A model generated the notes under the pieces. It was not told the origin of the DNA, ran no database searches, and was given only the letters and a program-made list of their open reading frames with translations. Source: Octopus sinensis (taxonomy: Eukaryota). Taken from it: a DNA stretch of 64,000 nucleotides. How positions within the stretch are numbered: the stretch's first letter is position 1; each line of letters starts with the position of its first letter. The stretch covers positions 8,710-72,709 of the forward strand of contig NW_021833757.1 of NCBI RefSeq assembly GCF_006345805.1, in the 5' to 3' direction. Positions 1-64,000 of this stretch are shown here, piece by piece. The position numbers and the translations under genes are program-made.

Positions 1-649
1 ATTCCCTTTTCGTGATTTGTGGTGTTTTATTCCATCAACCACACCCTCTTAGGGCTGACGTCCAGTGCACGGATATGCAGATTCATGTCAACGCGCAGTC
101 TTTAGCATTTTTACGTCAATTATGAACTTGAAATTTGTCAATTACAAACTTCTAATTGCACTTGAAAATTTCAAATTTACAATTTTGAAATTAAAGTTTG
201 CATCTTATCAAAATTTTGTATATAATAATTGTAATCATGTTATGGGAAACAGAACAAATCTTATTTGTTAAATCAAAAATCATAAAGGTCCTCTCCACGA
301 GTAACTCGGGGATCATACCTTTCAACCCGGTTAACAAATCGCATTAATATTTGTGGTGTGAAAACCTTTTTTGAGTCTCCTGCAATTTGTTCCAATATTC
401 TTAGCCTATATTCTGAAATTGGAATAATTTCTAATGAAATTAAATAATCTAAATTCTGACGATGAATGTCAATAAGAATTAATAGAACTAAAAACCACGA
501 AAAACTCAAAATAAAATTTGAAAATGTCCAATAAAATTAATTTGTACAGGGATTATGGCTTCAACCGACAAAATCCAAACTGTACAGGCAGTTCTTCCTT
601 TCATTTTTAAAGCCAAACTACTGAGGGCGTCGTTATTTCGATCTTCAAT

Positions 650-1939
650 TCACAAATTTTTTCAAAATTCGTGAAATAATATTTCGCTGCTTTAACCCAA
701 CTTCCCCATCTGCATAAATTAAGAAAAAGAATACCTAGTAATTACGACATCAGGTGGGTATCCAACATCCTTGAACAAATTACGACGTCTTCGGTTTTTT
801 ACTGTGGCAGCTTTAATGCTTGCAATTAAGCCATCTATTTCCGGATATGCAGACTTTATACGTAAAACCGTATTGTGTAACAAATGAGAAACATAAGTCA
901 AATGATGCATGTTGTTATACATGACCATTAAAGTTTTATCGCCTATTTATTTAGATACTTTTATATCACCAGAAATCATATAAGGAGCGGCATCTGAGAT
1001 TAACAGATAAAAATTGTCACGAATAATCTTCATTTTTCTAATGACGTCATCTATTATTTGGCAGATGATAGCAACATTGGCATGATTTTCCAGTGGTTTG
1101 CATTCAACCAAATAGGATTTTGTTGGAAAGCGAATGCTTCCAATTAGAATCACTACAAAACTTTTCCTTCGGATATCTGTTTCATCAATTATTATAAAAA
1201 TCTTTTCGTTTCTAAAAGTTAAAAAATAAACTTTAATACGTTAATCATTTTTCCAACTCATTTATCTTTTTTGTGCAAGAAATTTAACCGTAGTTCTGCA
1301 TGAAAATTCGGACGGAGTGTTAATGTTAAATGTTTTAAACATTTTTTTGATCGAATCATTTTTTAATTTGTATAGCGGGATGTTTGCTTATACAAAAGCT
1401 TCCGTGATCGTTTCTTTAACCGAATCTACTTTGATTGATTCAGTTAATGTTGTTTGAACTGAATCACATGAATGACCTACAATTGTATTACATTTATACG
1501 AATATTGTTCTGATGTTTTAAAGAAGAACGATGAGAATCGACTGAAAATGTTTTTGCACAGTTGACTTTGGATAAACAAAGAGAACAAAATAGAAGGCCA
1601 TCGTCAGCAATACAGAACTCATCTTTGAATTCTGAGACTATACGCTTGGCTTTCTTAAGCAACGAACACTTGGGTTTTGGCATCACTCAAAATACTATAT
1701 AGCGTGCTAAATTATTTTATTTAAATTAATTTATTATCATTTTATGGGTGGCATTAAAAAAATTTTAATGCAATTTAAATTAGCATTAAAAAAATTAGCA
1801 TTTAAAATTAAAAATAGCATTTATAGCATTTATAATGTATGTTTTTTTAACAAAATTAAAAAATAATTATTCCAAATTCAATTTTATATTAAATAAATAT
1901 AAAAAGTAAAAATAGCATTTTAGCACTTAAATTGCCCTA
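650..1939 (-). mobile_element. hAT-family DNA transposon, 5' end and degenerate transposase (BED-like zinc finger), 3'-truncated
   Basis: TAGGG terminus at 1939, AAATGCTA-like subterminal repeats, FCSLC...H...KH finger, IIDET, LISDAAPYM, HLLHN and TR|WGSW motifs; 25-nt intron at 710..734. Confidence 0.8.
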
Positions 1940-2369
1940 GATATTAAGAAATGACACAAATATTAACATTCTTTCTTCTACCACTAATATTCAATTGTGT
2001 AATTAATTTAGCCATTTCCGTTATTAAATTCTTTGTCCGTCAATTCGATTTTTTCCAAAGTACAATTTTTTGCCTAAATTTTTATTCAAACCTTCCTACG
2101 CATTTAAGTTAGCGACTTGGTCCAAGATACCCGAACATAGTGTATTAGTGTATTCCAAAGGAACTTCATCATCAGTATTGCTAAAACCACCAGAGGACCA
2201 AGGCTATGTGCCGACTGAGTAATTCTTATATTATTTATACAAGCTTGCAATGAGTCAAATGTGGGGACAACGTGATATGCTGAGATATCAGGAAATGACA
2301 CAAATATGACCATTCTTTGTGTATTATTAATATTCATCATCCTAATTAATTAAAATATTTATATTCTCA

Positions 2370-3643
2370 ACTAAGAAATTATCTCCCGAATAGTGAGGTG
2401 TTCCTTCGAGGCGAGTGATCTCGTCAGTAAGAAGGAAAATGTATAATGGACAGTCCTCCCATGTCCTGAAGACTCTGCTTTAAACTCTGTGAAAGATATT
2501 TGAGGAATAGATGGGCGGATCCCTTGTCGAGGACTGTGCCGGAAACCCCCTGAGCCACTTGAATGGAGGACCCGTGGCTAAGATGAGTAATACCCCAACC
2601 ATAAATATCGAGCCTGGACATCCTTGGTCAACTCCATGGCGTCGAGTGACCCCATTCCGCGATAAGGCCTCACTTTGACGTCGTTGATGAGGGCAGACTC
2701 GATGGGGGATTCGGAGGTGGCAGCAAACATGGATCCCATCATGACTAGTGCATGTAGCTGAATGGGGTACCTGTGGAGGCTCCCAGGGCAATTGCCTTGG
2801 CGATGTGTCCCGGGGACTGGACTCCCCCATCGGCAATGACTGGCACTCCGAATTGTCTGGCCAACTGACTGACGTGGTACACAGCACTGGCCTGTCCTCG
2901 ACCAACAGCCATGACTGGGGGATTAGTGGGTGACTGACCTTCCTGAGTGATACAAATAGATCCCGACCAGTGCAACCAGACAGTCCTCTTTGTCGACGAT
3001 TGGGAGTTTCCCTTTCTTTACATTTCGGAGGGTCTTGTAGGCGTCTTGGAAGTTGATCCCGTCGTTAGAAGTGACCAATGACTCTCCGGGGGTCATCACC
3101 TGCAGTGACAAGTCGAGGCAAACCACTTCCATCCATGTCTGGTCGGACACACAGCACAAATCAATGTCCCGTTGAGTCACCAGGCCCAACAACCGTCCAT
3201 TAAGTGTCACCGGGAAGCCAGAAAAGCCATGTTTATTGACCAGGATTTTGTAATCTGCCACAGTAGTGCTGGGGGAGACGACAACTGGGTTCATAATGAA
3301 GCCCTGTTTGGAGGATTTGACTAGTCGGACATGACTGGCTTGTTCCTCGGGCAGACAGTTGTTGTGGATTATGCCTATGCCCCCCTCCAACTACCAATGT
3401 CGGTCAGTCAATACGCCATGGCGATTGCCATTCGGGACTCTGTCACCGTGTCCATTGGGGTTGATACGAATGGGCAATTTAGGACTATTTTTTTGATTAA
3501 ATTGGTTTTCAAGTTCTGAAATGACACTTTAGACATACCACTTGGTCTGCCGCAAAGTCGATGTAGCCGGGGAGAATGATCAAGTCACTACTCATTAGGT
3601 TAGTTCTCTACTTGTAGGACAGGCTGTACACTGATGAAAATAT
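2370..3643 (-). pseudogene. IMPDH: IMP dehydrogenase pseudogene, copy 1 (internal deletion, tiny introns)
   Basis: [65 protein letters not shown] motifs; frameshifting deletion between LVALV and SGSIC. Confidence 0.93.
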
Positions 3644-4604
3644 TTTGCCTTCTCCATAAAAATTCTATAAATGTATTAAGAGTATTTAATACCTGCAAAA
3701 TATGCACCCATGAAGTGACGTCCCCCTTTGTCTCTTATTGCGCCATTTTGCGCACCCCCACATTCTATATTTTCATAATTATTATCTGAACCTCTCAACA
3801 TTCTGTGCACCTGTGCTCGGATCTACAAAATTTCGTCTGCAAATTTATAAACGAATTATGGCCAACTGTAAGGTGCACATAAGCAAGAGCATTGAGATCT
3901 GGCGTTGAATAACCTATTAGCAAGAATATAGTAGAATTACCCTTCCATTTGTCAGTGTGTATCACTGATCCCGGTGCGATATTTTCCTGTATTGCGGCGG
4001 TTAGAGTTCTTTTGGAGCGATCTGGAACCATCTTGATGAAACAGTCTTTACTTCCACGACAGATTCCCTCAAACACCCATTGTTGAGGGAGAATCTGCAT
4101 TGTTTTTCCGTTTAGAAAACATGCATTTGTCAACTTGGACAACTTTGCCAATACCACCTAACAATCTAACACTAATACCAATCAGTGTGTTCGGACGATT
4201 TGCTAAATAATATGCGCAAACCTGGGAGTGAGACAAATTAAGAATTGTATGGCTGCTCCATTCCAGTTGACGCCGACACCACAAAATACTGTCGAAACTC
4301 CACATGTACATAAAGCATGACTGTAAGCTCACTTTCGTGCCTTCGAGCCACGTACCTAAAAATAAAGTACTCTCTTATACCGTTTCTAATAGAACTAAAT
4401 GTTCGACACCCACTTTTATAGCACACCCATGTTGTATTCTCCTGCTGTTGGAGAAGGGTCATAAAATGTCTGTTTTGACATTTTTTTCTTTGGGAAAGAT
4501 TCCAACCTCTTGAAGGAAGGCAACTGACTCCATTTCAGTACGGGAAGTTCATAGTCCTTCAGTTTTGCAAATTTTCGCATGTCAACTGTATCATTCATCT
4601 CCAC
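3644..4604 (-). mobile_element. Merlin (ISXO2/IS1595-like DDE) transposase, degenerate, copy 1
   Basis: VVQVD, QQWVF, VPDRS, PGSVIHTDKWKG, NFVDP, ERMWG, EFLWRR motifs after removing tiny introns. Confidence 0.88.
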
Positions 4605-4694
4605 AAGCCGGTAAAAAATTCAAATTTTTTACAAAAAATTGAATACAATTTACAAATTCGGCATAGTTCAATTTTTTAAATTTTCCTCAATCCG

Positions 4695-5365
4695 CTGTCC
4701 GTCGAGGACTTGGATGAGAACCCTATCACGGCCGGATCAGTTCTGATTCCATTCCGAAGAGGCCTCGTAGTGCAGTGGGACGTGGCCAGGAGTGTTGTAA
4801 TGAGCCATTTCAGTACCTACAGGGTGAGGACGTGTCTATGGGTTTGTAGGAGTACCCCAATTGGCACTTTGAAGGGACGAAATGCCCCTGTGGACACGTG
4901 GACAGGACAATCCCTTTTTGTGATGTGGAGATATCGGAAAGACTGGATTATGAGAATGCAAGTGGAGGGAAATCAGTTCCTCGAGTACTTGAACTGCATT
5001 CACGTGTCCGAAATCACGACGTTTCTGGTCCCCGATGACTCTCGGTGGTATATATGATGGGATTGAGAGAGTTTCCTACGTCAGCACTCATTACCGTCGA
5101 CAAAGGGACTGGGGATCTGTTGTTGACAGGGTTTTTTATGTCGTGTAGTATTAGGCACAATGAGTAATCTATTCTGGGGACTGAAGGTGGACGAGTGTCT
5201 GTCATTGGGGATCATTTCGACCAATCTTTCGGAAGAGGACAGTTGTACACATACAGTAGTATTAGATGAGTTCATACGACTGCTGTATTTCCCTGACTCA
5301 CGTGTTTGGTGGTCGGAAAGTTTGCACGTCAGATTTTGTGATGAAAGTTTAAAATTCATCAACCC
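4695..5365 (+). pseudogene. Lgl/tomosyn-family WD40 gene fragment
   Basis: DENPITAGSVLIPFRRGLVVQWD, WHFEG..CGHVD, DLLLTGH...FWG resemble LLGL/STXBP5 blocks; 26-nt GT-AG intron at 4824..4849; frameshifts and deletions. Confidence 0.65.
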
Positions 5366-5974
5366 TAAGCAAGACGTTGCAGTTCTTAATAATTACAAAA
5401 TTTGAGAACGACTATTTTTAGTCAAATTCCTTATGAAAAAATCAAACAGTTTTTTAAAAACTGCAGTTATCTGGAATGGAATGAACCAGCTGAGTTGCAT
5501 GAAGTCCTCAAAGAAACACTTTACTGGGCTTACAATGAAATCCGCAAAGTACAAAAAAAGTTTTTGTTATGTAACTGCAGTCGAAGGGCCTCTAATTGTC
5601 AGTAGCACCCGTAAAGGATGGACCGGCCTCAGGATTGTCGATCGAAATAAAGTCGAAGTCACCCTCGTTATCACCATGTTCCTATCGCTGATGTAACCAC
5701 AAAGCAAGAACACTTATAGATCCTCAAAAATGGATGGCGAGTGACAAGTCAGAAAGCTTTTGATAACTTTGCAAAACTCTTATTGAAATTTTCAACACTT
5801 TACTTTTTTAAAGATGTGAATAGTAGAATGGGATGCTTAATTGCTGACTATATTTTGTCTACTGTGGACGTCCCAACCTTGTATTCCCTTCAGAGTATTT
5901 GATAAGAAACCTCTATATCGAACCTCACGAAGGAGACGTGGCAAATTATTTCTGAATCATCAGTTCTTGCAACT

Positions 5975-6500
5975 TTTGGAGACAAATCAAGATAATTTAC
6001 AGCGAGTAGAACTTGAAAAGTTAAGAAAATATGATTTGCTCGCTAATGAATTATCCCTGATTCACAAGGCCAGAGTGAATATAATTCCTGTTGTCCTTAC
6101 ATGGGATGGCATTGTGTCTAAATATTTTTAAAAATATTTGGAGTCGATCAGAGTGAGGGAACATCTGGTTGCTTATATGCAATCAATTGTGCTTAAGCGT
6201 ACGATGGAGAGCATTGTGCTGGACTTTCGGAGAGGTCTTTCGCAAATGGATTATGAAGCCCGGATTGAGGGGGTACTCTCAAAATACGAGGAAGCTAACG
6301 GGATCGGTGACCGAGAGATCGCGGTGCGTCGACTTGTCGAGGATGCCTACCATGTTCCTTTTCTAAATGGTTCGAAACGAGTTAAAATTGACGGAAGTGT
6401 GGGCCCTGGGATGATAGATCGGGAAGATAGTGGAGCTCGTAGAGTGGACTCCGAAGGTTGAAGGGTCTTTTAAGTAATTATTTGTTAACATAAATATTTT
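5975..6500 (+). mobile_element. R4/Dong-like retroelement 3' fragment (RLE endonuclease)
   Basis: VELEKLRKYDLLANEL...LTWDG motif shared with 22928..25168; in-frame stop at 6129..6131. Confidence 0.85.
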
Positions 6501-6542
6501 ATCAAGGTTTTCTGAAATAAAAATTATTGTTTTTAATATAAA

Positions 6543-6890
6543 ATGTCACGGGTTGGATAATGCCTCTCAACGCGTGTAAATTTGTTAATTTTTGAAAACA
6601 AAAGGATAGTTTTCATAAAATACAAAAACCAGAGGTTGCGCTTTTTGGCCAAAGAAGAAAAGGAACTTAAACTAAAATTACTATGTGATCTCAAAATGCG
6701 TTCAGTGTCAGGTGCGTATTTATTAAATTATTTGTAGTCAAAAAGATGATGGTAACTAAGTCAACAAGTACTCCTATTATTGCAAGAAGGTCTAAAGATC
6801 GCTATATTGCAGATTCAGTGGATTTAAGAAAGTATACCAGCCTTAATAGTGATAATGGATGGGTATTCATTTCTGAATAAATTGTAGTTG
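6543..6890 (+). mobile_element. Ginger-like integrase transposon 5' fragment
   Basis: TGTCAC terminus; TPIIARRSKDRYIADSVDLRKY matches the start of the integrase core in other copies. Confidence 0.55.
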
Positions 6891-6909
6891 GTTGTGGTTA
6901 TAAATTCAT

Positions 6910-7535
6910 TAAAAATACAATGGGAGAAAACCGAGACCGAAAGAGGCGAAACAAAACAACCTAAGCCAATCGGATACTAAAGCATTATCAATTGCGGTGG
7001 ACAAGGAGGAAACTGCAAAGATACGCGCAGCTTTTGGGATTCTGGATGAAATTTGCCGGAACGGCAGAAGAGCTTGATCGATTAAAAAACTTCCTCGGCA
7101 GAAGGGGATGTTGCGAATGGCACTTTTTCGAGGATTTCTTGCGGGCTGGAACACTGAACCGGCTGGCAAGTGCGGCAGGAAGGACAGTTCCAAATTAAAA
7201 GAGAGGCAGAAACGCGCCTGGAAAAGTGCACACAAGAAAGGTGGAAGAATCTGTCACAGCTAGAACAGACTCTCCCTTTCTTGCGGTTGTTACTAACTTT
7301 GCAAGAAAAGCATAAAACCGTAGTAGGTTGGCGACAGAGAGACATAAAAAAAGAGCGAGACAGGTACAATAAAAAAATAGACTGACAAAGATAAATGAGA
7401 AGAAAAAGAAAAGAAAAGGAACAAAAGAAAAAGAATTGAAATGAGAGAAAGATAGATGGATAGATATATGGATAGATAGATGGATAGATATTAGGAATGA
7501 AATTAAAAACGTCACAAGAAACGACACGACACGTG
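6910..7535 (-). mobile_element. CRE-like retroelement 5' fragment with PHD finger
   Basis: C4HC3 pattern CFSC...CSSC..FFHLSC...WNCPSC followed by RIPKAAR...WLRLF, as in 34631; (TCTA/TCCA) microsatellite in the 5' UTR. Confidence 0.8.
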
Positions 7536-8049
7536 GAATAGTTAAATTATAATTAGATTTTTGTAGGTGTTTATTTTACATTTAAAAAATCTTTTCATTA
7601 ACAATCTGATCAAACTTAAAGAGCTTGCATATATAGATTAAATTTTGTGCGATAGAATAATAATCAATCGAAAACAATGTATGCAGGTCAATTTCCGAAA
7701 TGTAATATCCGGATCTCAAACTGCAAAGAATAGCACTAACCAAAATTCAAAAGCACGTTTACATAAATTTATTATTTTATTTTTCTCAAAATACTTTAAT
7801 GAAATACTGTAATAAAGTAATTTAGGCGATTTCTCATCTTTGAATAATAAAGAGTTTAATTCTGATTGTTTAAAAATCAATTAAAAATTGCTTATAATTA
7901 TTATATATTCAAGGAGAAACGATCAAAGAGAAATGATCATCGGGAACGGACATAGCTATTCCAACGCGTATCAATAGTGATCTTGCGTGGGAATTGCCAT
8001 TCATCTTATCCTCTGCTGCTAATTAAATATTTATTAACACTTTTTAAAA

Positions 8050-8825
8050 AATAAATGATGAAATTATGTATTGCCTGATTAGTCAGTTATTAAAACTTTC
8101 CTGAATGAAATGTTGATGTGATGGGCATTCTCATCAAATAGAGACGGTGGATCGTCTTGGGCAAGTAAAAAAGTGTCAAGAAAGTTTTGATATCATTAAA
8201 AAAATAGGGAACTCAATCGAAAAATATATCTCTGTTATTAGTGATTTAATCAATGAATATGAAACACGTTTGAATGATTTTAAAGAAGCTCTACATATTA
8301 TGAAAATATTTCCGTCACCTATGGAAAAAAATACTGTAAACGCTTCATGTATGAGCTGGAGCTAATTTAAATTGAGGCAGATTTACAGAGCTATTTAATT
8401 TAGGGAAACTATTGGATTTTTGGAGTCAAATTCGAGAATGAAAATATCCGAACTTGGTCGATAATGCTAAAAATGCATCAGTCTTTGGAAATACGTATGA
8501 TGTGTAGATCTTTTCAGTAAACTTATGCGAATAAAAAGTAAGTATCGAAATCCATTAACTAGTGAACACCTAATTCAACTTTACGAACTTTGTCTTTGAA
8601 CTTTACCCCTCTTTTAAATAAAATAGTAGACGCCAAGCAAAATCAAATCTCACATTGATTCTCTTATTAAACTAATAAAGCCTTTTTTGATCAAATAAAA
8701 TATTTTTTGTGCGGCCCGGAATGATACTCATAATTATCGATTTAGTCCTTAAGCTAAAAAGGTTGAGAACTCATCCTCTTAATTATTGATCTGGCCCATG
8801 AGCTTAAAATGTTGAGAATCACTGC
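8050..8825 (+). mobile_element. hAT (GTF2IRD2/SPIN-like) 3' fragment
   Basis: FGNTY...FSKLMRIKSKYRNPLTSEHL dimerisation-domain motif; GCGGCCC subterminal motifs and a ...GAGAATCACTG end. Confidence 0.6.
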
Positions 8826-9519
8826 TAGACATAAAATCGGACTGCATGGTACTGTTTTATTAGTGTTGCACATGAAGTTTGCGGCCTGCATGTTTGACAC
8901 TCATCGTCTAAGATATCTATGTTCGATAGTAGAACCATCCGTATAGGTGGTGCCTGCTTAAGGGAGAGCTTTTTCCATCATGTTAAAGTCCACTGCTTCA
9001 GAAAGACTATGACTAACTCGAAAACAGCTGAGTTTGTGCGTTGGGCTAGAGTTTTTTTCGTTTGGTCATTTTAGATTTTAGTGGAAGTACCTGCTTTTTT
9101 TCAATCTTCTATCGCTTCATTTGTAAAGTCAGATTGGGAGGAAACAGCGATTTAGGGTTCTGTACTTTTACTTGTAGGGGGATATAAATAGGATGCATGT
9201 AAATTGAAGAGACAGAATGTAACTCTGATCAAAAAAGTAATAATCAACTAAAGAGATTCCAAGATCGTTTTCTAGAAAGAAAAAAAGTCAGCCAAGTCTA
9301 ACTAGCAAATCCGAGAATTAAATGAAAAGCCCAGCTTTTAATGAAGTTTTTTTCTACTAGGAGAGAGGATGTGTCTCTGAACTAAATCTTTTGTTTAACT
9401 AACTATGATCGCTTAAAGATTACTGTTTATAAATAGCTCGTGCCATTTGTAAATAGCGATTAGCGACATGAAACTGATAAAAAAGGATGGTTATTTGCAG
9501 AAAAAAATAATTTGAAGAA

Positions 9520-9720
9520 ATAGGGTGTAATTGAGCGCTTTAATCAAACACTAACACGGGGTATGGAAAAACTGATAGATAATAAAAATTGAAAAAATTT
9601 TTAGACAAAGTTACGTTTTTATAATACGACACATCACTCGGCGATAAATGAGACTTTCTTCAAAAAGTATAGAGATATTTCTGAAATTAAACGTGCCATT
9701 CGTGAAATATTAGGTTATAA
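9520..9720 (+). mobile_element. Ginger-like integrase fragment
   Basis: GVIERFNQTL...YNTTHHSAI motif. Confidence 0.6.
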
Positions 9721-9892
9721 TCTCACTTTTAATTTAGATGAAAATAATGAGGCCTCGTTTGTAGTAGATAAACTTGATGGAAAATATACGATGCATTTAG
9801 CTTTTCACTTCCATACTTGAGTAGCTTCTATTACAAAATAACAGTGCATTATTCAAATAATTAATTTAAAGTTAGTAAGTTGGTTTAGGAGT

Positions 9893-10376
9893 TTATGCAG
9901 TCTTGCGAATCATAAATCCACCAAATGAAATAATAGCTTTCTGAGTTAATTCTTTTAATTCGTCGTCATTTCCAATTGCAACGACAACGTGACGTGATTT
10001 AATTCTTCTTTTTCCACATTTTACTGCTGTATTTCCAGCCAAACGCTAAAAATCAAGAAATACAGTGCATTATCTCACCGCCATATCTTTGCCCCGATCG
10101 CAGTGGAGACATCGGGAGTCCTCGGCCCCAGAACTAAAAAATTCCTTATTAAACTGGGGGATTTGGCAAGCAGAAGAAAAAATTATCATCGAGAACGGAC
10201 ATGGCTTTTCCAACGCATATCAATAGCCATCTTGCGTGGGAATTGCCATTCCATCTTATCCTCTACAGCTAATTAAATACTAAATGATTAGTTTAAGTAA
10301 TTAACCTTCATAAAATTATCTGTGTTAAAAAAATTAAAAAAAAAATTTCCAGCAAGTTCAAGCATTTCAGCCACAG
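9893..10376 (-). pseudogene. H2A: Divergent histone H2A C-terminal half, interrupted by retroelements
   Basis: Removing 10040..10353 gives AEMLELAGNTAVKCGKRRIKSRHVVVAIGNDDELKELTQKAIISFGG...*, which matches the H2A histone fold and acidic patch. Confidence 0.8.
10040..10344 (+). mobile_element. 5'-truncated CRE-like insertion
   Basis: PIAVETSG...FQRISIAILRGN, A-rich tail, 9-bp TSD ATTTCCAGC (10031..10039 and 10345..10353). Confidence 0.9.
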
Positions 10377-10377
10377 C

Positions 10378-11900
10378 ATGAATGAATGAATGAAGAATTT
10401 TATTGTAAGAAAGAAGAAACGAGACAGAAACTTAGTGCGGAAAATAATTTTGACGAGACGATTGCTTTGGGCATTCGAGCTCTTCCATGGTTCGTCCGCT
10501 TTGTCTGTCTATGAGCAGGGACCCTGCTATTCTCCACGATCGATGAATAGGTCAGCCACTTTAGAGCGTTTCCGAAAAGTTCGGATAGAAGCCTCGATGG
10601 CCTGCCGTAGCTCTGGAGACTTGCTCTCCGCCCAGCTTGGGACAGGCTCCCATGGATTTAGCATATAGGCTAGTTTTAGAGCGTATCTCCGTATTTTTTC
10701 GCATTTTCGCAGAATTTTCTCATATTGTTTCGAGTAGAACCAAGCTTCCATACCATACAGTAGGCTGGGCAAGATTGTTGCATGGTATACAAATAGGAAG
10801 GTATTTGGATTCAAGTGCATGCTTCTTAGGAGTCGGAGAGCGGCGATGGCTTTCCCTTTTCTCCGTTTGAAATGCAAATGGTATCTCGAGTTTGCGTCGA
10901 TTGTGAGCCCCAGGTAACGTATGCTCTCAGGGCGAGCGATTTCCACCAAAGAGCCGGGTTTGCGATCTTGCGACTTTCTTGGGTTAATTTGGAGATATGC
11001 AGATTTGTCCATTGCCAGCGAGAGTCGCTTACCAATGCACCAATTCTTTATCTCCTCAATGTAGCCGGCAAGTCGTTTCTCAGAGGCATTGGTGTCCATC
11101 GAGGTGTCCAGAACGAGAACATCGTCCGCGTAGAGGAGTAGGGATGTCCTGGGATCGGAGGGTGTGGGGAAACTGCTCATTACCAAATTGAAAAGGATTG
11201 GGCTGAGACAGGACCCCTGCGGAACCCCCCTTCGGAGCGAAATATATCTTGAGAAGAAGCCCGACTCAGAGATATAAGAGTAACGATTTGAGAGGAAGCA
11301 GCGCATCCAGAGAAAGACTTCCGCTGTTGGCTCACAGAGTTCGATCCTTTCCAGGAGGTCTCTGTGCCAGACGCTGTCAAAAGCCTTTGAGATGTCCAGA
11401 CATACAAGAGATAAAGTTTCTTTAAACTCCATTGCTCTCGAGATGGTGTCCTGTACCGTAATGAAACAGTCACCGCAGCTACGTCCAGAGCGAAAACCCC
11501 ATTGCTGCAGGAGCAGCAGTGGTTCGGCAAATTGTAATTGAAATTGATTGAAAAAATGGTCAAGAAAAATCAAAATCTCTCATCAATTAAAGCTTGCTCC
11601 AAAGTTCAAAGACGAACAGCAGTAAAGCTACACCCCTTTTGCGAACCCATCAAAGCTGAATATCCCACCGAACCTCCGAACCCTACTGTGCCTCAAAAAC
11701 ACAGTGAGACCCAATCCCAGCAGATGACAGAAGTCCGGCACCTTCATTCTAAAATTCAGATCGCCCAAGGATGCTGCTGCTTTCTAAGCAGAGCTGTCTC
11801 GATCGAATATGTTTGGCGAAGGCGGCCATAAACTTGCCTCAGTAGCTGAGAAGGCCTCAGTCTTGGTCCTTAAAGGAATCCCTCATTGGATGTCTACAGA
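10378..11900 (-). mobile_element. Jockey-like LINE, RT domain, with (TTCA)n tail
   Basis: QWGFR, LDISKAFDSVWH, GVPQGS, YADD motifs in ORF 10527..11573; AATAAA followed by (TTCA)n at the 3' end. Confidence 0.88.
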
Positions 11901-12775
11901 GGACTTTAACCTCCACTTGAGAGAAAGTCTAGAATCGGACTTCAACTTTAATTTTCCTGATGAATAACATAATGATGCTATAAGCCTCTTATAAACAAAG
12001 ATGTGGCACCACATCCAAAAAATGATGATTGTTTTGCATATTCAGATTTAAAAAAAATTTACTCTTTATTTTCTAGAAACGCCTATCATAAATTGATTTG
12101 TATAGATTTTTTGTTAAAAAAATTTGGCACGTGGAAATTTCAGAAATACAATCTCCTTCCAAATTAATTGTCGATTCTCTATGAAACAGAAATAAATATT
12201 ATTATCGCAGTCTTTATTTCAGATATCTGGACCATCATTGAGATATCCGCTCTGGTATTTACACTGTTTATAAGCTACTAGGTGAAATTGTGTTTTAATT
12301 AAAATTATCTTAATTTTTAGTTACCCAATTATTAATAGAAAACATAATAAATTGTGGCATGTGTGAGCACTCTTTTGCTTGTTGTCCTGTTACATTATTT
12401 GGTCAATCTTTATTTTTTTATTTAATTGGATTAGAAGGAATATTTTGCGATGTAGTTTCTTTTAATGAATAAATTATCTGAAATTTCAACATTTTGTAAT
12501 ATTTGCGAGTTTATTCTTTCAATCTGTTTATATCGCTTATTTGAAATCTTCTCATTTATCTTTATTCATTGAATTTCATCTTATTTTTTGATAAAAAGTT
12601 TTATTCTTTATATTCTTATGGCAAACTTTTATTTATTTGTTCCTGGATTTGGCGATCTTATATTTTAGCGTCCTAAAATCTAAAATGATCAATTTCTACC
12701 AAATTTTAATCATTATTGTTATATTTTTTTAAACTGAACACGAATTTAATTATTGTTATTTTATTTTTATAAATT

Positions 12776-13496
12776 TTTTTTTTTTTGAATAATTTAATTT
12801 AATTGTACAATATAATTAATAGAGAATTAATGTCGTGAACTTGAGGGTTAGTCCGACGACGAAGCACTGCGGATAGAGAGGCAGTTCCCGCGAAGAATTG
12901 CAACCGAGATGCGCTGGAAAAGCCAGCTCGTCTCCCTCCGGTTATTTGTATTCTGTGAGATTCTTCCTCCCACAACCCGTAACAGATTTTCTACCTTCTT
13001 TCCAACCACACCGGAGGTCTCAAAGGCTAGGGGGACAAACTCAACGACGTTCGGAAGCACAGCGTACTTCGTCAACTTCCTTTCTTCTGCCAGCGCACAT
13101 GCGTAGCCTGGTGTACTGGCTGTTCCTGTGAGCACAGTATCTGAAAAGGAGTCGACGCAAGTTACATCCCAAACAAGAGACCTTCCTCCTCTAAAGGGGA
13201 ATATAGTCATCCCGTCAGGACGCTTTCCGTCACTGCGGCAGAGCCCAATAGGTTCAAGGGTCGATGGGAATCCCGCAGAATCCAAAGCCCTTTTCACCAC
13301 TTCATTGAGGAGGACGTGGCGGGGAAATCGGCCAGCACTCCTCCTACAGGACAATGCGTGTAAACCGTTCGAAGGAATCAAAAAACCACAGCGACAACGG
13401 TGAGGTTGGCAGATTTCAAGTCCAAGTCGAAGACACACTCCGATACGTATAGTTTCGTCTTCCATAAGCAGACCATTGGACGCCAACGGAAGTGCG
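12776..13496 (-). mobile_element. 5'-truncated CRE-like insertion (CCHC + RLE endonuclease)
   Basis: CRCG..HALSC, RH, RPDG, WDVT motifs; poly(A); 12-bp TSD TTTTTATAAATT (12764..12775 and 13497..13508). Confidence 0.92.
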
Positions 13497-13512
13497 TTTT
13501 TATAAATTATTA

Positions 13513-14950
13513 TGTCACATGCCTGAGTGGTTATACTTTCGGACTTAGAAAAAAATTCAAAAAAAATATTTGAATTCTATTTCAAAATTTATTTTGCCAA
13601 GATAAATTGTCGCGAGCGCAGTGAGCGATCCATCAATGTCAATGATTGTCAAAAATAAAAATAATCTATTACATCAAAGTTAACTAAGGTCAATTATTGA
13701 CAATTAACAAAAGATAATTAACCATAATTTTAAGTCGAATTGAATTTCTTTAGTCGCCTTGAATGAACTTTCCTAATAGACCCAGCACTATCTTCGACTT
13801 GGACAAAATTGTTGGACAATTTTTTGACAATAGTTACTGGATCCCCATACGGATGTTCAAATTTCTTTAATAGAAGAGAAGGATTCGTCCCATAATCTTT
13901 TTTTATACGAACCTTTAAGTAATTAAGAATGGAATACAATATCTCCAACATCTAACTCATATTTTGATCGATGGACTCCCATCTTCCTATTCATTCTTCT
14001 ATAATATGAAGACTGCAAATTCATCCTCTTAAAATTAAACTGGTACTCATCATCTTTACTAATAAATAACAATAAAAAACCTTTATTATAAATGTCAGGA
14101 TTTTCTACAACTTCCAATTCTTCCATATCAAAACTTTTTGGATTTTCCTCAACACCTGATTCAACAACAGTGTTGAATCCAGGAATACCACGATATCTTT
14201 GGAATGGACTAACGCCTAGAAAATAAAAAAATGCAATTTACATGTCGATGAATGAGCTCTCTGATTGTATAAAAACACAGCCTTTCGAATGTGTTTTATC
14301 CACTCTTTTTTATCATCAGAAGCCATCAATTTGGATAAACTCCTTGTGATTGTCTGATTAAATCTTTCAACTATCCCCTGACTCTGAGGATTGTTCGGCC
14401 TTCCATGTATTTGATTAATTTTGAATTCTTCACATAAATTTGAAATATGAATATTTTTAAATTCTGTCCCGTTATCAGATTGCAAATATCTGCAGGGGCC
14501 ATAATCCATGAAAATGTCGTTTAATTTTTCAGCGACTTCAATTCCACTTTTATTTCTAAGATTCCTTGTGATGGCATATCTCGAATAGACGTCAATAACA
14601 GTCAACAACCAAGAAAATTGATCATTATCATTTACAAACCTTGGGAATAAGACAATTTTATACCTTTTTAGGTCAATCAGATCAATCTGAAATCTCTCAT
14701 TCGGTACATCCGCAAAAATATGACTTACGTCGTCATATTGTTTCAGTGGGACTGCAGACTGGCATATATATTGTTCCAGGAATCCTATCAATAGTTCCAT
14801 ATTTTTTGAATTTTCGAAGAAAATCTCCGATTGTCGATTTTGGAGTATTTAGATGATCTGCGATATCTTTTATCGTTCAATTTAACTCATAAAGAGCAAG
14901 AATCTTCCCTTTAATTATTTTATTTAACATTTGCTTATAAAACTAAAAAT
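13513..14950 (-). mobile_element. Ginger-like (KRBA2/SCAND3-type) DDE integrase transposon with introns
   Basis: RFQIDLID, IDVYSR, QSDNGTEF, PQSQGIVERFN; 24-nt (14640..14663) and 26-nt (14216..14241) introns; TGTCAC terminus at 13513; no RT or LTR nearby. Confidence 0.8.
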
Positions 14951-15174
14951 TCAACTACTAAAATATCACTCAATAATGCAAACCGGTTTTTTATTCACTC
15001 GCTAAAATTTAAATCTTCAGAATTTTAAACGATTAATGGAATTTTTTATAAATAAAAAAATTATAAATCTAATCAATTACAAAGAGTTCAATTCAGTTAA
15101 AAAAAATAAATGCCATCCGCCAAAAAAAGTTAGTAACTGCAAAACCGGTTTTTTTCTACCAGCACTGTATACTT

Positions 15175-15660
15175 GCGCCTCATCCAGATCGTCCATATTT
15201 TTTTGAAAGAAACAACAGTCAACACTTTCCTTCGAGTAATGTCCTCCGAATCCCAAAAGATAAATCTATCTTTCTTACAAATTCACTTCTGGCCTCGGCA
15301 GACTCACTATGGCGGGTCGAGTTTGGCGATTCAATTAGGAGAGGGAGTTTCTTTTGTTTTTTTGTCAATTTGTATATTTCTTTGTCAAAAGTCCTCTTGA
15401 ATCTCCTTGGACGATTCCCATTACACTCTCAGCAGCCTTCTTTACTATGATCAAAACATGCTTTCATAATAGTCCGGGATACACATTCGAGTCAATATTG
15501 TCCAACAATTTAAGTATTTTCTCATTGTACCTTATACATGTGTGATCTAAAACACATAAGCTCTCCACTGCCAAGTTCCTGTCCTGTGTACGAGCTGCAA
15601 GTACTCGGGAGATTCCAAAGCGTCGTTTTAAAATGAGGCGTGCCATCGAGGTAATGATGT
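15175..15660 (-). mobile_element. RTE-like LINE debris
   Basis: Weak similarity to the endonuclease-RT linker and DDLDE 3' motif of the other RTE pieces. Confidence 0.35.
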
Positions 15661-15777
15661 CACTGTACGTACGGGAGTAAATTTAACTAAAACGAAAATA
15701 ATTAATAAAAGTTTGCGACTTTTTTTGTTCTGATTTTGGATAAAGTTTAAAATGGTCACGTCCAAACACAAATCCTA

Positions 15778-15930
15778 TGTAACGAATATGCCCAAGGGAA
15801 TCCCCACAGCACGGACTGACCGATTTACGCGAGGATTTTCCCATATTATATCTGCATATGTAATACTACAGTTTATATAATATCTCTCCATAGGATAGTC
15901 CATCAACTAAATTAAATTTCAAAAAAAGAT
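15778..15930 (+). repeat. TGT-starting transposon end, repeated inverted at ~42280..42376
   Basis: ACAGCACGGACTGACCGATTTACG and downstream sequence match the reverse complement near 42350..42376, which lies upstream of integrase debris. Confidence 0.7.
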
Positions 15931-16229
15931 TTAAAAAGTGGATATTAAAAAAATCAAATCAAAAAATTTCAAATGTTAAGGATGCAGATTAGAGAAGTAA
16001 AATCCATAAATATCTCAAAAATGATGCACACTCGGGAGGTGGACTGGCTTTTCAGCGGTTCTCGAACGCCGTTCTCAGAAAGAACAGTTTGGCGATCCGT
16101 CAGGGCGCTGGTTTCGGCTAAAAGAATAATTAATTATCCATCGGATTAATCCTCTTTGCGGAAAAAAATTATTTTTTTATTAATCGATCAAACTGAAATT
16201 GTAATTCTTTCAAACAGTAATGGTATTAA

Positions 16230-16490
16230 AAAACGATGTAAAATCGAAAAAACTCAAGAAAGATTTCGGAAAGAACCGAATGAACATCTATCCATCGCCT
16301 CATTTAAGAAATCTTGGGAAGGAACCGTGGGCCTACATGCCCTAAAACTCCACCACCGCGGCCTCATAGAAATTGTGTCAGGACTAGGAAGCAGCACCGA
16401 GCAAAGATGTGGACCCTCCTCAGAGAAGCCGGGATCACCTGATTAATTAGTTCTATGTTTTGGACAATGATCTTGATTTTAATAATAAAA
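16230..16490 (+). mobile_element. 3' fragment of the (TAA)n-tailed LINE family
   Basis: ...LLREAGIT* end and 3' UTR closely match the reverse complement of 26487..26600. Confidence 0.75.
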
Positions 16491-17039
16491 AATGTTTTGT
16501 TTCTTGAAAGAGAGTTATTTTCAATTCTACTTTGATCTCATTTCTCATAAACAGACTGAGATTGGAGACTGTCATCTTTGAAGTTTTATCCACAACCTTT
16601 CATCGTGATTAAAGTGATATTTAAGAATATTCCACGTGTCAGTTGATAAAAATGTTTCATATGGTGGCTTAGGATTTCTTAATTTTGTTTTAGAATCCTA
16701 CAAGTTCCACAAGAATTGTTTTGTTTTTATAGAAAAAGTGATAAAGGATTAATCGAAGAGAAGGCCAGCAGCTTGGCGGATCGGCAAACTGCTCCCCCGG
16801 ATAACTGCGACCGAGAATTGTAGTGACAATTCTCTATTTGGAAAGAATTTCTCTTGCTTCAGATACAAGAGTAACTTTTGCTCGGAATACTCCCAACGAA
16901 CACTGTGATGAATTTTTTGTATTAAAATATCAGATAATGATATAACTAGGGCAGTCAAACGCTATAAAATGCAATTAAATATAATTTAATAAAAATACTA
17001 TTTTAAAATTAATTTACAATTAATGATAAATTAAAAGTT

Positions 17040-18035
17040 AAATTAACTAAATTTTTCAATTTACTGGTCTTGGGCCTCCCTGAACAGCACCATCATCTTT
17101 CGTGATCCTCTTGCTATTAATTTGTCCTTCCTCAGAGTATTCGTTTTCTGTCACCTCATCATGTCTCCTCTTCATCGAGTTAGCTCCCCTTTGGTGAGTG
17201 TTCCACACTGCATAATCTTTGTTGAGAATCAATGCTTTAGTCATTACGTCTTCGAAACCATGTTTATATTCTACGAACATTCCTTCCAACGTCTTCTTTA
17301 ATGCAGTCGTTTGGATGTATGCCAGAACACTGTCTTTAATGCCAATCAAATCCATGTATATTTTAAAATACTTGGAGGTGATCGCATCCCAGGTAATGAC
17401 AATCGGAAGTATTTTGACTTTGGCTTTGTAAATGATTTCTAATTCACTTGCCAGGATATCATATTTATGAAGTTTTTCAACTTCAACTGCTTTTAAATTA
17501 TCCACACACGTAACTCCAATCTCTATTAGCCATATGTGGTTTAATTTTTTGTCGTATAGGAAAATGTCCGGCTTGTTATATTGAATTTTTGACTCGGTAG
17601 GGATAGTAGTGTCAACTCGCAATTCAGCACGATTATTATTATTATTATTATTTAAGCCAAAAACAGAATCACCGTCTTAACCATTAACTAACGTGTTCAG
17701 GTGATTCCGACACTTCTCAACAGTCTAGCCATCTTTTCACGATGTTCAGACCGTGACCCCACACACTTTCTGTATGTACGGTGAAATGCTTGTGGTCCAT
17801 CTCCACGATCCCTCCCACTTGCCTCTACAAGAGACTCCAGTGTTCGATGGACAATTTTCATGTCGGTATGTATGATCATTGGTAATTACGCTTTGGATAG
17901 AGTGAGTCTTTAACCTTTTTGATTTTTTGAATCCAAATTTTCTGCATAGGTGCATGTGTATGCATTTAACAATTTCGTTGTGTCGCCTTGTATAATCGGA
18001 ATTAAGCATTCTATTGCATCGAGTTGCCAAATGGT
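17040..18035 (-). mobile_element. R4/Dong-like retroelement 3' fragment
   Basis: HLATRC, RRHNE, KPDI, LIEIG, KYDILA motifs; interrupted by 17632..17872. Confidence 0.9.
17632..17872 (-). mobile_element. Short 3' piece of (TAA)n-tailed LINE nested in the R4-like ORF
   Basis: KMARLLRSVGIT* end, GAATCACC/GGTGATTC hairpin, (TAA)n tail; the host ORF resumes on both sides. Confidence 0.85.
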
Positions 18036-18148
18036 AATAAAAATACTATAAATAATAAATATGATAATAATAAAATTATTTTGTTATATTTTTTATTTTT
18101 TTTTCATTAAAATAGATTATTTTTAGCGTGTTTTTTATAATTCTTGTT

Positions 18149-18480
18149 ATGAAAAAGAAAACAGCATCTCAGAAGGCTCGATTTTTTGCCAAAAAATTTC
18201 CCGAATTTGTTATTAATCCGGAAGGGAAATTATTTTGTTCTTATTGTTCTACAATCGTAAGATGCGATAAGAAATTTTCTGTTGACGCCCATCGTTTATC
18301 AAAAAAACACGTTCAAACACAAAGTATATGAAAAATATAACTTTAGATTCTATTCATTCATCCCAAAATGTACAGACATTTATTTCTAGTAAACATAATT
18401 GCCAGCAAAAACCGGTGACAAAAATAATATATTTTGATTGGCCATCGCAATCACCGGATCTTAACCAATAGAGCATGTAC
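18149..18480 (+). mobile_element. hAT BED-finger fragment followed by a Tc1 scrap
   Basis: LFCSYC...FSVDAH..SKKH paralogous to 33929; WPSQSPDLN motif near 18440. Confidence 0.65.
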
Positions 18481-19272
18481 ACCCTCGACAAAAAAAATGA
18501 TTCAAAATTCATATTTAGTTTTCTTTGAAAATCTTATAAATATTCTAATTTCAAAAATTTAGTAGATTAGTTGTAATTATTATTTAATTTAATAAAAATT
18601 TGTTAATTACATTAATTGGAAAAATTAAAGCATCAGAGTTCTTTATGACCACTGGGATCGTTTAACTAGTTTGTTTAAAGTCTTCATTCTTTGTGGTCTT
18701 AGGGCTAATAAATAAAATCAATCGATTTTTTTGTTGATTAAAATCAAATGATTTAAATCTAACAACCATGCTTGAGGTACTCCATTTGGTGAAAGCCTTG
18801 AGATCGATCATTTTTACAGACCCGTTTGAATTCATGAATGGCTTAATTCAAATAATTAAATGCTAATAATAATAAAAGCATGCGACCACAAGACCACAAA
18901 CAGTAATATTAATTAAAAAAAATTAGACTAAATTTTTCCCGTATACTGAGTTACAAAAAGCTATGCAGTTATGATGAAGCTCTATTCCAAACGTTCTAAA
19001 ATATCTATTCGAACGTTTATGTAAATCAGTTGATAGGAAAAATGTTTTATTATATTATCAGCACTGCCGAGAAACACATATAAAAAACAAAAATCATTTA
19101 AGGTTCCCTCGTGCCGCACCGACCACACTTTCCACCAATCCTATCCATAGGTCTCTCCCTTTCGCAAGATCTCTTAGTTCATCTAGGTTACCAATTGTTT
19201 ACAACTGCCTGCTTATTGCATATTTGAAGACGTTTTAATTTTGGACTTATTTTTATAATATATTTATAAAAC

Positions 19273-22200
19273 GTTTTATTAAGAAAGAAACTAATTAACT
19301 AAGTAATTTTACTAACTAAGTCCAGAGCCTTCGAAGTGAGCAGAAGGCGGCACTCCACGCACCTCCTCCCCTTCTTCCTCCTTTCTCTGGCACTGTAGAC
19401 CTTCGAGAAGGTGCAGTCCAGCGCCTCTTGCTGACTAAACGTCAGGAAAGGGCTGGATCGGCGAGCATCAAACGAGACACTCTCCAGAGTCCTCTTAAGA
19501 ACAGTTGACTGTATAAAGCCTGTAGAGACTTATCTACATCCAACTGTCTTAAGTACCGCTTGTGGTATTTGGTGACCAGTCCATCGCATGTCATCACACA
19601 CGGGATGACATGGACTTTGCACTGGTGCATCAGTCCTAGCTCGTTTGCAAGGAGGTCATACTTCCTCCTTTTCTCCACTTCCACTATCTGCAAACGGTCT
19701 AGGCACGTGATGCCCACCTCCACGATAACAATCTCCCCGGTGACCTTATCGTGGACCACAATGTCGGGTCTGTTGTGCTGGACAACAATCGAGGTGCGTA
19801 TGGGGGTATCCACCTTAATGCACACCCGCGAGTTCTCACACACCGATTGAACTCGATGGGTTCGCAACTTTCTGGACCGCCTCAAGCCGTACTTATTGCA
19901 GAGCAAAAGATGGAGGGACCTCACCACCTCGTTATGCCTCCATGTGTAATCATGGTAAAGCATACTCCCGCACTTCGTGGCTAAATGGTCAACGGTCATT
20001 GCCTTACTCTTACAGTGGTTACACTGTTTCCGTTGACCATTAAAAAAGTTTCTATCCTGCAAATATGAGAACAACCCTTCTGATCGGGGAGAGTTATTCC
20101 CATATTTCAGCCACGTAGATGACGACGATACGTCAATGTGCGGGTTGTCCAAACTGCTAAAGAGAGTCTTGTGAAGGACTTTTAAGTTGATCTTTTTAAT
20201 TAAAGACTCCTTTTGAAGTTTGATCAACTCCTTCACATTAACTTGGGTAGCACCTAGACCATACTTAGCCGACACATAGCCTTTTATGGTCCCTAGGTGT
20301 GTACCACGCGCTTTTTCAGCAGCAAGGATGGCAGCCTTCCTTTGGGATACACTCGACCCACTCCACAAGGTGTCGTGCATCTTAGTAAGAATTCGCTCAC
20401 TTAAGTGTACGATGTTACTCAGTCCACGTCCTAGCTGCCCGCGAGACAAGTACAATCTCTCCTTATTGCTTGCCAACACGTGGACATGATTCTCTCGGAG
20501 TACTCTTCGGACAATAAGGTCCATTTCATCGTACTCACTCGGCTCGAATTCGATCAGGCCAACGTAGTAGTTTAGCAATGAGATGGCATACTCGTTCAAG
20601 GCATGAAATAAGTTCCGTGCATTAAGCCGAGTCTTACATAACATTGCCGCCCTACTACGCACACCCTCCACTACACACTTTCTCGTTTCGGGTGTGATTA
20701 ATGAGGCTGGACTCTCAACCACACCAAGATACTTATATCCTTGGTGTTCCTCCAAGACTTTGACTAGGTCACCACACACAGGGGTGTTAGTCGCCGACTT
20801 GTTGTAGTTGAGCTCCAACCCCACGGCCTTCATGAAACCTTTCAGGACTTTACCCATTGAGTGAAGGATCTCTGAAGACCGAGCGAACAGCTTAATGTCG
20901 TCTATGAACATGAGATGGTTGGTGCTAAAACACCCTCCTTCATGTTCGATCGACATTTGTTCGAATTGGGCAGTGAGGACTCTACTCAGCGGTTCTAGGC
21001 AGAGGACGAACAGCAGCGGAGACATGCTGTCGCCCTGTAATATGCCCCTCTCTAGTTTCACCTCGCCTATATCGCATTTGTTGTAATTTAGATGGACGTT
21101 CCACCTGTCCATCACAGTTGCAACAAATTTGATAAACCACATTGGCAACTTAAGCCTTCGCAGACACTCAACGAGGTAGGCATGATCACCGAGTCATATG
21201 CCTTCTTCACATCCACCCACATTGACACTAGTGAGTTTCCGTGGGCTCTCGCGAGGCATTTGTTGATCAGTGCCTGCTCCTTAGCTCCCTGGCAATCCCG
21301 CCGAGTACCTAACTGGTTCTCGGACAGAATCCCATTCACCTCCACGAAATTTCTGACCTCAGTAGCCACCACCTTAGTCATCAACTTGTACAGGTTGGGC
21401 ATACAGGTTATCGGACGATAATCTGTCGGAGCGGAAGGGTTATCTACTTTAGAGATCAAATAAGTGACCCCAGTACATAACCACTCTGGAATCGAGCCAG
21501 GGTCTAGTGTAAACTGTTCGATTGCTCGACACATGCAATCATGGATAGGTTTGCAATTTTTAATAAAGAAATTATACACTTTATCGACCCCAGGTGTCTT
21601 CCAGTCAGAGAGACGGGTTACTGCTTCATCGAACTTCTTGCGGATGTCAGGGACACCACAAGACTCGGTCATCAAGGGAGCATCGGGTCCACAAAACGGA
21701 AACGACACACCCTTGCGAGGACGTGCTTTCCACATACTCCCCCATGTGTCAAGCATTTCGGCCTTTTGCTGGGTACCCTCCTTCGTCTCTCCGTGCAACC
21801 GACGAATAGAACGACCTGCGATTAAATTCAAACAGGTTGTTCTCCCGCCTGCGCTGACATCGAGACTCATGAGTTGAGAGCTTCTTCTGATAAACGAGAA
21901 TCAGCTCCTCCCTCTCTGCCCGGACACGCCTCAACTCGTTGAGGTCCCATTTGGCAGCTCGTTCCCGACGAACTAAAGTACGCACCAAGGGGGGAGTCTT
22001 GCCCTTGACCCCATTGCTCACATTCAAAATGTGCCCAGTCAGCGCTTCCACGCTCGGCTTTCCTTGCGGCTACTTTTGCGGCAATGTTTTCTCTCCATCT
22101 ACTCTTTGGGGCAGGCCTCTGAGTGATTTCATCATAGGTTGTCTGTGCCGAGTACAAATAAAGAGAAATCTCGTCCATTGTCTCCGGAGGCTCACACACG

Positions 22201-22780
22201 ATCGCGTAAGCTATGGCACGATTGATGCAACCCATCACGTCACTTCTGAGTTGCCACCGAGGTATCTTTCGGGTCACTCTGCGGTCCGCAAGGGGGACAA
22301 CACGATTCGCAGAGATATGCCTACTAAATATCTCCTTAACCTGCAAGAGTAGCGATAACTCACTACTCTGGTGCTCGTGTTGTTCAGAACACGGGGGGCA
22401 TCCTGACGGCGTAACCGCAGCGGCAGTCCTCCCCCGCGAGCCAGGAGGAGGGGTCTTGGCCAGCTTCTTCAGTGCATCTAACGATAGGTTCGAGCTAAAG
22501 CGTCGATTGAAACACTGAAGCAGGGTAGGCCACCCATTTCTGGGCATCCTGGAAGCTCTTCCCAACACCTGGGAAAGGGCGGATTTAACCCAGTCCTCCC
22601 GGGTCGTGCACTCGATCCCTTCTGCTATGGCAAAGACGATGTTCTTGCCATCGGACGTCTGTCTCTCCGATGCGGTTGTCCATCCTGCTCTAGGTATATT
22701 ATTATTAATAATATTGTTAGTTTCTTGTTGTCCAGGTAGAGCACACATCGAGATAGTAGCACGTTGCATAACAGACTATT
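19273..22780 (-). mobile_element. Apparently full-length R4/Dong-like non-LTR retrotransposon (RT + CCHC + RLE), frameshifted
   Basis: YRPITC, DVKKAYDSV, GILQGDS, FIDD, CNHC..HLATKC, RHNE, RPDI motifs; 15-bp TSD ATATATTTATAAAAC (19258..19272 and 22781..22795). Confidence 0.95.
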
Positions 22781-22927
22781 ATATATTTATAAAACAAAAT
22801 TATTCATTTTTTAATGGAAAACCTTCAAATATTTAAGAAATGTAGTAAATTTTTATATTATTGTTTCGATTAGTCATTACATGGATTTCTGTGTCACGAG
22901 ATAACCCGAATAATTAATGGAGAGTAC

Positions 22928-25168
22928 ATGCCTGAAAGTTGGTTTTACACTGGAATAACATATTTGATTCCTAAAAAAGATGATTGTAAGACCCCGAAGG
23001 ACTTACGTCCTATAACGTGTATGCCGACATTGTATAAACTTGTCACCAAATGTGTTAATGTTAAACTGGCTGATTTTGTCGAGGCATTTGGCCTAATTTC
23101 AGACAACCAACTTGGAACGAGGAAGTATTGTCAAGGCGCCAAGGAGCAAGCTCTCATTAACCAATGTTTGAACAAGGAGTACGGGAATGGCCTTTATTCT
23201 GCTTGGGTCGATGTGAAGAAAGCATATGACTCAGTTGATCATGATTTTTTGTTTCACGTTTTGGATTGTTCTGGAATCCCGCTTTGGATCGTAAACTTTG
23301 TGAAGAGCGTAGTTAAGAAGTGGGCAGTAAAGCTGCATATGGAAGGTAGAAGAATTGGATCAGTGAAGTTAAACCGAGGAATTTTACAGGGAGACTCATT
23401 GTCTCCTTTACTATTTGTTATGGTGTTAGATCCTCTAAGCAGGATCCTTAATTCCGTGTTTCCAAAACTTGAAATTAACCAGGAAGATCGCAATATGTTA
23501 ACATATTCTACTAATCATTTGCTATTTATTGACGATCTAAAAATATTTGCTCTCAAACAAGACACTTTACTCAAAATGATGGAAGCTGTTAACGGATTTT
23601 TTAAAATTGTTGGTTCAGAAAAATCAGCGTCTAATTTGGAATCATTATCATGTTGTAAGACTATTGACGGAATCAATAGATATCGGTATTTGGGTGTACT
23701 TGAAGATGGTGGAAGCAATGTTCTTAAGAATAGAGTTATGGACTCTATCTTTGAGAATGTTAAGAAGAGGATAACTATGCTATCGAAAACAAAACTCAAC
23801 TCTGTGAATCTGTTTCGTGCTATAAATGAATATGCATTGTCACTATATAATTATTATATTGGGCTAATCAATATTGAACCTTCTGAATTTGATGATATTG
23901 ACAGACAAATACGGCAATTGCTTACGTCGCTCAGATTACATCTCAAACCTGCAAATAAAGAGAGACTGTATTTAAACCGGAAGGCTCTTGGAAGAGGGCT
24001 TTCATCAGTTGCTTTCAAAAGTGAACTAATGCTCTTTCAGTTCCTTACGAGTCTGGAAAATATGTCAACTATATGCTTACGGAGGGCGGGGATTCTGCGT
24101 GTAATTAAAATGAATAAATGGCATTTGGCTATGATCGCAGGATTTCTATCCTCCAAATATGCAATTATTGATAAGAAGAGTATTACTATGGAGTCTCTAA
24201 AGTCCAGTCAGATACAATATTTACAAAAGAAAATTAGTTCTAAAGCACTACATTCTGTGCTTTTCAAATGTGTGGATGAACCTAATGTTGATTTACCTGC
24301 ATCCTCAGAATGGCTATCTAATGGAAATAATGGGCCACGAAGCGAAGCATTGTATTGTCTTTTGCAAGATCGAAACTTGTTCTTTGCATCCGCTGACTCA
24401 TTATGCAATCATTGTAAGAAAAGCAAGAAAACTGTTGACCACATGGCTACTCAGTGTGGTAAAATGCTCAACAGTGATTATCTCCGGAGACACAACGAAG
24501 TTGTGAAGTGTATTCACCTTAACTTGTGCCGAATGTATGGACTCAAAAAAGCAAGACGATTGAAGGGACATTCTGTTCAGTCAACACTGTCGACGGGAAA
24601 AGTTGAAATCAGGGTTGATTGTACAATTCTCACCGAAACAAAAGTAGAATATAACAAGCCAGATATCTTTGTCCACGACAAAGTCAGAAACGAAATAAAT
24701 CTGATTGAAGTGGGTATTACCTCACAGGATCGCCTCAAGCAAGTGGAGGTTGAAAAGTGTCACAAGTATGACCTATTGGCAAGTGAGCTTTCGCTTCTGT
24801 ATAGCTGTCAAGTAAAAATAATTCCTGTGGTTATGACATGGGATGGAGTTGTCTCGAAATGCTTCAAAAATTATATGAAGAAACTATCTATTGAAGCAGG
24901 AACGAGGACATACATCCAATCCGTTGTACTGAAAAGAACGCTCGAGAGTATGATGATCGAACACAAGCACGGAATGAAGGTATCTGGTGAAGAATACGCT
25001 TCTGCTTCCAACCGGTATGTGGAGATGGCATGCAAAAATGAAGACGACCCAATGAATGCTAAAGAAGATGCAATGGTTGAATCAGATGTGGTAGTGGGGA
25101 GTAAGAGGCAGCTGGAAGTAGACTCTTCTTCCAAGAGAAGGAGAGTGGATATCAGCGAGCTGGAGTGA
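22928..25168 (+). mobile_element. 5'-truncated R4/Dong-like element, 746-aa open RT-RLE ORF
   Basis: LRPITC, KAYDSV, GILQGDS, FIDD, CCHC and KPDI...IEVG motifs in one frame. Confidence 0.95.
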
Positions 25169-25282
25169 GATCTGCTTAGTTTCTGATTAACTATTAATTT
25201 ATTATTGGTTTATGAAATCGGAATTGTTTCGATTATATTGTTAGCATTCTCATTTCATTTCGGAATTAATCTTATTGCATAA

Positions 25283-25477
25283 ATGGAGCCGTACGCTGCA
25301 CAAATAATAGAAATCACTGACGACAACACATTCAAACTAAATGAACCTTTGCTACAAAAAATTCTTATGGCAAAAAATGTCATTGACAAAAAAGTCATGG
25401 TTCTTTCAGTTGTCGGCGCTTACAGACAAGGAAAATCGTTTCTCCTTAATTTTTTCCTCAAATATCTCTCCGCAAAA
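25283..25477 (+). pseudogene. Atlastin/GBP-family GTPase first exon fragment
   Basis: FKLNE..L..IL...VLSVVGAYRQGKSFLLNFFLKYL P-loop; ends at a GT donor, with no continuation recognised. Confidence 0.75.
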
Positions 25478-25599
25478 GTACTCTCAGCTTAAGATGAGAC
25501 CATAGGACAAAAAATTGGTTCCATAAATGTCGTGTATTTGCAAACGTGCCGTCATTATTACCAATTACGGATGTTTGATGAAGAGATTATTCAAACCAT

Positions 25600-25662
25600 A
25601 CAACTGTAATGGCCATCAGATATGCTGAAGGTATTGTCGTAGCTGTTGACAGCCGAATAACT
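25600..25662 (+). pseudogene. Proteasome beta-subunit N-terminal scrap
   Basis: TTVMAIRYAEGIVVAVDSRIT matches the catalytic-Thr beta-subunit signature; only about 21 codons. Confidence 0.6.
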
Positions 25663-26079
25663 CTGCCGGCCTTTAATTTATTTAACCTCATTCCCCATGA
25701 AATCAAGAGGAATTCTGCACGAAGAAAACCGACAGTCCTCCTATGGTCACACCATCAGTTAAAGAGTGAGTTAATCTCATATTATCTTCTTATAGTGGTG
25801 AGATTTTTGCGATCCAGGACGATGTGTGTGTCGTCGTCATGGGTGATTTGTATTCGATTGAAGCACACTAGCGGTGCATTTCTTGTGGTGTCCATTTCTT
25901 TTTGAAACTTAACCAAATATAAGAGCTATTCATCTGGTCAACGTGGCCGCTCTAATGGAGTCACCAGATCTGTATTTACATAAAAATCGCCCCACAATAG
26001 TCCCCCGGGGCAACACTCCTACGGCTACAAAGCCGGCAGATCCAAAACAATCACACCATTTCCAATCCAAAGAGTTGGA

Positions 26080-26225
26080 ATAAGATAAATATTCTCCAAT
26101 TGAACATCAACGGAATCCAAAACAAATTCATAGAGCTCAAACACTTTATTATCTCAAGCAACACCGATATTGTCTTAATACAAAAAAGCAAATTAAATGA
26201 AAAACACAAAATGCCGGCCTTTAAA
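26080..26225 (+). mobile_element. APE endonuclease fragment of a LINE
   Basis: ILQLNINGI...DIVLIQ motif. Confidence 0.6.
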
Positions 26226-26486
26226 CTAGCCAGTCCTTATAAAAAAACCTTGATAATAATTATATTAATAACTATTTGTGAACAAAAATAGATTAGAAAA
26301 AATATTTTATTTTTTCTAATGATTATACTTTTACCATTACTACTTATTAGTCAGGGATTTTTATTTAAACATATAATGAATGAGTTGGATCATAGAACTA
26401 AACTAAAGAGGATGAATGCTAACAAAAAATATGCTCGATTAAATGATCTAATACCATCCGGAATGAAACGGCTATTTGACGAGACA

Positions 26487-27385
26487 ATTATTATTATTAG
26501 AACCAAGATCACCGTCCAAAACATAAAACTAATTAATCAGGTGATCCCGGCTTCTTTGAGGAGGGTCCTCAACTTTGCCCGGTGCTCCTCCCTTGTCCCG
26601 GCACAATTTCTGTGAGGGCGCGGTGGTGGTGTTTTAGGCCCTGTAGCCCCGAGGTTTCTTCTCAAGATTTCATTAAATGGGGCGATGAGTAGAGGTTCGT
26701 TCGGTCCCTGCAGTGCTTTTCGGAAGCGATCTTGAGTTTTCTCGATTTTAGCGCGGTTCGTTCCATTGATAAACCCTCCCCACGCTTCACAAGCATAGCT
26801 AAGGGAGGGTTCGATGAATTGCCGGTATAAGGCTTGTCGTGCAGGGAAGCTGATACACTGTCTGCATTTACGAAGAAACACTTTCAAGATGTTCAGTTTC
26901 TTCATGCACCTCGTAGTAATATTATCGACTTGTTGAGAGAAACACATATGACTGTCGTAAGTCACCCCGAGGATTTTCTGAGATTTTTGAAACGGGATTT
27001 CCATGTTATTTAGGTACAGGTTCACCCGTTTTCCCAAGCTTCCTTGCTGAGGTCATAAGCGTGGTGACCGATTTTCCGGACTCGTTGATAGTCGGTTTAG
27101 CGAGAGCCAACTTTCGAGATTGTTAAGGTGGTTCTGCAGTTTTGTGCTCGCCGTGTTCACCTCACGGCTCCGGGTAGCAATTACGATATCGTCAGCGTAT
27201 GATAAAATGATTGAGTCTTTGTCGTTTGGTAGCGGTAGATCCGATAAGAATAAGTTGAACAAGGCTGGTGAAAGGGGGGAGCCTTGAGGGACCCCGTTTG
27301 GAAAGTATCGAGACATCGATCTTGTATTGTTTTGTTGGATTCTGTCTCTTCGGCCGTTGAGGAAGTTAGCTAGCCACATTTTCAG
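26487..27385 (-). mobile_element. Jockey-like LINE RT 3' half with (TAA)n tail
   Basis: GVPQGSPLSP, YADD, KILGV motifs; ends KLRTLLKEAGIT*, then a hairpin and (TAA)n. Confidence 0.88.
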
Positions 27386-27387
27386 TC

Positions 27388-30240
27388 TTGGGTGAATTCC
27401 ACGTCACTTTCCGGCCTCTCTCGTTGGGTGTGCTCTTCTTGCTCTTCATTTCCTCCTTCTTATTTAAATGATGGTCACCACTCCGTCTCTCCTCCCTCTC
27501 TTGACAATCCTTCAGATCCATTTTTATTGGACTCTGAATCGGTCCTTAAATTGGTTCATGATTATCGTGTTTCTTTCCGCATTCCCATCCGAATCCCAAA
27601 ATCAGCCCGTATTTCGGTGGCCCTAAACCTTTCTTCTTTAATTGAGTCTGCCATTTCCGATCCATCCATTCATAATTGGAATCGTTTGTTTTTTTCCCAA
27701 CTTTTGCGTTGGGCTCCCCTGTTCGTCGCCCCGGTGCCGGTGCCTCTTTTGTTTCTCTTTTGAAAAAGAATATGAGTCAGTTTATGACTGGCTCTTTCGC
27801 TCCGTCTCCCTCTCATTTACCTTCTACCGCTAAGCCCTCGTCGAAGGACGGTTCTAAACGTTTACGGTCTCGGATTAACTCCTGCTTAATGTCGCATGAT
27901 GTCAGCGCGGCTGTTCGTCTCTTGTCATCTTCTGATTCTGTCCGTACAATCACCCCCGATGTTGTTCGCATTCTCAAGGAAAAGCACCCTATTGGAAAAC
28001 CAGTAACTTTTGATGTGGCCCAATCGTCCTGTTTTCCCTTTTCTGTTTCTCCCAAACAACTTTTGGACGCCTTAAACTCCTTTAGGGGTAACAGTAGTGG
28101 AGGTATCGACGGTCTCCGTCCTATTCATTTGAGAGACTTAATTTCCGCCAATGGGGATACCGGGAATCGCCTCTTGAATGCTTGCACTAACTTGTGCAAT
28201 TTATTCCTGAGCGGCAAAATTTCTGACCATGCTAGAATTCTGTTCTTTTCCGCGAATCTTACGGCCTTGGGCAAGAAAGATGGCGGTATCAGGCCTATCG
28301 CTGTTGGAAATGTCTTTCGCCGTTTATTTGCGAAAGTCTGTTGCAAGTCCGTTATTCCTTCTATTGGCGAGCAACTGCAGCCCATTCAGTTGGGTGTGGG
28401 TGTTCCTGGCGGTTGCGAGTCTTCTGTCCATGCCTGTCGTTGTTTTATTCACGGTTCTACTCGTTCCAATATTCCCCTTGCCTTATTGAAACTGGATGTA
28501 ACTAATGCTTTCAATTCTCTGGACCGTGGTCATATGTTGGAGGTCTGTCAAGACCGTGTTCCACACTTGCTTCCCTTTATATCGCTTTCGTACTCATTTC
28601 CATCACTTTTAATCGCCGGTGGTTCTTTCATTTTTTCGTCCTGTGGCGTCCAACAGGGGGATCCTTTGGGCCCATTACTGTTTGCTCTTGCAGTGGATGC
28701 CATTGCCCGCGTTAATGAATCGCCCCTTAATCTTTGGTATCTCGACGATTGCACCCTGGGCGGTCCGCCTGATGTTTTGCTAAAGGACTTAGCCAGACTA
28801 ATTCCGGCTTTATCCGACATTGGTCTGGTTATTAATTCAAGCAAGTCCGAGATTGTCAATCTCTCTGTTGAACCATCCCTGTTTAAGAACTCCTTCTCTC
28901 TTTTTTGCAAACTCCTTCCTGAGTTGAGACAGACACCTCTGTCTGATCTGGAAATTCTGGGGTCACCGATTCTCACCGACTCAGCTACTCGAATCCTCCT
29001 TGCCAAGAAAAATCTTATTGCATCTCTTTGTGAAAAACTTTCTGTCATTGATCCTCATCCTTCATTTTACATCCTCAAGAACTATCTTTTGATCCCAAAA
29101 ATTGTTTATATCCTGAGGAGCTCACCTTGTTTTTATGCAACCCAAATGCTGGAATCTTATGATTCCTTGGTTCGGAGGTCTGCGGAGAAAATTCTCAATG
29201 TGCATTTCGACGATATTGCCTGGTGTCAAGCTAAACTTCCTGTGAGTCACGGGGGTCTGGGCCTCCGTTCTAGTATGGATTTGGCTCTTCCTGCCTTTCT
29301 TTCTTCGGCGTCTGGATCATATCTTCTTGTCCAAAAGATTCTGGAAAAAACTACTGAATCATCGTTGGACTCTGATATTGATTCAGCCCTCGCTTTTTGG
29401 AAAGGCAATTTCTCTGAGGTCCCTTCCGATGTCTCTTCTCAGCGAGACTGGGACAAAATTCTCTGCCGTCGTTCTTCTACTGACTTGGAACCACTCCTCG
29501 ACCAACACAGACTGGCTTGTTTCCGATCCGCCTGTCAGCCATACTCAGGCTCCTGGCTGAATGTTCTCCCTTCTCCGCTTTTGGATACTGTCCTCGATAG
29601 GGATTCACTCCGTCTGGGTATCTGTAATCGCCTTGGACTCCCTGTCTGCAGACCTCATCCATGTCGTTGTGGGGATAAAGTTGACGCCTTTGGGCTACAT
29701 CCTCTGTCTTGTCGAATGAACGCCGGCCGATTTCCTCGGCACACCGAAATCAACAGTCTAATTCAGAAAGCTCTGGAAAGAGCTGGTTTCCCTTGTATTC
29801 TGGAACCGACGGGCCTTGTTCTTGATGATGCAAAACGTCCGGACGGCTGTACGCTGTTCGCTTTTGAATCCGGGAAACAGCTCGTTTGGGACGTCACCTG
29901 TTCCGACTCCTTCGTCAAGGGTGCCTTAAATGCTACGGCTTGTCGTCCCGGCTCGTCGGCCGAGAAGGCCGAATTTGCAAAACTATCGAAATATGTTGAT
30001 TTACTCGATCGATTTTGCTTTTGGGCAATTGCTGTCGAAACCTCCTGTGTTTTTGGGGCCAAGACGCTTGCCCATCTCAAGAAACTTGGCCGCTTGTGCA
30101 CCCACCGCTCCAGAGATCCGAGGGAATTTATATTCCTCATTCAGAGGATCTCGCTGGCTGTTTTACGCGGGAATTGTCTTTCAATCCTGCGAGCCAGTTC
30201 ATAATAGGTAGTTTTTTTTTTGTTGTTTTCGTTAATAAAC
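27388..30240 (+). mobile_element. Near-complete CRE-like retroelement (RT + CCHC + RLE)
   Basis: 842-aa ORF with RPIAVG, LDVTNAFNS, GVQQGDPLGP, YLDD, RPDG, WDVT; upstream frame (WVCSSC, RIPKSAR) is joined by one shift at a T-run near 27690. Confidence 0.95.
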
Positions 30241-30399
30241 AATTCAGTTCAGACTTGTTTGAGGATTGTCTTTGAAATGAGACTTTTTTGTTTTTTTTCG
30301 AAAAAGAGTGTTTTTTAACTGTAATTTATTGAAAATGTATTTGGTAGTAGAAATTGATGGTAAAGTTGAGTTAATGCACGTTCGCCTTGCCAGTAAACA

Positions 30400-30850
30400 A
30401 AGTTTATGGTTTCGCTTGTGCCATGTTTTTAACTATTTTTGTCGTTAGCCCTTTTCATCCTTTCCGTCGTCTTGCCCTCTTTCCGATTTCGTCCAGATCG
30501 TCTGCATCCTTCAATGTTCCCCAAGTACCTGCGTTGTACATCAGGACAGATCGGACAAATGCATCATATAATCGTAGGCGCATCTTAGTCGAAATTTGAT
30601 TTTTTCTCATTCAGATAGATTGAAGTTTTTTAAGTGCAATTGTTGATAATATTTTTTGTCTGGTAATATCTTCGGAATCGCCAAGAAGAGATCCGAGTTT
30701 TCGGACGTTTCGCCACTTCTCATCTATGCGAGTTGGCATACGTTCGATGGTAATTATTTCGGTTTTCTCTTCGTTGACTTTGAGTGACCATTTATCGAAA
30801 ATTGTTCTTGCTTTCTCCATAATAATTTCTATTAATTTCGGATCCTCAAC
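30400..30850 (-). mobile_element. RTE-like LINE 3' fragment
   Basis: WSLKVNEEKTE, KLGSLLG, RLYDAFV..VLMYN motifs; also present at 63690..64000. Confidence 0.75.
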
Positions 30851-31027
30851 GACGAATGCAAATGTTCATTTGGTACTGTTGCATTTCATCCTGCACGAAA
30901 ATAGCCTCTAAATGAATTAATGAAAATTTTTATGAATATTAGATCGAAAATTTAAAAAATTGCACTATGCCGAATTTGTAAATTTTATTCTAATTTTTTT
31001 TAAAAAATTTGAATTTTTTACCGGCTT

Positions 31028-31980
31028 GTGGAGATGAATGATACAGTTGTCATGCGAAAATTTGCTGAAGGACTATGAACTTCCCCGTACTGAAATGGAG
31101 TCAGTTGCCTTCCTTCAAGAGGTTGGAATCTTTCGTAAAGAAAAAAATGTCAAAACAGACATTTTATTACCCTTCTCCAACAGCAGGAGAATACAACATG
31201 GGTGTGTTATAAAAGTGGGTGTCGAACATATAGTTCTATTAGAAACGGTATAAGAGAGTACTTTATTTTTAGGTACGTGGCTCGAAGGCACGAAAGTGAG
31301 CTTACAGTCATGCTTTATGTACATGTGGAGTTTCGACAGTATTTTGTGGTGTCGGCGTCAACTGGAATGGAGCAGCCATACAATTCGTAATTGGTCTCAC
31401 TCCCAGGTTTGCGCATATTATTTAGCAAATCGTCCGAACACACTGATTGGTATTAGTGTTCCATTGTTAGGTAGTATTGGCAAAGTTGTCCAAGTTGACG
31501 AATGCATGTTATCTAAACGGAAAAACATGTTTTCTCCCTCAACAATGGGTGTTTGGGGGAATCTGTCGTGGAAGTAAAGACTGTTTCATCAAGATGGTTC
31601 CAGATCGCTCCAAAAGAACTCTAACCGCCGCAATACAGGAAAATATCGCACCGGGATCAGTGATACACACTGACAAATGGAAGGGTAATTCTACTATATT
31701 CTTGCTAATAGGTTATTCAACGCCAGATCTCAATGCTCTTGCTTATGTGCACCTTACAGTTGGCCATAATTCGTTTATAAATTTGCAGACGAAATTTTGT
31801 AGATCCGAGCACAGGTGCACAGAATGTTGAGAGGTTCAGATAATAATTATGAAAATATAGAATGTGGGGGTGCGCAAAATGGCGCAATAAGAGACAAAGG
31901 GGGACGTCACTTCATGGGTGCATATTTGCAGGTATTAAATACTCTTAATACATTTATAGAATTTTTATGGAGAAGGCAAA
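31028..31980 (+). mobile_element. Merlin (ISXO2) transposase, copy 2, six tiny introns
   Basis: GT-AG introns at 31248..31272, 31450..31470, 31685..31711, 31759..31788, 31834..31860 and 31932..31959 restore SIRNGTW, IG.IGKVVQVDE, WKGY, RNFVDP, ERMWG and AEFLWRR. Confidence 0.9.
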
Positions 31981-33255
31981 ATATTTTCATCAGTGTACAG
32001 CCTGTCCTACAAGTAGAGAACTAACCTAATAGTAGTGACTTGATCATTCTCCCCGGCTACATCGACTTTGCGGCAGACCAAGTGGTATGTCTAAAGTGTC
32101 ATTTCAGAACTTGAAAACCAATTTAATCAAAAAATAGTCCTAAATTGCCCATTCGTATCAACCCCAATGGACACGGTGACAGAGTCCCGAATGGCAATCG
32201 CCATGGCGTATTGACTGACCGACATTGGTAGTTGGAGGGGGGCATAGGCATAATCCACAACAACTGTCTGCCCGAGGAACAAGCCAGTCATGTCCGACTA
32301 GTCAAATCCTCCAAACAGGGCTTCATTATGAACCCAGTTGTCGTCTCCCCCAGCACTACTGTGGCAGATTACAAAATCCTGGTCAATAAACATGGCTTTT
32401 CTGGCTTCCCGGTGACACTTAATGGACGGTTGTTGGGCCTGGTGACTCAACGGGACATTGATTTGTGCTGTGTGTCCGACCAGACAAGGATGGAAGTGGT
32501 TTGCCTCGACTTGTCACTGCAGGTGATGACCCCCGGAGAGTCATTGGTCACTTCTAACGATGGGATCAACTTCCAAGACGCCTACAAGACCCTCCGAAAT
32601 GTAAAGAAAGGGAAACTCCCAATCGTCGACAAAGTGGACTGTCTGGTTGCACTGGTCGGGATCTATTTGTATCACTCAGGAGGTCAGTCACCCACTAATC
32701 CCCCAGTCATGGCTGTTGGTCGAGGACAGGCCAGTGCTGTGTACCACGTCAGTCAGTTGGCCAGACAATTCGGAGTGCCAGTCATTGCCGATGGGGGAGT
32801 CCAGTCCCCGGGACACATCGCCAAGGCAATTGCCCTGGGAGCCTCCACAGGTACCCCATTCAGCTACATGCACTAGTCATGATGGGATCCATGTTTGCTG
32901 CCACCTCCGAATCCCCCATCGAGTCTGCCCTCATCAACGACGTCAAAGTGAGGCCTTATCGCGGAATGGGGTCACTCGACGCCATGGAGTTGACCAAGGA
33001 TGTCCAGGCTCGATATTTATGGTTGGGGTATTACTCATCTTAGCCACGGGTCCTCCATTCAAGTGGCTCAGGGGGTTTCCGGCACAGTCCTCGACAAGGG
33101 ATCCGCCCATCTATTCCTCAAATATCTTTCACAGAGTTTAAAGCAGAGTCTTCAGGACATGGGAGGACTGTCCATTATACATTTTCCTTCTTACTGACGA
33201 GATCACTCGCCTCGAAGGAACACCTCACTATTCGGGAGATAATTTCTTAGTTGAG
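31981..33255 (+). pseudogene. IMPDH: IMP dehydrogenase pseudogene, copy 2, seven tiny introns
   Basis: Introns at 32013..32035, 32085..32107, 32208..32231, 32499..32522, 32683..32706, 32851..32876 and 33022..33043; deletion junction near 32655; no start codon. Confidence 0.93.
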
Positions 33256-33680
33256 AATATAAATATTTTAATTAATTAGGATGATGAATATTAATAATAC
33301 ACAAAGAATGGTCATATTTGTGTCATTTCCTGATATCTCAGCATATCACGTTGTCCCCACATTTGACTCATTGCAAGCTTGTATAAATAATATAAGAATT
33401 ACTCAGTCGGCACATAGCCTTGGTTTTCTGGTGGTTTTAGCAATACTGATGATGAAGTTCCTTTGGAATACACTAATACACTATGTTCGGGTATCTTGGA
33501 CCAAGTCGCTAACTTAAATGCGTAGGAAGGTTTGAATAAAAATTTAGGCAAAAAATTGTACTTTGGAAAAAATCGAATTGACGGACAAAGAATTTAATAA
33601 CGGAAATGGCTAAATTAATTACACATTGAATATTAGTGGTAGAAGAAAGAATGTTAATATTTGTGTCATTTCTTAATATC

Positions 33681-36600
33681 TAGGGCAATTTAAGTGCTAA
33701 AATGCTATTTTTACTTTTTATTTATTTAATATAAAATTGAATTTGGAATAATTATTTTTTAATTGTTAAAAAAACATACATTATAAATGCTATAAATGCT
33801 ATTTTTAATTTAAATGCTAATTTTTTTAATGCTAATTTAAATTGCATTAAAATTTTTTTAATGCCACCCATAAAATGATAATAAATTAATTTAAATAAAA
33901 TAATTTAGCACGCTATATAGTATTTTGAGTGATGCCAAAACCCAAGTGTTCGTTGCTTAAGAAAGCCAAGCGTATAGTCTCAGAATTCAAAGATGAGTTC
34001 TGTATTGCTGACGATGGCCTTCTATTTTGTTCTCTTTGTTTATCCAAAGTCAACTGTGCAAAAACATTTTCAGTCGATTCTCATCGTTCTTCTTTAAAAC
34101 ATCAGAACAATATGCGTATAAATGTAATACAATTGTAGGTCATTCATGTGATTCAGTTCAAACAACATTAACTGAATCAATCAAAGTAGATTCGGTTAAA
34201 GAAACGATCACGGAAGCTTTTGTATAAGCAAACATCCCGCTATACAAATTAAAAAATGATTCGATCAAAAAAATGTTTAAAACATTTAACATTAACACTC
34301 CGTCCGAATTTTCATGCAGAACTACGGTTAAATTTCTTGCACAAAAAAGATAAATGAGTTGGAAAAATGATTAACGTTAAAGTTTATTTTTTAACTTTAG
34401 AAACGAAAAGATTTTTATAATAATTGATGAAACAGATATCCGAAGGAAAAGTTTGTAGTGATTCTAATTGGAAGCATTCGCTTTCCAACAAAATCCTATT
34501 TGGTTGAATGCAAACCACTGGAAAATCATGCCAATGTTGCTATCATCTGCCAAATAATAGATGACGTCATTAGAAAAATGAAGATTATTCGTGACAATTT
34601 TTATCTGTAATCTCAGATGCCGCTCCTTATATGATTTCTGGTGATATAAAAGTAAAAAACAGCTGTTCTTCTTGTGGTGAGGTGAGTGAGCGAAATATAA
34701 TGAAAGAAGAAGACTCCAAGACGATGGAAACTCTTCGGATAGTTGGGAGGGATCCCTCTATCTGTTATGGGTGTAATAAGATCAACACCAGGAAATGTGG
34801 CGTTTACTGCTCAATGTGTAATAAATTCTGGCATATTAGCTGCGCGCACCTTACCAAAGCCGCAGTGAAATTACTCCGGCGCTGGAGCTGCCACTGTTGT
34901 ATGGCTTTACTCCGAATCTCGGCTTCGCAGCATCAGTCTCCTTCGCTTCATGAACCCAAATCAGAACACTATATTCTCAAAATTTCCAACTTACGGAAAT
35001 CTAAGAAGATACCTTTACGTATCCCTAAACAGGCTCGGATCTCAGCGGCAAACTGCTTGTGCGATCTTATCACTGATGCGCTAAGCTCCGGGGGGGACCA
35101 TTCTTGGATCCGTCTCCTCTCTTTTGCACCTTGTGTGTTTGGACAAGCAATTGATGGTTCAGTACAAAAGAAGAGTCTCTCGGCTGCCATTAAGTCGAAC
35201 TCTGCGAGATTGGATGTCTCATGGATTGATTTCGATTGTGAAGCGACCAATTTCCAAACGTGCATCACGGAAAAATCCCCCCAGTGGTTCAAAACCCAAG
35301 TTAGTCGTAAACTCATGGATGGCGACATCCGTGCGGCAGTTCGGGTCCTTTCGTCCGCTGATTCACTTGCTGAATCTACTGCCGAGACTTTGGAACACCT
35401 CAAAAACAAACATCCGATGCCCCCAGATGACTTACGGGAGTTTCCCACACGAGACAATGCAATTATACTGTCAATTTCTGATGATGAAATTTTGGAAGGG
35501 ATTAAATCTTTCAGACCGAGTAGCAGTGGGGGATTTGATGGTCTCCGGCCGAGTCATATAAAGGACATGATTTCCCGATTGACTATGGAGACTGGAATCC
35601 GCCTGATCAAGTGTATTACCAAGCTTGTCGAACGGATTGTCAATGCTGAGATTTCAGGCTTTGCAAGGGATCTACTTTTCTGTTCACACCTTATTGCTTT
35701 CCGAAAGAACGATGGAGGAGTCCGCCCCATTGCAGTCGGTAATGTCTTCCGGAGGCTCGCATGCAAAATTGCAGCCCGAAGAGTCTGTCCCCGTGTTGCC
35801 GCTGAATTATCTCCAGTCCAACTGGGAGTTGGTGTTTCCAACGGATGTGAAGCTGCTGTCCACGCGACAAGAGCTTTTTTTTCACCTGACACAAGACATT
35901 CCCCAAATTCCTTTGCGGTGAAGCTGGATATCTCAAACGCGTTCAACAGTCTGAGAAGGGACTGTATGGAATCGTGCTCGCAGCGTACCCCAGAGATCAT
36001 GAGTCTGGCTCACCTTGCTTACGGGTCCGAAAGTTCGCTTGTCTTTGACAAACACATTGTCCGTTCACGGACTGGAGTCCAACAAGGTGACCCTCTTGGC
36101 CCTTACTATTCGCTCTGTCAATCGACGAGGTGGCTCGTAATGTAAAGACACCTCTCAACCTTTGGTACCTTGACGATGCCACTATTGGTGGCCCTGTTGA
36201 TGTCGTCTTGGATGAGTTATATAAAATTGTTCCTGCCCTGGCAAAAATGGGGCTGATAATCAACACCAAAAAACTGAGATCATAAATATCTCAGTCCCAA
36301 TTCAAGACTTTGGCTTAGTAATGGAAAAGATTTCAGAAATCTTGCCAGACACAAAACAAACACGCCTCAACGATGTTTATTTTCTTGGGTGTCCTTTCGG
36401 AGAGTCCGAAGTGCAAAACCACCTCAGAGCTAAGAGTGTCGAAATGTCCCGTTTTACTGAACGCCTCTCTCTACTCGACTCCCACACGGCCTTTTTCCTC
36501 CTCAAAAATTGCATCCACGTGCCCAAACTGTTATATTTATTGAGATGCTCGCCCTGCTTTATACAAGATGAAATATTGCATTCTATCGATGATACGTTAA

Positions 36601-37995
36601 GATTGTGTGCCGAGTGGATCCTAAATGTCCGTTTCGATAATGATGGGTGGACCCAGTGTAAACTACCTCTTAATTCTGGCGGAGCTGGCCTAAGATCCGC
36701 CCTGGACCTTGCCCTCCCAGCTTTCCTGTCCTCTCACTCATCCTGCCGAAGGCTATCCTTGGAGATTCTACATAAATCCCCCGAATCTTCTTGGACAGGC
36801 CTTTTGAAGATGGATGTATGCTGTGGAAGGAATCAGGATTAAAATTCCCGATCCAACATCACTCCAACAGAGCTGGGACAAATTACGCTGCGAATTCACC
36901 GCAGACAACCTGGCAATGAGGCTCGACCAGCACCGCCTCGCCTGCTTACGCTCTGCAGCTGTGCCACACAGTGGGTCATGGCTGAATGCTATGCCAATTG
37001 CTGGCCTCGGAACATTATTAGAGGATGACTGCATGCGTATCGGTACTGCACTGAGACTCGGACTTGACATCTGCGAACAACATCGTTGTAGATGTGGAAA
37101 AATGGTTGACGTCAAAGGTGTACACCCACTCTCTTGCAAACGAAGTGCTGGCCGAGCTCCTCGGCACTCCGCTATTAACAATGTTATCTTAAGAGCTCTT
37201 GAGTCGGCGGGCTTCCCCTCGATCCTAGAGCCAGTGGGCTTAGATCGTGGAGATGGGAAAAGACCCGATGGAATGACCACTTTTCCCTACTCCTGTGGAA
37301 AATCGTTGGTTTGGGATTCAACGTGTGTTGACACCCATTCCAAAACTAATATGATCTCTTCTGCTGTTTCTCCAGGTTCTGCAGCAGATGCTGCAGAGCA
37401 AAGAAAAATTGCCAAATACGCAAATCTTGGACAACGGTACCGCTTCGTACCTATCGCTGTGGAGACTTCTGGGGTAACCGGCCCTCTTACGACTTCTTTC
37501 ATCAGAGAAGTCGGAGGAAAAGTTGCTAGGCGACGTGGGAGCCTCGAGAAGTGTCATGGTTATTCCAACAAATTGGAATAGCTGTCGTTCGCGGCAATGC
37601 ACACTCCATCATGCGTGCAACCGCAAGTGCCTTTTAATCATTGACTAACTTATTTCAAAATTAAAAAAAAAAAAAAAAAAAAAATATAAAAGTATTAAAT
37701 AAATAGGCGATAAAACTTTAAGGGTCATGTATAACAACGGCATCATTTGACTTAGTTTTCTAATGTTACACAATACGGTTTACGTATAAAGTCTGCATAT
37801 TCCGGAAAAGATGGCCTAATTGCAAGCATTAAAGCTGCCACAGTAAAAAACCGAAGACGGTCGTAATTTGTTCAAGGATGTTGGATACCCACCTGATGTC
37901 GTAATTACTAGGTATTCTTTTTCTTAATTTATGCAGATGGGGAAGTTGGGTTAAAGCAGCGAAATATTATTTCACGAATTTTGAAAAAATTTGTG
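33681..37995 (+). mobile_element. hAT transposon, copy 2, interrupted by CRE
   Basis: TAGGG terminus at 33681; introns at 34116..34138 and 37912..37936; same sequence as 650..1939. Confidence 0.82.
34655..37683 (+). mobile_element. Young, probably full-length CRE-like element (PHD + RT + CCHC + RLE)
   Basis: 11-bp TSD ATATAAAAGTA (34644..34654 and 37684..37694), long pure poly(A), empty site at ~956..966; a few frameshifts. Confidence 0.96.
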
Positions 37996-39259
37996 ATTGA
38001 AGATCGAAATAACGACGCCCTCAGTAGTTTGGCTTTAAAAATGAAAGGAAGAACTGCCTGTACAGTTTGGATTTGTCGTTGAAGCCATAATCCTGTACAA
38101 ATTAATTTATTGGACATTTTCAAATTTTATTTTGAGTTTTTCGTGGTTTTAGTTCTATTAATTCTTATTGACATTCATCGTCAGAATTTAGATTATTTAA
38201 TTTCATTAGAAATTATTCCAATTTCAGAATATAGGCTAAGAATATTGAACCAAATTGCAGGAGACTCAAAAAAGGTTTTCACACCACAAATTTAATGCGA
38301 TTTGTTAACCGGGTTGAAAGGTATGATCCCCGAGTTACTCGTGGAGAGGACCTTTATGATTTTTGATTTAACAAATAAGATTTGTTCTGTTTCCCATAAC
38401 ATGATTACAATTATTATATACAAAATTTTGATAAGATGCAACTTTAATTTCAAAATTGTAAATTTGAAATTTTCAAGTGCAATTAGAAGTTTTTAATTGA
38501 CAAATTTCAAGTTCATAATTGACGTAAAAATGCTAAGACTGCGCGTTGACATGAATCTGCATATCCGTGCACTGGACGTCAGCCCTAAGAGGGTGTGGTT
38601 GATGGAATAAAACACCACAAATCACGAAAGGGAATAAACTATTAATATATCTTGTTTTGAGTTATACAAACTTTTATTTCAAAAATCGGCAAATAATAGA
38701 ATTTACCCAATAATAGAATAAGTAATTTGTAGTAAGAATTTGAACGTAAATATTATTAGAAATCTTCGATTGTCCACATTCAATTCACATGAATTAAGGT
38801 ACATACTAATTATTTAATAATTCAAAAATATAACAGAATAAATAAGGAGCTCAAAATACGCTACGTCGTCTGTAGTAAGGGAATCGAAATATAAAAATGT
38901 TTGTTTATGTTGAGATAGCGATAATTGAATGATTTAAATGAAATAAAAATATATATCCAAAAAGTATTAAATGGTTAAGATGAAAAAAAGATTAAATTAT
39001 TGTCGAAATATCACCAAATTAATTACAAAATGTCGAATATTATACGAAATTATGTAATTCAACAATATATTTAACCAATTTTAATACAAATATTAACTAT
39101 TAATGAAAAAAATATAATTTGACTAAAAAATTAAAACAACAAAATACATTATGCAGTAACGTGCTATCTAAACATCAGAATTTTAAAATTAAATAAGTAT
39201 ACTAAAACGAATTTTTAATTATAATATAATTAATTTTTTTTTGAATGTATAAATAATAA

Positions 39260-39570
39260 TCTGTCCCCTCTCCTGCCGCCGGAGCGCAGGCCGCTAGCCT
39301 CGCTACGGAGCAATCAACGACGTAATCTCAAAAGCATTCAATGCTGCTGGCTTCCCCAATGTGCTAATATCCGCTGGATTGAACAGAGGAGACGGCAAAC
39401 GGCCGAATGGGGTGACTACCTCCCCATTCCGAAATGGCAATTACCTCATCTGGGATGCCACGTGTTTAGACACGTGGTCCCCATCCGCCATATTGTCATC
39501 TGCATATTCTTCCAGCTCGGCCGTTGCTTTGGCGGAAGCCCCGCAAAGTCAAAAGTACAAGAATTTTGCC
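39260..39570 (+). mobile_element. CRE-like 3' fragment
   Basis: PLSCRRSAGR, GDGKRPNG, IWDATC motifs. Confidence 0.85.
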
Positions 39571-39689
39571 TTGACTGTTCAAAAAGTTAAAGACAAAGTA
39601 TTGTGGCTGATAAAATTGCAGGAGTAATTAATTAATGTGTTTATTGCCAGGTAAATTTTAATTCTATAATGCTAGACTAAAAAATTAAT

Positions 39690-40050
39690 GGCGACTAAGC
39701 CGAAAATAACGTAAATCATCGCACGTAGGGCTAGAGATAGATGTCTCGCAGATCTCATTGATCTTTGCAGATATTCTGAATTTAACGATAAATTCTCTTG
39801 GGTATTTTGGATGAAATTATTAATTTAAAGATTTTTGTAATAGTTGATTCCTTTTCAAAATATGTAGTCGAATTATCAAATTTGAAATTAGCGGTAATAA
39901 TGTAGCTAATCTTTTCCAAAATGTTTTTTATTATATCGGACCACTAATCATCCTCCATACAGAAAATGGTAAATAATTTTGTAATTCTTAAATCTACGAA
40001 GTCTGTGAAAAATATTTAATCGAGCATTGCGTAATAGGTCAAGTAGAGAG
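39690..40050 (+). mobile_element. Ginger-like integrase debris
   Basis: RARDRCLADLIDL, VDSFSKY, ILHTENG motifs. Confidence 0.6.
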
Positions 40051-40169
40051 GTTACCAGTTGACTTTAATTTATAAAGGTTCAACCAAAGCATAAAAGGGG
40101 GATATCTTCAGCAAGTGTCTTTCGTGGATATTTTGGCCGATATTGTTTATGATTACAATAATACCATAC

Positions 40170-40591
40170 GCTTAAAACCGGAAAAGTTTCGTTCCGAAGA
40201 GGCGACATAAGTCGAGATGCAAGCATCTTACGACTTCATTGTGTCTCTTCGTGTACTCACAATTCAATATTCTGTTGCATCGTGTAGCGAGGTGGTCGAC
40301 TGACTTCTTAGCCAGTTTGTAGTGAGGACAATATACATCTAGTTCTGACCAGAACAGATTTTTATCTTGCAGTAAGCAATATAGACCCTCACTCCTTGGG
40401 CTTATATTGTCTTTCTGCAACCACAAAGAGGATTCTTTAATATCGGAATGAATGTTTTTGTTGCATTTGTAAAGTGATGAATGTAAACTTTTCGTTTCGA
40501 TTATATCAATGAAGTATTTGAGTTGAATTTCCTTTAAATTTTTTTACGTTGATTTCATTGTTATATTTGGTGTATTTATGCTTTAAGTAGT
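40170..40591 (-). mobile_element. R4/Dong-like internal fragment
   Basis: SPRSEG..LLQD, VDHLATRC, KRHNEV motifs. Confidence 0.88.
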
Positions 40592-40611
40592 CTAACCCTA
40601 ACCCTAACCCT
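40592..40611 (+). repeat. Interstitial telomere-type repeat (TAACCC)3
   Basis: CTAACCCTAACCCTAACCCT, a perfect 20 nt, at the truncation point of the R4-like fragment. Confidence 0.75.
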
Positions 40612-41239
40612 CATTCACAGCAATGATTTTTATAGGAGCTATGTTGCTGGTGTGCTCCTCACTAGTAGGACCTGTTGCAGCATCTCAGGTTCCAAACGGT
40701 GAATCCAGCTGACTCGTCTGCGAACCAAAATTTTTTGACTAAAGGACCCGGACTTCTGCAACGTTATTTGGGTTTTTAAGCATTCGGCGATTTCGACAGG
40801 AGGTTAAACCTATTGATCTTTCTCTGGATTCCTTTCCTGTTTCATCTGTACCGAGTTTCTTTTCGGGATCTTTGTTAATGAAGTCTTTTCCAGTCTCTAT
40901 GTTTCTGAGTTTCTTTCCAAACTTGTTGACTTTTACCTTGAAATAATCATCGTATTACTGACGCAAGTCAATTGATGTTATTTAATTTTTTCATTCTTTT
41001 CATAAGTGTCTTCTTTGTGGTTTCATAGTCCATTTGAACTTTGATCATATTATGCGAGAGGATTTCAGTTCTGGAAAGCAACGTCTTTGACAGGGAAATC
41101 ACACATTTCACGCGCCAAATGAGAGACCTACCTTTCCTGTCATCCCTTCGGAACATTTTTTCATTATCTCTAAAAAGACTAACCGGTTCCAAGATAGACG
41201 GGAATCCCGCGGAATCGAATGCCCTCTTAATGACTTCAT

Positions 41240-42376
41240 CTTTAATAAAAAATACCAAAAATTGATACTTCTTCAGATTAATCAAATCCATCTGGAATCT
41301 TTCATTTGGACCAGTGATTCTCAAGTGTGCGGTCTTTGGATTCAATTATGTCCCGTTGTAAACTTTTAGTTTGTCTTTTTTAATATAAATAAATTTTATT
41401 TTTATTCTACTTTGTATTAATTTTTTTGTTTAATTGGATTCAGAAAGAATATTTCGTGATGCAGTTTCTTTTAATGATTAATTTTTTTTTTAAATAATAG
41501 TTTGTTAAACAAGAAAGAAATTAAAGATAGCTAAGTTAATTAAAGGCCTCACGAGACACCCGATAGCCTCGCGAATGGCGAAGCCGTTCCCTCGGATCAC
41601 AGCAATCGACAGACGTTCCAGGAGCCAAGAAAACTCTCTTGGATCGTGACTAGTCCTTGAAATCAGTCGACCGAGCGAGCGAAGGAAGCGGAGTGTCTTG
41701 GGGCCGAAGATCCCGGAGGACTCCACGGCAATTGGAGTAAAGAGCAGCGAGTTGGAGAGGTGGCCGTACTTGAGAATCTTTCGCTCCTCGGCCTGCCTCG
41801 AAGCGTGCCCAGGATTGGCGGCGGACAGAGCGAGATTTCCCAGCGAGAACGTGTCCGAACAGGTAGAATCCCAAATAAGGGATTTCCCCTGCTCGTATGG
41901 GAAGGTGGACATGCCGTCAGGCGTTTGCCATCCCCTCTATCCAATCCAACAGGTTCAAGGATTGACGGGATGCCTGCTAAAGCGAGGGCTCTCTGTATGA
42001 CTGAGTTGAGTTCATTGTGATGGGGGGCACGACCGGCACTCCGCCGGCAAGCGAGGGGATGCAAACCGTACTCGTCAACAGTTCCCCCACAACGGCATTT
42101 GTGCGTCTGGCAGATTTTCAGCCCGACACGGAGGGAGATTGCAATTCTTAGGCACTGATTAATTTATCTGAAATTTCATCATTTTTGAAATATTTTTTGA
42201 TTTTATTTCTCTAATCTGCTTTCTTCACTTTTGAAATTTTTCGATTTTATTTTTTTAATCTTCTTTTTTTAATTTGTTTGAAATTTAATTTAGTTGATTG
42301 ATTATTCCATGGAGTGATATTATATATGCAGGTATAATATAAGAAAATCCTCCCGTAAATCGGTCAGTCCGTGCTG
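41240..42376 (-). mobile_element. Ginger-like element 5' part, host of a CRE insertion
   Basis: HLRITGPNERFQMDLI motif; the flanks of the insertion align with uninterrupted sequence at ~12420..12530. Confidence 0.6.
41485..42155 (-). mobile_element. 5'-truncated CRE-like insertion
   Basis: [21 protein letters not shown] motifs; A tail; ~10-bp TSD TGATTAATTT (41475..41484 and 42156..42165). Confidence 0.9.
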
Positions 42377-42769
42377 TTTCTTTAATCGCATTTGGGCTAC
42401 TCTTATAGCCTCACTCTGGGTTGTAAATATTTCGGAGTAATTGGAAATCATTATAAAAGAAAATACTGGATGTTTATTCAATTTAATACCGTGCTTTCTC
42501 CGGACCCAATTTTTGCAACTTATCTTGTATAGGTTACAATAGTGTATAAATCTATTTCAAACGTATAGATTCCTCCATTGTAAACATGTACAAGAATTAC
42601 GATCGATAATTGTTCTAGGAGTATAAAATTTGATAATATTCCGTTTATAAAATTATTCAAATCATCGGGTTCCTATTACAAGACAGTCTAGAAAACAAAT
42701 CAATTCAAAAAGTACGAAAAATAACGACAAATTTCTTGTTCCAGGAAATAAAACATTCATGTTTTCAGA

Positions 42770-43040
42770 AAAACCAATGAACCAATTTTTGCTTCAAGCG
42801 AAATGTCAGCGTCCACTTGTTTGAGTAAATCGATATTTATTATCTTGTATGTTCAAAAAATTCTCAGTAACCTCCTCCAGCACCAAAGTTCAAAATCATC
42901 AATTTTTTGTTTACTGCATTTTGTCTTTAAGAAATATCCTTGTTTTCCATATACTGTTTATATTTAGGATAGCACTCGCCAAATGATAATTTGCTTCTTG
43001 ATTTCCAAACTTCTGTCAGCATTCCAATTAATTAGGCATC
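42770..43040 (-). mobile_element. RTE/BovB-like 3' fragment
   Basis: KIDDFELWCWRRLLRI motif. Confidence 0.7.
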
Positions 43041-43258
43041 TAGGGAGACAACGTTCTAGTGAAACGAAAAATATTCAATTTTACCTGAAATTCAGACATT
43101 TCCCGCTATTTTTATTGATTAAAAAACCCTAAATATGTAACGAATTAAAATTTCATCAGCCATTTGCTAGACACGTGAACCAGCGCAATATAACAACTAT
43201 AAAAGCCTTGTCCTTAATATTAGTCGAAAATGTTATTCGGTCGTATATAGCAAACCTC

Positions 43259-43907
43259 ATGGTTTATCGAGATGTAATCGTGGCTGCAAATTACCTTTTC
43301 TTAATGAACAAGTTCATAAATCGTCGATTGGATTCCTATTTTTGTAATAACAATTTTGTTCATCCAAATATCTCAAACAAGGTAGAACAAATTATTTTTA
43401 CTTCCAGACTGAGAAATGTCCACAGTCTAATAACAACTTCAGCATAGAGAGCATTTTGGGAACTAATTCTACCATTCCCTCCGTCTACTCTTCCAACAGT
43501 GACCCACTCAATCTCCTCTTTTTGGCTTCTACTGAACCCAAAATAGTCAACCAAGGAAACCAGAGTATAGAAAAAACTCAGGAAAAAAATATAAGAGTTC
43601 GAAAATTTGTTTGCAACTACGAAAACTGCGGAAAAGCCTATTTCAAGAATTCTCACTTAAAGACTCATTATCGGAAGCACACGGGTAAAAAGCATAAATA
43701 ACCATAATAGGTGAGAAACCATACAAATGCAATTTTGAAAATTGTAGCAGATGTTTCTCGCGGTCAGATGAACTGGGGAGACACCGACGCATGCACACGG
43801 GAGAAAGGAACTATACATGCCCTTACTGCCAGCGGAAATACATTCGCTCTGACCATCTATCCAAACACGTTCAAAACAAACACATTAAAAACAAAAAAAA
43901 TAAATAA
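43259..43907 (+). CDS. KLF: Kruppel-like factor (KLF9/13-like), 3 C2H2 fingers, 198 aa; exons 43259..43381, 43408..43684, 43711..43907
   Basis: Two 26-nt GT-AG introns give an open frame containing CGKAYFKNSHLKTH, TGEKPY, RSDELGRH and RSDHLSKH. The start codon is inferred. Confidence 0.9.
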
Positions 43908-44429
43908 AAACTTTTCAATATTCCATTTATAAATAATTTTTAAATTTTTTGATAATTTTCATCACGTGAACTCTGATTTGAGCACCTGAAAATTCTTGGG
44001 CGGGGATGTGGTTAATAGGTTGATATAGTATTCAAATTAATTTATAAAAATCGTGATGTACACGTGTAATACGTGGTTTAGATAAATTGTACTTGAAAGG
44101 GTGACCCAAATAGTTTGAGATTCAATTGAATAATTTATTATAAGAAAAGGTTTGACGCATTTTTAATTGAAAAATAATTTCTCCCAACAAATTCAATATC
44201 ATTATAGTCTCAATCCTCAGATTTTACAAAAACATAACAATTGGGATTAAAAAACCAACTAATTGATTAATTGTACAAAAAATAAAATCAAACATATTTT
44301 TGAAGACCAAACCATCTCCAGTCACAAGTGTATAAATAAATTTATGTGTAATTGAGCACTTTAATCAGACATTGACACGAGGTATGGGGAAACTCATGGA
44401 AATAACAATTAAAAACAATTTTTTGACTA

Positions 44430-44560
44430 AGTAATTTTTTATGATACGACAAATCACTTGGCAATCTTTTTTCAACAAGGTTTTTTAACATCTGCTCCTA
44501 CTACATATTAAATATTTTCAATTGGATTAGCCATTGGACTGTATGGAGCCAATTTTCTTA
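44430..44560 (-). mobile_element. Tc1/IS630-like transposase scrap
   Basis: LAPYSPMANPIEN motif. Confidence 0.55.
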
Positions 44561-44599
44561 AATTTATGAATCTTAAATTCTTCTTTTAATAAAATTTCT

Positions 44600-45110
44600 T
44601 CAATACGAGATTTGCAGGGGTGTTATACAAGTAAAAATTCGACCACTCTTCTGTAGATATTGCTTGTCAAAAGAAGATTCGAGGGATTTATGTAGAATCT
44701 CCAAGACAGCCTTCGGTAGCATGAGTGAGAAGATGTGAAAGCCGGGGGGCGGGGAAGTTTTAGGGCAGATCTTAGGCCATCTCTGCCAGTACATTGTCCA
44801 GTATCATTATTGAACCAAATGTTTTGGATCGTCTCAACACACAATTTTAACGTATTATCAATAGAATGCACTATTTCATTTTGACACTCTTAGTCCGGAG
44901 GTGGTTTTGCAATTCGGACTCCCCAAAAGTACACCTGAAAAAATAAACATTATTGAGGTGTGTTTGTTTTCTGCCTGCCAAGATTCCTAAAATATTCTCT
45001 ATTCTAAGCAAGTCTTGTATTGGGACTGAGATATTCTTGATCTCAGTTTGTTGTGTTGACTATCAGTCCTATTGTTGAAAAGGCACTAACAATTTTAGAT
45101 AGCTCATCCA
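44600..45110 (-). mobile_element. Deleted, diverged copy of the 34655 CRE family
   Basis: Nucleotide similarity to 36200..36800 (FGESE.QNHLR.KSV, HSID.TL.LC). Confidence 0.8.
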
Positions 45111-46499
45111 TGTAATACATTTATATTTTAAGAAATGAGACAAAGTGCAGCTAGCAAGAATATTTAATCCCCTTCTAATGGCCTTTATATAACTCTCACA
45201 ATGTTCCTAGTTAGCAATAAACAACCAAACACTCAAATTTGATAGAATCTGTGCAGTGTTCTTTCAAAAGAGCCAAAAAATATAATTAAAAATCCTCAAA
45301 CTTTGTTTTTTTGAACAGGTAATGTATAATCTTCAATTGTTAGAATGTCTACACCAATAAAATAATATTTCGAGGCGACAGAAATTACAAGATCTCTACC
45401 GTGAGCCAAATTGAAATCGAACTGGCTTGGACACTGGATATAAGGTCGATTATAGGAACTACGTCTGAGATCTATCCAACTCTATCCCAGCAATTAAGAA
45501 TCGCATCAATAGTAGACCAATCTAATTTTATATTATTTTCAACTAAAAATGTTTTGTTGTAATTTTATGTCGTAAAATTTCAAATTTCACTGTTTCATTG
45601 TAACCAACCAATAAAATGCACTTTTTCAAACATTCTCATTGGGAATCCACTTCGAAGAGTCAATGCTAGTTTTAACATTTTATTTATTATTAAGACATTA
45701 GAATAATAATAAACAAACATTGGTTAATCTAAATTTTTTAATTAAAATAAAATAACTGTTCTAAATACAGCTTGTCACATTCATCGATTCCGTTGTGGAA
45801 AGCTATTTTTGCCATACGAAACCCACGGTATCTAGTGCTGCATGAGTGCCGGAAGAATCCTTCAGCAATTGTCTAGTAACGATTTTATCCAAAGAGCTCT
45901 CTGGTAGGTTGGTTTTCCATCAATACTGTATCCACTGGACCCGAAAGGTTGGCCGATGTCGGTTAATATTAATATATTAACAATTATATTTTCCATTCGT
46001 CTTGTTAACGTAAGTTTATCACCAATTCTCTACCAAGAAATATATAGCGGACCACTAGCTCTCCTTTGGGTATGGTTGGGGTAGTTAAACACCTTTACCG
46101 GGTGTTTGGTTCATTCCACAACGCCAGTCATGCTTACCATAATTGGTCCACTTGGTACTGTAATTTTACATGTGCCTACAATCAAGTGAGTCACATATCT
46201 CAAAGTTTGAGAATATTATGCACCCATTCTGAGCACAGATATCTAATCATTGGCTTTAACATATGAAACTTTTTTACGAACACCGCCTATCATGAGAGAA
46301 ATTTTTAAATCCAGGTAGTTTCACTATTTCGCGTGGTAATACAGTAATCTCCTTCTATTATGAATTACTTATACGCAAAGTATCAGTTATTGTAAATGTA
46401 CCGAATTTAATTCCCATAGTCTATAAATCTTTTACCAACTTACTTTTAATAATTTTCGTTAAAAAATCCACTTACATTATTAACATTCGTTTCGCAGAA

Positions 46500-46900
46500 A
46501 AAAAAATCTGCTTCTAAACTTGCAAAGCATTTCAATTCTTTGATTGGAAATTTTTTCAAAAAGAACCATCGGCACTAATCAGAAAGACAAAGAAATATAT
46601 TCAAAAGTGTGCCAAAAAACCTATATTTGTCCAAAAAATAAAAATGTTTTGTTCTATCCAAAAAATTATTGCAGTATTCGCAAAATCATGGAAGTCGACT
46701 ATTTTTACGGACGAATGCTGTTTTGAAATCTTTGTTTATTTGATTAACCAATGTTTGTTTATTAAAAAAATTATGCTATTGAAAAATAATACACGTCTAA
46801 AAATCGCATTTATCTCCAATTGTAAAATTTGGAGGAGTGAGACTTATGCCGTGGGGTTGTTTCAGCTATTACGGACTACGAAATTTAGCAATTCTAAACA
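46500..46900 (+). mobile_element. Tc1-like transposase debris
   Basis: WKSTIFTDE and WGCFSYYG motifs. Confidence 0.65.
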
Positions 46901-46994
46901 GTAAGATGAAGATCTAATAAGGAAACTCATCAAGAGCATCCCAAAAATATCCAGTGATGTTGTATTTGCAAAAAAAGATTAAATCTTTAAACAA

Positions 46995-48720
46995 TTTATT
47001 CAGATTTGCATTTGTCATAACTAGGGATGATAAAGTTAATAAAGTTAAATTTTAATATTTTAAATAAAAATTAAATAAAAACTGTTTTTATATTATTTTT
47101 AAACGTTCTATCTTTATATTTTAAAAAATTATAAAGTTAAAAAGTTAAAAAAATAAATCGTAAGGTTAAATTTTTTTAACTTTATTTTATTTAATTATTT
47201 CAACAAATTATTATTATACGATTAAATAAATATTAAACAGCGTGTAAATTACAAGTTTTTGTTGTATGCAGCGTACTTCTAAGTCTTATCTAACTAAAGC
47301 AAAATTAATTGTCAACGAATTCCCAAAGGAATTTCAGTTAAATAACAACGATGAATTGTTTTGTAAACTATGCTTAACAACATAAAGTGCTCGAAAAAGC
47401 ATTTTGTTAACCTCCACAGGATATCAAAGAAACATAAGACTTTAGTTGGTAAGGATTTTTCGATAATATATCTTTTTCATGTTAATTGCGTTACCCATAT
47501 TTTGCATAATTGTTCAATGGAGGTCAGAAAATCTTATCCAGAAGTTGATGATGTGATAGCTAGCGTGCATGCTTCTGTCAGGAAGAACCACAAGCGAAAA
47601 TTGTTGTTTTACGAAATTGGAATTCCTCCGAAAGTTGTGTTGACGAGATGGGGCACCTGGTTAAAGGCTGCATCTTTTTATTCAAGAAATTTAATCTCAG
47701 TGATTAACATTTTTGATTTGATTGAGGACGAAGGAATACTAGTGACTGCCACCAAAAATGCATTGAAAAGTGAAAAACTAGTAAAAAGCTTATGTGCAAT
47801 TTCGCATAACTATTCACATATTCCAGGTTTTTCATATAGTAATTAATCTCATAGAGAAAATATTACAACTTGAAAGTAACGAATGTACAATAGAATTTGC
47901 ATATTCGACGTTAAGTACACTTGACTTGTGGAATGATGAAGCAGGGATCAAAAAATATTTAGAGAAGAGAATTTTAGAGAGCGATATGACTAAAATTATT
48001 AATATGGATAATAAAAATATCTCTCCGGAAGATTATTCGTTACTTCAAAATTGTCAACCATCCTCGGCATCTATCGAACGATGCTTTTCGCAATTTAGGA
48101 GTTTTATGAGGGCATACAGAAACTTTGCTACACAAAATTTGGAAAATTATGTTATGTCCATTTTCAATAAATAGTCTTTAAAGTATTTTATTGTTTCTTA
48201 TTTATACTTTACAGGTTTAACCTGAGAATAAATAAAGTTTAATTTTTTTAATTTTAAGGTTAAAAATTTTGGTTTATAGGTTAATAAAGTTAACTTTTTA
48301 AGGTTAAATTTTTCAATTTTTAAGGTTAAAAAATGTTGGCCCTAGTCATAACACTTGTTCATCAATCTTCAAAAGAAGTATGCAACAACTTAAGATCGCT
48401 TTTCTAGACCTTGCAAAATTTTGCAATCAGATAATACTTCAGAATTCAAAAATGTGTCTCTGAGAAATCCAAGCGAAGAGTTCAACGTAGTTCAGATACA
48501 TGGAAGACCAAAAAATTCGCCTACACAGTGGATTGTAGAACTTGTTAAACAAATGATCACCCGAAAACTTTCCAAAATTATGTAAACAGGTAAAAAAGTG
48601 ACTATGGATTTTGAAAAATGGAGTGTACTATTATAACAAGGCTGTACACTCATTTTCAAAATAGAGACCTTTCGAAAGATATCGTGCGGAATAAACACTG
48701 TTGTTGCAGATTATAAATTT
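46995..48720 (+). mobile_element. Ginger-like integrase debris split by hAT
   Basis: RFAFVIT|LV joins across the TSD; KILQSDN.SEFKN and HGRP motifs downstream. Confidence 0.6.
47022..48344 (+). mobile_element. Complete-ended, internally deleted hAT transposon
   Basis: TAGGG...CCCTA termini, 8-bp TSD GTCATAAC (47014..47021 and 48345..48352), A(A/G)GTTAA subterminal arrays, CVTH, TRWGTW and SSASIERCFS motifs. Confidence 0.93.
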
Positions 48721-48859
48721 CAAATTGTGTTTTTAAAAAATATTAAAAATTAGAAATTTGTTGGAATCAAGACTCATTTGATAATTCAAGTATTTTAACT
48801 TTTTTTTGGTTGAGGTGGTGACGTGGCTCTCTTGCACGATGTCTAAGACACACAATACA

Positions 48860-50400
48860 ACTGAATGGGCCTATCTTTCAATGTTCGGGGTCTTTGCCAG
48901 ACATGGAAAAAGAAAGCGCTTTTCAATGACATGGAGAAGTATCGTGCTGACTTCGGATGCATACAAGAGACCAAACTAAAGTCGGGACTTAACATACGGA
49001 AACTACTGAATGATCTTGCTACCCTCTGCCCAGAAACCTTCATTGGACGACATGGAAGAGGATATAGAAACCTGCCAGGAACCATATTAGCCAACTTCTG
49101 CAAAACGCTTGGACTTTTCTTATGCAACAAGTCTTTTGACCACCCTGCTCGGCATAAATTCACCTGGACGGGAAGGCGACGTGACAAAAATGGGAACTGC
49201 GTGCCTATTTATAACCAAATTGACTACATCATTTGCCGACAAAAAGATGCATGTCTCCTATTGGACTCTCACTCTTATGGTGGATCACTCGTCAGCAGAT
49301 TCAGTCTGCAGAAATCATACTTGCTGAAAAAATCAAATCATCGAATGACTCATACACCGGGCTGACGGAAAAACTGGTCTTCTCACCATCGACCCGAAAC
49401 ATCTACAAATCATCGATTGAATAATCACTCAAAAATATGAAGCCTGGACTAATCCCGACTGCAGCTTGGAAAGCTATGTCTAGTGGCATCCATTAGGCCG
49501 CAGATAAATGTGTTGGAAAACATACAAAGAACACTACCAGACTGTTCTATCCGGATGTTTTCTCCCTATCGGCTGAACAAAATGAGCTCATGTTGACGAT
49601 TGAGAACACAAACATGCACTGAAAGCCCGACGAGCAATTATTTAGAAACAAATAAAGCGATTGAACAACGATAAACAAGAGACACGGCCGTATTCAATCG
49701 CTTATTTGTTGGAACCTCGACTAGGAGCTGGAATCTTCAAGGACAATGCACGAATGTTTCACATTACGGCTGCTAAACAAAGAAAAGCAGTCTAAACTTC
49801 TACTCCTAACCAACAAAGGAACTAAAGTATCTGACCCAGTGGAACAGGTAAGCCTTATAGCGGATTTCTTTGAACACGATTAAACAAGAACACGGAGACG
49901 ATATCACCTTTCTCTGCCCCAACACGACCTCTGAGGTGACTCCCTTTCACCACTGTTCTTCGTGATTTACCTCGAAGCTGCCCTAAGAGAGCTGAGAAGC
50001 GTGGAGTCAATCACCGAAATTATCTACGCGAATGATGTCGACTTGGTGTCGAGCGACAGATCAGCACTGGCTAGACTGCTGGAGATTGCATCAGGAAAAC
50101 TCGGGGAATGGTTTCTAAAAATGAACCCGGACAAGACGGAAGTGGTTGAGATATCACGCTCAGACACTCAACTTATGGAGACTGTCCAAGAAGCTTGGCT
50201 CACCCCACCGATTGTTCTGCAAGACGACTTGAGGCTTTTAAAGAAAACCCTGAAGACCTGTGATGATCTCGACCAACTCCGGATACTGACCCAAAACCGC
50301 GGAAGCTGGAAATCGTTGGTACAGAAGGTCGTGTGTGGCACGTGTAGGAATATAACTCTTTCTGTTGATGTCCCTACGGAATGTGCTAAAATAATAATAA
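48860..50400 (+). mobile_element. RTE-like LINE, heavily deleted (APE + RT remnants)
   Basis: FNVRGL, IQETK, NQIDYI, YANDVD, LKMNPDKTE motifs; (TAA)3 near 50392. Confidence 0.8.
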
Positions 50401-51992
50401 TTTACTGGGCTAGGCGTCAGCTATACGCTGGGGGTAGAGTTATCATTATTAATAAGCACATCACAAAATAACGTTAGTAAAGTTATCTCTCTTGTGCCAC
50501 CCTCTCCTGGATGTGTTTTGTTAATCGCTTCAAGTCCCTCTGTTCCTCGATAGTTCTCTCAGGTGCTCAAGATCGTCTGCTGATTTTAACCCTTTTTCAA
50601 TCAAAGTATGGTCTTGATGCAGAAGGGTTGCTAATTCGTGGTCTTCCTCGGAAGGTCGTTTCCGGATGAGGAGTGTTGCGGGGTTTTCTTAGGATGCATT
50701 TCAGCTGCATTCTGTGGAAGGAATTCAGATTTTCATTTCGTGCACTGTGAGTGTCCAAGAGGAGGAGTTGTAGTTATGGGTTGTTTTAATTAATTTCTAT
50801 TTATTAAAATAAACATTTTATAAGCACTAAATAAACATTTTATATAATAAATTGTTACTTTTCTAATATGCTATTTATTTTTGTCTCGTGTGGTTTTTTT
50901 GTAATCTAACAGTCTTTCGAAAAATATCAAAAAATGAAACCACTCATCATATAATCAATAAAGTATAAATAAAATCGATAGTAACAAAACGGGCTGGTTT
51001 ATAAACGGACAATGACATTTAATATTAAGGAAACCACCCACGATGACTCATAGGCACTACACCAGCCGTATTCACTTCCTATTTTACAACCACTACCAAA
51101 GTGCCCAAGATGTATAATTTTTCGAAACTTTTTTTGGGACTTGTCAGTATAGAAATTATTCCAGACAACATCCGAGTATTTTGCCTGAAATTAATATATG
51201 CAGGTCATTTTCGACAGTTGCAATCATGAAGATGGTCCTAAAAATACTAAAAGAGATGACTGTCATTGACAGCATGTGGGCCCCTCTTTTTAGGCGCAAA
51301 TAAAACGCAATGTTGGAAAGAATTTTCCAAAAAATATTATAGACATCTAATTCTATACCATTTCAGGCTTAAAGTGGGTCTTACCAAGAGCAAAGTGGCA
51401 CTTATCAAAAGCAAACTGATACAAAAAATAATTTCTGTATTTTTAAACAAAATGACTAAGCAACATTGAATAGTGTCGAAATCAATTGCAAAAACGACTA
51501 GGCAAAACCTATATATTTGCATGCTTACGAAAATCAAACATGTTTACATTGATTCTAACTCAATTAACCGGATCAACGTAGAGACAACTCATTTAATCAA
51601 ACAGCATATTTGAATCAAATTATATCGACATTTAATATGTTTCGCTATCAATGAGGCTGGGAGGGCGTCCTAGACTGCGAGTCCTGCATGTTATTGACGC
51701 CTGGCTTATTTACTATTAATTTATTTCGATAATCCTAAACCACACTCAATGCACTCTCATCAATAAAGAGTTCTGGGATAAGTAATATATTCATATTTAG
51801 GACAATTCTAGCAAACAGCGTGCTCTAACATGGTTAACAGCCATTTAATTTGAAAATAATTTAGTAAAGAAATAACGCGGGTAGGAAGACACGTGAATAG
51901 ACTAAGTATTTATACTTGATTGCCGTTTTGCGTTTGATTTCTATATATTTGTTCATAAAATGTTTTGTTTTTATAATCCTAAAAATATCACC

Positions 51993-52500
51993 ATGTCCAT
52001 CCGAGTACCCAATTTTGAGTATGTGACAGAAATATTAGGAAAACAAAGTGCTGCGTGAATATTAACCGACAGGGTGAAAATCAAAGCAATTTGTGAAGAC
52101 AAAAACACATTCATCAAGAATCCTACCAGAAAAGAAGAACTAATCTTCTGCGTGACTGGGGAACCTGAGGATGTCGAAAAGGCCATCGACAAAATAAAAT
52201 GTGCTGCCCAACATTTTTCCAAAATCCGCTCGACACAACTCGTGGGGGATGAACAGGTCGTGGCGTAGGTGAAGGTACCTGACCACTGATTGTCGGATAT
52301 GGTGGAATGACGATCAAACGAATACACCACGAGACTAGCACATATATTGTTCGCCCACTCGAGGGAGGGAGCCCGTTTTCGTAATCATTGGGAAGACCAG
52401 TTTTACCTGTCCATATAATAAATTCAAAACACACGTTCAGACGAGAACAGGGGTGCATAAGAAGCTGTATTTTCATAAAGATGGAGGAAATAGAGACCAT
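51993..52500 (+). pseudogene. MEX3: MEX3 tandem-KH RNA-binding protein pseudogene
   Basis: VP..EYVTEILGKQ|KIKAI...IFCVTGEPEDV...AAQHFS and TIKRI..ETSTYIV; 25-nt intron at 52048..52072; stops and frameshifts. Confidence 0.82.
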
Positions 52501-53259
52501 TAATAACAAGAGCATTGAGTCAGGTGACGAGGAACAGTCAAGGAATATCACCCATAAAAGCACGACTCCTGCTAGCAGGGGTTCACATCTTCGCCCAGTG
52601 ATCAATCTCGGGATACCACCAATGCGGGGTATGAATCTTGTTGGCACATACAATTTTTCCGAATTCTATTTTTGGGTGTTATGACCCGTCGCTTCGTATG
52701 TTCTCCTACTTGCATTACTTGGAAACAATGTGTTATATTCACTTTCTCAATTTGCAACTTTATTACGAATAAATTAACACATTCTTTGATATAAAATTCC
52801 AATTTCTGTTTATTTCTTAAGTTATTTTCTATTTTTTAATTTACTCGGATATAAAATAGAGGCATTGGATACAAAATCTTTTAGAGGACTTTAAAGACTT
52901 TCCCGTAAGTCTTATCAATTAGTGGAAAATAATTTATTTTTTTATATACTTGATGTTTTATTGCCAATTTGAGATACTGAAAACAAATAAAGTTAGTAAT
53001 GGGCAGAGAGGAAACTCAGGGGGGGAAACTCCTTGAGCTTAGTTGTTTGTCCAAAGGCACTGATTTACAAAAATTTATAAAACTTTTACCAGCTATTTTG
53101 AATTTTCTTGAATCGAAAATGAAGATGAATTAGCAATCGTAATTAAAGTCTTTAAAATTTAAAACACTCTCTGGAAACATGAGAGTTGGAATGCTATTAG
53201 TTATTCTTGTCTTTACTTTGGCTAGTAATTTTAAATTAATTTGTTATTTTCACCATTTA

Positions 53260-53460
53260 GGGCAATGTATGGTTCTTCCAATGTTTCAAGATTAACATTG
53301 GAATAAATTCTATACAATTATGCTTCAAAAAGTTGTTTACAAAAACTTATAGTTACCAGAGAATTTTGGCAAAACTCCAAATCAAACAGTTAGCTTATTT
53401 AACTATCCAATATGCCAAACATTCTTCCGAAATCTAAAAGTAATCATTGATTGCACGGGG
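53260..53460 (+). mobile_element. Harbinger/ISL2EU-like transposase scrap
   Basis: FRNLKVIIDCT motif. Confidence 0.45.
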
Positions 53461-53989
53461 GAAAGAGTTCGTTACTTTCAAGAATGACAAAATAAAACAG
53501 TTTGTCACATTTAAACGGTTCATTAATCATATGAATTATTGCAAGAATATTTAAATTAATATAAATGTATATAGAGAAGTCAATAATTTATGAACCGTTG
53601 TAATGAGAGAGGAACGTCTAAAAAAGCGATTCATTGTTAATTATGTTTATAAGGTCATAAAATACCTTTAAAGAAAATTTCTAAAAAATGCTTTAAAGAA
53701 CCAATAAAAATAAAAAGAATGAAAATAACAAATAAAAAAACAAATTATAAAGAATAAATAAATGTGAAAAATCAAATTTAGGTGAAAGTATTTATAAATT
53801 ATACTTTTTTATGATACAATAAATAAAAGTACACAAGAACAGCAATAAAATATGAAACATGTGTCCATGTTGGCTTAATTTATATATTAAAAGAGAAATC
53901 GGTTAATTGCATAACATTTGTCCACGGAAAATCTTATGCAATTATCTGATATTGAAAAAAATCACCAATTATTAACCATAGCAGTTTCA

Positions 53990-55041
53990 GCCTTAAAATT
54001 ATTTATTAAAAATAGTCCAACAGCAGATTTTTATAATGTCAATTTTGGATTGACAATCGAGAGAGTCATTTCTCGGAGAGCCGAATCTCAACATATATTT
54101 GTGATAGATAATGTATCTTTGACTACTGCATGTAACACCAATAAGAGATAAGAAGTAGAACAAGGAAATATTAGAACAAATAATTAGATTAGTTAATAAC
54201 TGATATTCTAATTTTTGATTGAACACGATCCTTTCTGCATATCATATTTATTGGTGTGGGATGGTAGCAGAGGTTGCAATCTATTGTGAGTAAACTAATC
54301 CACCATCTGCAGGTTCCGATATTAGTACTCCCTGGTAATTTATATCTGGTTCTATATTCACACTTTTGTTAGTTAAAGTGGTCAGCGTAATTTTTTTGAT
54401 AGCTGCACTCGTAATCCTTACAGATGAATATCCAAGTATACATTACGGGTTGCGCCCCATTCGTGAATATGCACATTTTCTGGTTATCAATAATACTACA
54501 GACTCAGTAATTTAAAATACTAAAGCTTGAGGGGACGACCGATTTTTGGCGACTGGAAAATGAAATTTGATGGCATGTAACTTTAATGTTAGAACAAGAT
54601 TTGTACAGATAATCTATACTGTCTAGACGTGCAAAGGCATCTACATTCACGTAACTAAGTTTACTACAGTGATACAGTGCTCTAATGATTTAAAATATTT
54701 GAATGTACATATAGTATAGGTGAATCAAACCATCAAATGAGTTGTTTAGTATTCTCTTTAGCGAATCTCCATTACATTGACTAGTGTAGGTAAAATGTTG
54801 ATTACAATGTCTCCAAGTTTGTTAAATTCGAGAATATTTCTCCATTTGGAAATGTAACGTTTCTCTTAATTGTAATTGATCCTCTATGTTCCCCAGCATG
54901 TTCTCCATTAAACGCACAGTTGTTCAAATCCCTAATGTGAAATAAGCAATTCTTAAAAAACCAAAGTCTTAGGTCACAGTCACTGTTGATCACAAAGTCA
55001 GCAAAAAGTAGGACAAGTGGCACCATGTAATTAAAGGTCAT
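53990..55041 (-). pseudogene. Possible LRR surface-protein pseudogene
   Basis: Signal-peptide-like start; IFSNLTNLETL and DAFARLDSI motifs; many stops. Confidence 0.4.
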
Positions 55042-55476
55042 ATTTTATTGCGAATAACTCATTGGTTAGACATTTAATTAATATATTTATTAAACTGTTT
55101 TTGTTAATATATTAAAATTTCAAATCAGGAAACCTAAAAAAACTAATAAAAGGACTTTAAATTTCTTGCAACTAATAAGTTTGAGTGATTACGGCATGGA
55201 GAACTCATACTGCGGTAAGAAATATCAAGTCGCTTGAACAGCTCGAAGTAAGAAGATACAGAAATATGCCCAGCGACAATTGGGAATTATCCAGTGCTCA
55301 TATGTAGAAAAAGCAACTAAACACAGCTTGCTTCAGAAAACATTTGCGAACATTCAAAAACATGCATTTTCTAAGCGTGCCTATGAAGAGACGTGTGAAA
55401 AAACTCTTAATTGTAATTGATCCTCTATGTTCCCCAGCATGTTCTCCATTAAACGCACGTGTTTCAAATCTCTAAT
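54863..55476 (+). repeat. ~74-bp direct repeat (54863..54936 and 55404..55476)
   Basis: CTCTTAATTGTAATTGATCCTCTATGTTCCCCAGCATGTTCTCCATTAAACGCAC occurs twice. Confidence 0.9.
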
Positions 55477-56815
55477 TGAAAATGTTATCAGATATGAGAT
55501 CACACCTTCATATTTCGAGATCTAGAAATTGGTCCCTTGTCTCCACGAAGAAATGTCTAACATAAAAAAGAACTTGTTTTTTGAGTTCGCCAGAAAATTT
55601 TAGCTGATATAGTTATATTTTATTACAACTTAATTGTGTATTTAAATTTAATTTGACTGTTTCTAGTGGGAACATGTAATAAAACATTTTAATTCTAAAC
55701 AAATCACAAATACATAATTAGCAATTAAAAATATATATAAACGTTAATCTTGACGTTCTAAATTCATTTCTGTATTCAGAAAACTCATCAGATCTTCCTA
55801 GAGAGAGTTATGAATTCTGTCCCTGATTTCTTTAGGAAGGTCTGAGGAGAAAACCGAGGTGATTTCCGAACGCAGGAGCAAATTTTAGTTAATTTAGTTA
55901 TAAATTATTATGTTTTAAAGCGATTAAATTTGGTGGGTGTTAATTGTTTCTAGTGGGTGCACCACGTGCGATAGGCATTCAGGGTCAACTTCGGATCTAT
56001 TTGAGTCCCCTATTGTAATATATCAAACCGCAAGTATCTTACTCAATTTGATCAAATACGTCAACAAAATTTACCTTAGTGGCAAGAAACATAATAAATC
56101 ATTATTTAAATCTAAAATTGCGTTTTTATTTTCACCAAAAATAAACGCGAGATCTCCACTTGTGTGCAACCAAACGACGTGATTTTTCCAGGACAACTGC
56201 CTCCCTTGATGGTCTACTATATTAACTTGTTCGACCTCCTCTAAACCTTTTTACTATCTCAAACTAAGGAACCATGTAACTTAAGATGTCAGACTTACAA
56301 TGTAAATGAGAAAATAAATAAATTAAAAATATTGTTATATATCAATTTTGATTTTTTATGAACGTTTTTGCATGCAAAGCTGGAATCAGACGTTCCTATA
56401 CCTTAGTTTCTTTATAGGCTACTACAATGTATGCTAATGGCCTATCCATAAAGACCCTTCTAGAAGAGGCCTGGAATTATGCAGTTTATTGATAAAATCT
56501 CTAGAATACATTAACAAATTTCCCTAAACATATTATAAATTAGTCAATTAACAAATTTGAATAGTTGAACAGTCTCAACTTTACATATTAATGAGTCTTT
56601 ATTTCCCGACAAAAACACCCCCGAGATCCTCACGTGTGTACATCAAATCGACCTAATTTTTCCAGACATAAGTTTAAATATGATAGTAAATTTTATTAGC
56701 TTATTCAACCTTTTTTTGAACCTTCGTCCATGCCAAATCAAAGCCTTTTTGATAAACACGTGCCGATATGCGATCTCTTCAACAGCTTAATTGTTCTTAA
56801 ATTTTACAGACTAAC

Positions 56816-59800
56816 TGAATGAATGAATGAATGAATTTTTATTAACGGAAAAGCCGAAAAAGAGGGAGAAAGTTAATGAGACAACGTATGCCTCTTCTTC
56901 GTTGTTTCCCTCTTTTTTTTTTTTTTTTTAATATTTAATTCGAGAAGAAAAGGCTCTCTCAAGAACACTTCCAACCGTTTCCGTCGCGTCTTCCATCACT
57001 TGAGGGATGGGTTGGTCCAACTGGAGTCCATTTGCCAATTTGATGGCATATCGCCTCGTCTTTTCGAGCTTAGCGATAATGCCATCCCTTTCAGCAGTAG
57101 GATACCATCCCTCGAACCCGTAGGTAAGCAATGGTTCGACGCACGTTTTATAAACATATAAAAACGTTTCCGGGGAAAGGTGGAAGTGAATTATGCTCCT
57201 GAGAATTTGAGCGCATTTCCTTCTCCTCGAGTCGATGTATCTGAAGTAAGAACCCTTGGATCCAACTTCAACCCCAAGGTATTTCAGGTTCTCCGTTACT
57301 GTAAACCCATAGAGGTTTCTCGGCGGTTTTCGTTTTGCTCCCTGTTTTGCAATCCAAGTGGCGGTGCACTTTTCTTTTGCAAGCGTCAGTCCTTTTGATA
57401 TGCACCATTCTTCCACTCTTGTCACGTATCCTTTTAACTTCCTCCACGAGATGTCTTTTCTCCACGAAGCATCCGTTATTAATATGTCGTCCGCGTAGAT
57501 CATGAGACGACTGGTAGGATCTTTCGGTTTTGGAATATCAGCAACGTAAATATTAAAAAGCAGGGGGCTCAAGACCGAGCCTTGAGGTACCCCTCTTTTG
57601 AGATCGACAGATTCCGACAAACGGTTTCCGCATCGTATGTATGACCTTCTCATTGATAAATAGCTCTTCAGCCAATTGACCGTTTTAGACCCGGGTTTGC
57701 TCTTGGCGACACTTTCCAAGAGGCCCAGGTGCCATACGCTGTCAAAAGCTTTTGAGACATCGAGGCAGATAGCAATAGTCGCTGTATTATTAGCAAGACT
57801 AAGCGAGATGACTTTCTCGAGTTCTCCGAAACAATCACCACAGGATCTTTTTCGTCGGAATCCCCACTGCTCTACTGCAAGTGCACCTGATTCCTCTACG
57901 AAGTTCGAAAGTCTTGTGAAGACAATCCGTTCCATAATTTTAGAGACGGAGCATATTAGGCTTATCGGCCTATAGTTCTCTGCATGGTCCTTTATTTTTC
58001 CAGGCTTTGGAATCATACGTACGATTGACTTTTTCCAAGAGTCCGGTACGTATCCAAGTCTCCAGCTTGCATTGTATAGTGCGGTCAAGTATCGTAGGAG
58101 AATATTTGGAGCATGTTTGAATACAGAAATTGGAATGTAGTCATGGCCGGGTGCATTATTCTTGCAGCTCATAATTGCGGCATACGTTTCTTCCAACGTT
58201 ATGTCTCTGCACAGTGGTCCCGTATGACTCAAATTAGCTCTTAGACTTCTCTGAGCCTCACATATAACTTCTTTCGGAACCATGTCGATCGGATCCACCT
58301 CTTGAACTTTTGCCAGTTGACTTCGCAGATGTGAGGGAACTTCATCGAGCGGGATATCTATTCCTTCAGTTGTTTTTAGTCGGATCTCTTCTCCTTTGTT
58401 CTCCATATTACTCAGTCTGTTGAAAACCTTCCAAAAATGAGGGTTTTTCTTATTCAGTTTCGAGCATTGACTCTTCCAAGCAAGGTCTGAATTTTTTTTG
58501 CGACATCATTTATCTCTATTTTCACGGTACGAATCTTATCCCGAAGACGAATACGATCTATGGGGTCACTGCATCGTCTTAGCTTCTTTCAAGGTTTCCC
58601 TTCCATTTTATAAGTTTTCCCAAAGATTCGTCAATCCGGGTTTTTCTGTTAGTATTTGACATGATGTATTTCCTGATTGAAGATTTTCGGAGAAAGTCCA
58701 GTATAGCTTCTCTGAGAATTTTATCAAGTTTTTCAATTTGTATATTCGAAGAGATGTTTTGTATTGGATACGGTGTCAAATGCTTTTTCATTGATACCTC
58801 AAGGTCCGACCAGATTGTCCGAGACGTATCGTATCCGATAAACAGATCTTCGCATATCGTAGATGATGTTCGCATACACAAGGATTGAGGTAGGTGATCA
58901 CTACCAATGTTTATCTCAATCCTTGGTATGCTGCATTGATGAACAAGATCTGCCGATACGAGGAAAACTCCAATACAATCCTCTCCATAACAAGAGAAGT
59001 GGTTTGGTTCTCGTGAGGTCAAAACACTAAAACCGCAGTTCTCCGATAATCTGAGGAGTATATTACCGTCCGAATTTGTGTTGGCACATCCGTACGATGT
59101 GTGTTTTGCGTTAAGGTCTCCTATTAGAATTCCTCTATCATTGTTCTGGAAAAATTCTTCAATAAGATTTTGATAATTCTTCATTGCTTTGGAGTACATA
59201 GCTCCGACAGATATCCATCCAAGGGATGTTAGTAGTTTCAATGTAATCAGTTCGCACAAATTTTGTTCGACGATTTTCAAGTCCCTCACCATCAGATTGT
59301 CTTTATAATATATGGATGTCCCAGTGCCAGCCACTGCGTCAGGTCGCCATGGGATATCAATCGACTGAAAACCATGGATTTTATGATGCTGATTTCCCTT
59401 AAGCTTCGTTTCATTAACAACCAATATGTCCATGTTTACCGAGCTAACCAAGTAGGTTAGCTCCGTAGCCCGTTTCCGAATTGACCGGGCGTTGATAAGC
59501 GTAAAAACGCTCATCTCGTCAAGTTTTGGTGACTGTCCTCCATAACGAGCGCCACCAGTTCCAGTAAATTTTTAAACGTTTTTTTAGTCGTCGTTTTCGA
59601 TTTAAGATGGAGGTCCTCCAGTTTTGCTTTTAAATGTTCAATTGCATTTGTCTTTTCATCTGCCACCTGTATGTTGCATGGTGGTTGTCCCGGGTTTGAT
59701 TTGGAAGTGTCCCCGAGTTTCATGCCTTTTTTGGGTTGAGTCATATATTCGGTTGTGTTTACGCCTTGTTCCAACTTTAATTTTGGTTTTTGCGTAGATA

Positions 59801-59880
59801 TAGTGGGTGTCGCAGTTTTCAAAGTGTTTGACATGGATTCAGAGATATCGTCAGTCTGAACCTCAGCATCCACGAATTTG
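56816..59880 (-). mobile_element. Jockey-like LINE: ORF1 C-terminus, APE (58579..59514), RT (56928..58406), (TTCA)n tail
   Basis: NARS, NETK, GDLNA, GSDHLP; YRPISL, DVSKAFDSVWH, GVPQGS, YADD; AATAAA + (TTCA)n. Confidence 0.93.
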
Positions 59881-60289
59881 TACTTTTATTAAAGTTCCAT
59901 CCTTTCCAGGTATTTTGTACTTTCATTTCCAGAGAACTAAAAGCTCGTTTTACATAATTTTTCAAAAGAGGTATTTTAAAAAACGAATAATTTTTAGCAA
60001 CTAACAAAATTGAAAAACATTAAAAGATTGCTTTTTTTGATTCTCGGTGGAAGTTGGAGATGAATTTGTGCAAAATCGACTCCAAGATCCGACCCCCCAA
60101 TAACGAATGTTTTTTTCTGCCTCTCTATAAAACGATCGCCGTTATCCTGGGGATCAGATTGGCGAGTCTTTCCGCGTTGAGGGGCGCATGGTGTTTGTTG
60201 ATGCTGAAACATCCACCGACTATTTTATGATCACTGTCAACCCGAGATTCTCCATATGATCAGATTAATTTAATAACTCAATTTCGTTC

Positions 60290-61130
60290 AAAATAGAAAT
60301 TTGTTCTTTGCATACACGGGATCACTATGCATCCATTGCAAAAAAGCAAACAGACTGTTGACCATCAGCCACGCGGTGTGGTAGGATGCTAAACAGTGAT
60401 TATTTTCGAAGACACAACGAAGTGGTAAAGTGTATTCATCTCCACTTGTGTCGAATGTATGGAATTAAACGAAGCAGGAAATTGAAAGGACATTCGGTTG
60501 TGTCAAAGCTGAGAAAGATTTTGAGGATTGTTGGAATCACCTAATTAATTACCCTAATTAACTGTTGGTGATTCTTGGGTTAAAATAATAATAATGTCGA
60601 CCCAAAATGTCGAAATCAGAGTTGACACTTCAATTATGACTGAAACAAAAGTCCAATTCAATAAACCTGTTATTTTCGTTTATGACAAAAGAAAAAAAGA
60701 AATTCATTTAATCGAAGTGGGAATTACCTCGCAAGACCGTTTAAAGCAAGTTGAAGTGGTGAAATTTCACGAATACGACCTGCTTGGAAACGAACTGTCG
60801 GTTTTCTATTAAGCAAAAGTGAAGATTATTCGAATTGTCTTGACATGGGATGGAGTTGTCTCAAAGTTCTTTAAAAGTCATATGAAGAAGTTATCCATTG
60901 AAGAAGGAACGAGGACATACATCCAGGTTGTGATGAAGAGGACGCTAGAGAGTATGCTTATCGGGTACAGACATGTGATGAAGGTAGACAACGAGGAGTA
61001 CGCCTCTGCCGCCAATCAACTTACAGAGGTGGCATCTCGTGAGGACACTCAATTGAATAAAATTATTGACGCAGAAATATAAAATGAAAGAAAGTTTATA
61101 GAAAATTCTTCTTCCAAGCGAAGAAGAGAA
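60290..61130 (+). mobile_element. R4/Dong-like 3' fragment, related to the 22928 family
   Basis: RRHNEVVKCIH, LIEVGITSQDRL motifs; interrupted at 60506..60595. Confidence 0.9.
60506..60595 (+). mobile_element. ~85-bp 3' tip of (TAA)n-tailed LINE nested in the R4-like ORF
   Basis: KLRKILRIVGIT*, GAATCACC (60534) / GGTGATTC (60567) hairpin, (TAA)n. Confidence 0.8.
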
Positions 61131-61169
61131 ATCACTGAAAATCTAGATTTTTAATTAGATAATTTAAAA

Positions 61170-61368
61170 TAGGCTTGCACTTTGGAAACACAATTTCTCT
61201 GAAGTACCTTCCGATGTCTTTCTCAGCGGGATTGGGACAAAATTCTTTGGCGTTGATTTTCAACTGACTTGGAACCACTCCTCGACCAACACAGACTGGC
61301 TTGTTTCCGTTCCGCCTGTCAGCCATACTCAGGCTCCTGGCTGAATGTATTCCCTTCTCCGCTTTTGG
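61170..61368 (+). mobile_element. Internal CRE fragment close to 29390..29585
   Basis: LEPLLDQHRLACFRSACQPYSGSWLNV is identical at protein level. Confidence 0.88.
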
Positions 61369-61959
61369 TAAGTCTTAGTTTGAGGCTGAGAGGTGAGCGT
61401 GTGTGCGGGACTGAAAAGACAGGAATGCTGAAGGTCCTTGTCTACCCTCTACTAACAGCTTCTTTTTAAATAAATATTTTTCTTCAATCATTTCCAGTTT
61501 TCCGACAAATTTCAAATACAGAGCTTTTTATTTTTAAAATGCAGAAATCAGACCTTTTTGATGTTCGAAGAAATTGTCAATTAACATACAGACCTGAATT
61601 CACAAATCAAATTTTCTATTTATAAGGGCCGCAAATTTTTTGGTTAACTTAATGAAGATAATATATTTTTTATTTCAGTTTGAACGGAACAAAATACGTA
61701 TGATTTTTATTTTACTGGGTACATGCACTTTAGAGTTGAGTGCTATCGTCGCAAATATAGTTTTTTGAATAAAGAGGATATAAATCCATATAATTGATAG
61801 CAAAGGTTGTCTTTTCCTTATAAATCAGTGTTCAAATCCGAAATATGTAATGAAGAATCAACAAAAAATTCAAAGTCTGCAACCTATTTTGATTATTCAG
61901 TTGAAGATATTGTTGTTTATGAGGAATAAACTCTTTAATTTCAGAAAGCAAAAAAAAAT

Positions 61960-62525
61960 TATCATATAGCTTTTTAAACAAACAGAACGACTCAACCATC
62001 TAACTGCAGTATAACGAACAACATCTCCACAATCGGCATCAATATCATTTATAAAAGATTTGAAGTTTTGATGATTGAGGGCGTTTATCTTTATCAGATT
62101 AACGATGAATACAACGATTTTGGAACATTTTCCATTTTTATTGTTTTTGTAATTTAATTTTCCTGATGAACAATATTAAAATTTTTCAAACAACGAGGAG
62201 ACTTGTATTTTCCGATTACCAAAGGCTTCATTTTCTCACCAATTGAATTTGTACATAAAAGAACGGTAACTCTTTCTTTATTTTTTGACACCACTACAAG
62301 TGTCCGTTAACTCTACGAAGGATCTACAGTCGGATTTTTTGACAAATAATCCAGTCTCATCGCAGTTGAAGATATCCTTGCTGAAATATGCTTCCATGTG
62401 ATTATTATAAGTTTTAAAGAAGCTTTTCAGCATGGATGTGTCGCATGACTTTTTTTCACCAGAAATTGTTTAAAAAAAGTTGATGCCGTTTCTTAAAACG
62501 ATCAAGCCATCATTGGAAGCTTTAA
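61960..62525 (-). mobile_element. pogo/Tigger-like transposase, degenerate
   Basis: DIFNCDETGLF, KERVTVLLCTN, KPLVIGK..SPRC motifs. Confidence 0.8.
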
Positions 62526-62550
62526 ATTCTGGTAAATTTAAAATTTGCGC

Positions 62551-64000
62551 AGTTTTCCTTCTTTACATATCGGAGGGTCTTGTAGGCGTCTTGGAGGTTG
62601 ATCCCGTCGTTAGAAGTGACCAATGACTCTCTGGAGGTCATCACCTGCAGTGGCAAGTCGAGGGCAACCACTTCCATCCTCGTCTGGTCGGACACACAGC
62701 ACAAATCATGTCCCGTTGAGTCACCAGGCCCAACAACCGTCTATTCAGTGTCACCGGGAAGCCAGAAAAGCCATGTTTATTGACCAGGATTTGTAATCTG
62801 CCACAGTAGTGCTGGGGGAGACGACAACTGGGTTCATAATGAAGCCCTGTTTGGAGGATTTGACTAGTCGGACATGACTGGCTTGTTTCTCGGGCAGACA
62901 GTTGTTGTGGATTATGCCTATGCCCCCCTCCAACTACCAATGTCGGTCAGTCAATACCGCCATGGCGATGGCGATTACAAATTTATAAACGAATTATGGC
63001 CAACTTGTGATTAACTGTAAGGTGCACATAAGCAAGAGCATTGAGATCTGGCGTTGAATAACCTATTAACAAGAATAAAGTAGAATTACCCTTCCATTTG
63101 TCAGTGTGTATCACTGATCCCAGTGCGATATTTTCCTGTATTGCAGCGGTTAGAGTTCTTTTGGAGCGATCTGGAACCATCTTGATGAAACAGTCTTTAT
63201 TTCCACGACAGATTCCCCCAACCACCCATTGTTGAGGAAGAATCCGTCCTGCTAAAAATAAAGTACTCTCTTATACCGTTTCTAATAGAACTATATGTTC
63301 GACACCCACTTTTATAACACAACCATGTTGTATTCTCCTGCTGTCGGAGAAGGGTAATAAAATGTCTGTTTTGACATTTTTTTTCTTTGAGAAAAATTCC
63401 AACCTCTTGAAGGAAGGCAACTGACTCCATTTCAGTACGGGGAAGTTCATAGTCCTTCAGTTTTGCAAATTTTCGCATGACAACTGTATCATTCATCTCC
63501 ATAAGCCGGTACAAAATTCAAATTTTTAAAAAAAAAATTAGAATAAAATTTACAAATTCGGCATAGTTCAATTTTTTAAATTTTCGATCTAATATTCATA
63601 CAAATTTTCATTAATTCATGTAGAGGCTATTTTCGTGCAGGATGAAATGCAACAGTACCAAATGAACATATATACTTGATTTTATTACGGAGGATCCGAA
63701 ATTAATAGAAATTATTCTGGAGAAAGCAAGAACAATGTTCGATAAATGGTCACTCAAAGTCAACGAAGAGAAAACCGAAATAACCACCGTCGAACGTATG
63801 CCAACTCGCATGGATGAGAAGTGGCGAAACGTCCGAAAACTCGGATCTCTTCTTGGCGATTCCGAAGATATTACCAGACAAAAAATATTATCAACAATTG
63901 CACTTAAAAAACTTCAATCTATTGGATGAGAAAAAACCAAATTTCGACTAAGATGCGCCTACGATTATATGATGCATTTGTCCGACCTGTTCTCATGTAC
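62551..64000 (-). repeat. Copy 3 of cassette (RTE scrap, Merlin 62977..63514, IMPDH 62551..62975) with private deletions
   Basis: Reverse complement of 30535..32615 with deletions near 63250 and 62977; runs off the window end. Confidence 0.93.

What the first reader, a model, noticed from the sequence alone, without database searches (positions are those of the whole stretch)
31248..31959. DNA transposases colonised by 21-30-nt introns, with position differences between paralogues: candidate intron-gain process
Seen: the Merlin ORF has six GT-AG introns (25, 21, 27, 30, 27, 28 nt) in ~0.7 kb, hAT has 23- and 25-nt introns, and the Ginger-like integrase has 24- and 26-nt introns; I found none in the retroelement ORFs. 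The intron splitting TR|W at 37912..37936 is absent from the paralogous TRWGTW at ~47643. Several introns have short direct repeats across both junctions (GGTA at 31247 and 31272, GGTA at 31449 and 31470, AAGGT at both ends of 14640..14663). Inference: the tiny introns were gained in these elements, perhaps by duplication or repair at (A)G|GT sites, and splicing could act as a host control on transposase expression.
Basis: partly seen in the sequence, partly recalled or inferred. Interest (0 to 1): 0.75.

Follow-up and report, generated by a model that had tools for sequence, protein, structure and literature searches.

The report
Parasite transposons that gained tiny introns
A broken Merlin jumping gene here is split by six 21-30-base GT-AG inserts that are likely introns of the size normal for its likely owner, a dicyemid parasite whose DNA is mixed into a mollusc assembly; related transposon families likely gained such introns long ago and later lost some, and the short repeats at the junctions are no more common than at the parasite's ordinary introns.

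Summary
The six Merlin inserts are real: they fall exactly where intron-free homologues have gaps, and a young sister family (copies 99.3-99.8% identical) gives an intact 281-aa frame only after five such inserts are removed. The window is not from the main genome. It belongs to a second, co-assembled animal, likely a dicyemid, whose tubulin, HSP70, chaperonin and IMPDH genes carry 22-33-nt introns too, so the size is ordinary. Across Merlin, hAT-like and Ginger2-like families I mapped 30 intron positions; intron-bearing clades sit among intron-free relatives and carry lineage-specific positions such as TR|W, which favours gain inside this lineage. The gains are old: 0 new GT-AG insertions in 205 copy alignments, and the only recent polarised event is an exact loss of two adjacent introns. 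Junction repeats match a permutation null (p=0.45) and host-gene introns, so the duplication mechanism is not supported. Retroelements lack introns. No RNA evidence was obtained; host control is untested. The scan noted this before on other DNA of this genome.

The parts
30872..30896 (+). Outer 25 nt of the Merlin 5' terminal inverted repeat (starts GG)
   Evidence: Shared start of family copies; its reverse complement ends full-length copies L006-L008, two of which have 8-bp target duplications
31052..31979 (+). Merlin (DDE_Tnp_IS1595) transposase pseudogene, family A; 3 frameshifts, 3' end missing
   Evidence: Pfam PF12762 over cut-off; spliced alignment to P0001-P0006; ATG at 31052
31248..31272 (+). 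Intron a, 25 nt, phase 1; in all five well-sampled intron-bearing families
31450..31470 (+). Intron b, 21 nt here (26 nt in less decayed copies), phase 1
31685..31711 (+). Intron c, 27 nt, phase 1; families A, B, E; absent in C, D
31759..31788 (+). Intron d, 30 nt, phase 2; 5' boundary damaged in this copy; exactly absent in L018
31834..31860 (+). Intron e, 27 nt, phase 2; families A, B, C, D; absent in E, H; exactly absent in L018
31932..31959 (+). Intron f, 28 nt, phase 1; families A, B, E
31999..33170 (+). IMPDH gene fragment fused to the Merlin 3' end, with six predicted 22-26-nt introns: in-window control that tiny introns are not transposon-specific
   Evidence: Pfam IMPDH/CBS; spliced alignment to E. 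coli GuaB
3645..4548 (-). Second Merlin copy, part of an inverted segmental duplication (1-4685 vs 30946-38635, 97-99% identical)
63013..64000 (-). Third, partial Merlin copy
   Evidence: self-alignment
33932..34636 (+). 5' half of a hAT-like (DUF659) transposase with introns 34116-34138 (23 nt) and about 34358-34382; interrupted by a retroelement
37912..37936 (+). TR|W intron, 25 nt, phase 2; found only in this hAT-like lineage (19 of 19 probe matches carry it)
646..1683 (-). Duplicate hAT-like transposase with four predicted introns (1477-1499, 1231-1257, 943-969, 710-734)
47376..48162 (+). hAT-like transposase of another lineage; unbroken TRWGTW at 47643-47660; own intron at 47827-47854 (28 nt)
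13748..14767 (-). Ginger2/Tdd-like integrase (group G1) with introns 14640-14663 (24), 14216-14241 (26), 13913-13937 (25)
   Evidence: Pfam rve
39609..40240 (+). Ginger-like integrase of group G4 with a different intron set (39651-39675, 39802-39830, 40051-40077)

Best explanation
The window holds DNA transposons whose transposase genes are split by 21-34-nt GT-AG inserts that are likely spliceosomal introns, likely gained long ago inside a tiny-intron animal parasite (likely a dicyemid) that was assembled together with a mollusc host. Shown: inserts sit at gaps against intron-free homologues; all genes sampled from these contigs have inserts of the same size; intron-bearing families form clades with shared and lineage-private positions; recent copies show no new introns and one exact double loss; retroelements have none. 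Inferred: because cut-and-paste elements copy as DNA, they keep any intron that arises, so long-resident families picked up introns at AG|G-like (proto-splice) sites, shaped to the host spliceosome's ~26-nt norm; occasional recombination with a reverse-transcribed spliced mRNA would remove adjacent introns; retroelements, which copy through spliced RNA, would shed theirs. The birth mechanism of each intron is no longer readable in the sequence.
For: Second organism: 0 of 60, 0 of 150 and 0 of 150 best matches to the window's Merlin, hAT and Ginger lie on the 30 chromosome-scale contigs; a second 18S (1,667 nt, 45% GC, vs about 2,600 nt, 64% GC) whose flanks share repeats with these contigs; a second compact chaperonin and HSP70 set; beta-tubulin 94-95% identical to animal tubulins; molluscan haemocyanin on C5 and C28. 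Host-gene introns: median 25 nt, n=67; transposon introns median 26 nt, n=84; published Dicyema median 27 bp, GC 36.7% (PMC6543705, PMC6736024). Merlin: intron-bearing families are one clade (100/99) among 26 rows without these introns. hAT-like: intron-bearing clade 96/90 with three shared introns, plus three positions each private to one lineage. Ginger-like: five groups with mostly different sets, one position shared by G1, G2, G5. Function: family E needs five non-3n introns removed for a stop-free 281-aa frame, longest unspliced ORF 143 aa; exons diverge mainly at third codon positions (C vs D 0.72/0.85/0.41). Loss: L018 lacks d and e exactly.
Against: No RNA read was seen, so splicing is inferred. 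Outside homologues were found as single ORFs by gene callers, which cannot return intron-bearing relatives and may include transcripts, so the intron-free ancestral state is biased. Merlin's three main branches are unresolved and intron e needs either several losses or a parallel gain. The hAT clade support is moderate and its internal order weak. The taxon rests on indirect evidence; no dicyemid reference sequence was matched.
Confidence: 0.72

Rival explanations
1. Inherited and shrunk: the elements entered this lineage already carrying introns; the introns shrank with the rest of the genome, and differences between families are all losses.
For: Ginger transposases elsewhere have 0-4 introns (PMC2836005, passages); loss prevails in CACTA transposases (PMC4158355); the one recent polarised event is a loss; core positions are shared by families only 45-52% identical.
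Against: It needs about 8 losses against 3 gains for the three lineage-private hAT positions on the tree, and a Ginger ancestor with about 18 introns in 1.3 kb. All outside relatives seen, and 34 chromosomal-type Merlin segments (4 calls vs 4 and 7 in controls), are intron-free.
Confidence: 0.15
2. Ongoing gain by local duplication or break repair at (A)G|GT sites, with splicing acting as a host brake on transposase.
For: Exon flanks are enriched for proto-splice bases: G before the intron at 72% of 30 positions vs 19% background, AG at 43% vs 6%. Lineage-private positions exist (TR|W follows AG).
Against: Host-gene introns show the same enrichment (63% vs 27%, 31% vs 8%; Fisher p 0.26-1.0); repeats do not exceed a permutation null (p=0.45); 0 of 9 insertions of 15-60 nt in 205 copy alignments are GT-AG; intron-rich families with copies over 99% identical multiplied recently.
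Confidence: 0.07
3. An introner-like mobile element seeded the introns.
For: Best cross-position similarity was slightly above shuffled (mean 5.97 vs 5.41, max 14 vs 11); one Merlin/Ginger pair looks alike. Introners are a known route of mass gain (PMC9860276, listing only).
Against: The similar pairs are short AT-rich strings; no family of near-identical introns, no terminal repeats; even same-position introns are unalignable between older families.
Confidence: 0.04
4. The inserts are decay or alignment artefacts in dead copies, not introns.
For: The window copy is a pseudogene and no spliced read was seen.
Against: GT..AG ends and positions are kept across families whose intron interiors are unalignable; 630 of 690 probe matches keep intact ends; GT-AG mode removes most frameshifts that control modes leave (hAT 2 vs 19 and 15).
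Confidence: 0.02

Closest known systems
Dicyemid ultra-short spliceosomal introns (Dicyema japonicum, Dicyema sp., D. acuticephalum; PMC6543705, PMC6736024, PMC2222250, PMC13644364)
   Same: GT-AG introns of median 25-27 nt, narrow range, about 4-7 per kb of coding sequence here; weak GT(A/T)...AG signals; repeat-rich genome of about 37% GC.
   Different: Those papers describe host-gene introns at conserved positions; in the passages searched, 'transpos' does not occur in PMC6543705 and occurs nowhere at word start in PMC6736024. Here the introns are in mobile elements at positions without a known ancestral counterpart.
Merlin/IS1016 superfamily (PMC8101967)
   Same: DDE_Tnp_IS1595 domain, about 290-aa transposase, TIRs with terminal GG, 8-bp target duplication.
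   Different: Three to six tiny introns per gene; the words intron and exon occur 0 times in the main text of that survey.
Intron gain and loss in CACTA transposases (PMC4158355) and intron-bearing Ginger1 transposases (PMC2836005)
   Same: DNA transposases with family-specific intron sets; exact in-frame losses attributed to reverse transcription.
   Different: In CACTA loss prevails with one putative gain; here about 30 positions in three superfamilies, with parsimony favouring many gains, all at minimal intron size.
Intron gain in domesticated transposon genes (PMC3369469)
   Same: Uses an intron-free transposon ancestor to polarise gains.
   Different: Here the elements are still multicopy and mobile, not domesticated single genes.

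Membership tests
Merlin/IS1016 | DDE_Tnp_IS1595 transposase domain | tested here: met
   PF12762, 29.5 bits over cut-off 27; 41-46% identity to PF12762 proteins
Merlin/IS1016 | TIRs of 24-462 bp with terminal 5'-GG (PMC8101967) | tested here: met
   Family A ends GG...CC, matching over 25 nt; family E imperfect TIR of about 146 bp. The window copy keeps only the 5' TIR.
Merlin/IS1016 | 8- or 9-bp target site duplication | tested here: met
   8-bp duplications around L006, L007 and L267; not seen for L008, L269, L275; others lacked one end
hAT-like (DUF659 type) | Short TIRs, 8-bp target duplication, DUF659-type transposase | tested here: met
   TAGGG...CCCTA ends with 8-bp duplications in L103, L109, L110, L173; DUF659 match below Pfam's cut-off (26 vs 34.7 bits). 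That 8-bp duplications and DUF659 mark hAT is recalled.
Ginger2/Tdd | Gypsy-like rve integrase with H2C2 finger, TGT termini, TIRs, 4-5-bp AT-rich duplication, no RT (PMC2836005) | tested here: met
   rve and Integrase_H2C2; TGT...ACA, 44-bp TIR, 5-bp AT-rich duplication in L117 and L118, element about 1.6 kb. No tree with named Ginger2 elements was possible.
U2-type spliceosomal introns | GT-AG ends whose removal restores the reading frame | tested here: met
U2-type spliceosomal introns | Removal seen in RNA | tested here: inconclusive
   No RNA holder listed; four same-label runs gave no cover
Dicyemida (source organism) | Animal with genome-wide introns under 30 nt, found with a cephalopod host | tested here: met
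   Intron sizes, animal tubulin, mollusc main genome; only dicyemids and myxobolids are known to have such introns (PMC13644364). That the mollusc is a cephalopod rests on a recalled 18S trait and on one public hAT-like relative labelled as from an octopus (P0159).
Dicyemida (source organism) | Direct sequence match to a named dicyemid gene or 18S | not testable with these tools
   No named dicyemid sequence was returned; published primers found were universal
Introners | Families of near-identical introns at unrelated sites | tested here: not met
   151 introns compared; no cluster beyond AT-rich chance pairs; sample is small

The most novel reading that the evidence does not exclude
Despite extreme genome reduction, the dicyemid lineage had a general, strong intron-gain process that brought intron-free invaders (Merlin, hAT-like, Ginger2) up to host intron density at proto-splice sites, so that a transposon family's intron count records how long it has lived in the lineage; intron-free families on the same contigs would be late arrivals. 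This would overturn the view of dicyemid exon-intron structure as merely conserved and shrunk, and give dozens of polarised gains of minimal introns.
Probability: 0.4. Interest if true: 0.65.

Novelty: new variant of a known kind. Interest (0 to 1): 0.45.

Why it matters
How new spliceosomal introns arise is an open question, and clean cases need an intron-free ancestor. Three transposon superfamilies with about 30 mapped positions, some private to one lineage, plus an exact double loss, make a natural test set in an animal with some of the shortest introns known. Its value is limited because the gains are old and the junction signal is gone. Practically, it shows that a large set of unplaced contigs of this assembly is a parasite genome, and that transposases in such genomes are invisible to ORF-based annotation.

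Tried and rejected
RNA: no RNA holder listed; four same-label contig runs laid on 30800-33300 gave no cover; this is no evidence either way, and no further RNA test was obtained. Junction-repeat mechanism: rejected by permutation and by host comparison. Ongoing gain: not seen in 205 alignments, 183 kb, some loci redundant. Introner origin: not supported. Recent transfer from the mollusc host's Merlins: not supported; host elements are 34-45% identical and branch apart. Naming the parasite by tubulin homologues or by published primers failed. Intron positions of Ginger elements in other animals are given only in a figure (PMC2836005) and could not be compared. The first DNA alignment mixed strands and was redone. 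Rows dropped: 24 of 42 Ginger intron calls seen in single copies or the variable linker; 6 of 73 host calls from L302 judged doubtful; host calls with weak flanking alignment or outside 20-36 nt; one hAT call (L150 h2) with uncertain boundary. Literature searches that found no report of introns in dicyemid transposons or Merlin; the library lacks most subscription papers (the 2004 Merlin paper and Ogino 2010 were not seen), and supplements of the Dicyema genome papers were not read.

Full report
Observation. The surrounding frame matches the Merlin/IS1595 domain. I wrote a spliced protein-to-DNA aligner that models only the two terminal dinucleotides and a length window, and ran it with six single-ORF homologues. 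It placed four introns with 6 of 6 references, intron b with 2 of 6, and intron d only in better-kept relatives; control dinucleotides scored lower with every reference. The window copy is dead: three frameshifts, an 11-nt deletion at the start of intron d, a 5-nt deletion in intron b, and a 3' end replaced by an IMPDH fragment. It lies in a local inverted duplication.

Whose DNA. G000 is 2.72 Gb with 30 chromosome-scale contigs; the window is on unplaced C10228. The best matches to its Merlin DNA (60), hAT exon (150) and Ginger exon (150) are all on unplaced contigs. The assembly holds two 18S types: about 2,600 nt and 64% GC on chromosomes, and 1,667 nt and 45% GC on C1618, whose flanks share repeats with the window-type contigs. 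It holds a second, compact set of chaperonin and HSP70 genes on those contigs. Their beta-tubulin is 94-95% identical to animal tubulins, and the main genome carries molluscan haemocyanin. Tubulin, HSP70, chaperonin and IMPDH genes of the second organism carry introns of 22-33 nt, median 25 (67 calls kept of 73). Among animals only dicyemids and myxobolids are reported with such introns (PMC13644364, parts 1-2 of 3 read); Dicyema has a median of 27 bp (PMC6543705, passages), 36.7% GC and 49% repeats (PMC6736024, passages), mean 26.2 nt with cDNA support (PMC2222250, passages). The window is 37.8% GC. Dicyemids live in cephalopod kidneys, so I put the dicyemid reading at about 0.85; no direct match to a named dicyemid was possible. 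The small size of the transposon introns (median 26, n=84) is therefore the local norm.

Are they introns. Family E of Merlin has copies 99.3-99.8% identical; in 2 of 2 full-length copies checked, removing five inserts of 26, 22, 26, 23 and 26 nt gives 281 aa with no stop or frameshift, while the longest unspliced ORF is 143 aa. Between families, exons change mostly at third codon positions while intron interiors become unalignable and their GT..AG ends and positions persist. In six hAT loci, GT-AG mode left 2 frameshifts against 19 and 15 in control modes. Splicing was not seen in RNA. Retroelements gave 11 calls in 75.6 kb, equal to controls (11, 7), against 4.2 and 2.6 per kb for intron-bearing Merlin and hAT loci.

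Gain or loss. Merlin: families A and B have a-f, C and D have a, b, e, and E has a, b, c, d, f. They form one clade (100/99) with three unresolved branches 45-52% identical; the other 26 rows of the tree, including chromosomal host elements and two families (F, G) on the same small contigs, lack these introns. So the six positions arose on the stem or early in the clade, and some were lost again. L018, nested among A and B, lacks d and e to the base while keeping a, c and f: an exact loss of adjacent introns, the pattern expected from recombination with a reverse-transcribed spliced mRNA (mechanism inferred; compare PMC4158355, abstract and section 22 read). hAT-like: intron-bearing families form a clade (96/90) among 41 outside proteins and two intron-poor groups from the same contigs; all share three introns, and three further positions are each private to one lineage, TR|W among them. 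Three gains are simpler than about eight losses. The 47.6-kb paralogue is a different lineage with its own private intron. Ginger2-like: five groups 27-53% identical carry mostly different sets, 18 positions kept of 42 calls, with one shared by G1, G2 and G5 and two by G2 and G5; positions in the conserved core are stable within G1 down to about 50% identity. A caution applies throughout: outside relatives come from single-ORF gene calls, so intron-bearing relatives could not appear.

Is gain continuing. Across 205 alignments of copies to 28 family references (at least 80% identity, 183 kb), none of 9 insertions of 15-60 nt was GT-AG; 1 of 47 deletions was an exact intron loss, in L018. Junction probes gave 630 intact, 48 mutated, 6 shortened and 6 exactly absent of 690; four of the six are L018 counted twice and two are cross-matches to an intron-free family.

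Junction repeats. Mean repeat length across both junctions was 1.88 nt for 84 transposon introns, against 1.87 when introns were shuffled among sites (p=0.45); repeats of 4 nt or more: 10.7% vs 10.5%. Host-gene introns gave 1.67 (per-position comparison p=0.43). Flanks are enriched for proto-splice bases over coding background in both sets, with no difference between them. The GGTA and AAGGT repeats are thus the G|GT...AG|GT consensus, not a duplication scar. No introner-like family was found among 151 introns.

Host control. Nothing here tests it. Intron-rich families have multiplied recently with intact target duplications, so splicing has not blocked them.

Known and new. Merlin, hAT-like and Ginger2/Tdd membership tests are met at family level. 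Introns in DNA transposases are known (PMC2836005 and PMC3369469, passages; PMC4158355), as are dicyemid micro-introns. I found no paper on introns in Merlin or in dicyemid transposons (searches; PMC8101967 has no occurrence of intron), within a library that lacks most subscription papers. The scan's earlier notes on other contigs of this genome reached the same general reading; I had formed it before looking, and two of them mention spliced forms in public contigs, which I could not check. Verdict: a real feature, a new variant of known kinds, moderately interesting as a test set for intron gain.

Noticed in passing
G000 unplaced contigs (e.g. C1794, C8702, C6303, C9497, C12467; 18S on C1618 = L071): A large part of a second animal genome, likely dicyemid, with contigs up to 1.3 Mb, is inside this mollusc assembly; it has its own tubulin, HSP70 and chaperonin sets.
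   Followed up: partly
L018 (G000:C12605:286054-286944): Merlin copy lacking two adjacent introns exactly while keeping those on both sides: a candidate cDNA-mediated partial intron loss and indirect sign of germline splicing.
   Followed up: yes
window 31999-33170, 2200-3700 (-), 62551-62976 (-); L002, L003: A Merlin-IMPDH fragment junction is repeated in several places, apparently by segmental duplication; the IMPDH fragment has internal deletions.
   Followed up: partly
L059, L069, L061 (Merlin F, G); L168-L175, L182, L195 (hAT-like); L217 (Ginger G6): Intron-free or nearly intron-free transposon families share contigs with intron-rich ones; they may be late invaders or fully retro-processed lineages. 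L164/L186 and L217 may carry one intron each.
   Followed up: partly
L006, L007, L008: Three Merlin family A copies share an internal deletion of about 135 nt covering introns d and e with exon sequence, yet keep both TIRs: a non-autonomous sub-family.
   Followed up: no
family A, B and hAT copies generally: Decaying copies show many more short deletions than insertions (47 vs 9 of 15-60 nt), a deletion bias that could help keep introns short.
   Followed up: no
intron sets: Transposon introns are more AT-rich (0.79 vs 0.64) and less often phase 0 (8 of 30 vs 33 of 67) than the host-gene sample.
   Followed up: no
L221, L224-L227, L237, L318, L321: The parasite has several near-identical alpha- and beta-tubulin copies; beta-tubulin copies differ by one intron (position 245).
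   Followed up: no
window 10530-11579, 19445-25165, 27676-30201, 34595-37600, 56931-59571: Many non-LTR retroelement ORFs with RT domains, several nested in or beside DNA transposons; one splits the hAT copy at 34.6-37.6 kb.
   Followed up: partly
window 7085-7546 (-), 25582-25902 (+), 43351-43698 (+): Weak Pfam matches to a PHD finger, a proteasome subunit and a C2H2 zinc finger; not annotated further.
   Followed up: no
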